This document shows, piece by piece, positions 1 to 64,000 of a stretch of 64,000 nucleotides of DNA. The position numbers were made by a program, and so were the translations under genes. Source of the stretch: Azolla caroliniana (Eukaryota > Plantae > Polypodiophyta); the NCBI GenBank assembly GCA_043228905.1, contig JBHGNT010000015.1:310001-374000 (forward strand), read 5' to 3'. Under the pieces are notes generated by a model. It saw only the letters and a list, made by a program, of their open reading frames with translations, did no database searches and was not told the DNA's origin. The stretch's first letter is position 1. Every line of letters starts with the position of its first letter.

Positions 1-1389
1 ACGCATTTGAGATGAAGGACCTGAGGGACCTTCATTATTTTCTTGGGATCGAGGTGATTTGAACCCCCGACGGCATATTGCTCCTACAACAACATTACGT
101 TTTGAATATGTTGTACAAGTTCGGCATGACAGAATGCCGACCTATCTCCACACCCTTGGGCCGGAACCAGAAGCTTCGTCCACACCCTTCAGTGCGCGCA
201 ACGGATACTACGTTATGTAGGCAACACGAAGGACCGAGGCCTATTATACCGGCACGATATACCCGAAGAGCTGGTTGGTTACACAGATGCCGACTAGGCC
301 GGCGATGCATCAAATTGTCGATCAACCTTCAGTTCCATGTTTTCCCTAGGAAGTGCGACTGTTGCGTGGGGCAACAAAAAGCAGCCAATAGTTGCTCTGT
401 CGAGCACTGAGGCTGAGTATCGAGGCGCTACCATTGCCACCTGTGAAGCCATTTGACTTCGGCGACTGTTGCAAGACCTACATATCGAGGTACCGTCCCC
501 GATCCTGGTATACTGCGACAACATAAGCAGCATGCACCTCGCCAAGAACCTCATATTCCATGCTCGCACAAAGCACATAGAAGTGCACTATCACTTTGTG
601 CGTGAGCGTGTCCTGAGCGGTGAGGTTGAACTTCGGTATGTTCACACGGATCGGCAAGTTGCCGACATCTTCACCAAACCGCTCGGATCAGACAAGTTGC
701 AGCACTTCACCAAAATGCTTGGTGTTCAGCATCTCGACGTGCCACACTTGAGGGGGAGAACGGGCAAAGACACCGGAACGGGCAAAGGCAAAGAGACTGC
801 CGATTGCGCCGGTGAGGGAAGAACTGACGAAGGGAGAGTCAAGAAAAAGAAAGGAGCCGAGTCGACAAGGGAAATAGACACGTCCGAACAAGTCGGAACA
901 AGCGGCAATGGTGGTAGAGTCAAGAAGGACAGAGCCGACCGAAGGAAGAAGGCCAAGACCCGGACATGGTCCAATGTGGTGAAGGGCCTAGAACCAAAAG
1001 ACGAATCGGGAGCAACCGATTCGGACAATAGCTGGAACGAATCGGAGACAGTTGATTCGGTTCAACAGACAGATTCAGAAGAACTGGATCAATTCAAGGC
1101 CAAGAGGATGAGAAGGCAGCGAAAGTTGACGCCAACACGAAGGGATCGGCTAACGGGAACGCACCGAAGTCACAACAGCAAGGGAGCTGAATTGGGCCTG
1201 TTGAGCAGACAAGCCGACCGAGGAGATCGAGGTGTGCAAAACAAGAGGGGTCGTGGCAAACAGAACTGGACCGGACGAGGAGCGCGAGCAAGGCGGAACG
1301 ACGCCAGGAGAAGTCGGTTCGAAGAACCGACTGCCACAGAGGCTGACACTAGGATCCAACCTCAAGTTGAGCTTGAGGGGGAGTGTTGA
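1..1389 (+). pseudogene. pol: Ty1/copia pol 3' part (RT C-terminus and RNase H), degenerate, with a long in-frame C-terminal extension
   Basis: Copia motifs FEMKDL..LHYFLGIEV, GYTDAD, VALSSTEAEY, YCDN and HARTKHIEVHYHFVRE...QVADIFTKPL. There are internal stops, frameshifts and an RT deletion near 180. PPT TGAGGGGGAG sits directly before TGTTGA at 1384. Confidence 0.93.
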
Positions 1390-1448
1390 GCGGCAAGCTC
1401 AACTAGAGCCGGATCGGCTGGATAAGCCTGAGCCGGCAAGCGAGACGG
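1384..1448 (+). mobile_element. Copia 3' LTR, left part (interrupted by gypsy element A)
   Basis: Starts TGTTGA immediately after the PPT and ends at the ACGG target-site duplication (1445-1448). Confidence 0.8.
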
Positions 1449-1686
1449 TGTCGTGAAGTTTCGCGCACGTGTGTTACTTGGGCGGGACCACGGGGGTCTC
1501 GGACTAGGGAGTACTCAAGGGATAGAGAAGACCCGAGGTTTGCTTTACAACAATACTACTTCCCGACCCCTTCCCGAGCAAGGTCTCGTTGCCCTTTGTT
1601 TTGTGAGGCCGGTGGCTCTCGTTGATCACGACTACCAATTTATGTCGCGAAGTTTCGCGCACGTGTGTTACTTGGGCGGGACCCGT

Positions 1687-2413
1687 TGTCGTGCCTTTCG
1701 GCTCCGGATCGTTTGCGTGAGTCGGGTGGGAACCACTGGGGTTTTGGACTAGGAAGAGGAGAGTTTTAAGGCTAATAAGAATATAAATATGTTGTAAGAA
1801 AGAGTTATAGCAAACTCGTGAATCCCACGAGTATATTGTATTAGATTAATCAATATGAATATAAGAATATAAATTTGGGTTGAAAGAGAATGATATAGAA
1901 TCCTCGTGAATCCCACGAGTATAGTTTATTAATTGGTGTTTTTTTAGAAACATATCCAGTTTCCAAGTATTTCACACACCTATTACATTGTGCTCCCCAT
2001 CCTTATGTAGTGATGGGAGAGACTAAGCATAGCTACATGCTTTTTTTTCTAATATGTTCATGCGCTTTTATTTGCTAAATATAGTGCTCATGCACGCTAG
2101 ATGTGCATGAGTCACTTTTTAGTTGCTTGCGTTTTTCTATAAAATATTCACGCACTCTAAAAATGCACGATTTACCTTTTAATAAAGGTAGGTGCAAATA
2201 AAGCAGTTATAGTTATTAAATCTATTTATAGAACACTAAAGATAAGGTAGTATAATGGTAAAGTTGAGGTTTGGCTACGTGGAGGTACAGGGTTCAAATC
2301 TTGCCCTATGCACGTGATAAATATCTTGATATATTATTTTATTTATTTATATGTAATTAAATCGGTTATATTATTTTTACTTTTTCACGTAGTGTACGAA
2401 ATACACTACGACA
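1687..2413 (-). repeat. 3' LTR of element C (727 bp)
   Basis: Direct repeat of 4336-5061; ends TGTCGT/ACGACA. Confidence 0.95.
2241..2311 (+). promoter_or_regulatory. tRNA-like (SINE-head-like) Pol III A/B-box module in LTR C; second copy at about 4889-4959
   Basis: TAGTATAATGGTAAAG (A-box-like) ... GGTTCAAATC (B-box) at tRNA spacing, followed by T-runs. The cloverleaf is degenerate. Confidence 0.55.
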
Positions 2414-4297
2414 CTCGCCCCCTCCGAACCCGCACATCCTCCGGTATGTGCCGAAGTTGCCGATGCTCGTTGTCTCCCCTTCATCCTCCGTTTGTCCCGC
2501 TATGTCAACTTTGTCTCTCCATTTTGAGTAGACCCATTCTTTCCACCCGAACCATTGTCGCCATCCGATCCACCATATTCTTTGTTCTCTCTCGTCATAT
2601 TCTTGGCCCTTGTCATTCGTGGTAGTGTCTTTTACTGGCCTCTTTCTTGTCTTCATCAACCTTGACTTTTTTCCGGATCGCTCTCGTCCGATCAACTTTC
2701 GGTTTGATCGGCTTCCGATCGGATTCGTATTCGGCCGAATCGGAATCTGTTGTTCGGTTTCGATTGAGTCGGTCTCCTTCCGGCCCGGTTTCGATCTATC
2801 GGTTTCGGTTTCGGTTGGCTTTCTTTTCCTCGTTTTCACCAGCCTCGACCGGTCCAACCTCCGGTTGAGTCGGATTAGCTTCTTTTTGGATCGGTCTCGT
2901 CCGATCGGCTTTCGGCTAGGTTGGCTTCCATCCATATTCACGTTCGGCCAAGTCAGACTCAATCGATCGGTTTTGACCGAGTCGACCCCTTTTCGGGTCG
3001 GCTTTCTTTCGGATCGGAATCCCGTCCGGATCACCTTCCATCCAAACCGGCTTCCGACTTTACCTTTCTTGCTGCCACCTCCCGTCTCTCCGGTCTCACG
3101 TTGGTTCTCGGACACAACTGCCGAAGTCTCTAGAATTAGTGGGTAGGAATCCTCGGTATTATCATCCTCCATTGTTTCACCCATAGCCATATTCTCGGCT
3201 ATCTCTCCGTCGTATGCATCGACTTTGACCTTTGTTTTCTCTCCGCCACCTTCCGTCTCTTCGGTCTCACGTTGCCTTTCGAACGCAACCGCCGGAGTCT
3301 CTAGAATCAGTGGTGGGGAAGTCTCGATATGGCCATCCGTCGTTGATTCGTCCATAGCCACCTTCGATTCGATGTCATCTTTCGTGGCGACCTCCTCAAT
3401 CAAGTCCTCCTTGCTCTCTTTCACTGCATCAATTATGCAAACATCAATTATGCTTACCCCTTTTTCACCCGATGTTTCGGACACTTGTATTCCGAAATCT
3501 TCTTCTACACTTGGGTTATCGGCCTTATCCTTCGCCATCGTTCTTTCGCAAGACAAGAGGGTAGCTTGTTTTACACCCTCTTCCGTCGCACCATCATGTT
3601 GTATTTCGGCCTTCATATCGGCTCCATCGTTTGTCTTCAATCGACCATCCTTCATCGGCCATGTCGTTGACAAGATTCTCATCTTCCTCTCATCATGTCT
3701 CCGGCATACCCTTTGGACTTCGGCCCAATCTTCAGTAAGACCATTCGTACCGTCATCGTCTTCGAGTTCAATCCCGATGTCCTTCCTTTCTTTTCGATCG
3801 ATCGATTTTACGAACATTAGGACTTTATCCTCCCCCACCAATCGTTGTTCCCGCTCCGAGAGTTGAGCAAGACGATGCTCGAACTCTAGGAATGCTTGTG
3901 TTGCACTTCGGTGGGTCTTCTCCGATGCCACCCATTCGTCGAATTTTCGCCGATCTTGTCCCTTTGATCTCTTGTAATCATATGTCTCTCGTAAAGCTTC
4001 TTCGAATGACCCCCATGTCGAGTTTTGTTGCCGTATCTTGTAGATTCTTTCTTGTAGCTCATTCGTGGCCACCCGATTGAAGGATGTCACTTGCAATCCT
4101 TCCGGTATCCCACATCGTATCATCTCCGCCTTGTAGTCACGTAGATAGCATGACACATCGTTTCCGTTGAATTGTCCGTTTCGTTGTACGAGCCGCTTTA
4201 CTGCCCCCGTGATCTCCGACATCACTCGTTGTTCTTGTAGCATCCGCTCGAACATCATCATCATCGTTATGCTCATTGCCTCTTGTTGATTCTCCAT
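2366..4297 (-). CDS. gag: Gag-derived protein of element C: capsid-like N-terminus plus acidic and basic repeat tail, no zinc knuckle (about 643 aa from ATG 4297)
   Basis: The N-terminal ~200 aa align by eye with Gag of B (FERMLQEQR.MSEI, NGQFNG.DVS.YL.DYKAEM, GLQVTSFNRVAT, DKV.MF, GLTE.W). The ORF is uninterrupted and ends inside the 3' LTR. Confidence 0.8.
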   Translation of the reverse strand: MENQQEAMSITMMMMFERMLQEQRVMSEITGAVKRLVQRNGQFNGNDVSCYLRDYKAEMIRCGIPEGLQVTSFNRVATNELQERIYKIRQQNSTWGSFEEALRETYDYKRSKGQDRRKFDEWVASEKTHRSATQAFLEFEHRLAQLSEREQRLVGEDKVLMFVKSIDRKERKDIGIELEDDDGTNGLTEDWAEVQRVCRRHDERKMRILSTTWPMKDGRLKTNDGADMKAEIQHDGATEEGVKQATLLSCERTMAKDKADNPSVEEDFGIQVSETSGEKGVSIIDVCIIDAVKESKEDLIEEVATKDDIESKVAMDESTTDGHIETSPPLILETPAVAFERQRETEETEGGGEKTKVKVDAYDGEIAENMAMGETMEDDNTEDSYPLILETSAVVSENQRETGETGGGSKKGKVGSRFGWKVIRTGFRSERKPTRKGVDSVKTDRLSLTWPNVNMDGSQPSRKPIGRDRSKKKLIRLNRRLDRSRLVKTRKRKPTETETDRSKPGRKETDSIETEQQIPIRPNTNPIGSRSNRKLIGRERSGKKSRLMKTRKRPVKDTTTNDKGQEYDEREQRIWWIGWRQWFGWKEWVYSKWRDKVDIAGQTEDEGETTSIGNFGTYRRMCGFGGGECRSVFRTLREKVKII

Positions 4298-4335
4298 CTC
4301 CTTGCCACCCGCCTTCACGTCGGGTTCACCAAATG

Positions 4336-5061
4336 TGTCGTGCCTTTCGGCTCCGGATCGTTTGCGTGAGTCGGGTGGGAACCACTGGGGTTTTGGACTA
4401 GGAAGAGGAGAGTTTTAAGGCTAATAAGAATATAAATATGTTGTAAGAAAGAGTTATAGCAAACTCGTGAATCCCACGAGTATATTGTATTAGATTAATC
4501 AATATGAATATAAGAATATAAATTTGGGTTGAAAGAGAATGATATAGAATCCTCGTGAATCCCACGAGTATAGTTTATTAATTGGTGTTTTTTAGAAACA
4601 TATCCAGTTTCCAAGTATTTCACACACCTATTACATTGTGCTCCCCATCCTTATGTAGTGATGGGAGAGACTAAGCATAGCTACATGCTTTTTTTTCTAA
4701 TATGTTCATGCGCTTTTATTTGCTAAATATAGTGCTCATGCACGCTAGATGTGCATGAGTCACTTTTTAGTTGCTTGCGTTTTTCTATAAAATATTCACG
4801 CACTCTAAAAATGCACGATTTACCTTTTAATAAAGGTAGGTGCAAATAAAGCAGTTATAGTTATTAAATCTATTTATAGAACACTAAAGATAAGGTAGTA
4901 TAATGGTAAAGTTGAGGTTTGGCTACGTGGAGGTACAGGGTTCAAATCTTGCCCTATGCACGTGATAAATATCTTGATATATTATTTTATTTATTTATAT
5001 GTAATTAAATCGGTTATATTATTTTTACTTTTTCACGTAGTGTACGAAATACACTACGACA
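4336..5061 (-). repeat. 5' LTR of element C (726 bp)
   Basis: Direct repeat of 1687-2413, followed on the minus strand by CATT and the PBS TGGTGAACCCGACGTGAA. Confidence 0.95.
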
Positions 5062-5722
5062 CCGTTGTGGTAACCACCGTCTCTATGGCCCGGTCTAGGC
5101 CGGTGATGCCTTCTCAGGCATTTACCAAGCGGTCCGCCGCCGCCGCCTTCGCTTCAGCGAGTTCTCCTCCTCGCATCTTGATTTTCCCTTGCCGCCCTTT
5201 CACGTCGGGTTCACCAATTTATGTCGCGAAGTTTTGCGCACGTGTGTTACTTGGGCGGGACCACGGGAGTCTCGGACTAGGGAGTACTCAAGGGATAGAG
5301 AAGACCCGAGGTTTGCTTTACGACAATACTACTTCCCGACCCCTTCCCGAGCAAGGTCTCGTTGCCCTTTGTTTTGTGAGGCCGGTGGCTCTCGTTGATC
5401 ACGACTCATCGACCTTCTGAGATCACCGTACGAGCCAAGTGACCAAACGAGTACAAGCAAGATGAGCACGCAACATGAATGCACAAGGGGACGATAACAC
5501 AAACACGAATGTCCGTACGGCTTTATGAGGAGGAGAGGTGCATGGGCGCGCCCGAACGCTCCCTCGTCACAAGACGTCGAACGTACAAGGAAGACACAAA
5601 ACACATGCACAAAATGCTCGTATGCCTTTATGAGGAGGAGAGGTGCATGGGCAAGCCCGAACGGTCCCCTCGTCACAAGACGACCGAACGTACAAGGAAG
5701 ACACAAACACACACACAAATGC
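5062..5722 (-). repeat. Internal duplicate of element A LTR 3' part (5722->5222), PBS (5199-5216) and gag start
   Basis: Matches about 9518-10180 with scattered substitutions. Confidence 0.9.
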
Positions 5723-7515
5723 TCACGTTTTACTTGGGCGTATCCTCGTTGTCTCTCGCTTAAGACCTTGGCTCCGAACCCGATGGCATAGCGTGTACCA
5801 TCCTCTCCTTCTTGGTTGATGACCCATCCGATCCCTGTTGGACTCGTATCTACTGTCACGTAGATGGGCACCCCTTCCTTGTATAGGGCTTTTCGTAAAG
5901 CTGGTGCCGCTACCAAAATTCCTTTGAGCCTCTTCATTGCCTCTGTGTGCTCTTCCTCCCACTTGAACTTCCGCCCCTTCTTGAGTAGCCCATACAAGGG
6001 CTCGGCTAGGTGAGCATAGTGCCGGATCCAGATGTGGTAGAATGCACAAGCACCAAGAAATCGCCTCACCTCTGTTTGCGATTTACATTCTTCTCTCATG
6101 TTTGTGATGGCGTCCACCTTTGCTGGGGATGGCTTCCGTCCGTACGCCCCGCACAAGTGTCCCACCACAAGGATCTCTGGTTGGCCGAATGCCGATTTCT
6201 CACCCGAGAAGGTCAAGCGTGCATCTTCGAGTCTTTGTAGAACCTTCTCGCAATCGGAGATGTGATATGCCACAAAACGTCTGCACCCAGCCTCGTCCAA
6301 GGTTTCATCTTTCTCCGCTTCAGAGCACCCTTTTATGGGGATGTCATCGAGGAATGGCATGGTGATGTCAGGATGCAATCTCTCAATACCTTGTTCATTG
6401 CATTTACCATGTGGGCTACAAAGTTAGTGCCTCCTTGTAGCAAGGTACACATTCGCACTAGGCCAATAGGGGTCCGCATCGTCCTGATGTCCCTACTCTC
6501 CACAGCTAGTTGGAATTGATCATACCCTGAGTATAGATCACCGATAGAATAAATAGACCTTCCAGCGAAGGCCTCGGAGAATTCGTCAACGCTCGGTCCG
6601 ACCCCGGCATTTCGAATTGTCACTTGATTAACATGTTGTAGGTCCTGGATGAAGCGTAATGTGTCGTTCTTCTTTGGCACAGTGAACCACCGATTTGAGT
6701 ATGGAGCGCTAGATGGCTCGAGGATACCCATCTCGATCTTTTCCTTAAGTAGCTCAATCAACTTTGGGATGTGAGCTCTCGGAACGGGGATTGGCTTGAT
6801 GTTCCACGGTACATGCGGCACCGTAAAGATCACCATTGGCTCCACGATCTTAGGGTTTACACACCCTATCTCACCCGACGAGAAGGCGAAAGCCCTTCCG
6901 TGGCTTTCGATCATTCTTCTAAATCTTTCCTCCTCCCTAGGCAATAGGAAGCCACCCCCACCAATCCAGAGCTTCTGTCGCGTCTCATCGGTGAACCGAT
7001 GCCCTATGCCTCGTGGGTCCCGCAAGCTAGGATCAGTCGCTACCCCCTTTATCCGATCCCAACTATCGTTAGGCAATGGGGCAGCCACAGGCTTCACCTT
7101 CTTGTCCATGGTCTTGTACTTTGTTTGTACCTTGACCGTCCTCACTTCCTCAATCAACCGCCCAAGCTTTTCGATGGCGGTGTACATGTCAACTGAGTTG
7201 ACTGGAATTACCTTGTCTTCATTGAGGCCCGAAATGACTACCCTCTCCATCTCTCTAAGAGTGTCGTCAAACGAGACCACCTCCATGGCGCCGCTTATGG
7301 TATCATCTTCCCCCAATAAATTACATTGTTTGAGATACCGTTCGTATCTCTTGGCCCTAGACTTATCTCTATCACTTAAACTAGTAATTTTACAAGCTCC
7401 ATTTTCGGAGAACCAAAATTTATTCCTATTACATAATAGTTTTACAAGGGTTTAGGGTCTTAGTTTGCCTCGGGCTATTGCGGCCCCACTCTTTAATAGC
7501 CCGAATCAAAAATCC
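5723..7515 (-). pseudogene. pol: Element A RT-RNase H (frameshifted, truncated in RNase H, integrase deleted)
   Basis: PYSNRWFTVPKK, DLYSGYDQFQL, PFLDDIP, VDTSPTGIGW. Frameshift near 6370. The sequence jumps into the LTR repeat after GYAQVKRE. Confidence 0.92.
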
Positions 7516-8278
7516 TCTCGGCTATCCCCTTTGAGGGAGGCTCGATTGCGCTCATGGTTGGGCCTCACTGTAAGGAATTGGACCGAATGCTTCCCATCTT
7601 GGCTCTTGACCCTCGCATATGCCGACCCATTGTCTAGCACCTTCGTCTCCATACGAGCCTCCGTGATGTATGGTTCACCCAAGATGACCGGGTGCGAGGA
7701 CATCTCTTGAACAAAGAAATTTTGATCTATTTCTACGTCCCCCACCTTCACACGTACATTCAGGCAAGCCCCGTATAGCTCCTCGGTTGCTCAGGGGTCG
7801 CCGCTCTAATCTTCCACTCGTGCTTCGTGTTGATCGGCCACTTTCCCTTTTTATAAAAGTCCATGGACATAAGGTTGATCTCAGAGCCATGGTCGATCAA
7901 TGCTACCACCGGCTCTTTTACATCTCCGACCCGTACCGGTGTCTCCGTTGTCACTCTCGCCCAATGCGGCCTCATGTAGTGACTGTCCGCATAGTCTTCG
8001 TCTTCCTCGGGGACCTCAGTTGACAATGCATTTACAATCGCGGGTTTTGCCACTTCTTGCTCCGTTGAGAGTCGCTTCCTCTTCATTAGGTCAATGATGT
8101 CCTCGTGGAATTCTTTCTTGGCAATTCCGAGAACCTCTCGCAGAGTAAACTCTACGCGACTATCGAGGATCCTCTCCTCCACTACCTTCTTCAAGTCCGT
8201 TGCTTGTTCGATCTCCGAGCAAAGCTTGAAGTTGTGGGGGTTCCCCTTCTCTTTCCATCTTTCGTCGCATGCTTGAGA
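7506..8278 (-). pseudogene. Element A aspartic protease region (frameshifted)
   Basis: ALIDHGSEINLMS and VILGEPYI motifs; collinear with 13017-13775 of B. Confidence 0.9.
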
Positions 8279-9633
8279 CTAGTTCGGCTCTTCCCTTCTT
8301 CGTGCACCTCGAGCGTCGTATTTCCTTGATGGACCGGCTCCCTCGTGATTTCCTACCTTCTTCTCTTCTACCATTACTTCGTAGTTTTGGCAAGCGGCTT
8401 CCACTAAGCCTGTCTTTTCTTCCACCGGATCCTTCCACCCGATTGCTTCTTGGACCCTTCTTTCCGCCTCGTCTCATTCTTCTCTTTTAAACTTCCCCTT
8501 CGAGAGGCTTCCAAGGATTGACGGCCAAAAGTCAAACTCTTTCTCCTCTTGCCTCCTCACCTCTCTCCCCACTCGGATCCCAACCGACGCCGAGTAGTGG
8601 ACGACTTCAACATGTCGTGCTTCGGCCTCCTCCATTAGCCTTCTCATGCCCCCTCGGCCTTGATTCAATCCCAAGGGGCGCCTTGTCTCCGTCGAATAGA
8701 CCCTATTGTTCCAAAGATAGACAATATCCACACTCCCTTCGTAGGTGGTCGGGGTTGTCGCACCACATACATCTTTGCGCGAACGAGGGATGTCGATCTT
8801 GAGGGCCGCCACTCTCTCTCCTAGCTTGCGCTATTTGGAGATCTCGCACCATCTTTGTGAACTCGTCTATTGCCGACCCTCCCGACGGTGCTTCAACCAC
8901 GTTTCTCTCGGGGATGAACCTTGCATTTGGTTGCTCTCTTTCTTGAGGTATTCTACCACCCCTGGGTTCGTGTGTCTCACTAATGGAGCTTGTGGATGTT
9001 TGGCCGCTCAACGGAGACCCGTCATTCCATTCCCTTCTCTTATCGAAGCAGCTACAAACCCATTTTACCATAGCCCAATCCGTCGTGAGCCCATCATCAT
9101 TTTCGAGGAGGGACCCCACCTTCTCTCGGTCTCGTGCATCAACAGTCTTTATGAATAGTAGGACTTTGCTTGTGTCAAACACCATCCTATCGAGCGTCGA
9201 GAGTCGCGCAAAGCGCTTCTCAAATTCTTGTAAAAGTATCATAGTATTTCTCCCCTTGCCGGGAAGGTCAACCCACTCCATTAGATCCCTTTTCGAAATT
9301 CTGAGTGAGTCATCAAGGCCGTACTTCTCGAGGAGTCTTTCTTCGAACTCCACCCAATTGCAACAGTCCGCTTGGATCTCGAGTACCTCCGCGTGGATAC
9401 TCGGCGTTACCACTCTAGCGAATCCGGTTAGCCGCCTATCTTCGGGGATGTTTCGCATAAGCATTTCGGCCTTATAGGCATCCAAGTAGCTCGTGATATC
9501 TCTTCCATTGAACCGACCCGTTGTGGTAACCACCGTCTCTATGGCCCGGTCTAGGCCGGTGATGCCTTCTCAGGCATTTACCAAGCGGTCCGCCGCCGCC
9601 GCCTTCGCTTCAGCGAGTTCTCCTCCTCACATC
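8279..9633 (-). pseudogene. gag: Element A gag (stops and frameshifts)
   Basis: GRFNGRDITSYLDAYKAEM; zinc knuckle CMWCDNPDHLRREC (CX2CX4HX4C). Confidence 0.88.
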
Positions 9634-9954
9634 TTGATTTTCCCTTGCCGCCCTTTCACGTCGGGTTCACCAATTTATGTCGCGAAGTTTTGCGCACGTG
9701 TGTTACTTGGGCGGGACCACGGGAGTCTCGGACTAGGGAGTACTCAAGGGATAGAGAAGACCCGAGGTTTGCTTTACGACAATACTACTTCCCGACCCCT
9801 TCCCGAGCAAGGTCTCGTTGCCCTTTGTTTTGTGAGTTCGGTGGCTCTCGTTGATCACGACTCGTCGACCTTCCGAGATCACCATACGAGCCAAGTGACC
9901 AAACGAGTACAAGCAAGATGAGCACGCAACATGAATGCACAAGGGGACGATAAC

Positions 9955-10212
9955 ACAAACACGAATGTCCGTACGTCTTTATGAGGAGGAGAGGTGCATG
10001 GGCGCGCCCGAACGCTCCCTCGTCACAAGACGTCGAATGTACGAGGAAGACACAAAACACATGCACAAAATGCTCGTACGCCTTTATGAGGAGGAGAGGT
10101 GCATGGACAAGCCCGAACGGTCCCCTCGTCACAAGACGGCCGAACGTACAAGGAAGACACAAACACACACACAAATGCTCGTACGCCTTTATGAGGAGAG
10201 GTGCATGGGCAA
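9955..10212. repeat. ~105-bp tandem repeat inside LTR A (continues 19392-19745; copy at 5500-5722)
   Basis: Unit ACAAGACGGCCGAACGTACAAGGAAGACAC...CTTTATGAGGAGGAGAGGTGCATGGGCAAGCCCGAACGGTCCCCTCGTC; about 6 units, split by the PLE insertion. Confidence 0.9.
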
Positions 10213-10437
10213 TTATTGCTATGACCGTAGGATCGTGACAAGGAGTGTGAGCGAACTAGCACAACTATTGAGATGATATGGGAAGAGTAAGAAAAGAAAT
10301 AAAGCAATGATGCAAGTGAAACTAAGGTGAGTAGGATTAGAGGTGACCAAGAGTAAAAGAGAATGAGAGAATGAGATGAAAGAAGAAGAGAAGAGTGAGT
10401 GAGAAAAGAGAAAAGCTTAAGAAATTTTCATTAGAAA

Positions 10438-10489
10438 GACCTTGTGCAAACTAGTTTCGCTCTAGGTAGAGCTCATTAGTGCCAAGGTC
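10438..10489 (-). ncRNA. Minimal type-I hammerhead ribozyme of the PLE (core variant CUAAUGA)
   Basis: Minus strand reads GACCTTG-GCA CTAATGA GCTCTA-CC-TAGAGC GAAAC-TA-GTT TGC-A-CAAGGTC: stem I, core, stem II, GAAA, palindromic mini stem III. Confidence 0.75.
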
Positions 10490-10523
10490 ATTTACAACAA
10501 GAGGGTAGGTTTATATAGGGGGA

Positions 10524-10526
<3 letters not shown>

Positions 10527-10581
<55 letters not shown>
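10527..10581. repeat. (GA)n microsatellite within the PLE 3' region
   Basis: Perfect dinucleotide run. Confidence 0.95.
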
Positions 10582-10588
<7 letters not shown>

Positions 10589-10836
10589 AGAAAATAGGAG
10601 TTTAATGATGGGAGAGAGGGAAACGAGGAATTGTGATAGGTAATGGATTGGTTAGTGAAAGTGGGTTAGAGGGGGGTTATATGTATGTACATGATAAGTG
10701 ATAGGTGGGGGTGGGTGTGGGGGTGGGATATAAAAGGCATATAGTATTAAGTGGGAGTATTTATGGATTTATATTTAGTTTTGACGAGAAGGGAATGAAT
10801 GGACTTAGACTTAGTCCAACATATGAAGGGTCGCGG

Positions 10837-11697
10837 TGTCGTAGTGTAGGTTGCACACTATGTGGAAATTATATTTTTGTCCCTCCGGATAGAGAATGGA
10901 GTGCTCGGTGGGAACCGGAAGAAAACGGCTTACCGGCAAGGAGGAAAAACGGCTTACCGGCAAGGAGGAAAAAACGGCATACCGGCAAGGAGGAAAACGG
11001 CATACCGGCAAGGAAGAAAACGGCATACCGGCAAGGAAGAGCCGGATAAAGAGACATAAATGTAAAAGGAAAGGAAATACTCACTACTGCGCAAGGCGCG
11101 ATTCGAACTCTGCACCTCCACGTTGACAAACCCCAACCTTACCATTACATTAACTTATCTTAAGTGTTTTAAATATAGATTTAATACGTATAAGACCTTT
11201 ATTTATGCATACCTTTATTAAAAGGTAAATCGTGTATTTTTTTAATATATGAAAAAGAAAAACACGAGACACTAAAAATAACTCATGCACATCTAGCGTG
11301 CATGAGCCCTATACTTAGGAAATAAAAAAGCATCACATGCACATTTAGTGGACATGAACACTTTTTGTAAAAAAAAAAAAAAAGCATGAAGCCATGCTTA
11401 GCTCTTCCTTCCTTATATAAGGAGGAGAGAAATATGTAAAGGGTTGTTGATTATTTGGATTAAGAATTAATCAATACAAAAATTATTCGTGGGATTCACG
11501 ATTTATACGTCTACTTCTCTCTTAACACCCTAAGTACTAATTAATATAGTATACTCGTGTGATTCACGAGTTTCTTATCTTTCTCTTTGCTATTTACTCA
11601 TAATTAATCTCTATCTCACGAACTTCTTTCTCCTAGTCCAAGACCTCTGTGGTTCCCACCCGACTCACGCAACGATCCGGAGCCGAAAGGCACGACA
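10837..11697 (+). repeat. 5' LTR of element B (contains 5 x ~23-bp direct repeats at about 10922-11039)
   Basis: TGTCGTAG...CACGACA; unit AAAACGGCWTACCGGCAAGGARG x5. Confidence 0.96.
11088..11159 (-). promoter_or_regulatory. tRNA-like Pol III A/B-box module in LTR B (copy at about 17616-17687)
   Basis: Minus strand TAATGTAATGGTAAGG...GAGGTGCAGAGTTCGAATC. Confidence 0.55.
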
Positions 11698-11701
11698 CAG
11701 T

Positions 11702-11719
11702 TGGTGAACCCGACGTGAA
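11702..11719 (+). promoter_or_regulatory. Primer-binding site complementary to the 3' end of tRNA-Trp
   Basis: TGGTGAACCCGACGTGAA is the reverse complement of TTCACGTCGGGTTCA+CCA, the plant tRNA-Trp(CCA) 3' end as I recall it. The identical 18-mer occurs in A and C. Confidence 0.85.
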
Positions 11720-11735
11720 GACGGGTGGCAAGGAG

Positions 11736-13016
11736 ATGGAGGCTCAACAAGCTAACAATATGATGGCGATGTTCGAACGGATGCTTCAAGAACAACGCAC
11801 GATGTCGGAGATTTCGGCATCAGTAGAGCGGCTCATGCAACGCAACGGGCAATTTAATGGTAAGGATGTGTCGCGATATTTGCAGGACTACAAGGCGGAG
11901 ATGCTCCGGTGCCGGGCTTCGGAAGGACTGCAAGTGACATCCTTTAACCGGGTGGCGACCGACGGGCTTCAAGGGAGTATCCACGGGTTGCAACAACAAA
12001 ATCCGACGTGGGAAGCATTCGAAGAGGCGTTAAAGACCACGTTTGCCATCGAGGACTCCTCCAAGGCAACGCGGAGGGGATTCGAGGATTGGGTGGAAAC
12101 GTCAGGTAAGGGGCTGAAGGTCCTCGAAGTGTTTTCGGCATTCGAAAGTCGGTTCGGGAGGTTGTCCGCGAGAGATCAAACTATTCTTGCACCGGACAAA
12201 GTCATCATGTTTTTGCGAGCTGTGGATGTCCGGGACCGGAAAGATCTCGGAGTGCTTCTTGAGGACACGACCACTGAAAGCGGCCTCACCGAAACATGGG
12301 AAAGCGTGCGGGATATCGTCGCGCGGTACACGAAGAGGGGGCAATGGCTTGCCAACGAAGAAAAGAGGGTTTCGGAACCGATTCCGAAACCGAGAACGGG
12401 ACTGGAAGACCATCAACCGAGGGCTCGGGAGATTACGGCCGAGAAGGGAGTCGACGCGTCTACGGTGGAGCAGCTGCTGAAGGAGATGGAGAATCTAAAG
12501 ATCGCGATGGTGAAGAAGTCGGATGACCGCCCCACAAGCTCCAAATATACGGATCGACGGTGCATATGGTGCGATAGCGCCGAACACGATCGGAGGGATT
12601 GCGACGACCATAAGGAGGCACTACGACGGGATCTCATCTACTACGAGGGAAACCGGATTCATTCGATGGACTCTCGGAAGCCACTCCGACCGAACTTCCG
12701 GAAAGGCGGCATGAAGAAGGTGCTCGAGGAGGAGTTAGCGGCAAGAAGCAACTATGCGACAACCGCGGGAATATGTGTCGGGGAGTCAACGGGAGCGAAG
12801 GCGTCTTTCTGGCCGGAGGTGCTAGGAAACACCGAGAAAACCGACTCCAACGATATCCGAAACACCGCGGAAGGCGTCCGGGAAGCTACGGGATGGGAGT
12901 GCCCTGTCGACAAGAATAGCATATACGCCCTGTGTCAATTACATGAGGTGTATGTGGACGAGAAACGACGGCGCACGGAGGATGCGGCCGGACCATCGAA
13001 GATACCGGAAAGCTAG
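11736..13016 (+). CDS. gag: Gag of element B
   Basis: Intact ORF with zinc knuckle CIWCDSAEHDRRDC; ends at a TAG in frame with the protease. Confidence 0.92.
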   Translation: MEAQQANNMMAMFERMLQEQRTMSEISASVERLMQRNGQFNGKDVSRYLQDYKAEMLRCRASEGLQVTSFNRVATDGLQGSIHGLQQQNPTWEAFEEALKTTFAIEDSSKATRRGFEDWVETSGKGLKVLEVFSAFESRFGRLSARDQTILAPDKVIMFLRAVDVRDRKDLGVLLEDTTTESGLTETWESVRDIVARYTKRGQWLANEEKRVSEPIPKPRTGLEDHQPRAREITAEKGVDASTVEQLLKEMENLKIAMVKKSDDRPTSSKYTDRRCIWCDSAEHDRRDCDDHKEALRRDLIYYEGNRIHSMDSRKPLRPNFRKGGMKKVLEEELAARSNYATTAGICVGESTGAKASFWPEVLGNTEKTDSNDIRNTAEGVREATGWECPVDKNSIYALCQLHEVYVDEKRRRTEDAAGPSKIPES

Positions 13017-13775
13017 AACTCCGGAGGTAAGGGAAAAGAAAAGGCGACTCCGGCATTCAAGCTCGCCTCGGACATAGAACAACAAACCGACTTGAAAAGA
13101 GTGTTCGAGGAAAGAATCTTGGATAGCCGGGTAGATTTTTCGTTGCGGGAACTACTCGGAATAGCGAAGAAGGAGTTTCACGATCTTCTCGTGGATCTCG
13201 TGAAAAGGAAGAGACAAAGTACGGAGGAAAATGCTCCAAGGGTGAATGCAAATACCGTTTCAACGAACGACACCGAAGTGGAAGGCGAAATTCCGAACTC
13301 CCACTATACAAGGCCACACTGGGCCCGTGCGACTACGGAGACTCCGGTCCGAATCGGCAACATCAAAGAACCCGTGCTAGCACTGATTGATCACGGATCG
13401 GAGATCAACTTGATGTCCAAGGAGTTCTACCGAAAGGGGAAGTGGCCTATAAACACCAACCATGGATGGAAGATTCGGGCAGCCACGAAAACGACAGAAG
13501 ACCTATTTGCGGCTTGTCCGGATGTGACGGTAAAGATCGGGGATGTCGAAATTGACCAAAATTTCTTTGTGCAGGATGAGGTTTCACATTCTGTCATCCT
13601 CGGCCAACCCTTTATCACGGCTTCACGGATGGAGACGAAGGTGCTCGATAGTGGTGCGGCTTTTGCGCGAATTCGGAGCCAAAATGGAGGGAAATCCGTC
13701 CAATTCCTAACGGTGCCGGCAAATCACGAAAGGAACAAGAGGGAACTCTTGTCCCAAGTGAGAATGGATTTTTAA
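13017..13775 (+). CDS. Aspartic protease region of element B (same frame as gag, separated by one TAG)
   Basis: Open from 13017; ALIDHGSEINLMS and VILGQPFI; ends ATG GAT TTT TAA. Confidence 0.88.
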   Translation, partial: NSGGKGKEKATPAFKLASDIEQQTDLKRVFEERILDSRVDFSLRELLGIAKKEFHDLLVDLVKRKRQSTEENAPRVNANTVSTNDTEVEGEIPNSHYTRPHWARATTETPVRIGNIKEPVLALIDHGSEINLMSKEFYRKGKWPINTNHGWKIRAATKTTEDLFAACPDVTVKIGDVEIDQNFFVQDEVSHSVILGQPFITASRMETKVLDSGAAFARIRSQNGGKSVQFLTVPANHERNKRELLSQVRMDF

Positions 13776-16700
13776 AGCGGACTGTTGCGGAGTGGGGAAG
13801 TGATAGTCCGAGAAGCCCTGATACCCCACACAGGAAGAAAACTCTTGGAGCAAAACAAGTACGAATCGGCCCGGATGGGGCATCTACGTACACGGCCGTA
13901 ACCGGAGGAATGAAGAAACAATACCGACAAGTGGAGGATAAGTTACGGTCGGCATCAATAATAAAAGAAGACGAAGAAATCGTGGGAGTGATCGAGGAAG
14001 TGTTCTATGGGAATACACTACAACGGCTTGAAGAGCTTGCGAAAGATAAAAGTCAAGGGAACCGGGTAGTCCCGGTGGAATCGGTCGAGATGTACGAGAT
14101 CGTTGCGAAAATGGGGCCGGATGCGCTCCGCAAAGAAGAAGCAATGGTAAGTACGAAATACAAGACCGTGGAGAAGAAGGTGAAACCGGCCGCGGGACCA
14201 CTACCTGCCGATAGCGAACAAAAGAGGAAAGAAGTCTCGGGAGATCCGACACTTCGGAAGACCGTGGATATCGGACATGCCTTCACAGATGAGACCCGGA
14301 AGAAACTTCGGATCGGTGGAGGTGGGTTCCTCTTACAAGAAGAAGAAAAACGGTTTCGAGAGATGTTGGAGCAACACGGCAAAGCATTCGCGTTCACATC
14401 GAGGGAGATCGGATGCATTGATCCAAAGATAGTGGAGCCGATGGTGATCTTCACGATTGATCATGTACCGTGGAACCTGAAGCCGATTCCGGTGCCACGG
14501 GCGCATATTCCGAAAGTCATCGACTTGCTCAAGGAGAAGGTGGCGATGGGGATTCTAGAGCCATCAAGTGCTCCGTACTCAAATCGATGGTTTACGGTTC
14601 CGAAGAAGAATGGGTCACTCCGATTCATCCAAGACTTGCAACCGGTGAACAAGGTCACGATCCGGAACTCGGGAGTCGGTCCGATAGTGGACGAATTCGC
14701 GGAAGCTTTTGCCGGACGTGCGATATACTCCATCGGGGACCTATACTCGGGGTATGACCAATTCCAACTAGCCGTGGAGAGCCGAGACATCACTACCATG
14801 CGGACACCGATAGGACTAGTTCGAATGTGCACACTACCACAAGGAGCGACAAACTCGGTTGCACATATGATGAACGCGATGAACAAGGTGCTTCAAGATT
14901 GCATCCCGGAGATAACGATGCCGTTTCTAGATGACATTCCGATGAAAGGATGCGCGGTGGAAGAAAAAGATGAGACTATGGATGATCGGGGATGCCGAAA
15001 GTTCGTGGTCGACCATATTCATGATTGCGAGAAAGTGTTGCGAAAGCTAGAAGATGTGCACCTAACACTTTCCGGGGAGAAATCGGCATTCGGGCAAGAA
15101 GAAATATTGGTGGTCGGACATCTATGTGGACCCTACGGTCGAAGACCGTCACCAACAAAGATCGATGCGATTCAAGCTATGAAGGAAGTATGTGAGTCAA
15201 CATCGGAAGTCCGAAGGTTTCTAGGTGCGTGTGCATTCTATCACATATGGATTCCGCACTATGCACATATAGCGGACCCGCTCTATCACTTGTTGCGGAA
15301 AGGTAAGAAATTCGAGTGGAAACCGGAACACACTAAAGCCATGAGGAAGCTCAAGAAGACACTATGGAGGGCGGAATCACTTAAGAAGCCAAGCTACGAG
15401 CGGCCAATCATAGTAACGGTTGATACAAGTCCAACCGGTATCGGGTGGGTCATCAATCAAGCCGACTCGGATGGTTCGTGGTATCCGATCCGATTTGGAG
15501 CAAAGGTCCTCAACGAAAGGCAACGCGGATATGCACAAGTCAAAAGAGAATTGTGGGGAGTCGTGTCGGCGATAAAATCGGATCGGGATTATTTGATCGG
15601 AGCTGAAGTGGTGATCGAGACGGATTGTCTTCCGATACTCGGGATGATGCGGTGTTGTACGATACCGGATGTGGCTATGCTAAGGTGGATTGCATATGTC
15701 AAGTCACTTAATCCGGAGGTTCGACACATCTCGGGGAAGGACAACGCGGTAGCGGACATGTTATCGAGGGCGCGGTTTGAAGACGACATAACCGAATCAG
15801 ATAATGAAGAAGTTTCCGAAGACTACTTCACGTCAGAACACATATGCCGAGTGAACGTGATCCGAGAATTCCGGGAAGAAGAATACGAGGGGGAAACCTT
15901 GATGATCGGGAAGATGCTACAAGAGGTCGAGGATTCAACCAATGATAAAGAAAGGAGAGCCGAGATCCGAAGGAAGAAGAGGCAAGTCCAAAAGTTCTTC
16001 TTGGAAAACGGTTTAATATGGAGGACGCCGAAAAGACCGGATGGGATACCACTTCGAGTAGTCGGGACGAAAGAGCAACGAAACCGGATAATGTCCGAGT
16101 TCCACGAATCCGATTGGGCTGGACATCGAGGAACATGGGCAACTTTTGTGAAAATCAAGCAAAGATATTGGTGGAAGAACATGTATAAAGATGTCGCGGA
16201 GTTCACAGAAAGCTGCGAGAAATGTCAAGTCTACTCCGGGGTCCGACACCGAGATGAGCTGCATCCGACATTCTCACCGACAATCAACTTCAAGTGGATG
16301 GTCGACATTGTAGCTATGCCGACCGGGATTGGACAAAAGAAATACTTGGTGTTAGCTCGAGAAGATCTCACAAACCAAGTTGAAGGTCGAGCGCTTCGGA
16401 GGAAAACGTGTGCCGCGGTGTGCCAATTTCTTTTGGAAGAAGTGTTTTGTAGGTACGGCTGCGTAGGACAAGTGATTGCGGACCGGGGAGAACTCGACTC
16501 GGACAAAGCTAGGGGATTCTTCGCCAAACATGGAGTTCGGTTAACGTTGACAACGGCCTACAATCCGGAGGCCAACGGGAAGATCGAGCGAGGACATAGT
16601 CCGATCGTGAAAGCACTTGCGAAGGCATGCGACGGAAGGGTGAAGGATTGGCCACAAATGCTTCCGTATGCACTATGGGCGGATCGGACGACGCATAGCT

Positions 16701-17377
16701 CCGTGACCGGTTACATGCCGGCAGAACTCATGACCGGACAAGCACCGGTAATGCCAACGGAAACCGCAATCGCGACATGGACAATACTACCGTGGAAGGA
16801 AGAGATGAGCCGGGAAGAACTACTAGCGGTCCGGATACGACAACTGGAGGGAAGACCGAAAGATGTAGCGGAAGCGTCACGCCGACAACAAGAAGCACGG
16901 TTCCGGAACAAAAGCCGGTTCGACACAAAGCACCGACTACGACCGAGGAGGATTGAAGAAGGAGATTGGGTGATCGTCTATGATAGTAGCTTGGACCATC
17001 AACATACAACGATGCGGAAATTTGCGAAAAGGTGGTTCGGGCCGTACGAGGTTCGGAAGGTCTTCGACAACGGGACGTACCGACTGTCCGAGTTGGATGG
17101 AACAATACTACGAGTGCCTATAGCCGGGAAGCGGGTGAAGATTTTCAAGAAGCGGACCGACGACAAACCTTATGTGATCCAAGTCGAGGCCGACAACGAG
17201 GAGCAATCGGACGAAGACCACAATGATGCGGGAAGCGAAGAAAGTGGATTACAACTCATAGTCGACATAAGGGGAGAATCGGAGGAAGCTTCGGATGAAG
17301 ACGGATACGAAGAATCAAGAACTTCGGCACATACCGGAGGATGTGCGGGTTTGGAGGGGGCGAGTGTCGTAGTGTAG
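13766..17377 (+). CDS. pol: RT-RNase H-integrase of element B (-1 frame, open from the slippery site)
   Basis: RT FLDD, RNase H VDTS...ETDC...AD, integrase H..H/C..C, D,D(35)E (VDI, ADRG, KIER), GPY motif. The tail is acidic rather than a chromodomain. Confidence 0.95.
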   Translation, partial: GFLKRTVAEWGSDSPRSPDTPHRKKTLGAKQVRIGPDGASTYTAVTGGMKKQYRQVEDKLRSASIIKEDEEIVGVIEEVFYGNTLQRLEELAKDKSQGNRVVPVESVEMYEIVAKMGPDALRKEEAMVSTKYKTVEKKVKPAAGPLPADSEQKRKEVSGDPTLRKTVDIGHAFTDETRKKLRIGGGGFLLQEEEKRFREMLEQHGKAFAFTSREIGCIDPKIVEPMVIFTIDHVPWNLKPIPVPRAHIPKVIDLLKEKVAMGILEPSSAPYSNRWFTVPKKNGSLRFIQDLQPVNKVTIRNSGVGPIVDEFAEAFAGRAIYSIGDLYSGYDQFQLAVESRDITTMRTPIGLVRMCTLPQGATNSVAHMMNAMNKVLQDCIPEITMPFLDDIPMKGCAVEEKDETMDDRGCRKFVVDHIHDCEKVLRKLEDVHLTLSGEKSAFGQEEILVVGHLCGPYGRRPSPTKIDAIQAMKEVCESTSEVRRFLGACAFYHIWIPHYAHIADPLYHLLRKGKKFEWKPEHTKAMRKLKKTLWRAESLKKPSYERPIIVTVDTSPTGIGWVINQADSDGSWYPIRFGAKVLNERQRGYAQVKRELWGVVSAIKSDRDYLIGAEVVIETDCLPILGMMRCCTIPDVAMLRWIAYVKSLNPEVRHISGKDNAVADMLSRARFEDDITESDNEEVSEDYFTSEHICRVNVIREFREEEYEGETLMIGKMLQEVEDSTNDKERRAEIRRKKRQVQKFFLENGLIWRTPKRPDGIPLRVVGTKEQRNRIMSEFHESDWAGHRGTWATFVKIKQRYWWKNMYKDVAEFTESCEKCQVYSGVRHRDELHPTFSPTINFKWMVDIVAMPTGIGQKKYLVLAREDLTNQVEGRALRRKTCAAVCQFLLEEVFCRYGCVGQVIADRGELDSDKARGFFAKHGVRLTLTTAYNPEANGKIERGHSPIVKALAKACDGRVKDWPQMLPYALWADRTTHSSVTGYMPAELMTGQAPVMPTETAIATWTILPWKEEMSREELLAVRIRQLEGRPKDVAEASRRQQEARFRNKSRFDTKHRLRPRRIEEGDWVIVYDSSLDHQHTTMRKFAKRWFGPYEVRKVFDNGTYRLSELDGTILRVPIAGKRVKIFKKRTDDKPYVIQVEADNEEQSDEDHNDAGSEESGLQLIVDIRGESEEASDEDGYEESRTSAHTGGCAGLEGASVVV
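17353..17364 (+). promoter_or_regulatory. Polypurine tract of element B
   Basis: GGAGGGGGCGAG directly before the 3' LTR; same in C. Confidence 0.85.
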
Positions 17378-18225
17378 GTTGCACACTATGTGGAAATTAT
17401 ATTTTTGTCCCTCCGGATAGAGAATGGAGTGCTCGGTGGGAACCGGAAGAAAACGGCTTACCGGCAAGGAGGAAAAACGGCTTACCGGCAAGGAGGAAAA
17501 AACGGCATACCGGCAAGGAGGAAAACGGCATACCGGCAAGGAAGAAAACGGCATACCGGCAAGGAAGAGCCGGATAAAGAGACATAAATGTAAAAGGAAA
17601 GGAAATACTCACTACTGCGCAAGGTGCGATTCGAACTCTGCACCTCCACGTTGACAAACCCCAACCTTACCATTACATTAACTTATCTTAAGTGTTTTAA
17701 ATATAGATTTAATACGTATAAGACCTTTATTTATGCATACCTTTATTAAAAGGTAAATCGTGTATTTTTTTAATATATGAAAAAGAAAAACACGAGACAC
17801 TAAAAATAACTCATGCACATCTAGCGTGCATGAGCCCTATACTTAGGAAATAAAAAAGCATCACATGCACATTTAGTGGACATGAACACTTTTTGTAAAA
17901 AAAAAAAAAAAGCATGAAGCCATGCTTAGCTCTTCCTTCCTTATATAAGGAGGAGAGAAATATGTAAAGGGTTGTTGATTATTTGGATTAAGAATTAATC
18001 AATACAAAAATTATTCGTGGGATTCACGATTTATACGTCTACTTCTCTCTTAACACCCTAAGTACTAATTAATATAGTATACTCGTGTGATTCACGAGTT
18101 TCTTATCTTTCTCTTTGCTATTTACTCATAATTAATCTCTATCTCACGAACTTCTTTCTCCTAGTCCAAGACCTCTGTGGTTCCCACCCGACTCACGCAA
18201 CGATCCGGAGCCGAAAGGCACGACA
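17365..18225 (+). repeat. 3' LTR of element B
   Basis: Direct repeat of 10837-11697. Confidence 0.96.
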
Positions 18226-18229
18226 GCGG

Positions 18230-19391
18230 TAGTTCGGATAGTTGGGGATGTGTGGCTAAATCTGCATGGAGGTTTTCTAGCATGTCGTGAATTCCTAATC
18301 TAGGGGTATCTTTCGTATACCTAAGTTTGAAGATGACAGGTATAAGGGTACTTTTAGGTTTTCTACTAAATACTAGTGATTTCCTAGCGTTAAATGGCAC
18401 CTTTTTATAATTCTCTAATATAAAAGAAAGGGGATACCCTCTCTTAACTAATCTACTAAAAAATAGTTTTTTCATTCGAAGGAAACCTAAGGGGGTACTT
18501 TCTCTAATTAGGTATCGTTTTAGTTCATTAATAATAAAATGACGTTTTAAGTGAAGGGGGTGAACTGACGAGAATGAGAGATATTGGTAGGCATTTTGGG
18601 GCTTTTGGTAGCAATTAAAGGAGAAATGTGAATTCTTTAGGTTAATCCATAAATCTAAGAACGGTAATCTAAAGGGAGAAGTGGTGATGGTAATTTTGAT
18701 GCAATTATTAGTGGAGGTGTTATAGAACTAGAGGTAATTTTCTAATTCGGGTTTAGTACCTGTCCATATCCCGAATGCATCATCTATATATCTAGTGAAA
18801 TAAAAAAGATTAGGGTGTGATGGCTGGGAGTTCTCTAAGTGAGCTAAGAATAGGCATGCATAAACTACAGAAAAATTACTACCCATGGCTGTACCCTTGA
18901 CTTGTTGATAGATCATGTCATCAAAGGATAGAAAGTGATATTCTAATGTGAGTGTGCTAAGTGTATAGATAAGGTTAGTTTTAGAAGATGAAAAATGTGG
19001 GGTAATCATTTTTCGTAAAGCTTGGAGTCCTAACCTAGGGGGTATGCTGGGATATAAAGATTCAACATCAAAGGTGAAGATAAAGCTATTAGGGGGTGGG
19101 TTGAGATGTTTAAAGTCTGGACAAGGGAATGTGAGTCTTTCAAATATTGCTTTTAAAGGAGAAGGATAGGCATGAGTTGGTGGTGAAGCCATTTTGATGT
19201 TTGTTCAAAAAGGGAGTTATTGTATGAGCAAATAGGTCTAAAACCTATTGGGTTTTTATGGAGTTTTGGGAGGAAATAGATATTGCATACTTTGTACCCT
19301 TTTGAGGGTTTATGTAGTATGTAATTGGCTTCTATGTTGGATAGGGTACCAAGATGGTTATTAACAATGCTTTTCAATCTATAGGATAATT
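18230..19391 (-). pseudogene. Penelope-like element reverse transcriptase (5'-truncated, frameshifted)
   Basis: YFLPKLHK..RPI, YLKDS (shifted frame), FDVESLYPSIP, YQQVKGTAMGSNFS, RYIDDAFGIW, PFLDL, YQYL...S.HP and RGYP are PLE-type RT and thumb motifs. Confidence 0.9.
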
Positions 19392-20314
19392 CCTCGTCGC
19401 AAGACGGCCGAACGTACGAGGAAGACACAAACACACGCACAAATGCTCGTACGCCTTTATGAGGAGGAGAGGTGCATGGGCAAGCCCGAACGGTTCCCTC
19501 GTCACAAGACGGCCGAACGTACAAGGAAGACACAAATACACGCACAAAATGCTCGTACGCCTTTATGAGGAGGAGAGTTGCATGGGCAAGCCCGAACGGT
19601 CCCCTCGTCACAAGACGGTCGAACGTACAAGGAAGACACAAACACACATACAAATGCTCGTACGCCTTTATGAGGAGGAGAGGTGCATGGGCAAGCCCGA
19701 ACGGTCCCCTCGTCACAAGACGGCCGAACGTACAAGAAAGACACGAATAAAGAAAGAAGGAGAGAAAGAAACACGAACGATATTGACCAAAGAGTTAAAT
19801 ACGTGTTCGATTCTAACGCAAGAGGACCCTTTATAAAATAGGGTTTTGTTCACAATGGCAACTTATAGTTAACCACAAGCTCAATCAAAACATAAATATT
19901 AAATGCCCTTAGAGACAAGGCAAAACCGAACACGGCAAAGATGAACACACGAGCACCACCAAAATGCCAATCCCAACGAACCACAACCACCCGAACGGCG
20001 AGCACACGGGCTCGCAACGACGAACGGGGCGGAGCAACGTCGAACCAACGAAGCTTGGGCTCACGAGCAGTTCGAGTGCCGACGCGAATAAGATGAGCAC
20101 GTGGCGATGGGGGGATGAAGGGGTATGAGATGAAGAAAAGTGGTGAATAAGGAGATGAAAAGCTTTGAAGAAAAATTGGCGATAGTCTCCTCCTCCCAAA
20201 ACGTCCTCCTGAATGAGCCCCCCTCGACCTCCTTTTATAGGAAAAAAAGAAGGGGGGGGGGTCGCCAAATTTGTCTTCAATGAAAAGGAATAAAATTCCT
20301 TAAATCACGCTGTA

Positions 20315-20390
20315 ATATAAGACTAGATTCAAACCGTGCACCTCTAGGTACCAATCAATGTGACTATCCACTCACCCACTAACTCTATCT
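20315..20390 (-). promoter_or_regulatory. tRNA-like Pol III A/B-box module in LTR A
   Basis: Minus strand TAGTGGGTGAGTGGATAG...GAGGTGCACGGTTTGAATC, matching the motif in LTRs B and C. Confidence 0.45.
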
Positions 20391-20629
20391 TTTACAATAT
20401 AAAATTCTATCTCTCTAAATTAATAGTCTGTCTCCCCTCTACTTTTTATCTCTCCTCTCTCTTACTTTTTGCACAAGCTCCTATACCCCCTTTCCACCCT
20501 TTCTTTTCCTTTTTATTTTGCATATGCACAATTAATCACCTTTGTGTGCACACACATTGCACATGCACATTTTGACCCCCCCTTTCGCTGGTTTTTCCCA
20601 CTCTCGAGCACGCCACATCACGACAACGG

Positions 20630-21056
20630 ATCGGTAAGCCAGTGAGCAACCGAACCGGCAAGCAACAGAGCCGATTAGCCGGATCCAATCGGTAACCGAA
20701 AGCCTAGTATTACTTTAGACTACTAGGCAGTTATAGTCTTGTAGTAAGTGTCAGATGCTCGTGTGAGCATTAAAGTACGCGATACTTTTGTCAGTCCCAC
20801 GAGGACTTGTATAAATAGTGCTACTGAGCACAGTTGTATTGACAGAGTGTTTATATCGTTTTTGAATATAGCTTTTACGTTCTGCTCTCTCTGTCTCTCC
20901 CGTGTACTCTGTGTATTCTCTGCTTTTCTCTGTTTTCTAACGCTTCCGCAAGTAATCGTTTATAGAGCATCCATCAATGTGGTCGACTATCATTGTCGGT
21001 TGCCTCTCTATTCGACCGACCATCCTGTGTTCGGCTCGTTGATTCAACTGTCAACT
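20630..21056 (+). mobile_element. Copia 3' LTR, right part (right boundary approximate)
   Basis: Resumes after the ACGG duplicate with the same GCCGG/ATCGG motifs, TATAAATA near 20810 and a CT-rich region. It ends GTCAAC(T), an imperfect match to TGTTGA. Confidence 0.65.
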
Positions 21057-24000
21057 CTTTCCATAGGAGGGACAAATTCATAACGTTCCAAAATATTCTA
21101 CTCTTTAGTATATACTAGAAATCTTTTATGGTATCTTCTTGACGGGTATATTCTAGAGATATTCAATCTCAGAACTTGTATAAATATGTGTGTTCACCTA
21201 GATTACAATCAAGGTGAACAACACTACTTACAGAGTCTTTCAATTCATCAACTCATCCATTTGATTCTCTTCTAGTCTCTTGTGCATATTGTTTATCCAT
21301 GACAATATGAACAAGAGGAGGTTGCAAATGCTTTTGCGATGAGATATGGTTTGACGGAAAATAGAGACCGATAAACCTCAAATATGGCAATTGGTAAGTA
21401 GTATTATAATTCGGTATATTTGGAAGGCTTGGTGTTTGAAGGTATTTCAAAATGTGGTTGTAAGACATGCCCAAATAATTTCTAGGATGTACAGAGATTG
21501 TGCATAATCTCATAGGTTTGTTGGATAGTATAAAAGGTCATATACCACAAGCGGAGCTCAAGCAATTGAAGTTTCATGTCATTTGGGACACATGTATATT
21601 TTATAAACGGATTTCTGATAAGGTGGAGTGGTTCTACTCTACAACAAAGTATTTATTTAAGCCAACGATTAGAATTTACGAAAAAAATGGGTTGTGGTAT
21701 ATCTTGTATGTGCCTTAACATGTTTTTTAATACTAATGTAGTATCTTCTTTTGGAAAAAAAATAAAAATCACATAAATCATAATATGCTACCATTAGTAC
21801 CTCACGAAGTCCTTGACGACTACTCTTACCCATTTTGCAACAAAATGGTAAAGTGTGATCCAATCTTGCAACTTGACGTTGGTAAGGAGATCTTTGGACT
21901 CTAACTGAGAGAAAGACTGGCAATTGGTACGATACACATAGAAGAGATAAAAATTTCAATCTTCTCAATGAGAATATAATCCAACCCTTATATGTTGATG
22001 ATATTTGTCAAGCTCTCATAATAATGATATATGCATAACATTTGAATTTATCAAAAGAATATATTAGTATTCAAGAGCAAAATTAGACACTCACTAACAT
22101 CAAACTTGTTAATAATATTATGATTGCTAAGGAGTTTCTAACCAATTGATAAATGCACACAAAGATTTATCATTAGATCAAGGATAAAAAGAGGCCATTT
22201 AAAAAATCAACTTTGATCATTATAATGAACCATCTCAACAAATTCTACTTTACACTCTCAACCTAAATAAATAAATACACACACACACACACCGAAGCAC
22301 CTAAGGAAGTTTGCTATGATTTTGATCATCTAATGCCCAGGTCATGAATGATCTTGATGAGGCGTGCATAGATGAGGAGGACATTGACAAGGCAAGCCTA
22401 ATGTTGGGGCGTGGAATCGGCAACAATTTGGTTTCAGTTTAACTTGTTTGGCCTTGTCTAAACTAAACCGGTTAAGCCTTAAACGGTATGGGAGTTTTCA
22501 AACTTGAACTGAACTAATCCCTAGACCAGCTTGTCCTAACTGGTTAAGCCTAAACCGGTTTGGGAACAGGTTTGACCCAACTTGGAACTTGATTCGGTTC
22601 ATTTTGAGCCATTCCAGACCGAACTCAAACCTGTTAAGGAAGCTCAACCCTAAACTAAACATGGTTCAAATGCACCTTTGACTATAGATTGTTGTGTACA
22701 TATAAGGCAAGGTTTTCATATAGACGAGGAACATTAGTTTAAAACGTAAGCAAAAACACAAAGACCTTGTGGACGCAACATGCATTGGAAACATCAAACA
22801 ATGATTCCAACTTGCTTGCACTCTATGCCGAGGGTACAACCTTTCCTGGAGAAATCCAATCTAATCTTATTCATCCATAGTATTCATTCAATTATGGTAG
22901 CAAACCCTCTTTTTTTAACTAATTTGAAGGCTACATTAGATGCACATTTGTTTAAACCACATGGTTAACACAATAAAATAGATGTTTTTTTAAAGGATGA
23001 ATAATCATGTTTGTGTCTACACAACCAAGTTTCAGGACAAGATTAGGGAAAGTTTCCAATGTGTTGAGAAGCACACATGATATGTAGAGAAACATTGAGT
23101 ATATGGAAACATTTCTATATTCAACTCAACTAGATGACTTAGGTAATTGAAGTGCTATTAGAGCCAAATCCATACAAATATTGAAACGATATGTTTGTTA
23201 GACATCGCAACGAATCAACTAATCTTATAAGTATTTGTTGGTATGTTCACTTCATTCAACATGAATGTTTTGCATTATGGTCGTTGGCCCATATGGCCCT
23301 TCATATGAATGATTAGGGGTCTTCAAATGCGTCATGACTTATGAGCTTTCATAAACAATAATAAGTATTTCTAATATTTCGCATAAGGTGGGAGTCCACA
23401 TAAGCAACTAGAATAAATAAATAAAATCATGTATAACAAGTTACAACACACACGTAGCAATAAACTTGAAAAGGACAAGCGCGTGCACATAACAAGACAT
23501 GTTATTATAGCAAAACAGATTGGCATCTACATCATTCTTGCCACCCATAATTGAATGAATATATGCAAGCATAGAAAATTTATACATACAAGGTAACATA
23601 TACATATATATTTATTAGTGTGCTCAAAGGTTTAAAGTGATAATGGAGCCAAAGGAAACATTTCATGTACTATATGTGGAGCTAATAATTGAAATCAGAT
23701 GCTCAATGTTTTATGAGTAAACAGAAAATGCCAATATCAAGAACTAACAATGTAGAGTAGCATCTATGTATAGAGGGGGCGTTACATCTTGTTCGTAATA
23801 ACCACACTTGATCAAGATTCTTTCCTAAATCAAGCACAATATTCATGCCCATTTTTATACCAAGAGCTTATTATTGAAAGCTTAATGCTTTACACAACTT
23901 ATGATGGCATCCCACTATATAGATTCTCGAATATATTATATATGGTACAATTTATTTAATTGAAGTTGAATGTTCATGGAAGTTTAGTGGACCGAGAAGA

Positions 24001-25221
24001 CAAAGAGACAATATTGGCATTATAAAAGCTTGACATATCATGAGGTTATTCGAAGCCACTTCTTGAAGAATCCTAAACATTGCATCCTCTTCCACATACA
24101 AGACAATCTTTTTAATTCAAGTTGATTATATGATTGGTATAATTGTTTTGATATGCATTGCAATATGTAGATACATAGACTCTTTAGTATCTAATGTCCC
24201 CTAAGCTAAATGATATCCTTCTCTCATACCACCTCTTATATATATACATACATATATTTCAACAACTTGTTAAGTGAAAAATTAATGTGTAAAATATGTA
24301 TACATAGTGAACTATGGCAAATCATTATATGTAGAGGTAATTTCTCTTCGAATTATGTAACTCTATCTAATGGTTTCAATGCATTATTAGCAAAGGAAAG
24401 TATGATATTCTTGTACACACACGTCATTGTAATTTATCATTATCTATAGTCTTGAAAAGTCAATAAGGACAATTCTATAATCAAAGCATGAATTGCCTTG
24501 TCTTTGCTTAAATAAAAACAAGACATTATTTACAAAACACGATATGATGAGTTGTCTTGGCTTTGCAAAACAAATCAATCAAAGAAAAGAGAGAGAAAGA
24601 AGCAATAATCAAAACTATAAGTATTTATAAATGTCATACGATACTATGAATGATTGATTTACCTTCATTAAAAATATGCACGTGTCTTAACTAGAACACA
24701 ATGCCAAAAGCTAGAGAAAAGGCTCAATGTAAATTTACAAAATTCTCTCTCATGTTAGGCTTTACTCGTAACTTTTGACAATATGTATGCTCCACCAAAC
24801 ATAGATGTACCTCAGAAGGAGGCAACGCTAATAAAAGGCAATATCATATTCGCGAGATGCGACGAAAGAGAACATGGATAAGGACCACATCTCCCTACGC
24901 ATTGAGCAATATGAAAGTTTTTTTTTTTTTTGAACTCTACCCTTCTACATCAAAAATTTGAAGTGTAGCGCCCACATCTTGATCCGTTCCTTCCTTTATA
25001 AAACTTCGACATCAATATGACACAAACATGTTGACATTGAAGCTTGCATGTCCACTCAAACTGCGACCACTTCGAACTTGACATGTTGTTTGGATGAATG
25101 CATGGAACTTCAAGCTTATTACGATTGAAAGCCACGAAAAAAGATTCCTTCGAATGACCCGAGAAACATGTGAAGGACTCTAGAGGTCCTTTCTAATAGT
25201 TACACATGCATGCATACATTA

Positions 25222-25252
<31 letters not shown>

Positions 25253-25576
25253 CATACAATAATGCATGCCTTCGGATTAAAGTCAAACGCGCAATGGACG
25301 CGGGCATCATATGATATATGCCTCTTATTAGTCTTAGCATTTCATGGGGTCTTCTTCTTTGTTTCATAATTAAAATTTAAAACAAAGTGTGTGTGTGTGT
25401 GTATGTGTCCTTTTCATATGTATGTATATGTAAATTTGTAATACATACAAGAGCAATAAGAAGAAGAAGAAGAAGATAAATGCAGTGAATGAATGAAGTA
25501 TGTAGTTGACTCTGCTCTCAACTCAACCGCTCAATCTCTTCTTCCCTCCTCAGTTTGAACTCCTCCCTCTCTCTCC

Positions 25577-28500
25577 ATGGCTTCTGTCTCGCCCGAATCC
25601 ACAGAGATTCGTGGTGCCCTCTACGACCTCAACCGAAGGCTTGATCAATCACTCGACGTCGAAGGTTCACAGCTCGTTTCCTCTGAAGTGCCAAAGGTAT
25701 CCCCCCCCTGATCTTTCATATTCTATTCCAGCTCGAAGATCCGATATGTTTAAGCAAGATTGGTACATTTTCTTCGCCTTTCATTAAATGTGTACATGGT
25801 CTGAATGTGTGCATAGATATACTCATTTCTTCATATTCGAAATATGAGACAGTTTGTGTCTATGTTTTAGATTTTGTTGATCGGAATGTGTGTGTGTGTG
25901 TGTGTAGAGGACGCATATTTACAAATAAGTTATAGTTAACGAAATGAAAAAACATATTGACACATAGATTGCCATAGAGAAGCGTGTAAGATGCACTCAA
26001 ATGCTAAAACGAATAAAACAAATGAAACATTCATTGGAATGTTAAAAATGTTGCTTTTGTTTGCACTTCATCTTTCCATGTCTGAATATGTGTATATTCA
26101 CAGTCTTTGACAGCTGCGGCTACGCTTAGTTTTGCATTTCAAAGCCTCGGGATTGTATATGGAGATCTCGGGACATCTCCTCTTTATGTTTACCGAAGCA
26201 TCTTTCCCCATGGCTTTTCACAAGGCAAGGAACAAGAAGAGCTTATGGGAGCTCTCTCACTCATCATCTACACTTTAATTCTTATCCCTCTCATCAAGTA
26301 CACATTCATTGTGATGAGGGCCACAGACAATGGAGAAGGTAACAGCTTCCTTTAGTCAAAATTGTATTTTTTTCAGTATATTGGTCGTTGTTAGCATTGT
26401 CTTTAAAAGGGCAATGCTATTATTTTCTCTCAAACTAAAATAGATACAGCGTCAAATCCATTACCAAAGCACTATCTTTACCACTCAACACCATGTTTTA
26501 TATATTGAATATTTGAATTGTATTAATTTGATATCGCGCGTCCACAAACGAACGTTTTATTCCAAAGTCTCTCATATCATGTATATTGGCAATGCTTTCA
26601 CATTTTGATTTTAGCTTGCTATGGCTTCTTTTATGGTATTGTTAAGAGTTGTATTCATTAAGATCATTGTTTTTTATGAAGTTGCAATGTTTCACAGGAG
26701 GAACATTTGCATTATACTCATTGATCTGTCGGCATGCCAAGACAAACACCATCCCGAATCAGCATCCTACTGATCATGCATTGACCACATATCGTTTGAT
26801 TCAATCAGATAAAAGTTCGATGGCGAGAAAAGTAAAAAAATGGCTCGAGGAATCTCGTTGTAGCCAAAGGATGCTCGTGATTTTGGTGCTTGTTGGTACC
26901 TCTATGCTCATTGGAGATGGTATATTGACGCCTGCGATTTCAGGTACAGGATCTGTTTCAACTGATAGAGTGTTTATGAAAGTTTGAGATATGTGAATAA
27001 ACAAATTCGTCAAGAGTATATATGCTAGAACCTTGACTTGAATAACAATTCACAAATATTGATTGGAGCTGATGTGTGAAAATTGGTCTGGAGTGAAGCT
27101 GATATGTGAGCATCAGGATGCACACAAGGTATGTTGTTCTAGTGTTGTCCTTACTCGACAATATGTTTGGCGAGTACTGGGATCCATTTCAACTGAAGGT
27201 TGTTATTCAATGAAGGTTCTTTGTAGAGTAAAATATCTAGTTTCTTACTCACCATCAGGTGTCAAGTGAAGCTGATGTGTATGAAATCTAATGACCAAAA
27301 CTAGGATTTCTCTTTTATTTTACCTCAACTAATATTTGACCTGTGGAGTTAGTCTACAGACCCTCAGAAGTTTTATATGAGGTTTCAGAGTAGTGGTTTT
27401 TTTTTTGAGTCTGAGATGCAGGATTCCGTCCTTAACTCATAATTTCCATTGTCTTCTTTTGTTATACTCACACAGTGCTGTCTTCAGTAGGTGGGATCAA
27501 GGTGAATCAACCAAATGTCAAGGATGGTGAGCTTGCACACCTTACTCTCTTGAGTCTCAGCTGTTGAGATTAGCTTAACACAATGGATTTTTGTTTATTT
27601 TGCAGGATTGGTGGTGGGAATAGCATGTATCATCCTATTGTTGCTATTTAGTGTCCAACGGTTTGGAACAGACAAAGTGGGCTGGTTTTTTGCCCCAACT
27701 GTCTTTGTTTGGCTTGTTTCTATCGGTGTCATTGGAATTTACAATACTATCAAACATGATTACATGGTCTTAAAGGCCTTTTCACCTGTGTATATAGTCA
27801 GATACTTTGCAAGTGATTCTCAGAGGAACTGGGTGTCACTAGGAGGTGTCCTCCTGAGTATTACAGGTATAATCATAGGGAATAACTTCAGAAGCAACAA
27901 GATTATCATCTCTTTTCATTAATCCATGCATGACAGCGAGGTTTTATTTTTTACAGGTACAGAAGCATTTTATGCTGATGTGGGACACTTTTCTGTATTG
28001 TCTGTTCAGGTTCACAATGGCATATTAACATACATATATACTGCATAGATGTATAGTCATCATCGTTATCTATGCATGTATAAGTAGGCATATATGCTGC
28101 ATGCTCACAATGTCATGTTACAAGTTGCAGCGTATGTATATTGACGGATGTGTATCTTGTGTAGATTGCTTTTGGGTGTTTTGTGTTCCCATGCTTGCTT
28201 GCAGCGTATGTGGGTCAAGCTGCATATCTCTCCCAGAATCCCCTTGATGTGCATCAAGCTTTCTACGAATCCATACCCAGTAAAGAAGAGACACCTTACT
28301 CCATGCTTTTGTATTTATTTGTTTTTATGCAGACGTGTAGATATTGAGAGGTTTCTCTTTCGTTTCAATAAGAAATTGAGTGGCAAACTCGGAACCTGAT
28401 CAACGGATTATGTTAGAAAAAGGGCTATGTTTGTGCTTTGGGGATGTGTCATAAATACATAACCTAAAGGTGATCCTATTTTTTTCCCAGAAGGAGTATA

Positions 28501-29866
28501 TTGGCCGATGTTTGTTATTGGGACTTTGGCAGCTATTATTGCAAGCCAAGCCACTATTTCTGCAACATTCTCTATTATCAAGCAGTCTGTAGCTCTTGGT
28601 TGCTTTCCTAGAGTGAAAGTTGTTCACACTTCACAAAAGCACTATGGACAGGTCTACATTCCTGAAATAAACTGGATCTTGATGGTATTGTGTATCATTA
28701 TCACTGCTGGTTTCAAGGAAACAGTCCAGATTGGGAATGCTTATGGTGAGTTTCTTGATTGTGCTTTTGTTATCTGAAAGATAATCCGAGCAATGAATTG
28801 TCTTACATTAAGGGCAATTGATTATGTAGGGATTGCTGTGGTACTGTTGATGGTTGTTACTACAATTCTGATGGGTCTGGTGATGCTAGTAGTGTGGCGT
28901 ACAAATTTTATACTTACTCTTTTGTTTACTACTGTCTACTTGGTTGTGGAGTTGGTTCTCTTGTCTGCAATGCTGTTTAAGTTTGACCAGGGTGGATGGG
29001 CACCACTGGCCATAGCTGCTCTTTTCTTGCTTGTCATGTACACATGGCACTATGGTACTCTGAAGAAGTATGAGATTGAGAAACAGAATAAGGTTCCATT
29101 GAGTTGGATTCTTGGCCTGGGTCCATCGCTAGGACTTGTTAGAGTACCTGGAATCGGACTTATATATTCAGAACTAGCACATGGAGTTCCATCAATCTTC
29201 TCCCATTTTATGACTCATTTGCCTGCAATACACTCTGTCGTAGTCTTTGTCTGCATCAAGTATCTTCCTGTCAACAGAGTTCCTCCTAGTGAGAGGTTTC
29301 TCTTTAGAGATATAGGACCCAAGGAATTTCATCTATATCGTTGCGTAGCAAGATATGGATATCAGGATTTGCACAAGAAGGATGATAAATTGGAGGAGAG
29401 CCTTTTAGATAATCTTGCCTGTTATATTAAAGATAATTCATTGTCAGAGGGCTCTACCGATTCTGAAGAAGTAGAGACCCCAAGGGTTTCAGGGGCTTCC
29501 CTCACAGAGGTGCATTTTATAAAAGGATCTTCAAATAATGACTCGATCATAGAAGAAGGATCCATGGAAATGGTATCTCCATCTCAGACCAGGAATGAAT
29601 GCCAGCGTATCAGTTTTGGTATTGAGCCTGAAGAATCAGGCAGAGAATCAGAGGGCATGATTTTCTTACATCAAGCCAGACAGTCTGGGGTTGTCCATAT
29701 CCTTGGAGATGTGATTGTGAAAGCAAAACGAGATTCTAACATGGTTCATAAATTTGTCATAGACTATGTTTATTCACTGCTTCGACGAATCTGCCGTGAG
29801 AACAGTGTGGTCTTGAATATCCCACATGAGAGTCTCTTCAATATTGGTCAAGTGTATTATCTATGA
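25577..29866 (+). CDS. KUP: KT/KUP/HAK potassium transporter (9 exons; resembles the KUP9-11 group)
   Basis: Exons approx. 25577-25696, 26104-26338, 26698-26943, 27476-27526, 27606-27866, 27957-28009, 28165-28279, 28491-28745, 28830-29866 with GT-AG borders. Motifs [64 protein letters not shown]. Confidence 0.96.
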
Positions 29867-30499
29867 GTGCATATGCATATTTTGACAACAAATTGACACT
29901 CAATTCACCCTAGCGAGGAGTTTAATCAATGTCAGCCAGTGTTGTATCATATTTTATTGCACATATGCAGATATAACTTACAAGGCTGAGCTAGATCACA
30001 TGTTTGTTGTAGAACTGTTGGGATGTATAAGAACCTCATAATTGCAACTGTGCAGCGTCGAACTTGGAAAGGTTCTTGCTGCTCCACAAGCTAGTTGTCT
30101 ACCAAAAAGGGGCAATAATAATAGAGGACTTGCAATCCTATCGAAATTAAGATCAGCACCACTCAAAGTGGATTGTACTGATATCATATATTAAAATTTT
30201 GTCGCATATACCATTTTTTGGACATAAATGTGATGTTCCATCTTTCTTTGCACTCTCCTTGACCTATCATGCATTGATAAATAATGTCTGGTTCTGATTA
30301 CTGATATACTTCAGCCAGAGGTAATCGTCAATGCTTTCCATGATCAGTCTAGTTTGATACTCATGTTTTTCTCTGTATAACCTATTGTTTTGCTCTCAAT
30401 CTGCAACCATGACAGTTGCTGTACCAAGATTGTTAATAAGGGTGCTAATAGTGCAGCATACATTCTCTGATTACCATGATGGCATACATGGAAGGAAGC

Positions 30500-31380
30500 C
30501 AATGTTTTATTGACCCTTGACAATGAAAACAAAATACCACAGTTAATGTAAGATGGGATGGACAAACTCCAGTAAAGGAATGCAAAAACTCTCAGACAGC
30601 CTACTTAATTGTTCAGCATTGCCCCCTTGTTCATGTGGGACAGTGTCTTCTTGTTGATATCAACATGTACGACAATCAGGGGTTTATTCCTGTTAAGACT
30701 ATCATGACTGAAGGTTGTAGAGAAATGCTCTTGATTTTTCAGCATTGAAAAACAAAATCCTACAGTTAATGTAAGAGAAGATGGACAAACTCTAGTAAAG
30801 GAATTCAAAAACTCTCAGCGGGCCTATTTAATTGTTCATCATGGTTCCCTTATTGATGTCGGACATTGTCTTCTTGTTGATATCAACATGTACGACAATC
30901 AGGGGTTTATTCCTGTTAAGACTATCATGACTGAAGGTTGTAGAGAAATGCTCTTGATTTTTCAGCATTGAAAAACAAAATCCTACAGTTAATGTAAGAG
31001 AAGATGGACAAACTCTAGTAAAGGAATTCAAAAACTCTCAGCGGGCCTATTTAATTGTTCATCATGGTTCCCTTATTGATGTCGGACATTGTCTTCTTAT
31101 TGATATCAACATGTACGACAATCAGGGGTTTATTCCTGTTAAGACTATCATGCCTGAAGGTTGTCGATACATTCTATTGATTGTTCAGCATTGGAAAACA
31201 AAATACTACAGTTAATGTAAGACAAGATGGGCAAACTACAGTAATGGAATGCAAAACCTCTCAGAGACCCTACTTGATTGTTCAGCATTGTCCTCTTGTT
31301 AATGCTGGAGATTGACTTCTTGCACATCAAAATGTATGACTATCAGAGTTTTCTTCCTTGTAAGTGTATCGTGACTGAAT
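30500..31380. repeat. ~223-bp tandem repeat, about 3.5-4 units
   Basis: Equivalent positions at 30605, 30828, 31051; the outer units are more diverged. Confidence 0.88.
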
Positions 31381-31703
31381 GTTTGATTGCAACAATTAAG
31401 GGAGTGGTGTATTTGTATTCTACCAAGGTATCAACCATGCATTAGATTCATGAGGGGTCTTAGGCGTACCAGTTGTTTGCATATTGGTACACAGGTATTT
31501 TCATGCATGCACCAGTATTGCTGTTTGATCAACTGATTTCTGGTATTACTGTCGCCATGTTTGATCTACTGATTTCTGGGAAATTACATATGCATCGATG
31601 GTACATTGGGTATGGAATTAACCATGGGAAAAATAAGAGTCTTTGAGCTTGAAACCTATGGATATTGCTTTGAATCAAGGTATATTTGTGAGCTTCAAGC
31701 TTT

Positions 31704-33539
31704 TTATGACATGGAGGGATCTATAATCACATTAGACAACACATTTGTCAGCCACATCTGGTCTTCTGAACACAAATTTGAAAGCAAGATGTATGAAAGG
31801 ACCTTCCCAGGAATAAATTTCACGCAGTTTTCAGCAGCTTTGAAACCTCGCTCTATATCATAGTGAAATTTACATGCACCAAGCAATGAAAGCCATGCCA
31901 TTCCAACTTTACCAGATGGCACATTCTCGATCAATTCTTCTGCATCATCCAAACACCCTGCTCTAGCAAGAAGATAGATCATACAGAGATAATGCTCTCC
32001 TGACGGTGCAATGCCGTGGTCTTTATTCATGGAAACAAAGAAATGGACACCTTCTTCAAGCAATCCAGACCGACCACAACCAGTTAGTATAGATATAAAT
32101 GTGACATCATCAGGTTGGAACCCTTGAAGCTGCATTAGTTGAAACAACCTTAATGCTTCCATGCTGTGCCCATTTTGGACGGAGGCTGTCATAATCGCTG
32201 TCCATGATATTCTATCCCGATGAAGCATTCTATCAAAAACCTTCCTAGCTTCATCCATGCCACCGCATTCTCCATAGAAACTGATGAGAGAGTTACATAC
32301 CAGAATGTCCTCATCATGTTGATGGCACACTACAGCCCTATATACATCCTGTCCCTCTTCAATAGATGCAAGATTCGCACACGCATCAAGCAAGGTCGTA
32401 TATGTAGATTTATCAGGTTTCAATCCCTCTAGATGCATCTGTTTATACAGCCGCAAAGCATCCTTGCTCCTATTGTTTTGGGAGAAGACAGCAATCATGG
32501 CATTCCAAACCACTAAACTCTTGAAAGGCATTCTGTTAAACACATAGGTGGCATGACAAAGGCTCCCGTGTTTGCCATACATCGAGAAGAGAGCTGTGTT
32601 CACTTCAACATCAAGTTCATAACTGCTATCTAGAACGGCTGCATGAACAATTTGTCCTTCCTCTAATGCACATGCCTCCAAGACACTAATGAAGGACACA
32701 TGGTCTGGAGAGAACCCACATTTCAGCATCTGCCCAAACTTGAAAAGTGCATCTTTTTTATTTCCAGCTCGAGCAAATAAGCCAATAATTGCATTCCACA
32801 TCGCTACATCGCGATTCAACAATTGTTCGAATACAATTTTGGCATCACCAAGGTTTCCACATTTGCCATACATGTTGAGCACAGCCGTGGAAACAAGCAC
32901 ATTTTGCTCAAACCCGAAGCCAACCACTTCAGCATGAATGTCTCGCCCTAGGTGTATGTTCACAGGGCGAAGAAGAATACATGCATCAAGGGCGCCAATA
33001 AACGAAATCTTGTCTTGCACAAACCCTTCCTCTTTCATCTGATAAAATAGATGCAAAGCTTGTGAGCCGAGGCCATGGTGGGCAAAAGCCGAGATCATTG
33101 CATTCCATGTGACACTATCCCGAAGAGGGGTTGAACAGAAGACATGAAAAGCATTCTGAACATGGTCATTTTGTGCATAAGCCTTGATAAGCATGTTCCA
33201 CGAGAAAACATTAGGGTGAGGGAGGCGACCGAATGCGATCCGGGCATCGTGTGGGCAGCCACAATTGGCATACATCTCGATGAGACAGTTCCCGATAAAT
33301 GTGAGGCGGTCGATGCCACGCACGCGAAGGAGGGAGTGGAGGAGCTTACCTTCAGAGAGGGACTTGGATTGACCCAACTGTCGTAGCTGAGCAGCGGCGA
33401 CTGAGATGCCGCCAGGCCTCGACAGAACTTGCTCCCAACCATGGATATCTTCCTCGCATCCTCTGGTTCTCTCAGATGGCCTCCTGAATCCTACTCTCTC
33501 TGCAAGTCTCTGTTTTCGCGATATAAGCTGCCCCACCAT
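31704..33539 (-). CDS. PLS-class pentatricopeptide repeat protein with E-type C-terminus, no DYW (611 aa, intronless)
   Basis: Repeated P/L/S motifs (N.L..MY.KCG, WNAMI, PD.VTF.S.L.AC); HY.CMI.LLARAG.L..AE; W.SLLGAC; SYILLSN. Confidence 0.93.
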   Translation of the reverse strand: MVGQLISRKQRLAERVGFRRPSERTRGCEEDIHGWEQVLSRPGGISVAAAQLRQLGQSKSLSEGKLLHSLLRVRGIDRLTFIGNCLIEMYANCGCPHDARIAFGRLPHPNVFSWNMLIKAYAQNDHVQNAFHVFCSTPLRDSVTWNAMISAFAHHGLGSQALHLFYQMKEEGFVQDKISFIGALDACILLRPVNIHLGRDIHAEVVGFGFEQNVLVSTAVLNMYGKCGNLGDAKIVFEQLLNRDVAMWNAIIGLFARAGNKKDALFKFGQMLKCGFSPDHVSFISVLEACALEEGQIVHAAVLDSSYELDVEVNTALFSMYGKHGSLCHATYVFNRMPFKSLVVWNAMIAVFSQNNRSKDALRLYKQMHLEGLKPDKSTYTTLLDACANLASIEEGQDVYRAVVCHQHDEDILVCNSLISFYGECGGMDEARKVFDRMLHRDRISWTAIMTASVQNGHSMEALRLFQLMQLQGFQPDDVTFISILTGCGRSGLLEEGVHFFVSMNKDHGIAPSGEHYLCMIYLLARAGCLDDAEELIENVPSGKVGMAWLSLLGACKFHYDIERGFKAAENCVKFIPGKVLSYILLSNLCSEDQMWLTNVLSNVIIDPSMS

Positions 33540-35789
33540 TCATGTGCTAATTTAATTATTGTTATTATTGGAAGAAGAAGAAGAAGAAGAAGAAGAAGAA
33601 AGGATTAGCATTTGGTACAACATATGTACTGTGTTGTGGTGTTTACTATTTAGGAGCAAACAAGAAGATATGTGTGTGGGGTCAATTTGTCCACCATTTC
33701 CGGCGCCTCTGTTTTGTTTTGTTTTGTTTCATTGTGTGTGTGTGTAGAGAGAGATACATATGTGTGTACATAGATCGATAGATAGGAGGGCCGACGCCTC
33801 TGTTTTGTTTGTTTGTTTGTTTCTGTGTGTGTGTGTGTGTAGAGAGAGAGATATGTGTGTACATAGATGATAGGAGGGCCGTAGATTGAATGGACCCACG
33901 ACTCACGAGCCAAGAACCATGCCAACTTATGAAAAACACCCCTCGCGTCATGGATCTGATCGGACATCATGATTAACACATGGGTACACACACACATATA
34001 CATACATACATATATATCCAATTCCTCTTGTCATGCCTTGACATGGAGGCTCTACGAGATCGAAGCAAAATTGATGGCACTTAGTTTAGCGTCACACCCT
34101 TGTCTTCACAAGTTGGCAACTATAATGGGTTGTTACTTGTGGTTGGGAGTTGTTGATATGATGGAGACATATATATGGTTGTTTTTTGTTGAGGCTCTTG
34201 ACCTTCTTGATTACTCTTGACACTTCATCTAATTGTCGTGTTTGTAAACAAGATGCTCAACAACACTAACCCATGCCCTTCCTTGTAATTTTTCATTCCC
34301 GTCTAAACAAAGTTACTTAGGGTGGGTGGATAGAAACTTCATTATCGTTCTTGTTGGTTTTGAGGTTGTTTTTCTCGAGAAATGTTATTCATTATTCGTC
34401 TCAGTTTCTCTCGACACTTCAATCTAGTTGTCATGTTTCCAAACAAATACCCTAATAACACTAACCCATTCCTTTTCGTGTCATGTTTTCATACACATTG
34501 GTTCATACGCTTCATCTAGTTATGTTTTCCGAACAAATACCCTAATAGCACTAACCCATTCCTTTTTAGTGTCATACACATTGGTTCATACATTGCATTG
34601 GCGATTATGCACACAACTATTTTTGAGTTGAACATGTTCGCTTGACAACCGTCCGTCACAAACATTAGATGTGTTATGACATGCTCCTTATGGTTTTGAG
34701 GAACATGGAAGCATTGTATTTGTCTTCTCTATTTAAAATTAAAATTTGCATAGATAAGTTATCGTCTACCAATCAGACAATAGCTTATCATGTTGGTTTA
34801 ATCAACAACTAGTATTATGAAGTTAGAAATTTATGTGTTCATTTTTGTTGTTGGTGATGTCAAGAACATGCATATCCACATGCCACACCGTATTGTCTTA
34901 TTATTGGTTCTTTAATGCGGGAAATGTTCCACATGAGTGTTCCATGAGTCCTTATAGTTTAAAGCACAATAACTAATATTGTACACGAAAACTTCATGAT
35001 GAGGTGAAAACCCACAAAATTACAAATGTAGAGTTACTAGATCCCCCGTGGACATGTGAGTGCTCAAAGCAACTCAAAGAAATATTGGATGTTGCCCATT
35101 CAGAGGACTTGTAACCTTGGACAATCTCACATAGATCATTTAAGTGTTTGCTTGATAAACATAATCATGTTAACAGGATTTTGATTTAGGAGACTAAATT
35201 ATTACACAAAGAGTGCTCGTTGATTGGTTGTCATATCAGCACTAGCACATGGTTGGTGGGACTTTTAACCCTCCACGTAACAAAAAACATCATACATCAC
35301 AACTCGTTGCATGAGAGAACATCAAAGAATTGTTGATGTCGTGAAACAACTTATACAACCGAAGTTCCATCTCAAACAAAAATGTAAAGATGATCACGAG
35401 ACTGCGCTTTGCAACCTTTGTAATGAATAATGCTATGGTAAGTAAGTCCATAGTAAAAAAAAAGGTCAATCAAACTGATACATACATACTCATGCTATTC
35501 GACGACTTTCGTTATCGGGTGTGGTTGTGGGAGAGACGAGGGATTCCTCCGGCTCCGGGCCAACAACGATAGACGAGGTAAGGTTGGATGAGCAAATATG
35601 TATGTATGTACATATTTATTTGTCCGCCGCCCAAGTGTGAATCCAAATCAAAAGTATTACATTACCTCCACCCTGCCTCTGTCTTTCTCTTTCTCTGCAT
35701 TCAAAGAAATAAATAACCCATGAAGCTACTCTGTTTCTCTACCTGAGAACCCTAGCTGAAGGAAGAAACGAAGAAGTCTAAGTCTCGCC

Positions 35790-38700
35790 ATGTTTCTCTA
35801 CAGCCTAACTCTGCAGAGGGCTACAGGAGTCGTCTGCTGCTGCTACGGCTCCTTCACAGGATCCAAGTCGCAAGAAATAGTGGTGGCTAGAGGGAAGGTA
35901 TTAGAGCTTCTCCGCCCCGATGATAACGGTAAGATTCAAACCATTCTCTCTGTCGAATGCTTCGGAGCTTTGCGCTCCCTCGCTCCTTTTAGACTCACGG
36001 GATTCCAGAAAGATTACATTGTCGTTGGCTCGGACTCGGGACGGATCGTCATCTTAGAGTACAACAAAGAAAAGAACACGTTTGAGAAAGTTCATCAAGA
36101 GACTTTTGGAAAGTCTGGATGCCGTCGTATTGTTCCTGGACAATATCTGGCCGTAGATCCAAAAGGCCGAGCAGTCCTCATCGCGGCTTTAGAGAAGCAA
36201 AAACTTGTCTATGTGCTCAATAGAGATAATGTGGCACGGCTTACAATTTCGTCTCCTCTTGAGGCGCACAAGTCTCATACAATTGTTTACTCTGTTATCG
36301 GTGTAGATTGTGGTTTTGATAACCCAATGTTTGCGGCAATTGAGCTTGATTACCATGATGCTGATGTTGATTCCACTGGAGCAGCTGCGAATGAAGCTCA
36401 AAAGCATCTCACATTCTATGAATTGGACCTCGGTCTTAACCATGTTCTTAGAAAGTGGTCTGAGCCTGTGGATAATGGAGCAAATCTTCTTGTTGCTGTC
36501 CCTGGGGGTGCAGATGGGCCGAGCGGAGTTCTTGTTTGTGCAGAGAATTTTGTTATCTATAAGAACCAGAATCATCCCGATGTAAGGGCAGTTATTCCAC
36601 GAAGAGCTGATCTTCCTGCAGAGAGAGGCGTTTTAATAGTTTCTGCTGGAACATTGAGGCAAAAAACTATGTTCTTTTTCCTTCTCCAGACTGAATATGG
36701 TGACATTTTCAAAGTCACCTTAGAGTATAGAGATGATAAAGTATCTGAGCTGAAAATCAAGTATTTTGACACCATCCCTGTGACATCAGGCATGTGTGTT
36801 CTTAAGTCAGGATTCCTGTTTTGTGCGTCAGAGTTTGGTAACCATGCTCTATATCAGTTTCAAGGCGTGGGTGATGATGAGGATGTGGAATCCTCATCAG
36901 CAACCTTAATGGAAACCGAAGAGGGATATCAACCTGTGTTTTTTCAACCTAGAAAGCTGAGGAATTTGGTTCAACTAGATGAAATCGAAAGCTTAATGCC
37001 CATTTTAGACATGAAAGTGATGAATATGTTTGAGGAGGAGACACCTCAGATTTTTTCCCTTTGTGGTAGAGGTCCAAGGTCTTCCCTTCGTGTCCTTAGG
37101 CCAGGATTGGCTGTTACTGAAATGGCTGTTTCATCACTTCCTGGTATGCCGATAGCAGTCTGGACTGTGAAAAAGAGTGTGAATGATGAGTTTGATGCGT
37201 ATATTGTGGTCTCTTTTACAAATGCCACACTGGTGCTTTCCATTGGGGAGACAGTTGAAGAAGTTAGTGATAGTGGATTTCTGGATACAACACCCTCTTT
37301 AGCAGTTTCTCTTCTTGGTGAAGACTCTCTAATGCAAGTTCACCCTCATGGTATCCGACATATCAGGGCAGATGGTCGTATTAATGAATGGAAGACCCCG
37401 GGGAAGAAAACCATCGTGAAAGTGGGCAGCAATAGGATGCAAGTGGTCATTGCATTGAGTGGTGGTGAACTCATCTATTTTGAGATGGATTTGACAGGTC
37501 AGTTGATGGAAGTTGACAAACGAGACATGTCTGGGGACGTTGCTTGTTTGGACATCGCTCCAGTTCCTGAAGGAAGGCAGAGATCGAGATTTTTAGCAGT
37601 GGGTTCTTATGATAGTACCATAAGAATTCTGTCTCTCGACCCAGATGATTGCATGCAAGTTCTGAGTGTCCAGAGTGTGTCTTCCCCTCCAGAATCTCTG
37701 CTTCTTCTTGAGGTTCAGGCTTCAGTTGGAGGAGATGATGGTGCAGATCACCCAGCAAGTGTGTTTTTAAATGCTGGGCTTCAGAATGGTGTTCTCCTCA
37801 GGACAGAAGTCGACATGGTAACTGGGCAATTATCTGATACTAGAACAAGGTTTCTAGGTTTACGGGCTCCAAAGCTTTTCTCTACCCTAGTAAGGGGTAG
37901 ACAAGCCATGTTATGTCTTTCAAGTAGGCCTTGGCTAGGCTATATTCATCAGGGACGTTTTCTTCTTACACCACTGTCTTACGAGACGCTTGAATATGCG
38001 GCTTCCTTCTGCTCTGATCAGTGTGCTGAAGGTGTTGTCGCTGTTGCTGGTGAAGCCCTACGTGTCTTCACTATCGAGAGGCTTGGTGAGACCTTCAATC
38101 AGACTGTTGTGCCTCTTCGATATACACCTCGCAAGTTCATTTTGCATCCCAATAAGAAGAACCTGATCATTCTCGAGAGTGATCAGCGTGCATTCACGGC
38201 GGAAGAGAGAGAAATGGTCAAAGCAGAGTGCATAGAGGCAGCTGGATTAAGGCCAGATGAGGATCTTGAAGATGAAGAGAAGAAAGAGGATTTACTGCCA
38301 GATGAACAATTTGGCTATCCCAGGGCAGAAACAAAAAAGTGGGTTTCCTGTGTCAGGGTATTAGACCCCAAATCTTCAGAGACCACCCACTTGCTCAGCT
38401 TACAAGATAATGAAGCTGCTTTTAGCTTATGCTCTGTCAGTTTCCATGACAGAAGTGGTGGTCCACTGATAGCTATTGGTACTGCCAGGGAATTACAGTT
38501 TTGGCCAAAGAGGCAATGTGCTAGTGGTTTCATTCATATATACAAGAGCATAGAAGATGGGAAGAAACTGGAACTACTGCATAAAACACCTGTAGATGGA
38601 GTGCCCACTGCCCTTTGCCAATATCAAGGGCGTCTACTGGTAGGAATTGGGCAGATTTTGCGCATTTATGACCTTGGCAAAAAGAAACTTCTGCGAAAAT

Positions 38701-39625
38701 GTGAGAATAAGAACTTCCCAAACACCATCATGGCAATTCATACTTATGGAGATCGTATTTATGTGGGTGACATTCAGGAGGTATGCCATCATTTTTCAGC
38801 CATATCATGTATGCACAAAATGTCACTGCTCTTAAGAAGGTTTTGGCTAGAAACTAATCTTTTCAAATTCAGCTCCTCTAATATATCGTTTCTGTTTTGC
38901 AGTCCTTCCATTATGTTAAATATCGCCGCGATGAGAATCAGCTCTACACATTTGCAGATGACAGTTGTTCACGCTGGTTGACAGCAACTCTACACATAGA
39001 TTTTGACACTATGGCAGGTGCAGACAAGTTTGGCAATGTGTATTTTGTAAGATTGCCTTCTGATGTATCCGAAGAGATAGAAGATGATCCAACAGGAGGC
39101 AAAATAAAGTGGGAACAAGGAAGGTTGAATGGAGCTCCCAACAAAGTTGAAGAAGTCATTCAGTTCCATGTGGGTGATGTAGTGACTTGTTTACAAAAAG
39201 CTTCTTTGATACCTGGAGGGGGCGAGTGTGTTATTTTTGGAACAGTGATGGGAAGTATTGGTGCACTTTTGCCTTTCCAATCAAGAGAGGACGTGGATTT
39301 CTTCTCTCACCTTGAAATGCATCTACGGCAGGAGCATCCTCCGCTGTGTGGGCGTGAGCATGTGAGCTTCCGATCGGCCTATTTTCCTGTGAAGGTAAGT
39401 TAATTTTGTGTTCAGTCTCCAGAACAGAAGTAAGTTGTGAGCAGCTCCCTTGATCTGACATTGCTCTTGTAATATTTGCTTTTAAAGGATGTTATTGATG
39501 GAGATCTCTGTGAGCAATACCCTAGTTTGGCACCAGATTTGCAGAGGAAGATTGCAGATGAGCTCGATCGCACACCTGGAGAGATTTTGAAGAAATTAGA
39601 AGATATAAGAAACAGAATCATTTAG
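35790..39625 (+). CDS. SF3B3: Splicing factor 3B subunit 3 (SAP130/Rse1), 3 exons
   Basis: Exons 35790-38780, 38903-39394, 39488-39625. MFLYSLTLQ, HQETFGKSGCRRIVPGQYLA, LTISSPLEAHK, KDVIDGDLCEQY...LDRTPGEILKKLEDIRN. Confidence 0.97.
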
Positions 39626-40216
39626 AAAATTGATTGCCAGTGTTTGATGAGGCTACTTTGGGTGATATTGCAGAGGATGTTGGACTGCATGTGTTTCTTT
39701 CTTTAGCTTAAAAGGCTGAAACTGATGGTTGGAGCACGCAGGGCCTACTCTATTTATGCAACAATGGATGGATGTATATTTATCAGTTTCATTTGTTTTA
39801 AGATTATAGTCTTTAATTTAGTTAATGCAGATAAGTTTTATACTAGAAAGCTCAAAAAGTCTTTGATATTTTCTTCTTTGTAAACTATTGTTTGGGGTAA
39901 TTTTTTTTTGTTCCAACTTAAATTTAGTTAAGGATGTTCTGTATTAGAGCAGAAGAACGAAACATCAAGTGCTTTAGATGATGGATGGTTTTTTGTTGCT
40001 CTAATAATCCATCATTGGAGACATTTTGGAAATTTGTGCATATGCTCTCATAAAAAATTGGTTGTGCCTGTTCCTTTGTTTTTTTAGTACAAAATTGCAT
40101 TTTTGCTTTTTCCTTCTTTCTGTTTTCATTGTGTGAGATCTTGTCCGCATCAGTGTAATGTATATTTTGAGGGTATTGACTTCCATGATGAATGTTGCCA
40201 AACTACTGAGTCTACC

Positions 40217-40555
40217 ATTTGGCAGTGCATGATTAGTATAACGTACTTATTGTGAATTTGGAAAGTTCTAATCAAGAGTTCTATCTATGTGAACTTGTGC
40301 TTTTGTGAAATTAAACAGGAAAGTAGCATCTTGGTAACACCAGTATTCTCGATCTTTGGGCAACAAGTGTCTTCAAACATGTATGATGTTTATGATATTC
40401 TCAATCTTTGCGTTGGCAGTGTGATTAGTAAAATGTAACCCTCAGTATGGGAAGTTCTAATCAAGAGTTCTGTCTATGTGAACTTGTGCTTTTGTGAAAT
40501 TAAATGGGAAACTAGCATCTTGGTCGCATTACTTTTCTCAATCGTTGGACAACAA
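40217..40555. repeat. Diverged ~190-bp direct duplication downstream of SF3B3
   Basis: AAGTTCTAATCAAGAGTTCT.TCTATGTGAACTTGTGCTTTTGTGAAATTAAA occurs at about 40263 and 40452. Confidence 0.75.
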
Positions 40556-41746
40556 GAGTGACCCTAAACCCTAAACCATGTATTACGTTTATAATTACAT
40601 CTTGATTTGTTGGTGAACTATATGTAGATAAATTCTATTGTAACTGCCTTATGCTTTTTGCTTATTCACATTCAATTGCCTTATGAACATCCAACATTTC
40701 TTAGTACATTCACAATGATTCCATGCTATAGGATAATACCAAGTAATAAGGACAAGCATGAATTCACTAGTTTTGATAGCTTGTGAGACAAAACAATGAA
40801 GAATATAGGGAAACCTAGACTTTGTATGCTTGTTTGTCTCAAGTTGATTGGAAATAAAAAAGTACTATAACTTTGGCCTTGGCATACAAAGGAATGCTTG
40901 ACTCATTGTAAATCTTAATATGTGTCTTACCTTCCTCAAATGAGACTCCCAATATCCATATGCTGTACCTTTTCAGAATTGGAACTTCTTTGTCTCACAA
41001 TGCGATGACTTGGATAATTGTAGATACCATATAGTTTACGTGTTGAGAATAGGAGGACATGTCTGACATAAAACCCTCTACAACTAAAGCAAGCACAAAA
41101 TAAGACAAGGTGGTTTTGGGAATGCCAAGTTGTAAGCATACGATACACAAACGATTTTTATGTGCTGAATATGCAATGCATTTCCCTCCTCAATCTGCCT
41201 TGAGCTTGCTTGACCACTTCTTGCAAGAATATGGCCCAAGTGTAAAGTGAGTGAATGACCTTTCCATGGCCGTCACAAAGGCGTCCATCTTAGGTTTGCG
41301 AATTGCAAAAAAAATGTTTCATGACAAAGTGGGTGTTGGTAGTAGAAGACCATCTAAGTTTGGTATATAACAAGGAATGAATGGCCAAAGGGCCGCCACA
41401 AACTCATGGGTGATGTAGACTATGTATCTAGAATAAAATATCCTTGACACATGATCAATAAGGCAAGAAATATGTGGGGAAGAGGCCAGGCCAACGACCT
41501 GAGCTTGCTTGCTCGCTCGCGTGACAAAATGTATGTAATCATCCGGCGAACACGAGGCAGGCGAAACCCGAGCGCGACACATGGCAAAACCTCAATGGCT
41601 CCCAACCATGCTGACGTGGTAGGAAAACTTCCGGTAGTCTCTTATCTTTTTGGCTTTCATCGGAGGAGGAGAACTCTCTGTTTCTGTTTCTGGTCTTCTT
41701 CTTCCCTTCTCTCCCCCCTGTGTAACCAACCTTCTAAGCTCTGGCG

Positions 41747-43714
41747 ATGGCAGTGTGCCATTGCTTCACTGCCTCAGCCAACATGCGTTCCATCTCTTCT
41801 CTCCCACATTCACCTATCAATCTTCTACCACCACCATGCCCATCCTTGCATTCTCCACATCACCACCATGGCCGCCCTTCTTCAACTCTGCATACACTGC
41901 TCATCTCCTTTCCGTCTATTTCTTCGTCCCGATGCAGAGCGATGTATCGCGATGAAGAGATCCTAGGGAGTGTTGCATCCGAAGAAGAAATCGTTACTTC
42001 ACGCTTGGGAGCAGGATCAGATATGGAAGGTCCCATAGAGCTTCCCGCCGAAGAGGACCCCTTCGACTCTCTAATCTCTGCAGGTGCTTCATCTCCTCTG
42101 CAATCTGCAATCAGCATTCTGTTCACAGGAACCCTCGCAATCGTCCTCTATGGCTCCTTACGGAAACGCGTCAAGCTTGTCAAAGGAACGGTATGTACCT
42201 TTCTCCTCCCTCTGATGCACACAATCTATTGGTGTGAGTAGTAACTCAGCAGTAATCTCTTGTATGTTGGGTCTCATGTGCCATTTTTGGCGCCTGTCCA
42301 GTAGACACAGTACAACTTCAAATCATTTCATTTCATCTATTGTTCTTATGGATTTAGCCTAAACATTAATTCGGTTCTGATCTCCAGTTCGTTCTCTTGG
42401 GCCATGTGAACTTCTCTACAAGATTTCAATTCATTTATCATTCTTATGTATGGGACTGCGAATATGCATCTTTTGTTCAGTCTTAACCTTTTGTTCAGTC
42501 TCATGGGCAATTGCGGGCCTGTCTAAGATAATATTCATTCATACATCTTTTCTCTTTCGTTGGTTGTGTGAAATACCTATAAATTGCCCACATCTTTTCA
42601 GGTGCATTTTTGCAGAAATTTCGCTCGTCTGGTCTTGCAAGTGTGAATGAAGGGGCAGGCGAAAAGAACGATGGACCCATTTCGACTCCCAAGAAGCAAG
42701 GTGCAAAGGCTCCTCCATCAGCCTTTCAAACATTGCAAGGTGGGATCATCGCCGGTGCCATTGCGTATGTCCTCTACAATTTCGCTACCACAGTTGATGC
42801 CGGCTTTGCTTCTAAGCCTGTTTCTGCTGTTTATACGGTATGCTTTTCTCTTCTTTTTCTCTGAGAAGGATATTTAACGCTTGGTGACTAAGATAGGCTT
42901 AACTGTCTTGAGATCAAAGGTGGCTCATGAATGCCACAATAGCTATTAGCCATCCTATAAATAGGAAACCTTGGAAAGCTAGACACACTTTGTTTCTGGC
43001 ACGGGACACATTATACAAGTTAAGGGATGGGTGGTCATCTGACATCTACTTTTGACGATAACATCCCAATTGCTTCTTTTTTGTCCTACACTTCCATGAG
43101 GAGCTCCACAATGGAAAGTTTATCGTTTGTGCTTCATTTCACACTGCTACATGCTAAAGAAACCTGAGTGAAGGCATTCAATTAGCCATTCCTAATTCTT
43201 GACCATGATGGAAATCCGCACCATGACTATGTCCTGAAGTTGAAAGTATTTCACTTCTACTGTTAATGATGTGTCCTGCCATGTACAAATTCAGGACACT
43301 TTTTCAATGATGAATAAAATGCTTTCTAAAGTTAAGATGCATTTCCTTTACCACAGCTTATATGATCTTCTCTTTGTTCTCATCTTCTGTGCAGATTCGA
43401 CAGTTAACGATTACCATCAGGTTCTGTTTGCTGGTGTCTCAAATTCCTTTCATCGAACTTTTATATGATTATATCAACTCTTATCCATCACCATGTTTTC
43501 GTCATTTGTATGCAGGACCATCGTGACTGGGATATGCTACCTGGCAACCTTCGTTTTTGCTGCGAATAGCCTTGGATTGTGCCTGTATTCTATCCAGATT
43601 GCCCTTAATTTAGGCGCACCTGTACCTCCGGCTTCTCTAGATGTTGATGCAACCAATGGTGAAATCGAGCCAACACAACTTGAATCTCCTGAAGAAGTGA
43701 AGGAAGAAAAATAG
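41747..43714 (+). CDS. DUF3082-like plastid membrane protein, 4 exons
   Basis: Exons 41747-42190, 42616-42837, 43395-43420, 43516-43714. S/P/H-rich transit peptide; SPLQ.A.SILFTG, KFRSSG, IRQLTITIRTIV.G.CYLATFVF..NS.GL.LY. Confidence 0.82.
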
Positions 43715-44837
43715 CTTGGGATCATGTGAACCTATGCAATCCAATCCAGAGATGTTTTGTGTACATGCTATGCTCTTTGGGAATTAAAGGAGCTCAACAA
43801 AGAAAGGAGACAATTTGATTTGTTATGTTTATGTGCTATATTAAAGTTTGGTCGCAAGCTCTCTGTGATTCGAAACACCATAAGGGCTATCTCTATATGT
43901 GTGGATCGTGAAGCAGCTACTTTTTAATCGTTGATTGTGAAGGAAGAAATGCATGGATGTTTTTATAATACCCTGGCAGGAAACTTTTTCTGACCTTGGT
44001 TGGGCTTGCTATTGTTGAAACCCAAGCATCGATTTGTTAAATAACAAAGAAATACATATTGCTGAATGGTTCTGTTGTATTTGTTTTGAGGTACTTCGTT
44101 GTCATTCTGTTTCATCTAATAATATAAAGGAACCAATGGAAATGTACGCCTGCTCAGATGTTTTGGTGGATTTATGTTTTCAAGAATGGGTATCATACAT
44201 TGGTTTGTGTAGTGGGCTGGCGAACAAATTTCCTTTGAGAATTGTCTTGTTTTTGCATTAGTCGAAGTATGAAACTAGTCTTTATTGGATAATTTGGCAC
44301 CAAGATGTTTGTTGTAAAGGACCTAAAACTCTTCATTAGACCTGAAATCTCTTACAATGTCCTATGATAAATAGACGTGACAGTTCAAGTGCTCAAATTG
44401 TTGCGGATTTGTGGCTACAATGACGAAATTATAGCATACAGCCAACAACATTGTAGGTAGTAATGTAACTTTACCTCAAAAGTTATTGTGAACCAATCGG
44501 CGAGGATGAAATATTCAAAATTCGGAAAGTAAATGTGGGCAAATTATTTGGCACTTGCAGAGGGAAGTGTAATTGAGTTAAAATGGGAGATTCTTGTACA
44601 AAATGTAAAACTGTGCAGTGTACACACATCTCTTTCAATGATCATCCATAATCACAAATTACAATCATGCCAAGCTCTGTTGCTACTTTGTTGGAATGAA
44701 TTATTATGCACATATAGGGGCATGCTAAATCTCAGCAAAATAACAAGTTAGTATTCTAGTGTGTGTCATTCGGAGGAGACATGGTAGCATTAAAAGGCGC
44801 AAAAACGTGAATTTGCATTCCAAAGAGAATGGAATAA

Positions 44838-44918
44838 CGTGGACGGCAGGATTCGAACCTGCGCGGGCGAACCCACATGATTTCTAGTCATGCCCGATAA
44901 CCACTCCGGCACGTCCAC
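44838..44918 (-). tRNA. trnS-AGA: tRNA-Ser(AGA), copy 1
   Basis: GTGGACGTGCCGGAGTGGTTATCGGGCATGACT-AGA-AATCATGTGGGTTCGCCCGCGCAGGTTCGAATCCTGCCGTCCACG, with long variable arm. Confidence 0.97.
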
Positions 44919-45021
44919 TGGATGAATGATCGCTCCATTCTTCATTAATACATATCTTATTTAAATCTATATGACGTGAATCGTCAAACAAACTTTGATT
45001 AGCTATTGCAGTGCTCGGAAA

Positions 45022-45102
45022 CGTGGACGGCAGGATTCGAACCTGCGCGGGCGAACCCACATGATTTCTAGTCATGCCCGATAACCACTCCGGCACGTCC
45101 AC
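45022..45102 (-). tRNA. trnS-AGA: tRNA-Ser(AGA), copy 2
   Basis: Identical 81-nt body. Confidence 0.97.
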
Positions 45103-45207
45103 TGGATGAATGATTACAGCATTCTTCATTAAAAGTCATCTTATTTAAATCTTCATGACGTGAAAGCCGTCAAACAAACTTTGATTAGCTGTTGGGGTGC
45201 TCGGCAA

Positions 45208-45288
45208 CGTGGACGGCAGGATTCGAACCTGCGCGGGCGAACCCACATGATTTCTAGTCATGCCCGATAACCACTCCGGCACGTCCAC
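45208..45288 (-). tRNA. trnS-AGA: tRNA-Ser(AGA), copy 3
   Basis: Identical 81-nt body. Confidence 0.97.
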
Positions 45289-45393
45289 TGGATGAATGAT
45301 TACGGCATTCTTCATTAAAAGACATCTTATTTAAATCTTCATGACGTGAAAGCCGTCAAACAAACTTTGATTAGCTGTTGGGGTGCTCGGCAA

Positions 45394-45474
45394 CGTGGAC
45401 GGCAGGATTCGAACCTGCGCGGGCGAACCCACATGATTTCTAGTCATGCCCGATAACCACTCCGGCACGTCCAC
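45394..45474 (-). tRNA. trnS-AGA: tRNA-Ser(AGA), copy 4
   Basis: Identical 81-nt body. Confidence 0.97.
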
Positions 45475-47970
45475 TGAATGACAAAAGATAATGAAAGAAA
45501 TATTTAACAAAATGTTATACGGCTGAAATAATGGCATTTCACTGTGCAAATGAAGAAGACTCCCCCCCAATCTACCGTTTCTAATTCTAGTAACATATAT
45601 AAGCTACAAAGAATTATTGTTGCAGGTTCATAAAAAATATAGCATTATTGCAATGAATCTTTCCTTCCTTTGTGGTAGTTTTAGATTGTAGTGAAGGCAG
45701 TTGCTGAAAGACATTGAGATTACCTAATGAATGAACCTTGTCGAGAAGCATGCAATGAAACTAGTGCTTGATTGCTCAAGACATTTGAGCTATTGCTATG
45801 AAAAGACGGCATGTGTTGCAAAACATTCGAGTAGGATTTCTTGCCAAACTCAATCATCATATTTCTAATTTGTGCTCTTTGAGGCCATCTTGATGAGTAT
45901 TAATTCCATATTTTTCTCAAGAAGGCTATACGATATATCTATCATGCACCAACAATGCATTACATTTCTAATGTACAAAACCACTTGCGAGGTGAATCCT
46001 TGTTTTCCCATACATTTTCAATATTGGTCATAAATAGAAGTTTGCAAGTCAATTGGGAGTATTATAAAGTGGATTGATTATCTATGGTAAGAAACCCTTG
46101 CAAAAATATATATCAAAGGGCAAACCATGACGCTAAGTTTTTTTGTTTTACTTTCATAATGTTTTCCAAGTATTTAATTGTTGCATTCTACATTCTCAAA
46201 GCTTCTCGTTGCATGTTAGTGCTTTTAGGATATTTAATTCCACATAGATATCTATTATTGTCGTCATCATTGGTTCGTAACATAAACTCCGAGAAACTAT
46301 TGATCGAACTGCTTTTATTAATGTTGGCATTACAATTAGAACATGTGCATGTATATGAAAGACTTATGTTTCCTTGCCTTAATTAAACAACACTTGAATG
46401 TTACGCATGAATCCATGATCATATAAAACACTCTAGGTAGCTCTTATGTAAGAAAGAGAGGTTAGTTGATTGAAAAATGAAGGTATCTCCTCAAATCGAG
46501 CAAGACAATTAAACAATGTCAAAGAGAAAAGAACGTAAATATAATCAAGATGTTTTGGGTGACACTTTTATATTCATTCCCATGATGACTACATGAGAAG
46601 GACATAGAAATAGGAACAAGAGAATACCCATATGCTGGTTGTCCCCCTTAAGAATGGATATTGTAAGCAAAGAGTTGTGATTGATTGATGTAATCTTCAT
46701 TTTTAATCATGCAACAATACCATGTACAACTCTTGATTATTAAAATGTATGGACAAAGTCACACTAATGCATGCCAACACATTAGACATTTTGTGTCCTG
46801 CCAAGTATTCAACTGAGAACCTCAAGGTACTAACTTCAATACTTCAAAAAAGAAAGCTAAATTTCATGATTCATCTCCATATTATACCTAGTTGTCACTC
46901 ATGTTTTGATAGGCTTCACTCATGAGCCACAAGTAGGTATACAATTGTGACATTGACATAAGAGAAAAGACATTTACAACAACAATCCAAGCTTGGAAGT
47001 CTCTAGCTTGCATCAAGGATATATCAATCCCTCTTGGATTTCAGAAAACTTCACATTTTGTTTCATGTAGATAATGAACGAATAAGGGTGATAATGAACT
47101 CAATAATAATACTATGAAACATTTTGGACGAATCGGGGTATAGGTAACATTGGATTCAACCATTCCAATGGTTCCATTTTGGACAATGTACATCTTCTTG
47201 TAGTTATGTTCTTTGTAAAAGAGAAATGTCTTATCAATATGTATACATAGGTGCAAACATTGTATTAGTACACATTACAACAGGGACATTATGGATTGAC
47301 AATGTGTGCATCCATCAACAAATGGAAAATATATGAATACATGTATGAATGATGTTCCTTGGGAAGAGGAAAGGAGGTTTAAGTCTCATTCTGTGGACGT
47401 CATCAATAAAGCTCAGCACAATTCGACTTCACGAGAGGTATAATGCCAGATTTGGATACAACCACAAGCAAGTGCTACTTTAGGAATTTTGGGGAGAGTG
47501 TCAAGGAGAGCGATCTTAATTACAACTCGATCGGTATCTCTCGGACTACTGTGATACTCGAGTAAAAGTATATTTTGAAAATATGAGAGACATTTCAACG
47601 TATGTATATGTACATACTTTTGGTGTTGCAGCTGGAACCGAAAGGCTATTAACTATGTGTGTGGGTGTGTGTATGGACAAGACATGAGATGTATGTATAT
47701 TTAACACACACATACACAAATGACTGTTGTCCCCATACAAGCTAAGAACAAAAAAAAAATTGGTGGGCCTTGCATTTATATTAACTCATTTATGCATATG
47801 TGTGGAATAAAATTGGAAGGAATCTGAGGTTTTTGAGGGTATCTATGTATGCAGTCTTGTTGCTGGAGCCCCCAAAACATATTCCTTCCTTCTTAATCAA
47901 ATAGAAAGGGCAAAAAAGAAGCTCTCTCTACAAAGGAGGAAAAGAGGAGGAGAAGAACTAAAAAAAAGGT

Positions 47971-48011
<41 letters not shown>

Positions 48012-48345
48012 ACAATGTGAAACGGTCATCATGAGGAGGAGGAAGGAAAGTTGTTTTTTTGCTGCATAGATACAAACACACACACATGTTGTATGTATAT
48101 ATATATATAAATATATAGGCCAAAAGAGCTGGAGCTGAGAGGAAGGGGAAGAGAAGAGAAGAGAAGAGAGGAGAAGAGTTTGTATTGTGTTTGCAGGGAG
48201 AGGGAGCCGTTTCCTACCTACACTTTGACTTACTGCTACTATTGACCACCACTACTACTACAAGAAGAAGAAGAAGAAGAAGAAGAAGAGGAGGGAGGGA
48301 GGAAGAAAAGCAGCTACATACATACATACATACATACATACATAC

Positions 48346-50397
48346 ATGCAGGCTCTGGAAGACAGACTTAGGATGCCCGGGGGCTTCATCACATTGTTGC
48401 ACTTGCAACTAATCCTCCTCCTCATGTGGACTTCCACCTTCACTTCCCAACATGTGCAAGGTAAATCACAAAAAATAATCCATCCACTCCACTCCCTATT
48501 ACTTAGTCTTGCTAAAATTCAACATCACATTATTGCATTGCATGCCAAAATCTAATCATGTGTCAAAAAACAAAAACAGGGGCGGCCGTCGGGTTTAACT
48601 ATGGAATGCAAATGTCGGGCGTCCCCATGCCGGCGCAAGTCGTGAACCTCTTGAAGCTCCAGCACATCCCGAGCCTCCGTCTCTACGACCCGAACCCCGC
48701 AGCTCTCTCGGCTCTCTCGGGTAGCGGAGTGACCGTGGCCGTGACCATCCCCAACACTCAGCTCCTTAGCGTCGGCCAATCCAACGCGTCCGCGGCCAAT
48801 TGGGTGAAGAACAACGTGGCCGCCTACCTCCCCAACACCAATATCACCACCATCATCGTGGGGAATGAGGTGTTCACTTCTCTTCCCAATGCCGCGCTCG
48901 TCTTGCTCCCCGCCATGAAGTACCTCTACTCTGCCCTCTCCTCCTTCAACCTCCAAAACCAGGTGAAGATCACCACCACCCTCTCCACCTCCCTCATCCT
49001 TGACTCCTTCCCTCCCTCCCAAGCCTTCTTCAACAAAACCATCTCCACCTCCTTACTCCAGCCCATGCTCGCATTCCTCGCCAGCACCGGCTCCTTCGCC
49101 ATGTTTAACGTCTATCCCTACGACGTCTACAAGGCCGGTGCCGGCATCATCACCCTCGATTATGCCCTCTTCAAACCCTTGCCGTCCGGTGCCGAGATTG
49201 TCGATTCCAACACTCTTCTCGCATACACCAATCTCTTCGATGCCATTCTCGATTCCGCGTATTTCGCTCTCGCTAAGCTCAACCTCTCCTCGCTCCCCAT
49301 TGCCGTGGCCGAGACTGGGTGGCCCTATCAAGGCGATGTCGATGCGAACCCAGACAATGCGGCTACATACAATAGCAACCTCATCCGGCACATAGTCAAT
49401 GACACAGGCACGCCGAAACACCCCCGGTCGCCCATCAATATCTACATCCTCGAGCTTTTCGACCAAGACCTAAAATCAGGCCCCGCCACCACGAAGCATT
49501 ACGGTCTCTTCAATGCCACGACGATGCTACCCAATTATCTGCTCCGACTCACTGGGTCGGGTCAGCTACTCGCCAACGACACAACGAATCAGCTCTATTG
49601 TGTGGCAAAGCCGGGAGTGGATAACGACGTGTTACAAGTAGCCCTTGATTGGGTGTGTGGTACTGGCCGAGCTAACTGCTCCGCCATTCAGCCCGGGATG
49701 TTGTGTTATGAACCCGACACCGTGCCCAACCACGCGTCTTATGCCTTTGATAGCTATTATCAGGCCAACGGCCGGTCCGACACGAGTTGCACATTTAGCG
49801 GGGTCGCCGTCATAACCACCACAAATCCAAGTAAGTCTTGTGAAAGAAATGTCTGAGCTTGAGTCAATAAATGTTTTATGTGGGAAATCTTAGCCTAACT
49901 TGTGGCGGTATCCAATGGCTGGGCTTTCCGTTTTGTTTTGGGCACAGGTTATGGAGCGTGTCTCTATCCCGGAAGGTATGTTTGTTTGTTTGCCCCTTCC
50001 TCTTCAATGAAATTTTCTTCTAATACTCTCTCTCTCACACACACACACACCCAATTCTTCTTCTCAGGAAGATAGAAGAATGTAAATATGCTAAAAATGG
50101 TGTCCATAGAGATATCCATTAGGTCAAATGTTGGGTAGTTGGCTATATATATAATGGTTGATTTGTAATGGATGTGTATTTTGCAGTATGACCAACTTCT
50201 CGTCGGTGTCGACGTCTTCGAACGAGACATTGTCGGCGTCCAATGGCACGGTGCTAGATGGGAACAACACGTCTAGTGGCAATAATGACACGAGGACATC
50301 GGGAGCGGCCGGGCTCTTCTCCTTCTTCCAAACCACCACAGCCGCCCATTTCTCTGCCGGCCTTTTGTTGGCCTTGCCATCATTATCATTATTATAA
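48346..50397 (+). CDS. Glucan endo-1,3-beta-glucosidase (GH17 + X8/CBM43, probably GPI-anchored), 4 exons
   Basis: Exons 48346-48460, 48580-49830, 49948-49975, 50187-50397. Signal peptide; VGFNYG, VGNEV and VAETGWP (both catalytic Glu present); X8 YCVAK...ALDWVCG...CY.P...HASYAFDSYYQ; hydrophobic C-terminus. Confidence 0.94.
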
Positions 50398-52268
50398 TTT
50401 ATAACACATACTGATACAATACATACATATTTAGGTTAAAGAAATAGTACTAGTAGTATGTATGTATTTATTTACGTTACCTTTTTTTGCCCTCTCTTTT
50501 GCCAATCCCCATTTACGTGTAGTAAGTAAGTAGCTAGTCAAGAAAATAACCATTTTTCTTACCATATGGGCCCTGTCTTTTCTTTTCACTGTGTAAACTT
50601 TTGGAATCATCCAGTTCACAGAGCCATGCAAGGCTGTCAGGCAGGCACACAACACAGAACCCACCATCACCCATCAATCAATGTGTCACGTGATGTGCTG
50701 CTCTGACTTTTTTTTTATTTTCTTTTTCTTTTCTTGGGGGTAAATTGCATCTATGTTTTTATTTACCCTACCCCATACATATTTGAATGAGAGACTAGTA
50801 ATTTTGTTCTTGTTCTTCTTGCTTGCTTGCTTTAGTTGGTTGCTTGGTTCTTCCTCATTTGGTGCATATGTTGTTTTCCTTATACATAGTTTGAGCATGA
50901 CTAGTAACCATTTTCCGGTGCGAGAACGAGAGAGAGAGAGAGAGAGTGTGTGTGTGTGTGTACGCGGACAAAGTAAAGTACGTACCTTACGTTAGCTATC
51001 CACACATTGTCCTATTCAATGGATGAATGAATGAATGAATGAATGAATGAATGAATGGCCTTGTAAGTTGTACCTACGTAAGGTTGTAGGGGACAGACCC
51101 TCGAGCCATGTGTCCCCCCACTCGCGCTTGCCATTGAATCAGCTGTAAGGCTTTAGATTGCTTAATTATATATATGTTTCATGGTAGGAATTTAATAATG
51201 TAAGCTCGTGAATCCATGGGCTTTTTAATTTGAGTTTCTGAGGATGTGTAAAATAATCTTATGTGATGTATTCGTAAATGCAATGATTATGATGCATTGT
51301 GCTTTCTCCCCCAATGGCCTATCTTTTGTATAAAGTGGGAACTTAAATCTAGAGTATGTGCTCCGAACAACAATGTACGGAAACACTTCATAATGCAATG
51401 TCATGCAAAGACTTTCTGTGAACATACTAATTAGTGTTGATGAAAACTTCATACCATCACAACGAATACTTTGGTATGACTTCATACTTTAAATTAATGT
51501 TTACAACGAATACTTTGGTATGACTTGATATTTTAAATTAATGTTCCCTATGTATTGTATCTTGTTTAAGTTAAAGGGGAGGTTACATAGCATAGGATGC
51601 AATAATAATAAGTGTCATCTTATTCTCTCCAAAAGTTGTGGACCACATCTCCCTACTCATTTTTTCGAATCAGAATTCCCATAGTGTATTTTTTTTTTTG
51701 TTTTCTCCCGTTAGTTTCTTATTCCCGTTTGGCACTACAGTTTCATCTTCGATACATATGAGCCATCTTTGGCCTAATGATGTGTAAAATATGGTTGGTT
51801 ATGAATGCCATACAATCTTGACCTACGTCAATGTTTCTTTAGAAATGCTTATTCGCGTCGTCTAGGCTTTGTCGACCAATATTCGTAATCTAGTTATCTC
51901 TTCATTAATCTCACTTTCATATACGGAAGCTATCATCACTCTCACATTTTGATAATTTTGACACACATAAGTAAATCTATGATCCAATTGGATTCTCTTT
52001 TTGGTCTTTCTTTCCTTGTGTGTTTTTCTTCTCTTCATGAATATGAATATGACATTCATTCACTTTCATCTCGTTGTGGGAGATATTTTTGCTATCCACT
52101 TGAAATGCTTAATAGAAGTAATTCCCAAGCAAATATGTAATCATTCTATTGTAATGACTTTTGTAGATATTTCATCGTCATTGTTTGATTTGTCATATCA
52201 TGAGGCAACATTGTTCCACAACATAGAAACATTTTCATTATCTATTTCTAAATTAACCATAGTATAAT

Positions 52269-52609
52269 TGTTAGAAATTATAATTAACTAATTAGCTGGC
52301 AGTGAGCAACTACTTAGTTAATTACCAAATATAACCCCACACCATAAGTTATTATTAGTAAAAAACAGTTTTCATGTTAGTTGTAATTCAAAGAAAGCCT
52401 CTACCTCATTTTTCCGTCCACTCTCTCTGCTATATAAAGAGGAAGTTGGGGAACTTGTTTGGTGTGCTCTTTGTATCCTTGCATCTCTTAGCCATTACTC
52501 TTTGTTGTTGCATTATGAGCTTGCTTTAATCAAATCCCTTGTTGCTTCTCCAAGTTATTCCATAATTTCTGTTTGTCATAAACATGTACCCTGTATCAAA
52601 ATCTCAACA
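52269..52609 (+). mobile_element. Probable solo LTR (341 bp)
   Basis: TGTTAG...CTCAACA termini, TAAT on both flanks, internal CTATATAAAG. Confidence 0.5.
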
Positions 52610-53296
52610 TAATTGAATGATTAGACGTCTTTCAAATGTGGTTAAGACGTCAACGATATCTTTCACTCAGCACACTGTTTTAACAACATCAAGATCATTT
52701 AAAGACACCATCAACATTAATTGCGTCTATTTTAACCATGGTTAATTACAACAAAATCAAACCACCTTCTCATCATTCCTTTTTCACCAAGCATTGTTAT
52801 ACGACGACATCATGATAATCTTTAAAAGCATCATCATTGACATTTGCTTCTAACCCAACCATGGTTAGCTATTGGTGAACTCTTTGGTTGGAGTTGAGCA
52901 ACATACATCAACATCATTCATTGATAACAAAACCATGAACATTGAGCGCGTTCCAAGTTAACCGTGGTTAATTGCAATTACGAACCCACGCTTAACTTAA
53001 TTGTGTGGTCAAATTTATTACACTCACTTTAGGAATCATATCTTTAACGTTTTACATATATGTCCGATATTAACCATGGTTAATTTCAATATGCAGCCTC
53101 TCTTAACTGTGGTTAGGATATCGAACACCATGGAGCTTGGCTATGGTGTTTGGCCTGCGGCTCTCGGCAGATTCTTTTCCCAAGGCAAGCTTCCCTAACC
53201 TAAAATATATGGCACCGATCTCAGTAAATTCACCACTTTGTCTTCTCAGGGAAACGACCATTTCTTCATTCCAAGTTTCATACTCTGAAACCTCGG

Positions 53297-56023
53297 ATGT
53301 CTTCGTCTTCTTCTTCGTTCAAACTGGAAAAAGATGTGATTGTTTTGAATGGACTTAAGCATCTGGTAGATCCGATGAAATATAAGGTATGTGAAATTTC
53401 ATAACTGTTACAGAATTGAAAGACAAAAGATGAGAAGGCGAGGACTAAACTGCTAATGTAGGGTTTACGTGAAAGATACTGATAAAGAAAAGCTTGTTTG
53501 TCACGATATGCTGCGCTCATATGATCATATGAGCTAACAAACCATTTTGGATCAAATAGTCACATGAAAGATATGATCAGGCAGATCTAAGACTTGTGTG
53601 TGAAGATATGCTACAATATCTATAGGAGTTGGATAACCGTTTTGAATCAAATGGTGACCTATGCCACTTCTTGGTTAAAATCATGAGAACAAATCTAGAA
53701 GGTAGAGAGGACACAATGGGAAGAGAACCTAGAAACAATTTTGAACCTTTTTGCCACCTTGTTTGATAGCATACTCGTGAACAGCTTACATTCACAATTT
53801 GTCAACCATGTAACATGCAAGTTCGCGTGCATCATTGATTGCAATTTAAATGGAAGAATCCTTCATGACTGGAATTTCCAATCAGAACATTTTGGAGCAA
53901 GAACCACAAATTTCATGATATCTGGTTCTATCTCAGAATTGTCTGTGTCGTGATCACATTTCAAACTTTCTGACGGAAACTTTCACTCAGGTGAACATGT
54001 TTGTTCTTTGGATGAAATCAGTTAAACTTTGCTTTTTCAGACGTTTGCAGAGCAGTCTTTTGGCGCTAGAGAAAGAGTATCAAGTACAATGTTAGAAATT
54101 CTGCAGACGTCTACATTTATTCGTGTGATCAAATTCAGGATTTTTTTTGCATCCCTGGGTATATTTTCAGGGGAATAGAAGGGAGGAGGTATTTGTATCA
54201 AGGGCATGCTCACTTACATAAAGCTGTAAGAAAGAGGGTTAAAAACCTTTAGGTTATATTGTCTCAAAACGTTTTCTCCTCCACATTCACGGGGGAGTTC
54301 TGCTAAGTCTTAAGAGTGAGATATGTGGTCTGTTTAAAGACACCTCACTTGTTTGTATGTCACGTGATAGTACAACCATCTTCATGCATCATTAACCATA
54401 TTTTATCTTGTTAGTTATAACCATTGTAGGTGTTCAAATTTTGTATAGATATGAAAATTTTATCTTGTGAAGATTTCAGCAAGTGTGGGGAGATTTTAGA
54501 TTATTTCTTTGAAAATTCTGTGGATTTGATTTAGCCCTTTTATACAGGTTTGGTTATTGGATCAGTTTGGTGTGCTTCATGATGGACAGAAGGCTTATCC
54601 AGGAGCAGTAGAGACTTGTATGATGATTTTGGTGGATGATAATTAGATTTTGCATGCATATAAGTAGCCTTATAGTGAAAAGAACTCTTGCAGTACACAG
54701 GATTGCACAAACTGGAGTAAAGCTAGTAATTATAAGTAATTCATCAAGAAGAGCAACTTCAACATATGAGAGGATGCAAAGCCTTGGGTTTGATTCCACT
54801 TTGTTCACAGGAATAATCACAAGTGGGGAACTTACACATGACTACCTTCTACGGTGAGCATATGTGAAATTGATATGGATTCCATAATTCTCACTAAAGT
54901 AAGGGAATAGTGAATCTCTTGATTGTTGAGTAGAAGGCATGATCCATGGTTTGCTGCACTTGGTCATAAATGCATACACATAACATGGAGGGAGCGTAGT
55001 TCAATCTCCTTGAAGGTAAACTGTGTTCCTTATACCCTATAAATTCCCTTAGCAAAGCAGTGATTCTATGCTCAGAAGAGAAATCCTCTTCTAGGCCATT
55101 TTGCATTTTTGTGGACATTAAGATGATGTCTCATTTCATTTCATTTCTTGTTTTGTGCCTGAATACAGGGCTTAGGACTAGAAATTGTGGAAGATCCCGA
55201 GTTAGCAGACTTTGTCCTAGTACATGGTACTGAAGCCTTGGGATTGAGAGATGGGGGTATCAAACCTGCAACATTAACAGAAATAGACACTGTTTTGAGT
55301 CTTGCTGCTGGGAGAGGACTGCCAATGGTAGTTGCTAATCCCGATCTTGTCACTGTGGAAGCTAGAGATCTGATGATAATGCCAGGTATAGGCTGCCAAA
55401 TATGTAACAATCATCCTAGATCTATGTCTAAACAAGTGTAAAAATCTTTTGTAGTTATTTCAATCAAGCTCATTCAAGTAACTGATCTTTTTTAGCATGG
55501 GCAAACTTTTTCTCATGTTGTTTCTGTCCGTCTTACCATCCTGTCTTAATTTGACTCATTCTGTCATTTCATTAACATGGTATTTCATGAAATTTGAATA
55601 GGTTCACTAGGTTTACAATACGAGAAATTAGGAGGTTATGTAAAGTACATGGGCAAACCGGATTCTGTAAGTTGTGACGAATTTTAGCAATTGGATATGT
55701 TGTTTTAGGATGTTAAATAATATAAAAACATTAGGCAGATGAAGTAGTCACAAATTTATTGGATGCAGGTAATCTATAAGGCTGCAGCTGAGATGACAGG
55801 ATTTCAGTGTTGTGATATGGTGGCTGTGGGGGATTCTCTTTTCCATGACATTCAAGGTGCAATGAACAATTCCATTGATTCTGTGTTTGTAGCAGGTGGA
55901 ATTCATGCTCGCGACCTTGGAATTAGTAGTATAGGAGATCAACCTAATCCAGATGACCTCCAATTTCTCTTGAAGGCCGAAGGCTTTTATCCTACATATG
56001 TTGTGCCTATGTTTTCTTGGTGA
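53297..56023 (+). CDS. HAD-superfamily subfamily IIA hydrolase (multi-exon; possible upstream extension from 53130)
   Basis: LNGL.HL, WLLDQFGVLHDG..AYPGA (motif I), IISNSSRR, ITSGELTH, VANPD, MGKP, AVGDSLFHDIQGA. GT-AG introns. Confidence 0.92.
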
Positions 56024-58427
56024 ACTATTCTTGTGATTGTAACAATCACTATTTATGATAATGTAAATGATGAACGAACTCCAGATCAAGATAATAAAGA
56101 ACCAAAATTCTTCATCAATGAACTGGGCTATCAGCTTTAGTCGGCACTACAGAGATGACATTATTATGACTTGTCCATTTCTAGCTCGTTACTTTGATAT
56201 CATGCATCAACAAATTTCCACCATTTATCAACACTAACATCATGGAATTGTCTTTTATACTGAGTAACAAGTGGGCAACATGTCTATGTTTCAATAAAAA
56301 TCAATGAGAAAAAACTCATTTCTAAGTGGTTTCACAGTGGCCTCTTTACTCTGGTGTCTACACTCACACAATGAAACTATTTTCTTTCTGACATAAAACA
56401 ATCTTGCCCGCGTTCTAGTAAAGAGTTTATGCTAGAAGAGGTCTTAAACTAAGAGGAACACATGTGCTAAATGGGAGTCTTATCCCAATATAGAAGATGA
56501 ATACTGAAATATGTACTTGTTTCTTGTGAACATAAAAATCCATACGAATGTATTTTTATTTTGTTTTGAATGACGATAAACTTTTTTAGTGTCAATACTA
56601 TACGTTTGGTGTTTTCTGAAAATTAATTCTACTCTTGGTTTGATAAAAATAGTAGATCCGTCGAGTTATTCTGATCTTTAACATTTTAAAAGAAATTGCT
56701 AATTGTTAAATGGCTCATTATTGGTTTCCTTTACCTTAATTAAGTAGTTAGATAGCTTGAGACTAGGGACGTGATTGTCTTAATTGGTGCATTATGCATT
56801 GGAGGTGTTTGATTAGATTATGTCATGTGCTTTTTTAGATAGCTAATTGCATTTCATTGTCAAGTTGTAGAATGCAATTGATTGAAGGTGTATTGATTAA
56901 ATTGGTTATTATTGATTTCTTTATCATTTAATTAAAATAAAATGATAGGTTATGAGATAGTGTGCCTATTTTGCTTGACTAAAAGAGAGTATTAACGTAG
57001 AGTGTAGATGGTGTTAGGCCAAATAAAAGAAGAGTTTTTGTATATTAGGTCGAAATTTAATAAAGAATGGGCTCTAAGCAACATCAAATATTGCAATAAC
57101 ACTTGAAAAGATGGCTATCTTGTATATGGAAACATAATACCCTAGTTTCATGGAATTGGGTAAACACATTTAAAACTTGGTTGTTGGTCGTGGTTGTATA
57201 ATGATGTTGGTGGGCTTCCTTGACTAAGTGTCATTAGGATGTTGTGTAGCACATCGTGGGGAATTGTCTGTCCGATGGACAAGGGGGAATTGGTCCTTTA
57301 GAGAGTTGGTAGTTGGCAATTAAATATTGACTAAGAGAACCAACAAAAAAGGTGGCATGAACATGCATTGGATTGGACTTTGTGTGACATTGATTGTAGG
57401 TTACTTTGCAAAACTCCATAATTAGTACTTAATGCAAAAATACTCACAAGAAGAGTAAGGGAGAAACTTGGTAAATCTCTGAAAACCATAACTAGACTAA
57501 TAAGGAGATAATGTTATAATATAGAGAGCTTTGATACCTTTGGAGCGCTTTACTAATCACAGGAGGTATTTCAATGTTGGGAATCTCTCTCTCTCTCTCT
57601 GTGCATTATTCTTTTGACCTTATATAGAGGAGGCCGATGTTGATTGGTCGTATTATGTTGCTCGCCATCCGACCCTACAATGTTAAAGGTGTGTCGATGA
57701 TTTCATCATATCCATTTTATCATTGTTAAAGATATTATTTGTATTTAATAGTTTTAACATACTTTATTACATTAATATTTAAACCTCAACCCCTTTATAA
57801 TCATAGGTCAATTGGTCCATTTACAGTCCTACCAAATGACCAACATTGACTCCATTAAAGAATACCCATTTGGAATGCATGATCATGTCCCATTTTACAA
57901 AGAGAATACCTTAACATGATGCTTATTTGAAGGGAAGAGAGCAAAATCTTACCAAGCTCAAACCAAATCGAATGTCACATTGAAACCTTAGAGACCTTGC
58001 TCTAATTTACTTTGTCATAATGCTTTCACTAGGAAGGGGCTGCTCATGGAGTGTTGGACTGGCACTAGAGAAGGTGGAAGTGCTAATCCTAATTCTAAGC
58101 TAAGCTATTTATGGGAGTGATTTGGGATTTAAGTGTGCATTGCTTCACAATATAATGAGTAAGGGAACACGAGTTTATAATTGAGTGTAACGAGTCACGA
58201 CGCCTTTAAGCATAACATTTCGAGGGATAATCTACAACTATGTATATGTGTCTCATGTATGACAATCAAAGAGTGTATCATAAGTCAAAGACATCATTGA
58301 CAACATATTTCCTTTGATAAGTGGAAAAGACATGGAAAAGGTGGACAATTGTAAGAAGGGAAAGAACAAGGGAAGAGTGTCAGAACCTTCTTAGAAAAGT
58401 AAGGAGGCAAATGCATAAAGAGAATTA

Positions 58428-58467
<40 letters not shown>

Positions 58468-58568
58468 TATGGCTATGTGTGTCAGGGTAATGGGCAGGAT
58501 GTATGGCAATCAGGTCAAAGGCACCATAATTCCTTCATGAATGAAGAGCTTTTTCGAGAGAAGAGGAG

Positions 58569-58616
<48 letters not shown>

Positions 58617-58620
<4 letters not shown>

Positions 58621-61593
58621 GGTCTTTTGAAGGGCATGTTCTACCAGGTACTCTGTTTCTTCTGATAGGTCTTTGGCATGTAGGCAACACTATTGTGAAG
58701 TATGTGGGAGGGACAGCCGGTTCTTTCCAAGGGAGGATATGGCACCCTCTTCCTGGGAGCCGATGCCGCCCTCTCAAGTACCTCGAACTCTATGTCATCA
58801 CAATTGGTTCGTTGATCGACATGTGCATCGAATTCTTCTACTCCACCCACATGCGGTTCACTGATGGCCATGGCTCCCTCAATTCTGCCCACCTCAATGA
58901 TTTCGAACACGCCGCCATGCTCCTCATGTTCTTCCTCTACGGCATCGCAGCGCTGCTCAGTGAAACAACAGGGTACTACCTACCTTCTTCTCCCTCTCTC
59001 TTTCTCCCAATTTAACTTAATTATGAATTGTTTTCTTTTTTGGTATAAGCTTGATTTCTATGTTACCTATTTTTTTTGAGAGAGAAAATCTTTCCTAAAG
59101 TTCAGGGGAGATAAATTGCGATCTATGGGACGATCTGGCCTAGCCCCATGGCAAGGATCAAACTTGGATTCTTTCAATGTCATGACTTTGATGCTATGGT
59201 GTAAACCACCAAGCCAACACACACACACACACACACACACACATCCATTACAAGAAAAAACCTGAGAGATCCATGGATAAATAAATGTATAGCTCAGTTG
59301 GTAAGGACGTCTGGTGGTCCTGCATTTTTGCCTCTACTTTCTCCACTGGCAGTAATGAGATTAGAATGCAGTGGATTACGAAAAACATGATTTACCACTA
59401 TGGTATAGCCGCACCGCAGTATGTGAAGAAAGCCAGAATGTCGCGAAATATGAGGAGAACACTGTTGGAAGAAGTTCGACTCAATGGAATTGCCTACCAC
59501 ATGGAAAACTTGAAAGGATTTCTGGAGAGAGATGAAATGTAATATTTAACTTCTACAAGTGGCTAAACTGACCTATGAGATGAGACTTGCAACTTCTATT
59601 AGATGGAAAAGTTGGAAAGAAAAGTTCAAAGTCTTCTCCAAAGTAAGAATTCTCTAGGGAGTCATCTTCTCATTGAAGTTGCAGAATTCCGAACTATATG
59701 GGCAGAACAAATAGTAGACTTTCAATTGTTAGATTATAAGACATTGGCAGAAGTTTGTTGTAATGAGCATGCACGTATGCCCATCTTTGAGCTAGTGAAG
59801 TTAAACCATCAGTAGTATACATCAACCTCCAAGAAATAAGTTAAAATCTGCGGAATAGAGGTTATTCTCCAGCAAAAGTTGAATCATATTTTGAGTGAGT
59901 TGTGAATCACAATCTATTGTAGAAATGCACTTGCCTGCAATTTTAGGATCTGACGAAACTTGGTGAATCTGTTGGAAGAATATACAAACTGATGTGGGAG
60001 CTTAAAGAAGCATAAACAGAAAAATCAACTGAGAGAGACATAGATAGCAAGGCCAAATCACAATTTACAAAGAGGGAGAAGGGAAATTGAGTGAATTGGT
60101 ATGTGTTAACTGGAAATATTGTAGCAAATAGTGGATCTGAGAATCTCTACAATACAAAAACCCTCTGATACTTTGAATATAACATGGGGTCAAACGAGGA
60201 TCTAATCCTCAGAGATGGATGAAAGAATGTGATCCACGCGAATGTAGACAAAGATTAAATGTGCGAAACAACGGCAAATTGATAGAAACTCAACATGGAG
60301 GTTGATGTACCTAGAATTACTTTGCATTGTTGTTGATGTATGAACCTTCGTCTGACTCTTGAACAGTAGCAATGCCATCGTATCTATTCTGCATATGGAT
60401 GTTACAAAGTCTATACTAATTGAGATGGATTTTTCTGGTGTAGGTTAGCACTTATGTTTGTTTTGTTGTATACTTCTATTCTCTACTTGATCAATTGTGT
60501 TTAATACCCACCAAAACAATCTGAGTGTGTGGGTATGCACGATGTTGCCTTACCAGCACCATTACAGTTCGAAATGCTGGATTTTGGCTTGAATATCCAT
60601 CATGTTATACACCCACTCTAGCTATGAGTTACTAAAGACTATACCAATCTTATAAAGGTGTACACAAGAATTGAACATTATCAGCACATTAATACAGCAA
60701 AGATATACAAGAGAATATGAGGATAAAGAGATGAACAGCTCTTTATACTTTCCAGCATTTACTAAAGATGGAATATGGAATGGGAATTCCTGGATTATGA
60801 TAGTTGTCAACAGCTAAGGAAAGCAATATCCATACCCCAAAAACAGTGACATTGCCAGCATCGTGTTAATTGGTGGATAAATGTATTTGAAATTCAGGGG
60901 TTTGATTGTTCTTGCATGCTTGTTTACATATTGGCGACTTGTTCAAGCCAAATTTGATCATTTAGAACCGGAATGGTGCTGGTAATTGCACTGAAATATT
61001 GGTGACTTGTTTATTATAGTTACGCTTTGCGAAATAGATTTGAGAGAGATAAAAGAGGGCTGTGTGCAGAGAGTTGAAGAATTCATTTTACATAATAATA
61101 GTCTTTGCTTGACAGGTTTCTTCCTCTTCCAGATGGAGTGCTTTACATTATTGCAGCAATGGCTTTTACTGCTGAATACCTTTTATTCAATTTCCATTCC
61201 ACAACCCATGCCGGGCTCGAGGGACGGTATCACGAGCTATTGGTCATCTTAATCGGCTTATGCATAGTATTCACGCTGCTCAGTGCAGCTTTTCCAAAGA
61301 GCTTTACCATAGATTTGGTTAGTGGAATGGTATTAACATTGCAAGGGCTATGGTTTTATCAGATTGCATTTACACTGTATGGTCCGTGGATGCCAAGTGG
61401 GTGCCATAAAGAACCTGAAGGACCTTCATGTGAATCATCGGATTTTGAGATGAGGGGTCAGTCACTAGCCGATGTACAACTAAACCTCTTAGTTTCTTCC
61501 CTCTTGATTGTGGTGGTGGCTTTTTATGGTGTGGCAGCGAAGCTGTGTGGCCACCATGTAGATATTGCATCATTTACTCCAATGGCTAATTAA
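58617..61593 (+). CDS. DUF716/TMEM45-like membrane protein, 2 exons
   Basis: Exons 58617-58972 and 61116-61593. MGSFEGHVLPG, YLELY, HLNDFEHAAML, E.LLF.FHST.H.GLEGRYH, QGLWFYQ.AF.LYGP. Confidence 0.9.
59069..59218 (-). mobile_element. Possible degenerate tRNA-derived SINE in an intron
   Basis: Minus strand TGGCTTGGTGG (A-box-like) ... GTTTGATCC (B-box-like), with a short A-run at the 3' end. No clear TSD. Confidence 0.3.
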
Positions 61594-62208
61594 TTTTTTG
61601 TTTGGTTGTAATGGTAGAAAGGGACCATATTATTACGTCTTCTGAAAATAATGATAAATTTTTGTAATGTGTTTGCTTCGTTCCATAATCAAGAAGGTTA
61701 GCTACTACGCAAACCTAAGTCGGCATGACATAACCATTTCCTCGAGGGGGTGTTCTGCAAAGCTATACAAGATTTTGTCACTCGAGATGCTTTTCGAAAT
61801 GGAAATGAGAAAGAACAGTGAGCCTTGTGTGCCAGCATCATTGAAAAAATATGAGGTGCATCAATGCCATAATACAACACAAATAACTCATTAATTCATT
61901 TCCCTAAGGATAGAAAGGGAAAAAAATGAGCATAATTTGGATAACAATGTATTGTAAAGCGATTTTTGTAGAACTCGTTAGAAACATATATATTTTCCAC
62001 ATCATGGAGATCAAAGCAACCACAACACTCTTATCAAAAATCTATTTGACTTGTCAATGCTCGTCTTTGTCACACTATTTATCTGGTGATTGGTGAATGG
62101 TGTTGGATGACATGACGACGTTTAGAACTTCCTCATCAAAAAGTGTGCACCATATTTCTCATCAAAAAGTGTGTGGCATATTATATGGTCAGATTGACTC
62201 ATTAATTG

Positions 62209-62432
62209 TTAGAAATTTAATGTATATTCAATATAACATTGCTTAATAAAGCACTTAGTTCTTTTAAGGTTGGATAATTAATTATTAGAAATTTAATGTA
62301 TATTCAATATAACATTGCTTAATAAAGCACTTAGTTCTTTTAAGGTTGGATAATTAATTATTAGAAATTTAATGTATATTCAATATAACATTGCTTAATA
62401 AAGCACTTAGTTCTTTTAAGGTTGGATAATTA
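62209..62432. repeat. 76-bp tandem repeat x3 (AT-rich, near-identical)
   Basis: TTAGAAATTTAATGTATATTCAATATAACATTGC... starts at 62209, 62285 and 62361. Confidence 0.93.
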
Positions 62433-63360
62433 TAGTTGAACGAACCATGCAAATTGCATGTATCTTATGCACAATTTCTTGCATCATGTTTTCTTCCCCA
62501 GTGAGTTTTAATGTATGTCTTACATAATGTGATCTCATTAATGTGTTGTCCACACCTAATGACAAGACTCAAGAGCGAGCGATTTGACTATATGTGTGAG
62601 TATGAGCATTATGGTTGCCAACACGTTTGAGGTATGTAAAAGATAATAGCCTTGATTGTCTAAAGGCATCGCGAAGTTGTGCAATAGACAAGATTAATTC
62701 AATGAAATGTTTTGTTCCATTGTGTATGTTCAATTAGCAACATCCAATGTTCTACCTACACATTCAACATGATTTAAATTACTTTATGACAATTAGGAAA
62801 GGTCACTCTATATAAAAGGGAGAGAGGCCACGAGTGTTCACTTCTTTGGAAAGACATGATTGATGATTGTCAAACAATTGGTGGCTTAATAGTAAAATGA
62901 TTTTGTGAGAGTGATCCCAATGAGTTGCGTAAGGTTCAATGAGACTAGGTGAGATTCGAACCTTGTTTATCAGGTCCCCTACATTACCATCAATTTATCG
63001 TCACCCTTGTAGAAAGCCTACTATGCGAGACATGGGGATAGGAACCAAAAGGAATGAATGAGGGGGGTCACGAAGGTTCGAATGAAAGCGCAAATTGCTT
63101 CTCTAGAGGCTAACAAACACTTCCATTAAAAATGTGTGATGAACATTGAATGGAATGGGGGGGCTTGGCCTAAATCTGGGGTCAAATTTGGTAGCCCCCT
63201 CTAAAACCCTGCCTTCCTTCCTTGGCTGCTTTTGGCTGCTTTTCTTGGGGAGTTTGATTCTCTAAATGCCAAGACAAGAACATGGTGGGCCATTTGCCCA
63301 TCAAGCAGCAGAAGATAGGGCGCCCTCTCATTCGTCCATAGATTTGAAGGGATCCCATTC

Positions 63361-63681
63361 ATGACGACTAGCGAGAAGCCATGGAGGTTTGCTGTTCTCC
63401 TGACAGGCCATGCCTCGCCCTTCACACAGCAGAAGTATGGAGGCTATGGCCAGATGTTCGTTGATCTCCTGAAGGAAGAAGGAGAAACATGGGACATTAT
63501 CCCAGTAGTCGATGGCATCTTCCCTTCGTCTCAAGACCTTGATTGGTACCATGGGTTCGTCATCACTGGCAGCAAGTTTGATGCTCATGGAAACGATCCT
63601 TGGATCCTCAATCTCTGTGAAATTCTGTGTGAACTGCACCTCAAACGTAAGAAAGTGCTGGGGGTCTGCTTCGGACATCAG
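63361..63681 (+). CDS. Class I glutamine amidotransferase-like gamma-glutamyl peptidase, exon 1 (gene continues past the window)
   Basis: YGGY..MF..LL.EEGE.WD, GFVITGS..DAH.ND.WI, nucleophile elbow LGVCFGHQ, then a GT donor. Confidence 0.9.
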
Positions 63682-64000
63682 GTAAATTCTCCTCTTGGCT
63701 CATACATGTATGTGCTGTTTATTTGTACGTATAAAAAGAAAGAAGAGCAAGTGTCATGTCTATGTATGTAGGGTTTACATGGGCATAGATGAAGAACCAT
63801 ACACGAACCATGTGTATATGTAATTTTTATATGTACATAGAAGAAGAACTAGTAGAACTGACTGAGATGTAGATGATGTTTTATGCATAGAAGAAGAGAA
63901 TTTGGACTTTGAGACAGATAATATAGAAGTTGAGATGTAGATGTAGATATGTTTTTTTCCACTTAGAGAGAGAGACAAAACTAAATAGAGAGTCTTTGCA

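What the first reader, a model, noticed from the sequence alone, without database searches (positions are those of the whole stretch)
1445..20629. All three gypsy insertions chose a CpG-centred RCGG/CCGY 4-bp target
Seen: TSDs are ACGG (A), CCGT (C, which is ACGG on the other strand) and GCGG (B). All are 4 bp rather than the 5 bp usual for plant LTR elements, and all contain CCG/CGG. B found a CGG inside an AT-rich PLE. The elements are themselves visibly rich in CCGG/TCGG/CCGA, while the host gene region is CpG-poor. Inference: a chromodomain-less lineage whose integrase reads (methyl)CCG, so copies nest in other TEs and avoid genes, with CGG-rich bodies acting as landing pads. n=3 only.
Basis: partly seen in the sequence, partly recalled or inferred. 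Interest (0 to 1): 0.72.

Follow-up and report, generated by a model that had tools for sequence, protein, structure and literature searches.

The report
CpG-targeting Phygy-type retrotransposon nest
Three nested jumping genes here each sit in a duplicated four-base site centred on CG, a habit already published for the moss Phygy lineage to which they likely belong, and related copies favour ACGT rather than CCG, so this is largely known biology with a modest refinement.

Summary
Neumann et al. 2019 list the chromodomain-less Phygy lineage with 4-bp NCGN duplications (186 elements, 100% 4 bp) and tRNA-Trp priming. B fits: no chromodomain, a tRNA-type PBS recalled as Trp, protease core 58-65% identical to Physcomitrium proteins. 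Placement against named Phygy references was not possible. In 49 flanks of B/C-family LTR ends from metagenome contigs, 40 are NCGN and 9 are NTGN/NCAN (CpG-decay-like); none is anything else. The motif is VCGB with ACGT commonest (18 of 49). RCGG/CCGY is 10 of 49 and CCG/CGG 12 of 49, not enriched. TCGG/CCGA, abundant in the element bodies, was never used, and only 1 of 42 flanks lies in own-family pol, so the landing-pad idea is not supported. VCGB is a strict form of the foamy-virus VYRB target. Methyl-reading is untested; the predicted integrase fold shows no added reader domain.

The parts
1..1448 (+). Host Ty1/copia element: 3' end of pol and start of its 3' LTR (from about 1384), the target of A
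   Evidence: Copia-type RT/RNase H reading frame and PPT read from sequence; empty LTR seen in run X4
1445..1448 (+). TSD of A, left copy, ACGG
1449..20625 (-). Element A: rearranged Phygy-like element; 5' LTR 9678-20625 split by the PLE; gag-PR-RT, pol cut off in RNase H near 5725 (no integrase); then partial LTR-PBS-gag (5062-5724) and LTR pieces (1449-1683)
   Evidence: self-BLAST, ORFs, tblastn 65-71% to B pol over residues 75-633 only
1683..1686 (+). TSD of C, left copy, CCGT
   Evidence: empty-site copy at 9518-9521
1687..5061 (-). Element C: 3375-bp gag-only non-autonomous element; LTRs 1687-2413 and 4336-5061 differ by one base; PBS 4314-4331
5062..5065 (+). TSD of C, right copy, CCGT
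9655..9672 (-). PBS of A (second copy 5199-5216); first 18 bases the same as in B and C; tRNA 3'-end type, recalled as tRNA-Trp
   Evidence: tRNA identity recalled, searches for the tRNA found nothing
10213..19391 (-).
   Evidence: weak RVT_1 match E 5.8e-5; CpG 11 per kb; repeats; PLE identity not tested further
10833..10836 (+). TSD of B, left copy, GCGG
10837..18225 (+). Element B: 7389 bp; LTRs 10837-11697 and 17365-18225 (861 bp, one C/T difference at a CpG); PBS 11702-11719; gag 11637-13016, DUF4100-protease 13017-13775, pol 13652-17377; PPT before 17365
15866..17158 (+). Integrase of B: HHCC, D147-D206-E241, GPY/F SH3-like domain, followed by an acidic tail; no chromodomain
18226..18229 (+). 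TSD of B, right copy, GCGG
20626..20629 (+). TSD of A, right copy, ACGG; copia LTR continues to about 20995

Best explanation
A, B and C are chromodomain-less Ty3/gypsy retrotransposons, likely of the Phygy lineage, that sit in 4-bp duplicated targets centred on CG, and their integrase likely picks these sites by sequence, with family consensus VCGB and ACGT preferred. Shown: the TSDs, the motif in 49 related LTR ends, the lack of a chromodomain. Inferred from foamy-virus structures: a 4-bp staggered cut needs a sharp bend at the central pyrimidine-purine step and disfavours T first and A last (VYRB); this lineage would narrow YR to CG by direct base contacts, the candidates being the always-acidic residue at the PFV Ala188 position (E209) and the conserved QH..RKF loop of the GPY/F domain. 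Nesting would follow from target supply (young repeats hold 2-4 times more VCGB sites than the CpG-depleted gene region) plus selection against insertions in genes. The TG/CA exceptions are likely CG sites methylated and deaminated after insertion. A and C lack integrase and were likely inserted in trans.
For: Phygy: 186 elements, 4 bp (100%) NCGN, tRNA-Trp 81%, no extra domain (PMC6317226). B protease core 58-65% identical to 10 Physcomitrium patens predicted proteins; named integrase/pol relatives only in Riccia, Ceratopteris, Adiantum. 35 of 42 unique 3' flanks NCGN against 4.2% background, p=9e-42; with 7 further ends 40 of 49 NCGN, 9 NTGN/NCAN, 0 other; outer base T 1 of 98 against 33%, A 60 of 98 against 24%. 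TSD decay 7 of 42 matches decay of LTR CpGs in the same loci, 16 of 125, p=0.61. PFV consensus VYRB and T/A avoidance at positions 0/+3 for all four 4-bp retroviruses (PMC4422553); Ala188 and Arg329 make base contacts (PMC4005685). Top structural match of the model is the PFV target capture complex, E 1.5e-17. Position 209 is E in 75 and D in 3 of 78 sequences. Phygy nested in Tcn1 is reported in moss (PMC6911290).
Against: No RT-RH-INT tree with named Phygy references (REXdb files too large); the protease tree is a quick tree without outgroups and puts B in a clade beside, not inside, the moss/Adiantum/Riccia group. B is 7389 bp, below the published 7656-9968 range. tRNA-Trp identity is recalled. 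The 49 sites are mostly one-sided, from short contigs found by an exact 21-mer, cover only B/C relatives (LTRs 73-100% alike) and may come from few samples; of 3 two-sided cases 1 matched (L002) and 2 did not (L033, L027). All three window TSDs fall in a class holding 10 of 49 family sites (p=0.013, post hoc). Which residues read CG is untested, and the match of the loop to PFV Arg329 is recalled.
Confidence: 0.82

Rival explanations
1. The integrase reads methylated CG (first reader: methyl-CCG), which steers copies into silenced repeats and away from genes without a chromodomain.
For: Targets are CG-centred; all three window insertions and 19 of 42 flanks are in repeats; copies show many C>T and G>A changes, so these sites do become methylated; B used one of about 5 VCGB sites in a CpG-poor element.
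Against: CCG/CGG is not enriched and ACGT dominates, so the CCG form is rejected. No methyl-reader domain by Pfam or fold. Drosophila ZAM targets CGCGCg by intrinsic integrase binding (PMC2527525 abstract) in a host recalled to lack CpG methylation. Decay of TSDs shows methylation after insertion only.
Confidence: 0.1
2. There is no base-specific reading: the intasome only needs a bendable YR step, and CG wins because the targets are CG-rich; the TG/CA sites are primary targets.
For: All 49 centres are YR steps; 9 of 49 are TG/CA; outer-base rule equals the PFV VYRB rule.
Against: 0 of 49 centres are TA; CG is 4.2% of flank positions yet 83% of centres; the TG/CA share matches CpG decay in the LTRs; 4-bp retroviruses raise YR use only by 63% on average.
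Confidence: 0.05
3. A's subfamily has its own narrower RCGG/CCGY preference, distinct from the ACGT-biased B/C subfamilies.
For: A differs from B (65-71% pol identity, different LTR); 3 of 3 window TSDs are RCGG/CCGY (p=0.013).
Against: Two of the three are B/C elements, whose family is sampled and not RCGG-biased (2 of 2 against 10 of 49, p=0.052); A gives n=1; no A-type ends were in the 59 loci.
Confidence: 0.03

Closest known systems
Phygy lineage of non-chromovirus Ty3/gypsy elements (Neumann et al. 2019, PMC6317226; REXdb)
   Same: 4-bp NCGN TSD, no chromodomain or aRH, polyprotein fills the internal region, PBS recalled as tRNA-Trp; protease close to Physcomitrium proteins
   Different: Described there as specific to P. 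patens (later also named in a liverwort, PMC12885004); here in what is inferred to be a fern; B slightly shorter than the published range; finer motif VCGB/ACGT not stated in the text or supplement read
Prototype foamy virus integrase/intasome
   Same: 4-bp TSD, central YR, T disfavoured first and A last (consensus VYRB); closest solved integrase by sequence and fold
   Different: PFV preference is weak and takes any YR; here the centre is CG or its decay product in 49 of 49; Ala188 position is acidic
Drosophila ZAM errantivirus integrase (PMC2527525)
   Same: LTR element with a CG-based target (CGCGCg) recognised by the integrase itself
   Different: Other lineage and a longer target; relationship not tested here

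Membership tests
Phygy | Clusters with Phygy in RT-RH-INT phylogeny | tested here: inconclusive
   REXdb sequences unreadable. Protease core 58-65% identical to P. patens predicted proteins; quick tree without outgroup puts B's clade beside them. That these proteins are Phygy is inferred by elimination of Tcn1.
Phygy | 4-bp TSD with NCGN motif | tested here: met
   3 of 3 in the window; 40 of 49 related ends NCGN, the other 9 NTGN/NCAN
Phygy | tRNA-Trp primer binding site | tested here: inconclusive
   Same 18-nt TGG-starting PBS in A, B, C; Trp identity recalled; no matching tRNA gene found
Phygy | No chromodomain, no archaeal RNase H, no extra ORFs | tested here: met
   Pfam of B pol: RVT_1, RT_RNaseH, Integrase_H2C2, rve only; coding region fills 11637-17377; model ends in GPY/F domain
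Phygy | Size 7656-9968 bp (descriptive range from one species) | tested here: not met
   B is 7389 bp; A and C are rearranged or deleted. A range, not a defining trait.
Tcn1 chromovirus | Chromodomain, self-priming, 5-bp TSD | tested here: not met
Selgy | 4-bp TSD without CG motif, tRNA-Ala PBS, 4.4-6.7 kb | tested here: not met
   TSD has a CG motif and B is 7.4 kb; PBS identity recalled
Tat (TatI: 4 bp, tRNA-Trp) | Additional archaeal RNase H domain | tested here: not met
   No second RNase H family in B pol by Pfam

The most novel reading that the evidence does not exclude
The Phygy-type integrase is a near-absolute CpG reader that prefers 5-methyl-CG in VCGB context, using an acidic core residue and a conserved GPY/F loop, so that DNA methylation itself, not a chromodomain, steers a lineage spread across mosses, liverworts and ferns into silenced repeats.
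Probability: 0.1. Interest if true: 0.7.

Novelty: new member of a known kind. Interest (0 to 1): 0.22.

Why it matters
The CG-centred 4-bp target is already in print for Phygy, so the core finding is not new. What is added is modest: the trait extends to what is likely a fern, the motif is sharper than NCGN (VCGB, ACGT first), and it reads as an extreme form of the known foamy-virus VYRB rule. An intact-looking integrase (B) with this strict a target is a workable system for asking how an LTR integrase gains sequence specificity and whether methylation of the target matters.

Tried and rejected
No whole genome is held, so no genome-wide logo or background. Viral contigs gave no relative. Searches for the priming tRNA found nothing in viral or prokaryote contigs, in the 59 loci or in papers. 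Earlier findings of the scan: none. The Mycosphaerella TE paper was irrelevant; a link to fungal Ylt1 elements was considered and not tested; the RLG2/RLG3 paper search was empty. The careful protease tree did not finish; only the quick tree was read. Rejected: 5-bp TSDs; RCGG/CCGY or CCG as family motif; own bodies as preferred landing pads; chromodomain or methyl-binding domain in B. A depletion of C just outside the TSD (2 of 42 against 22%, p=0.004) is noted but uncorrected for multiple tests. Rows dropped before counting: of 59 loci, 14 ends followed by a PBS or PBS-like sequence and 3 duplicate sites (L036, L055, L058).

Full report
Observation. The window's first 21 kb is a nest. A copia 3' LTR (from about 1384) holds element A (1449-20625, minus strand). 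A's 5' LTR holds an AT-rich RT element (10213-19391), which holds element B (10837-18225, plus strand). A duplicated gag start of A holds element C (1687-5061, minus strand). All end TGTCG..CGACA. The duplications are ACGG, CCGT and GCGG and are 4 bp. Two have empty-site support: the other copy of A's gag start has one CCGT at 9518-9521, and 25 contigs of run X4 leave the stretch at 1448 with letters matching the window from 20630. B's LTRs differ by one base in 861 and C's by one indel, so both are very young. A has no integrase (pol stops in RNase H) and C has only gag. The composition claims hold: CpG 56-72 per kb in the elements, 19.7 in 21000-64000, 11 in the PLE.

What the elements are. 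B's pol matches RVT_1, RT_RNaseH, Integrase_H2C2 and rve, with DUF4100 and protease upstream and no chromodomain. A, B and C share an 18-base PBS, which I recall as complementary to plant tRNA-Trp; I could not confirm this by search. Named relatives among the best 120 hits of each search are from Physcomitrium patens, Riccia, Adiantum nelumboides and Ceratopteris richardii. The host is inferred to be a fern or other seed-free plant; this was not tested on host genes. B's protease core is 58-65% identical to 10 P. patens predicted proteins; a quick tree of 95 rows without outgroup places B's clade beside a group of moss, Adiantum and Riccia sequences. Neumann et al. 2019 (PMC6317226; outline, passages, sections 8 and 15 and Additional file 5 read) state that Phygy elements alone among plant lineages prefer a target motif, NCGN, and tabulate 186 elements, 4 bp in 100%, tRNA-Trp in 81%, 7656-9968 bp, no extra domain. 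Additional files 1 and 3 were too large to read, so tree membership is untested and the per-element TSDs may already show the finer motif below.

The real motif. An exact 21-base search for the shared B/C LTR end gave 59 metagenome loci. Fourteen ends were followed by a PBS or PBS-like sequence and 3 were duplicates, leaving 42 unique 3' flanks: 35 NCGN, 7 NTGN/NCAN, 0 other, against 4.2% NCGN in the flanks (p=9e-42). Seven more ends from the same loci give 49: 40 NCGN, 9 NTGN/NCAN; ACGT 18, RCGG/CCGY 10, CCG/CGG-containing 12; the outer base 5' of CG is T in 1 of 98 half-sites (33% expected) and A in 60 (24% expected). Among the 35 NCGN sites RCGG/CCGY (9; 18% expected, p=0.26) and CCG/CGG (11; 45% expected, p=0.13) are not enriched, ACGT is (14; 5.6% expected, p=2e-9), and TCGG/CCGA is absent (0; 7.0 expected). 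The TG/CA share (7 of 42) equals decay of three LTR CpGs in the same loci (16 of 125, p=0.61). Limits: sites are mostly one-sided; of three two-sided cases L002 matches (ACGT) and L033 and L027 do not; the probe selects young B/C copies; no A-type end was found; the contigs may stem from few samples and need not be the window's species. Against my reading, 3 of 3 versus 10 of 49 gives p=0.013, but the class was defined on these three, and 27% of random triples share some equally narrow motif (1.5% share RCGG itself).

Nesting. Of 42 flanks, 9 have a retroelement Pfam domain within about 1.2 kb (78 ORFs from 32 loci scanned, none matching a host-gene family), 2 more match copia RT or B pol by tblastn, and 14 match other loci by blastn; the union is 19. 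Only L025 lies in own-family pol; copia hosts are commoner. Flank CpG o/e is 0.88. Without a genome background this cannot show targeting of repeats beyond target supply and selection. Phygy nested in Tcn1 is already reported in moss (PMC6911290, passages), and Phygy is named in liverwort centromeres (PMC12885004, passages).

Mechanism. B's integrase is closest to PFV integrase among solved structures by sequence (E 1.7e-21) and by fold of the predicted model (mean pLDDT 85; top hit the PFV target capture complex); no extra reader domain appears. PFV's 4-bp consensus is VYRB with a sharply bent central YR, and all four 4-bp retroviruses avoid T first and A last (PMC4422553, passages and section 6); Ala188 and Arg329 contact target bases (PMC4005685, passages). 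VCGB is that rule with YR fixed to CG. The residue aligned to Ala188 is E in 75 and D in 3 of 78 sequences, and the GPY/F loop has Q379 (71), H380 (70), K385 (78). I infer direct reading of CG by these parts; this is untested, and the match of the loop to Arg329 is recalled. ZAM shows that an LTR integrase can bind a CG-rich target by itself (PMC2527525, abstract). Methyl-dependence cannot be tested with these data.

Novelty. The CG-centred 4-bp target is published. Paper searches found no report of Phygy targets in ferns or of a VCGB/ACGT bias, but the library lacks most subscription journals. Verdict: new member of a known kind, interest 0.22; methyl-CG reading stays open at about 0.1.

Noticed in passing
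window 44836-45481: Tandem array of four tRNA-Ser(AGA) genes on the minus strand with a 186-bp period.
   Followed up: no
window 1449-9677: Element A is a chain of LTR-PBS-gag pieces of shrinking length ending without PPT or integrase, yet has one TSD; suggests repeated template switching during reverse transcription followed by insertion in trans. C sits 3 bases from one of the junctions.
   Followed up: partly
window 13014-13016 and 13652-13775: B has one in-frame stop between gag and the DUF4100-protease frame, and pol overlaps in another frame; P. patens proteins run through this gag-protease junction without a stop, so it may be a mutation or a read-through site.
   Followed up: no
L002 10-80: A 71-bp mini solo LTR keeping both termini with a perfect ACGT duplication on both sides; low coverage, could be an assembly artefact.
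   Followed up: no
window 10837-10860, 5034-5061 and LTR 3' ends: B and C LTRs start with a TAGTGT..ACACTA inverted repeat and end with a GCC-GAAA-GGC hairpin just before CACGACA, both kept across the related loci.
   Followed up: no
window 9952-10212, 19392-19744, 5496-5724; 10917-11037: A's LTR carries 105-bp tandem repeats (the PLE inserted into them without a TSD); B's LTR carries five 23-bp repeats.
   Followed up: no
window 28778-63771: Compact host gene region: potassium-transporter-like, PPR, SF3B3-like, beta-1,3-glucanase-like, TMEM45-like and glutamine-amidotransferase-like reading frames (names by recall), with 223-bp and 76-bp tandem repeats; the glucanase exon alone is CpG-rich (o/e 0.99).
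   Followed up: no
L024: Two LTR ends of this family face each other in inverted orientation in a 1-kb contig.
   Followed up: no
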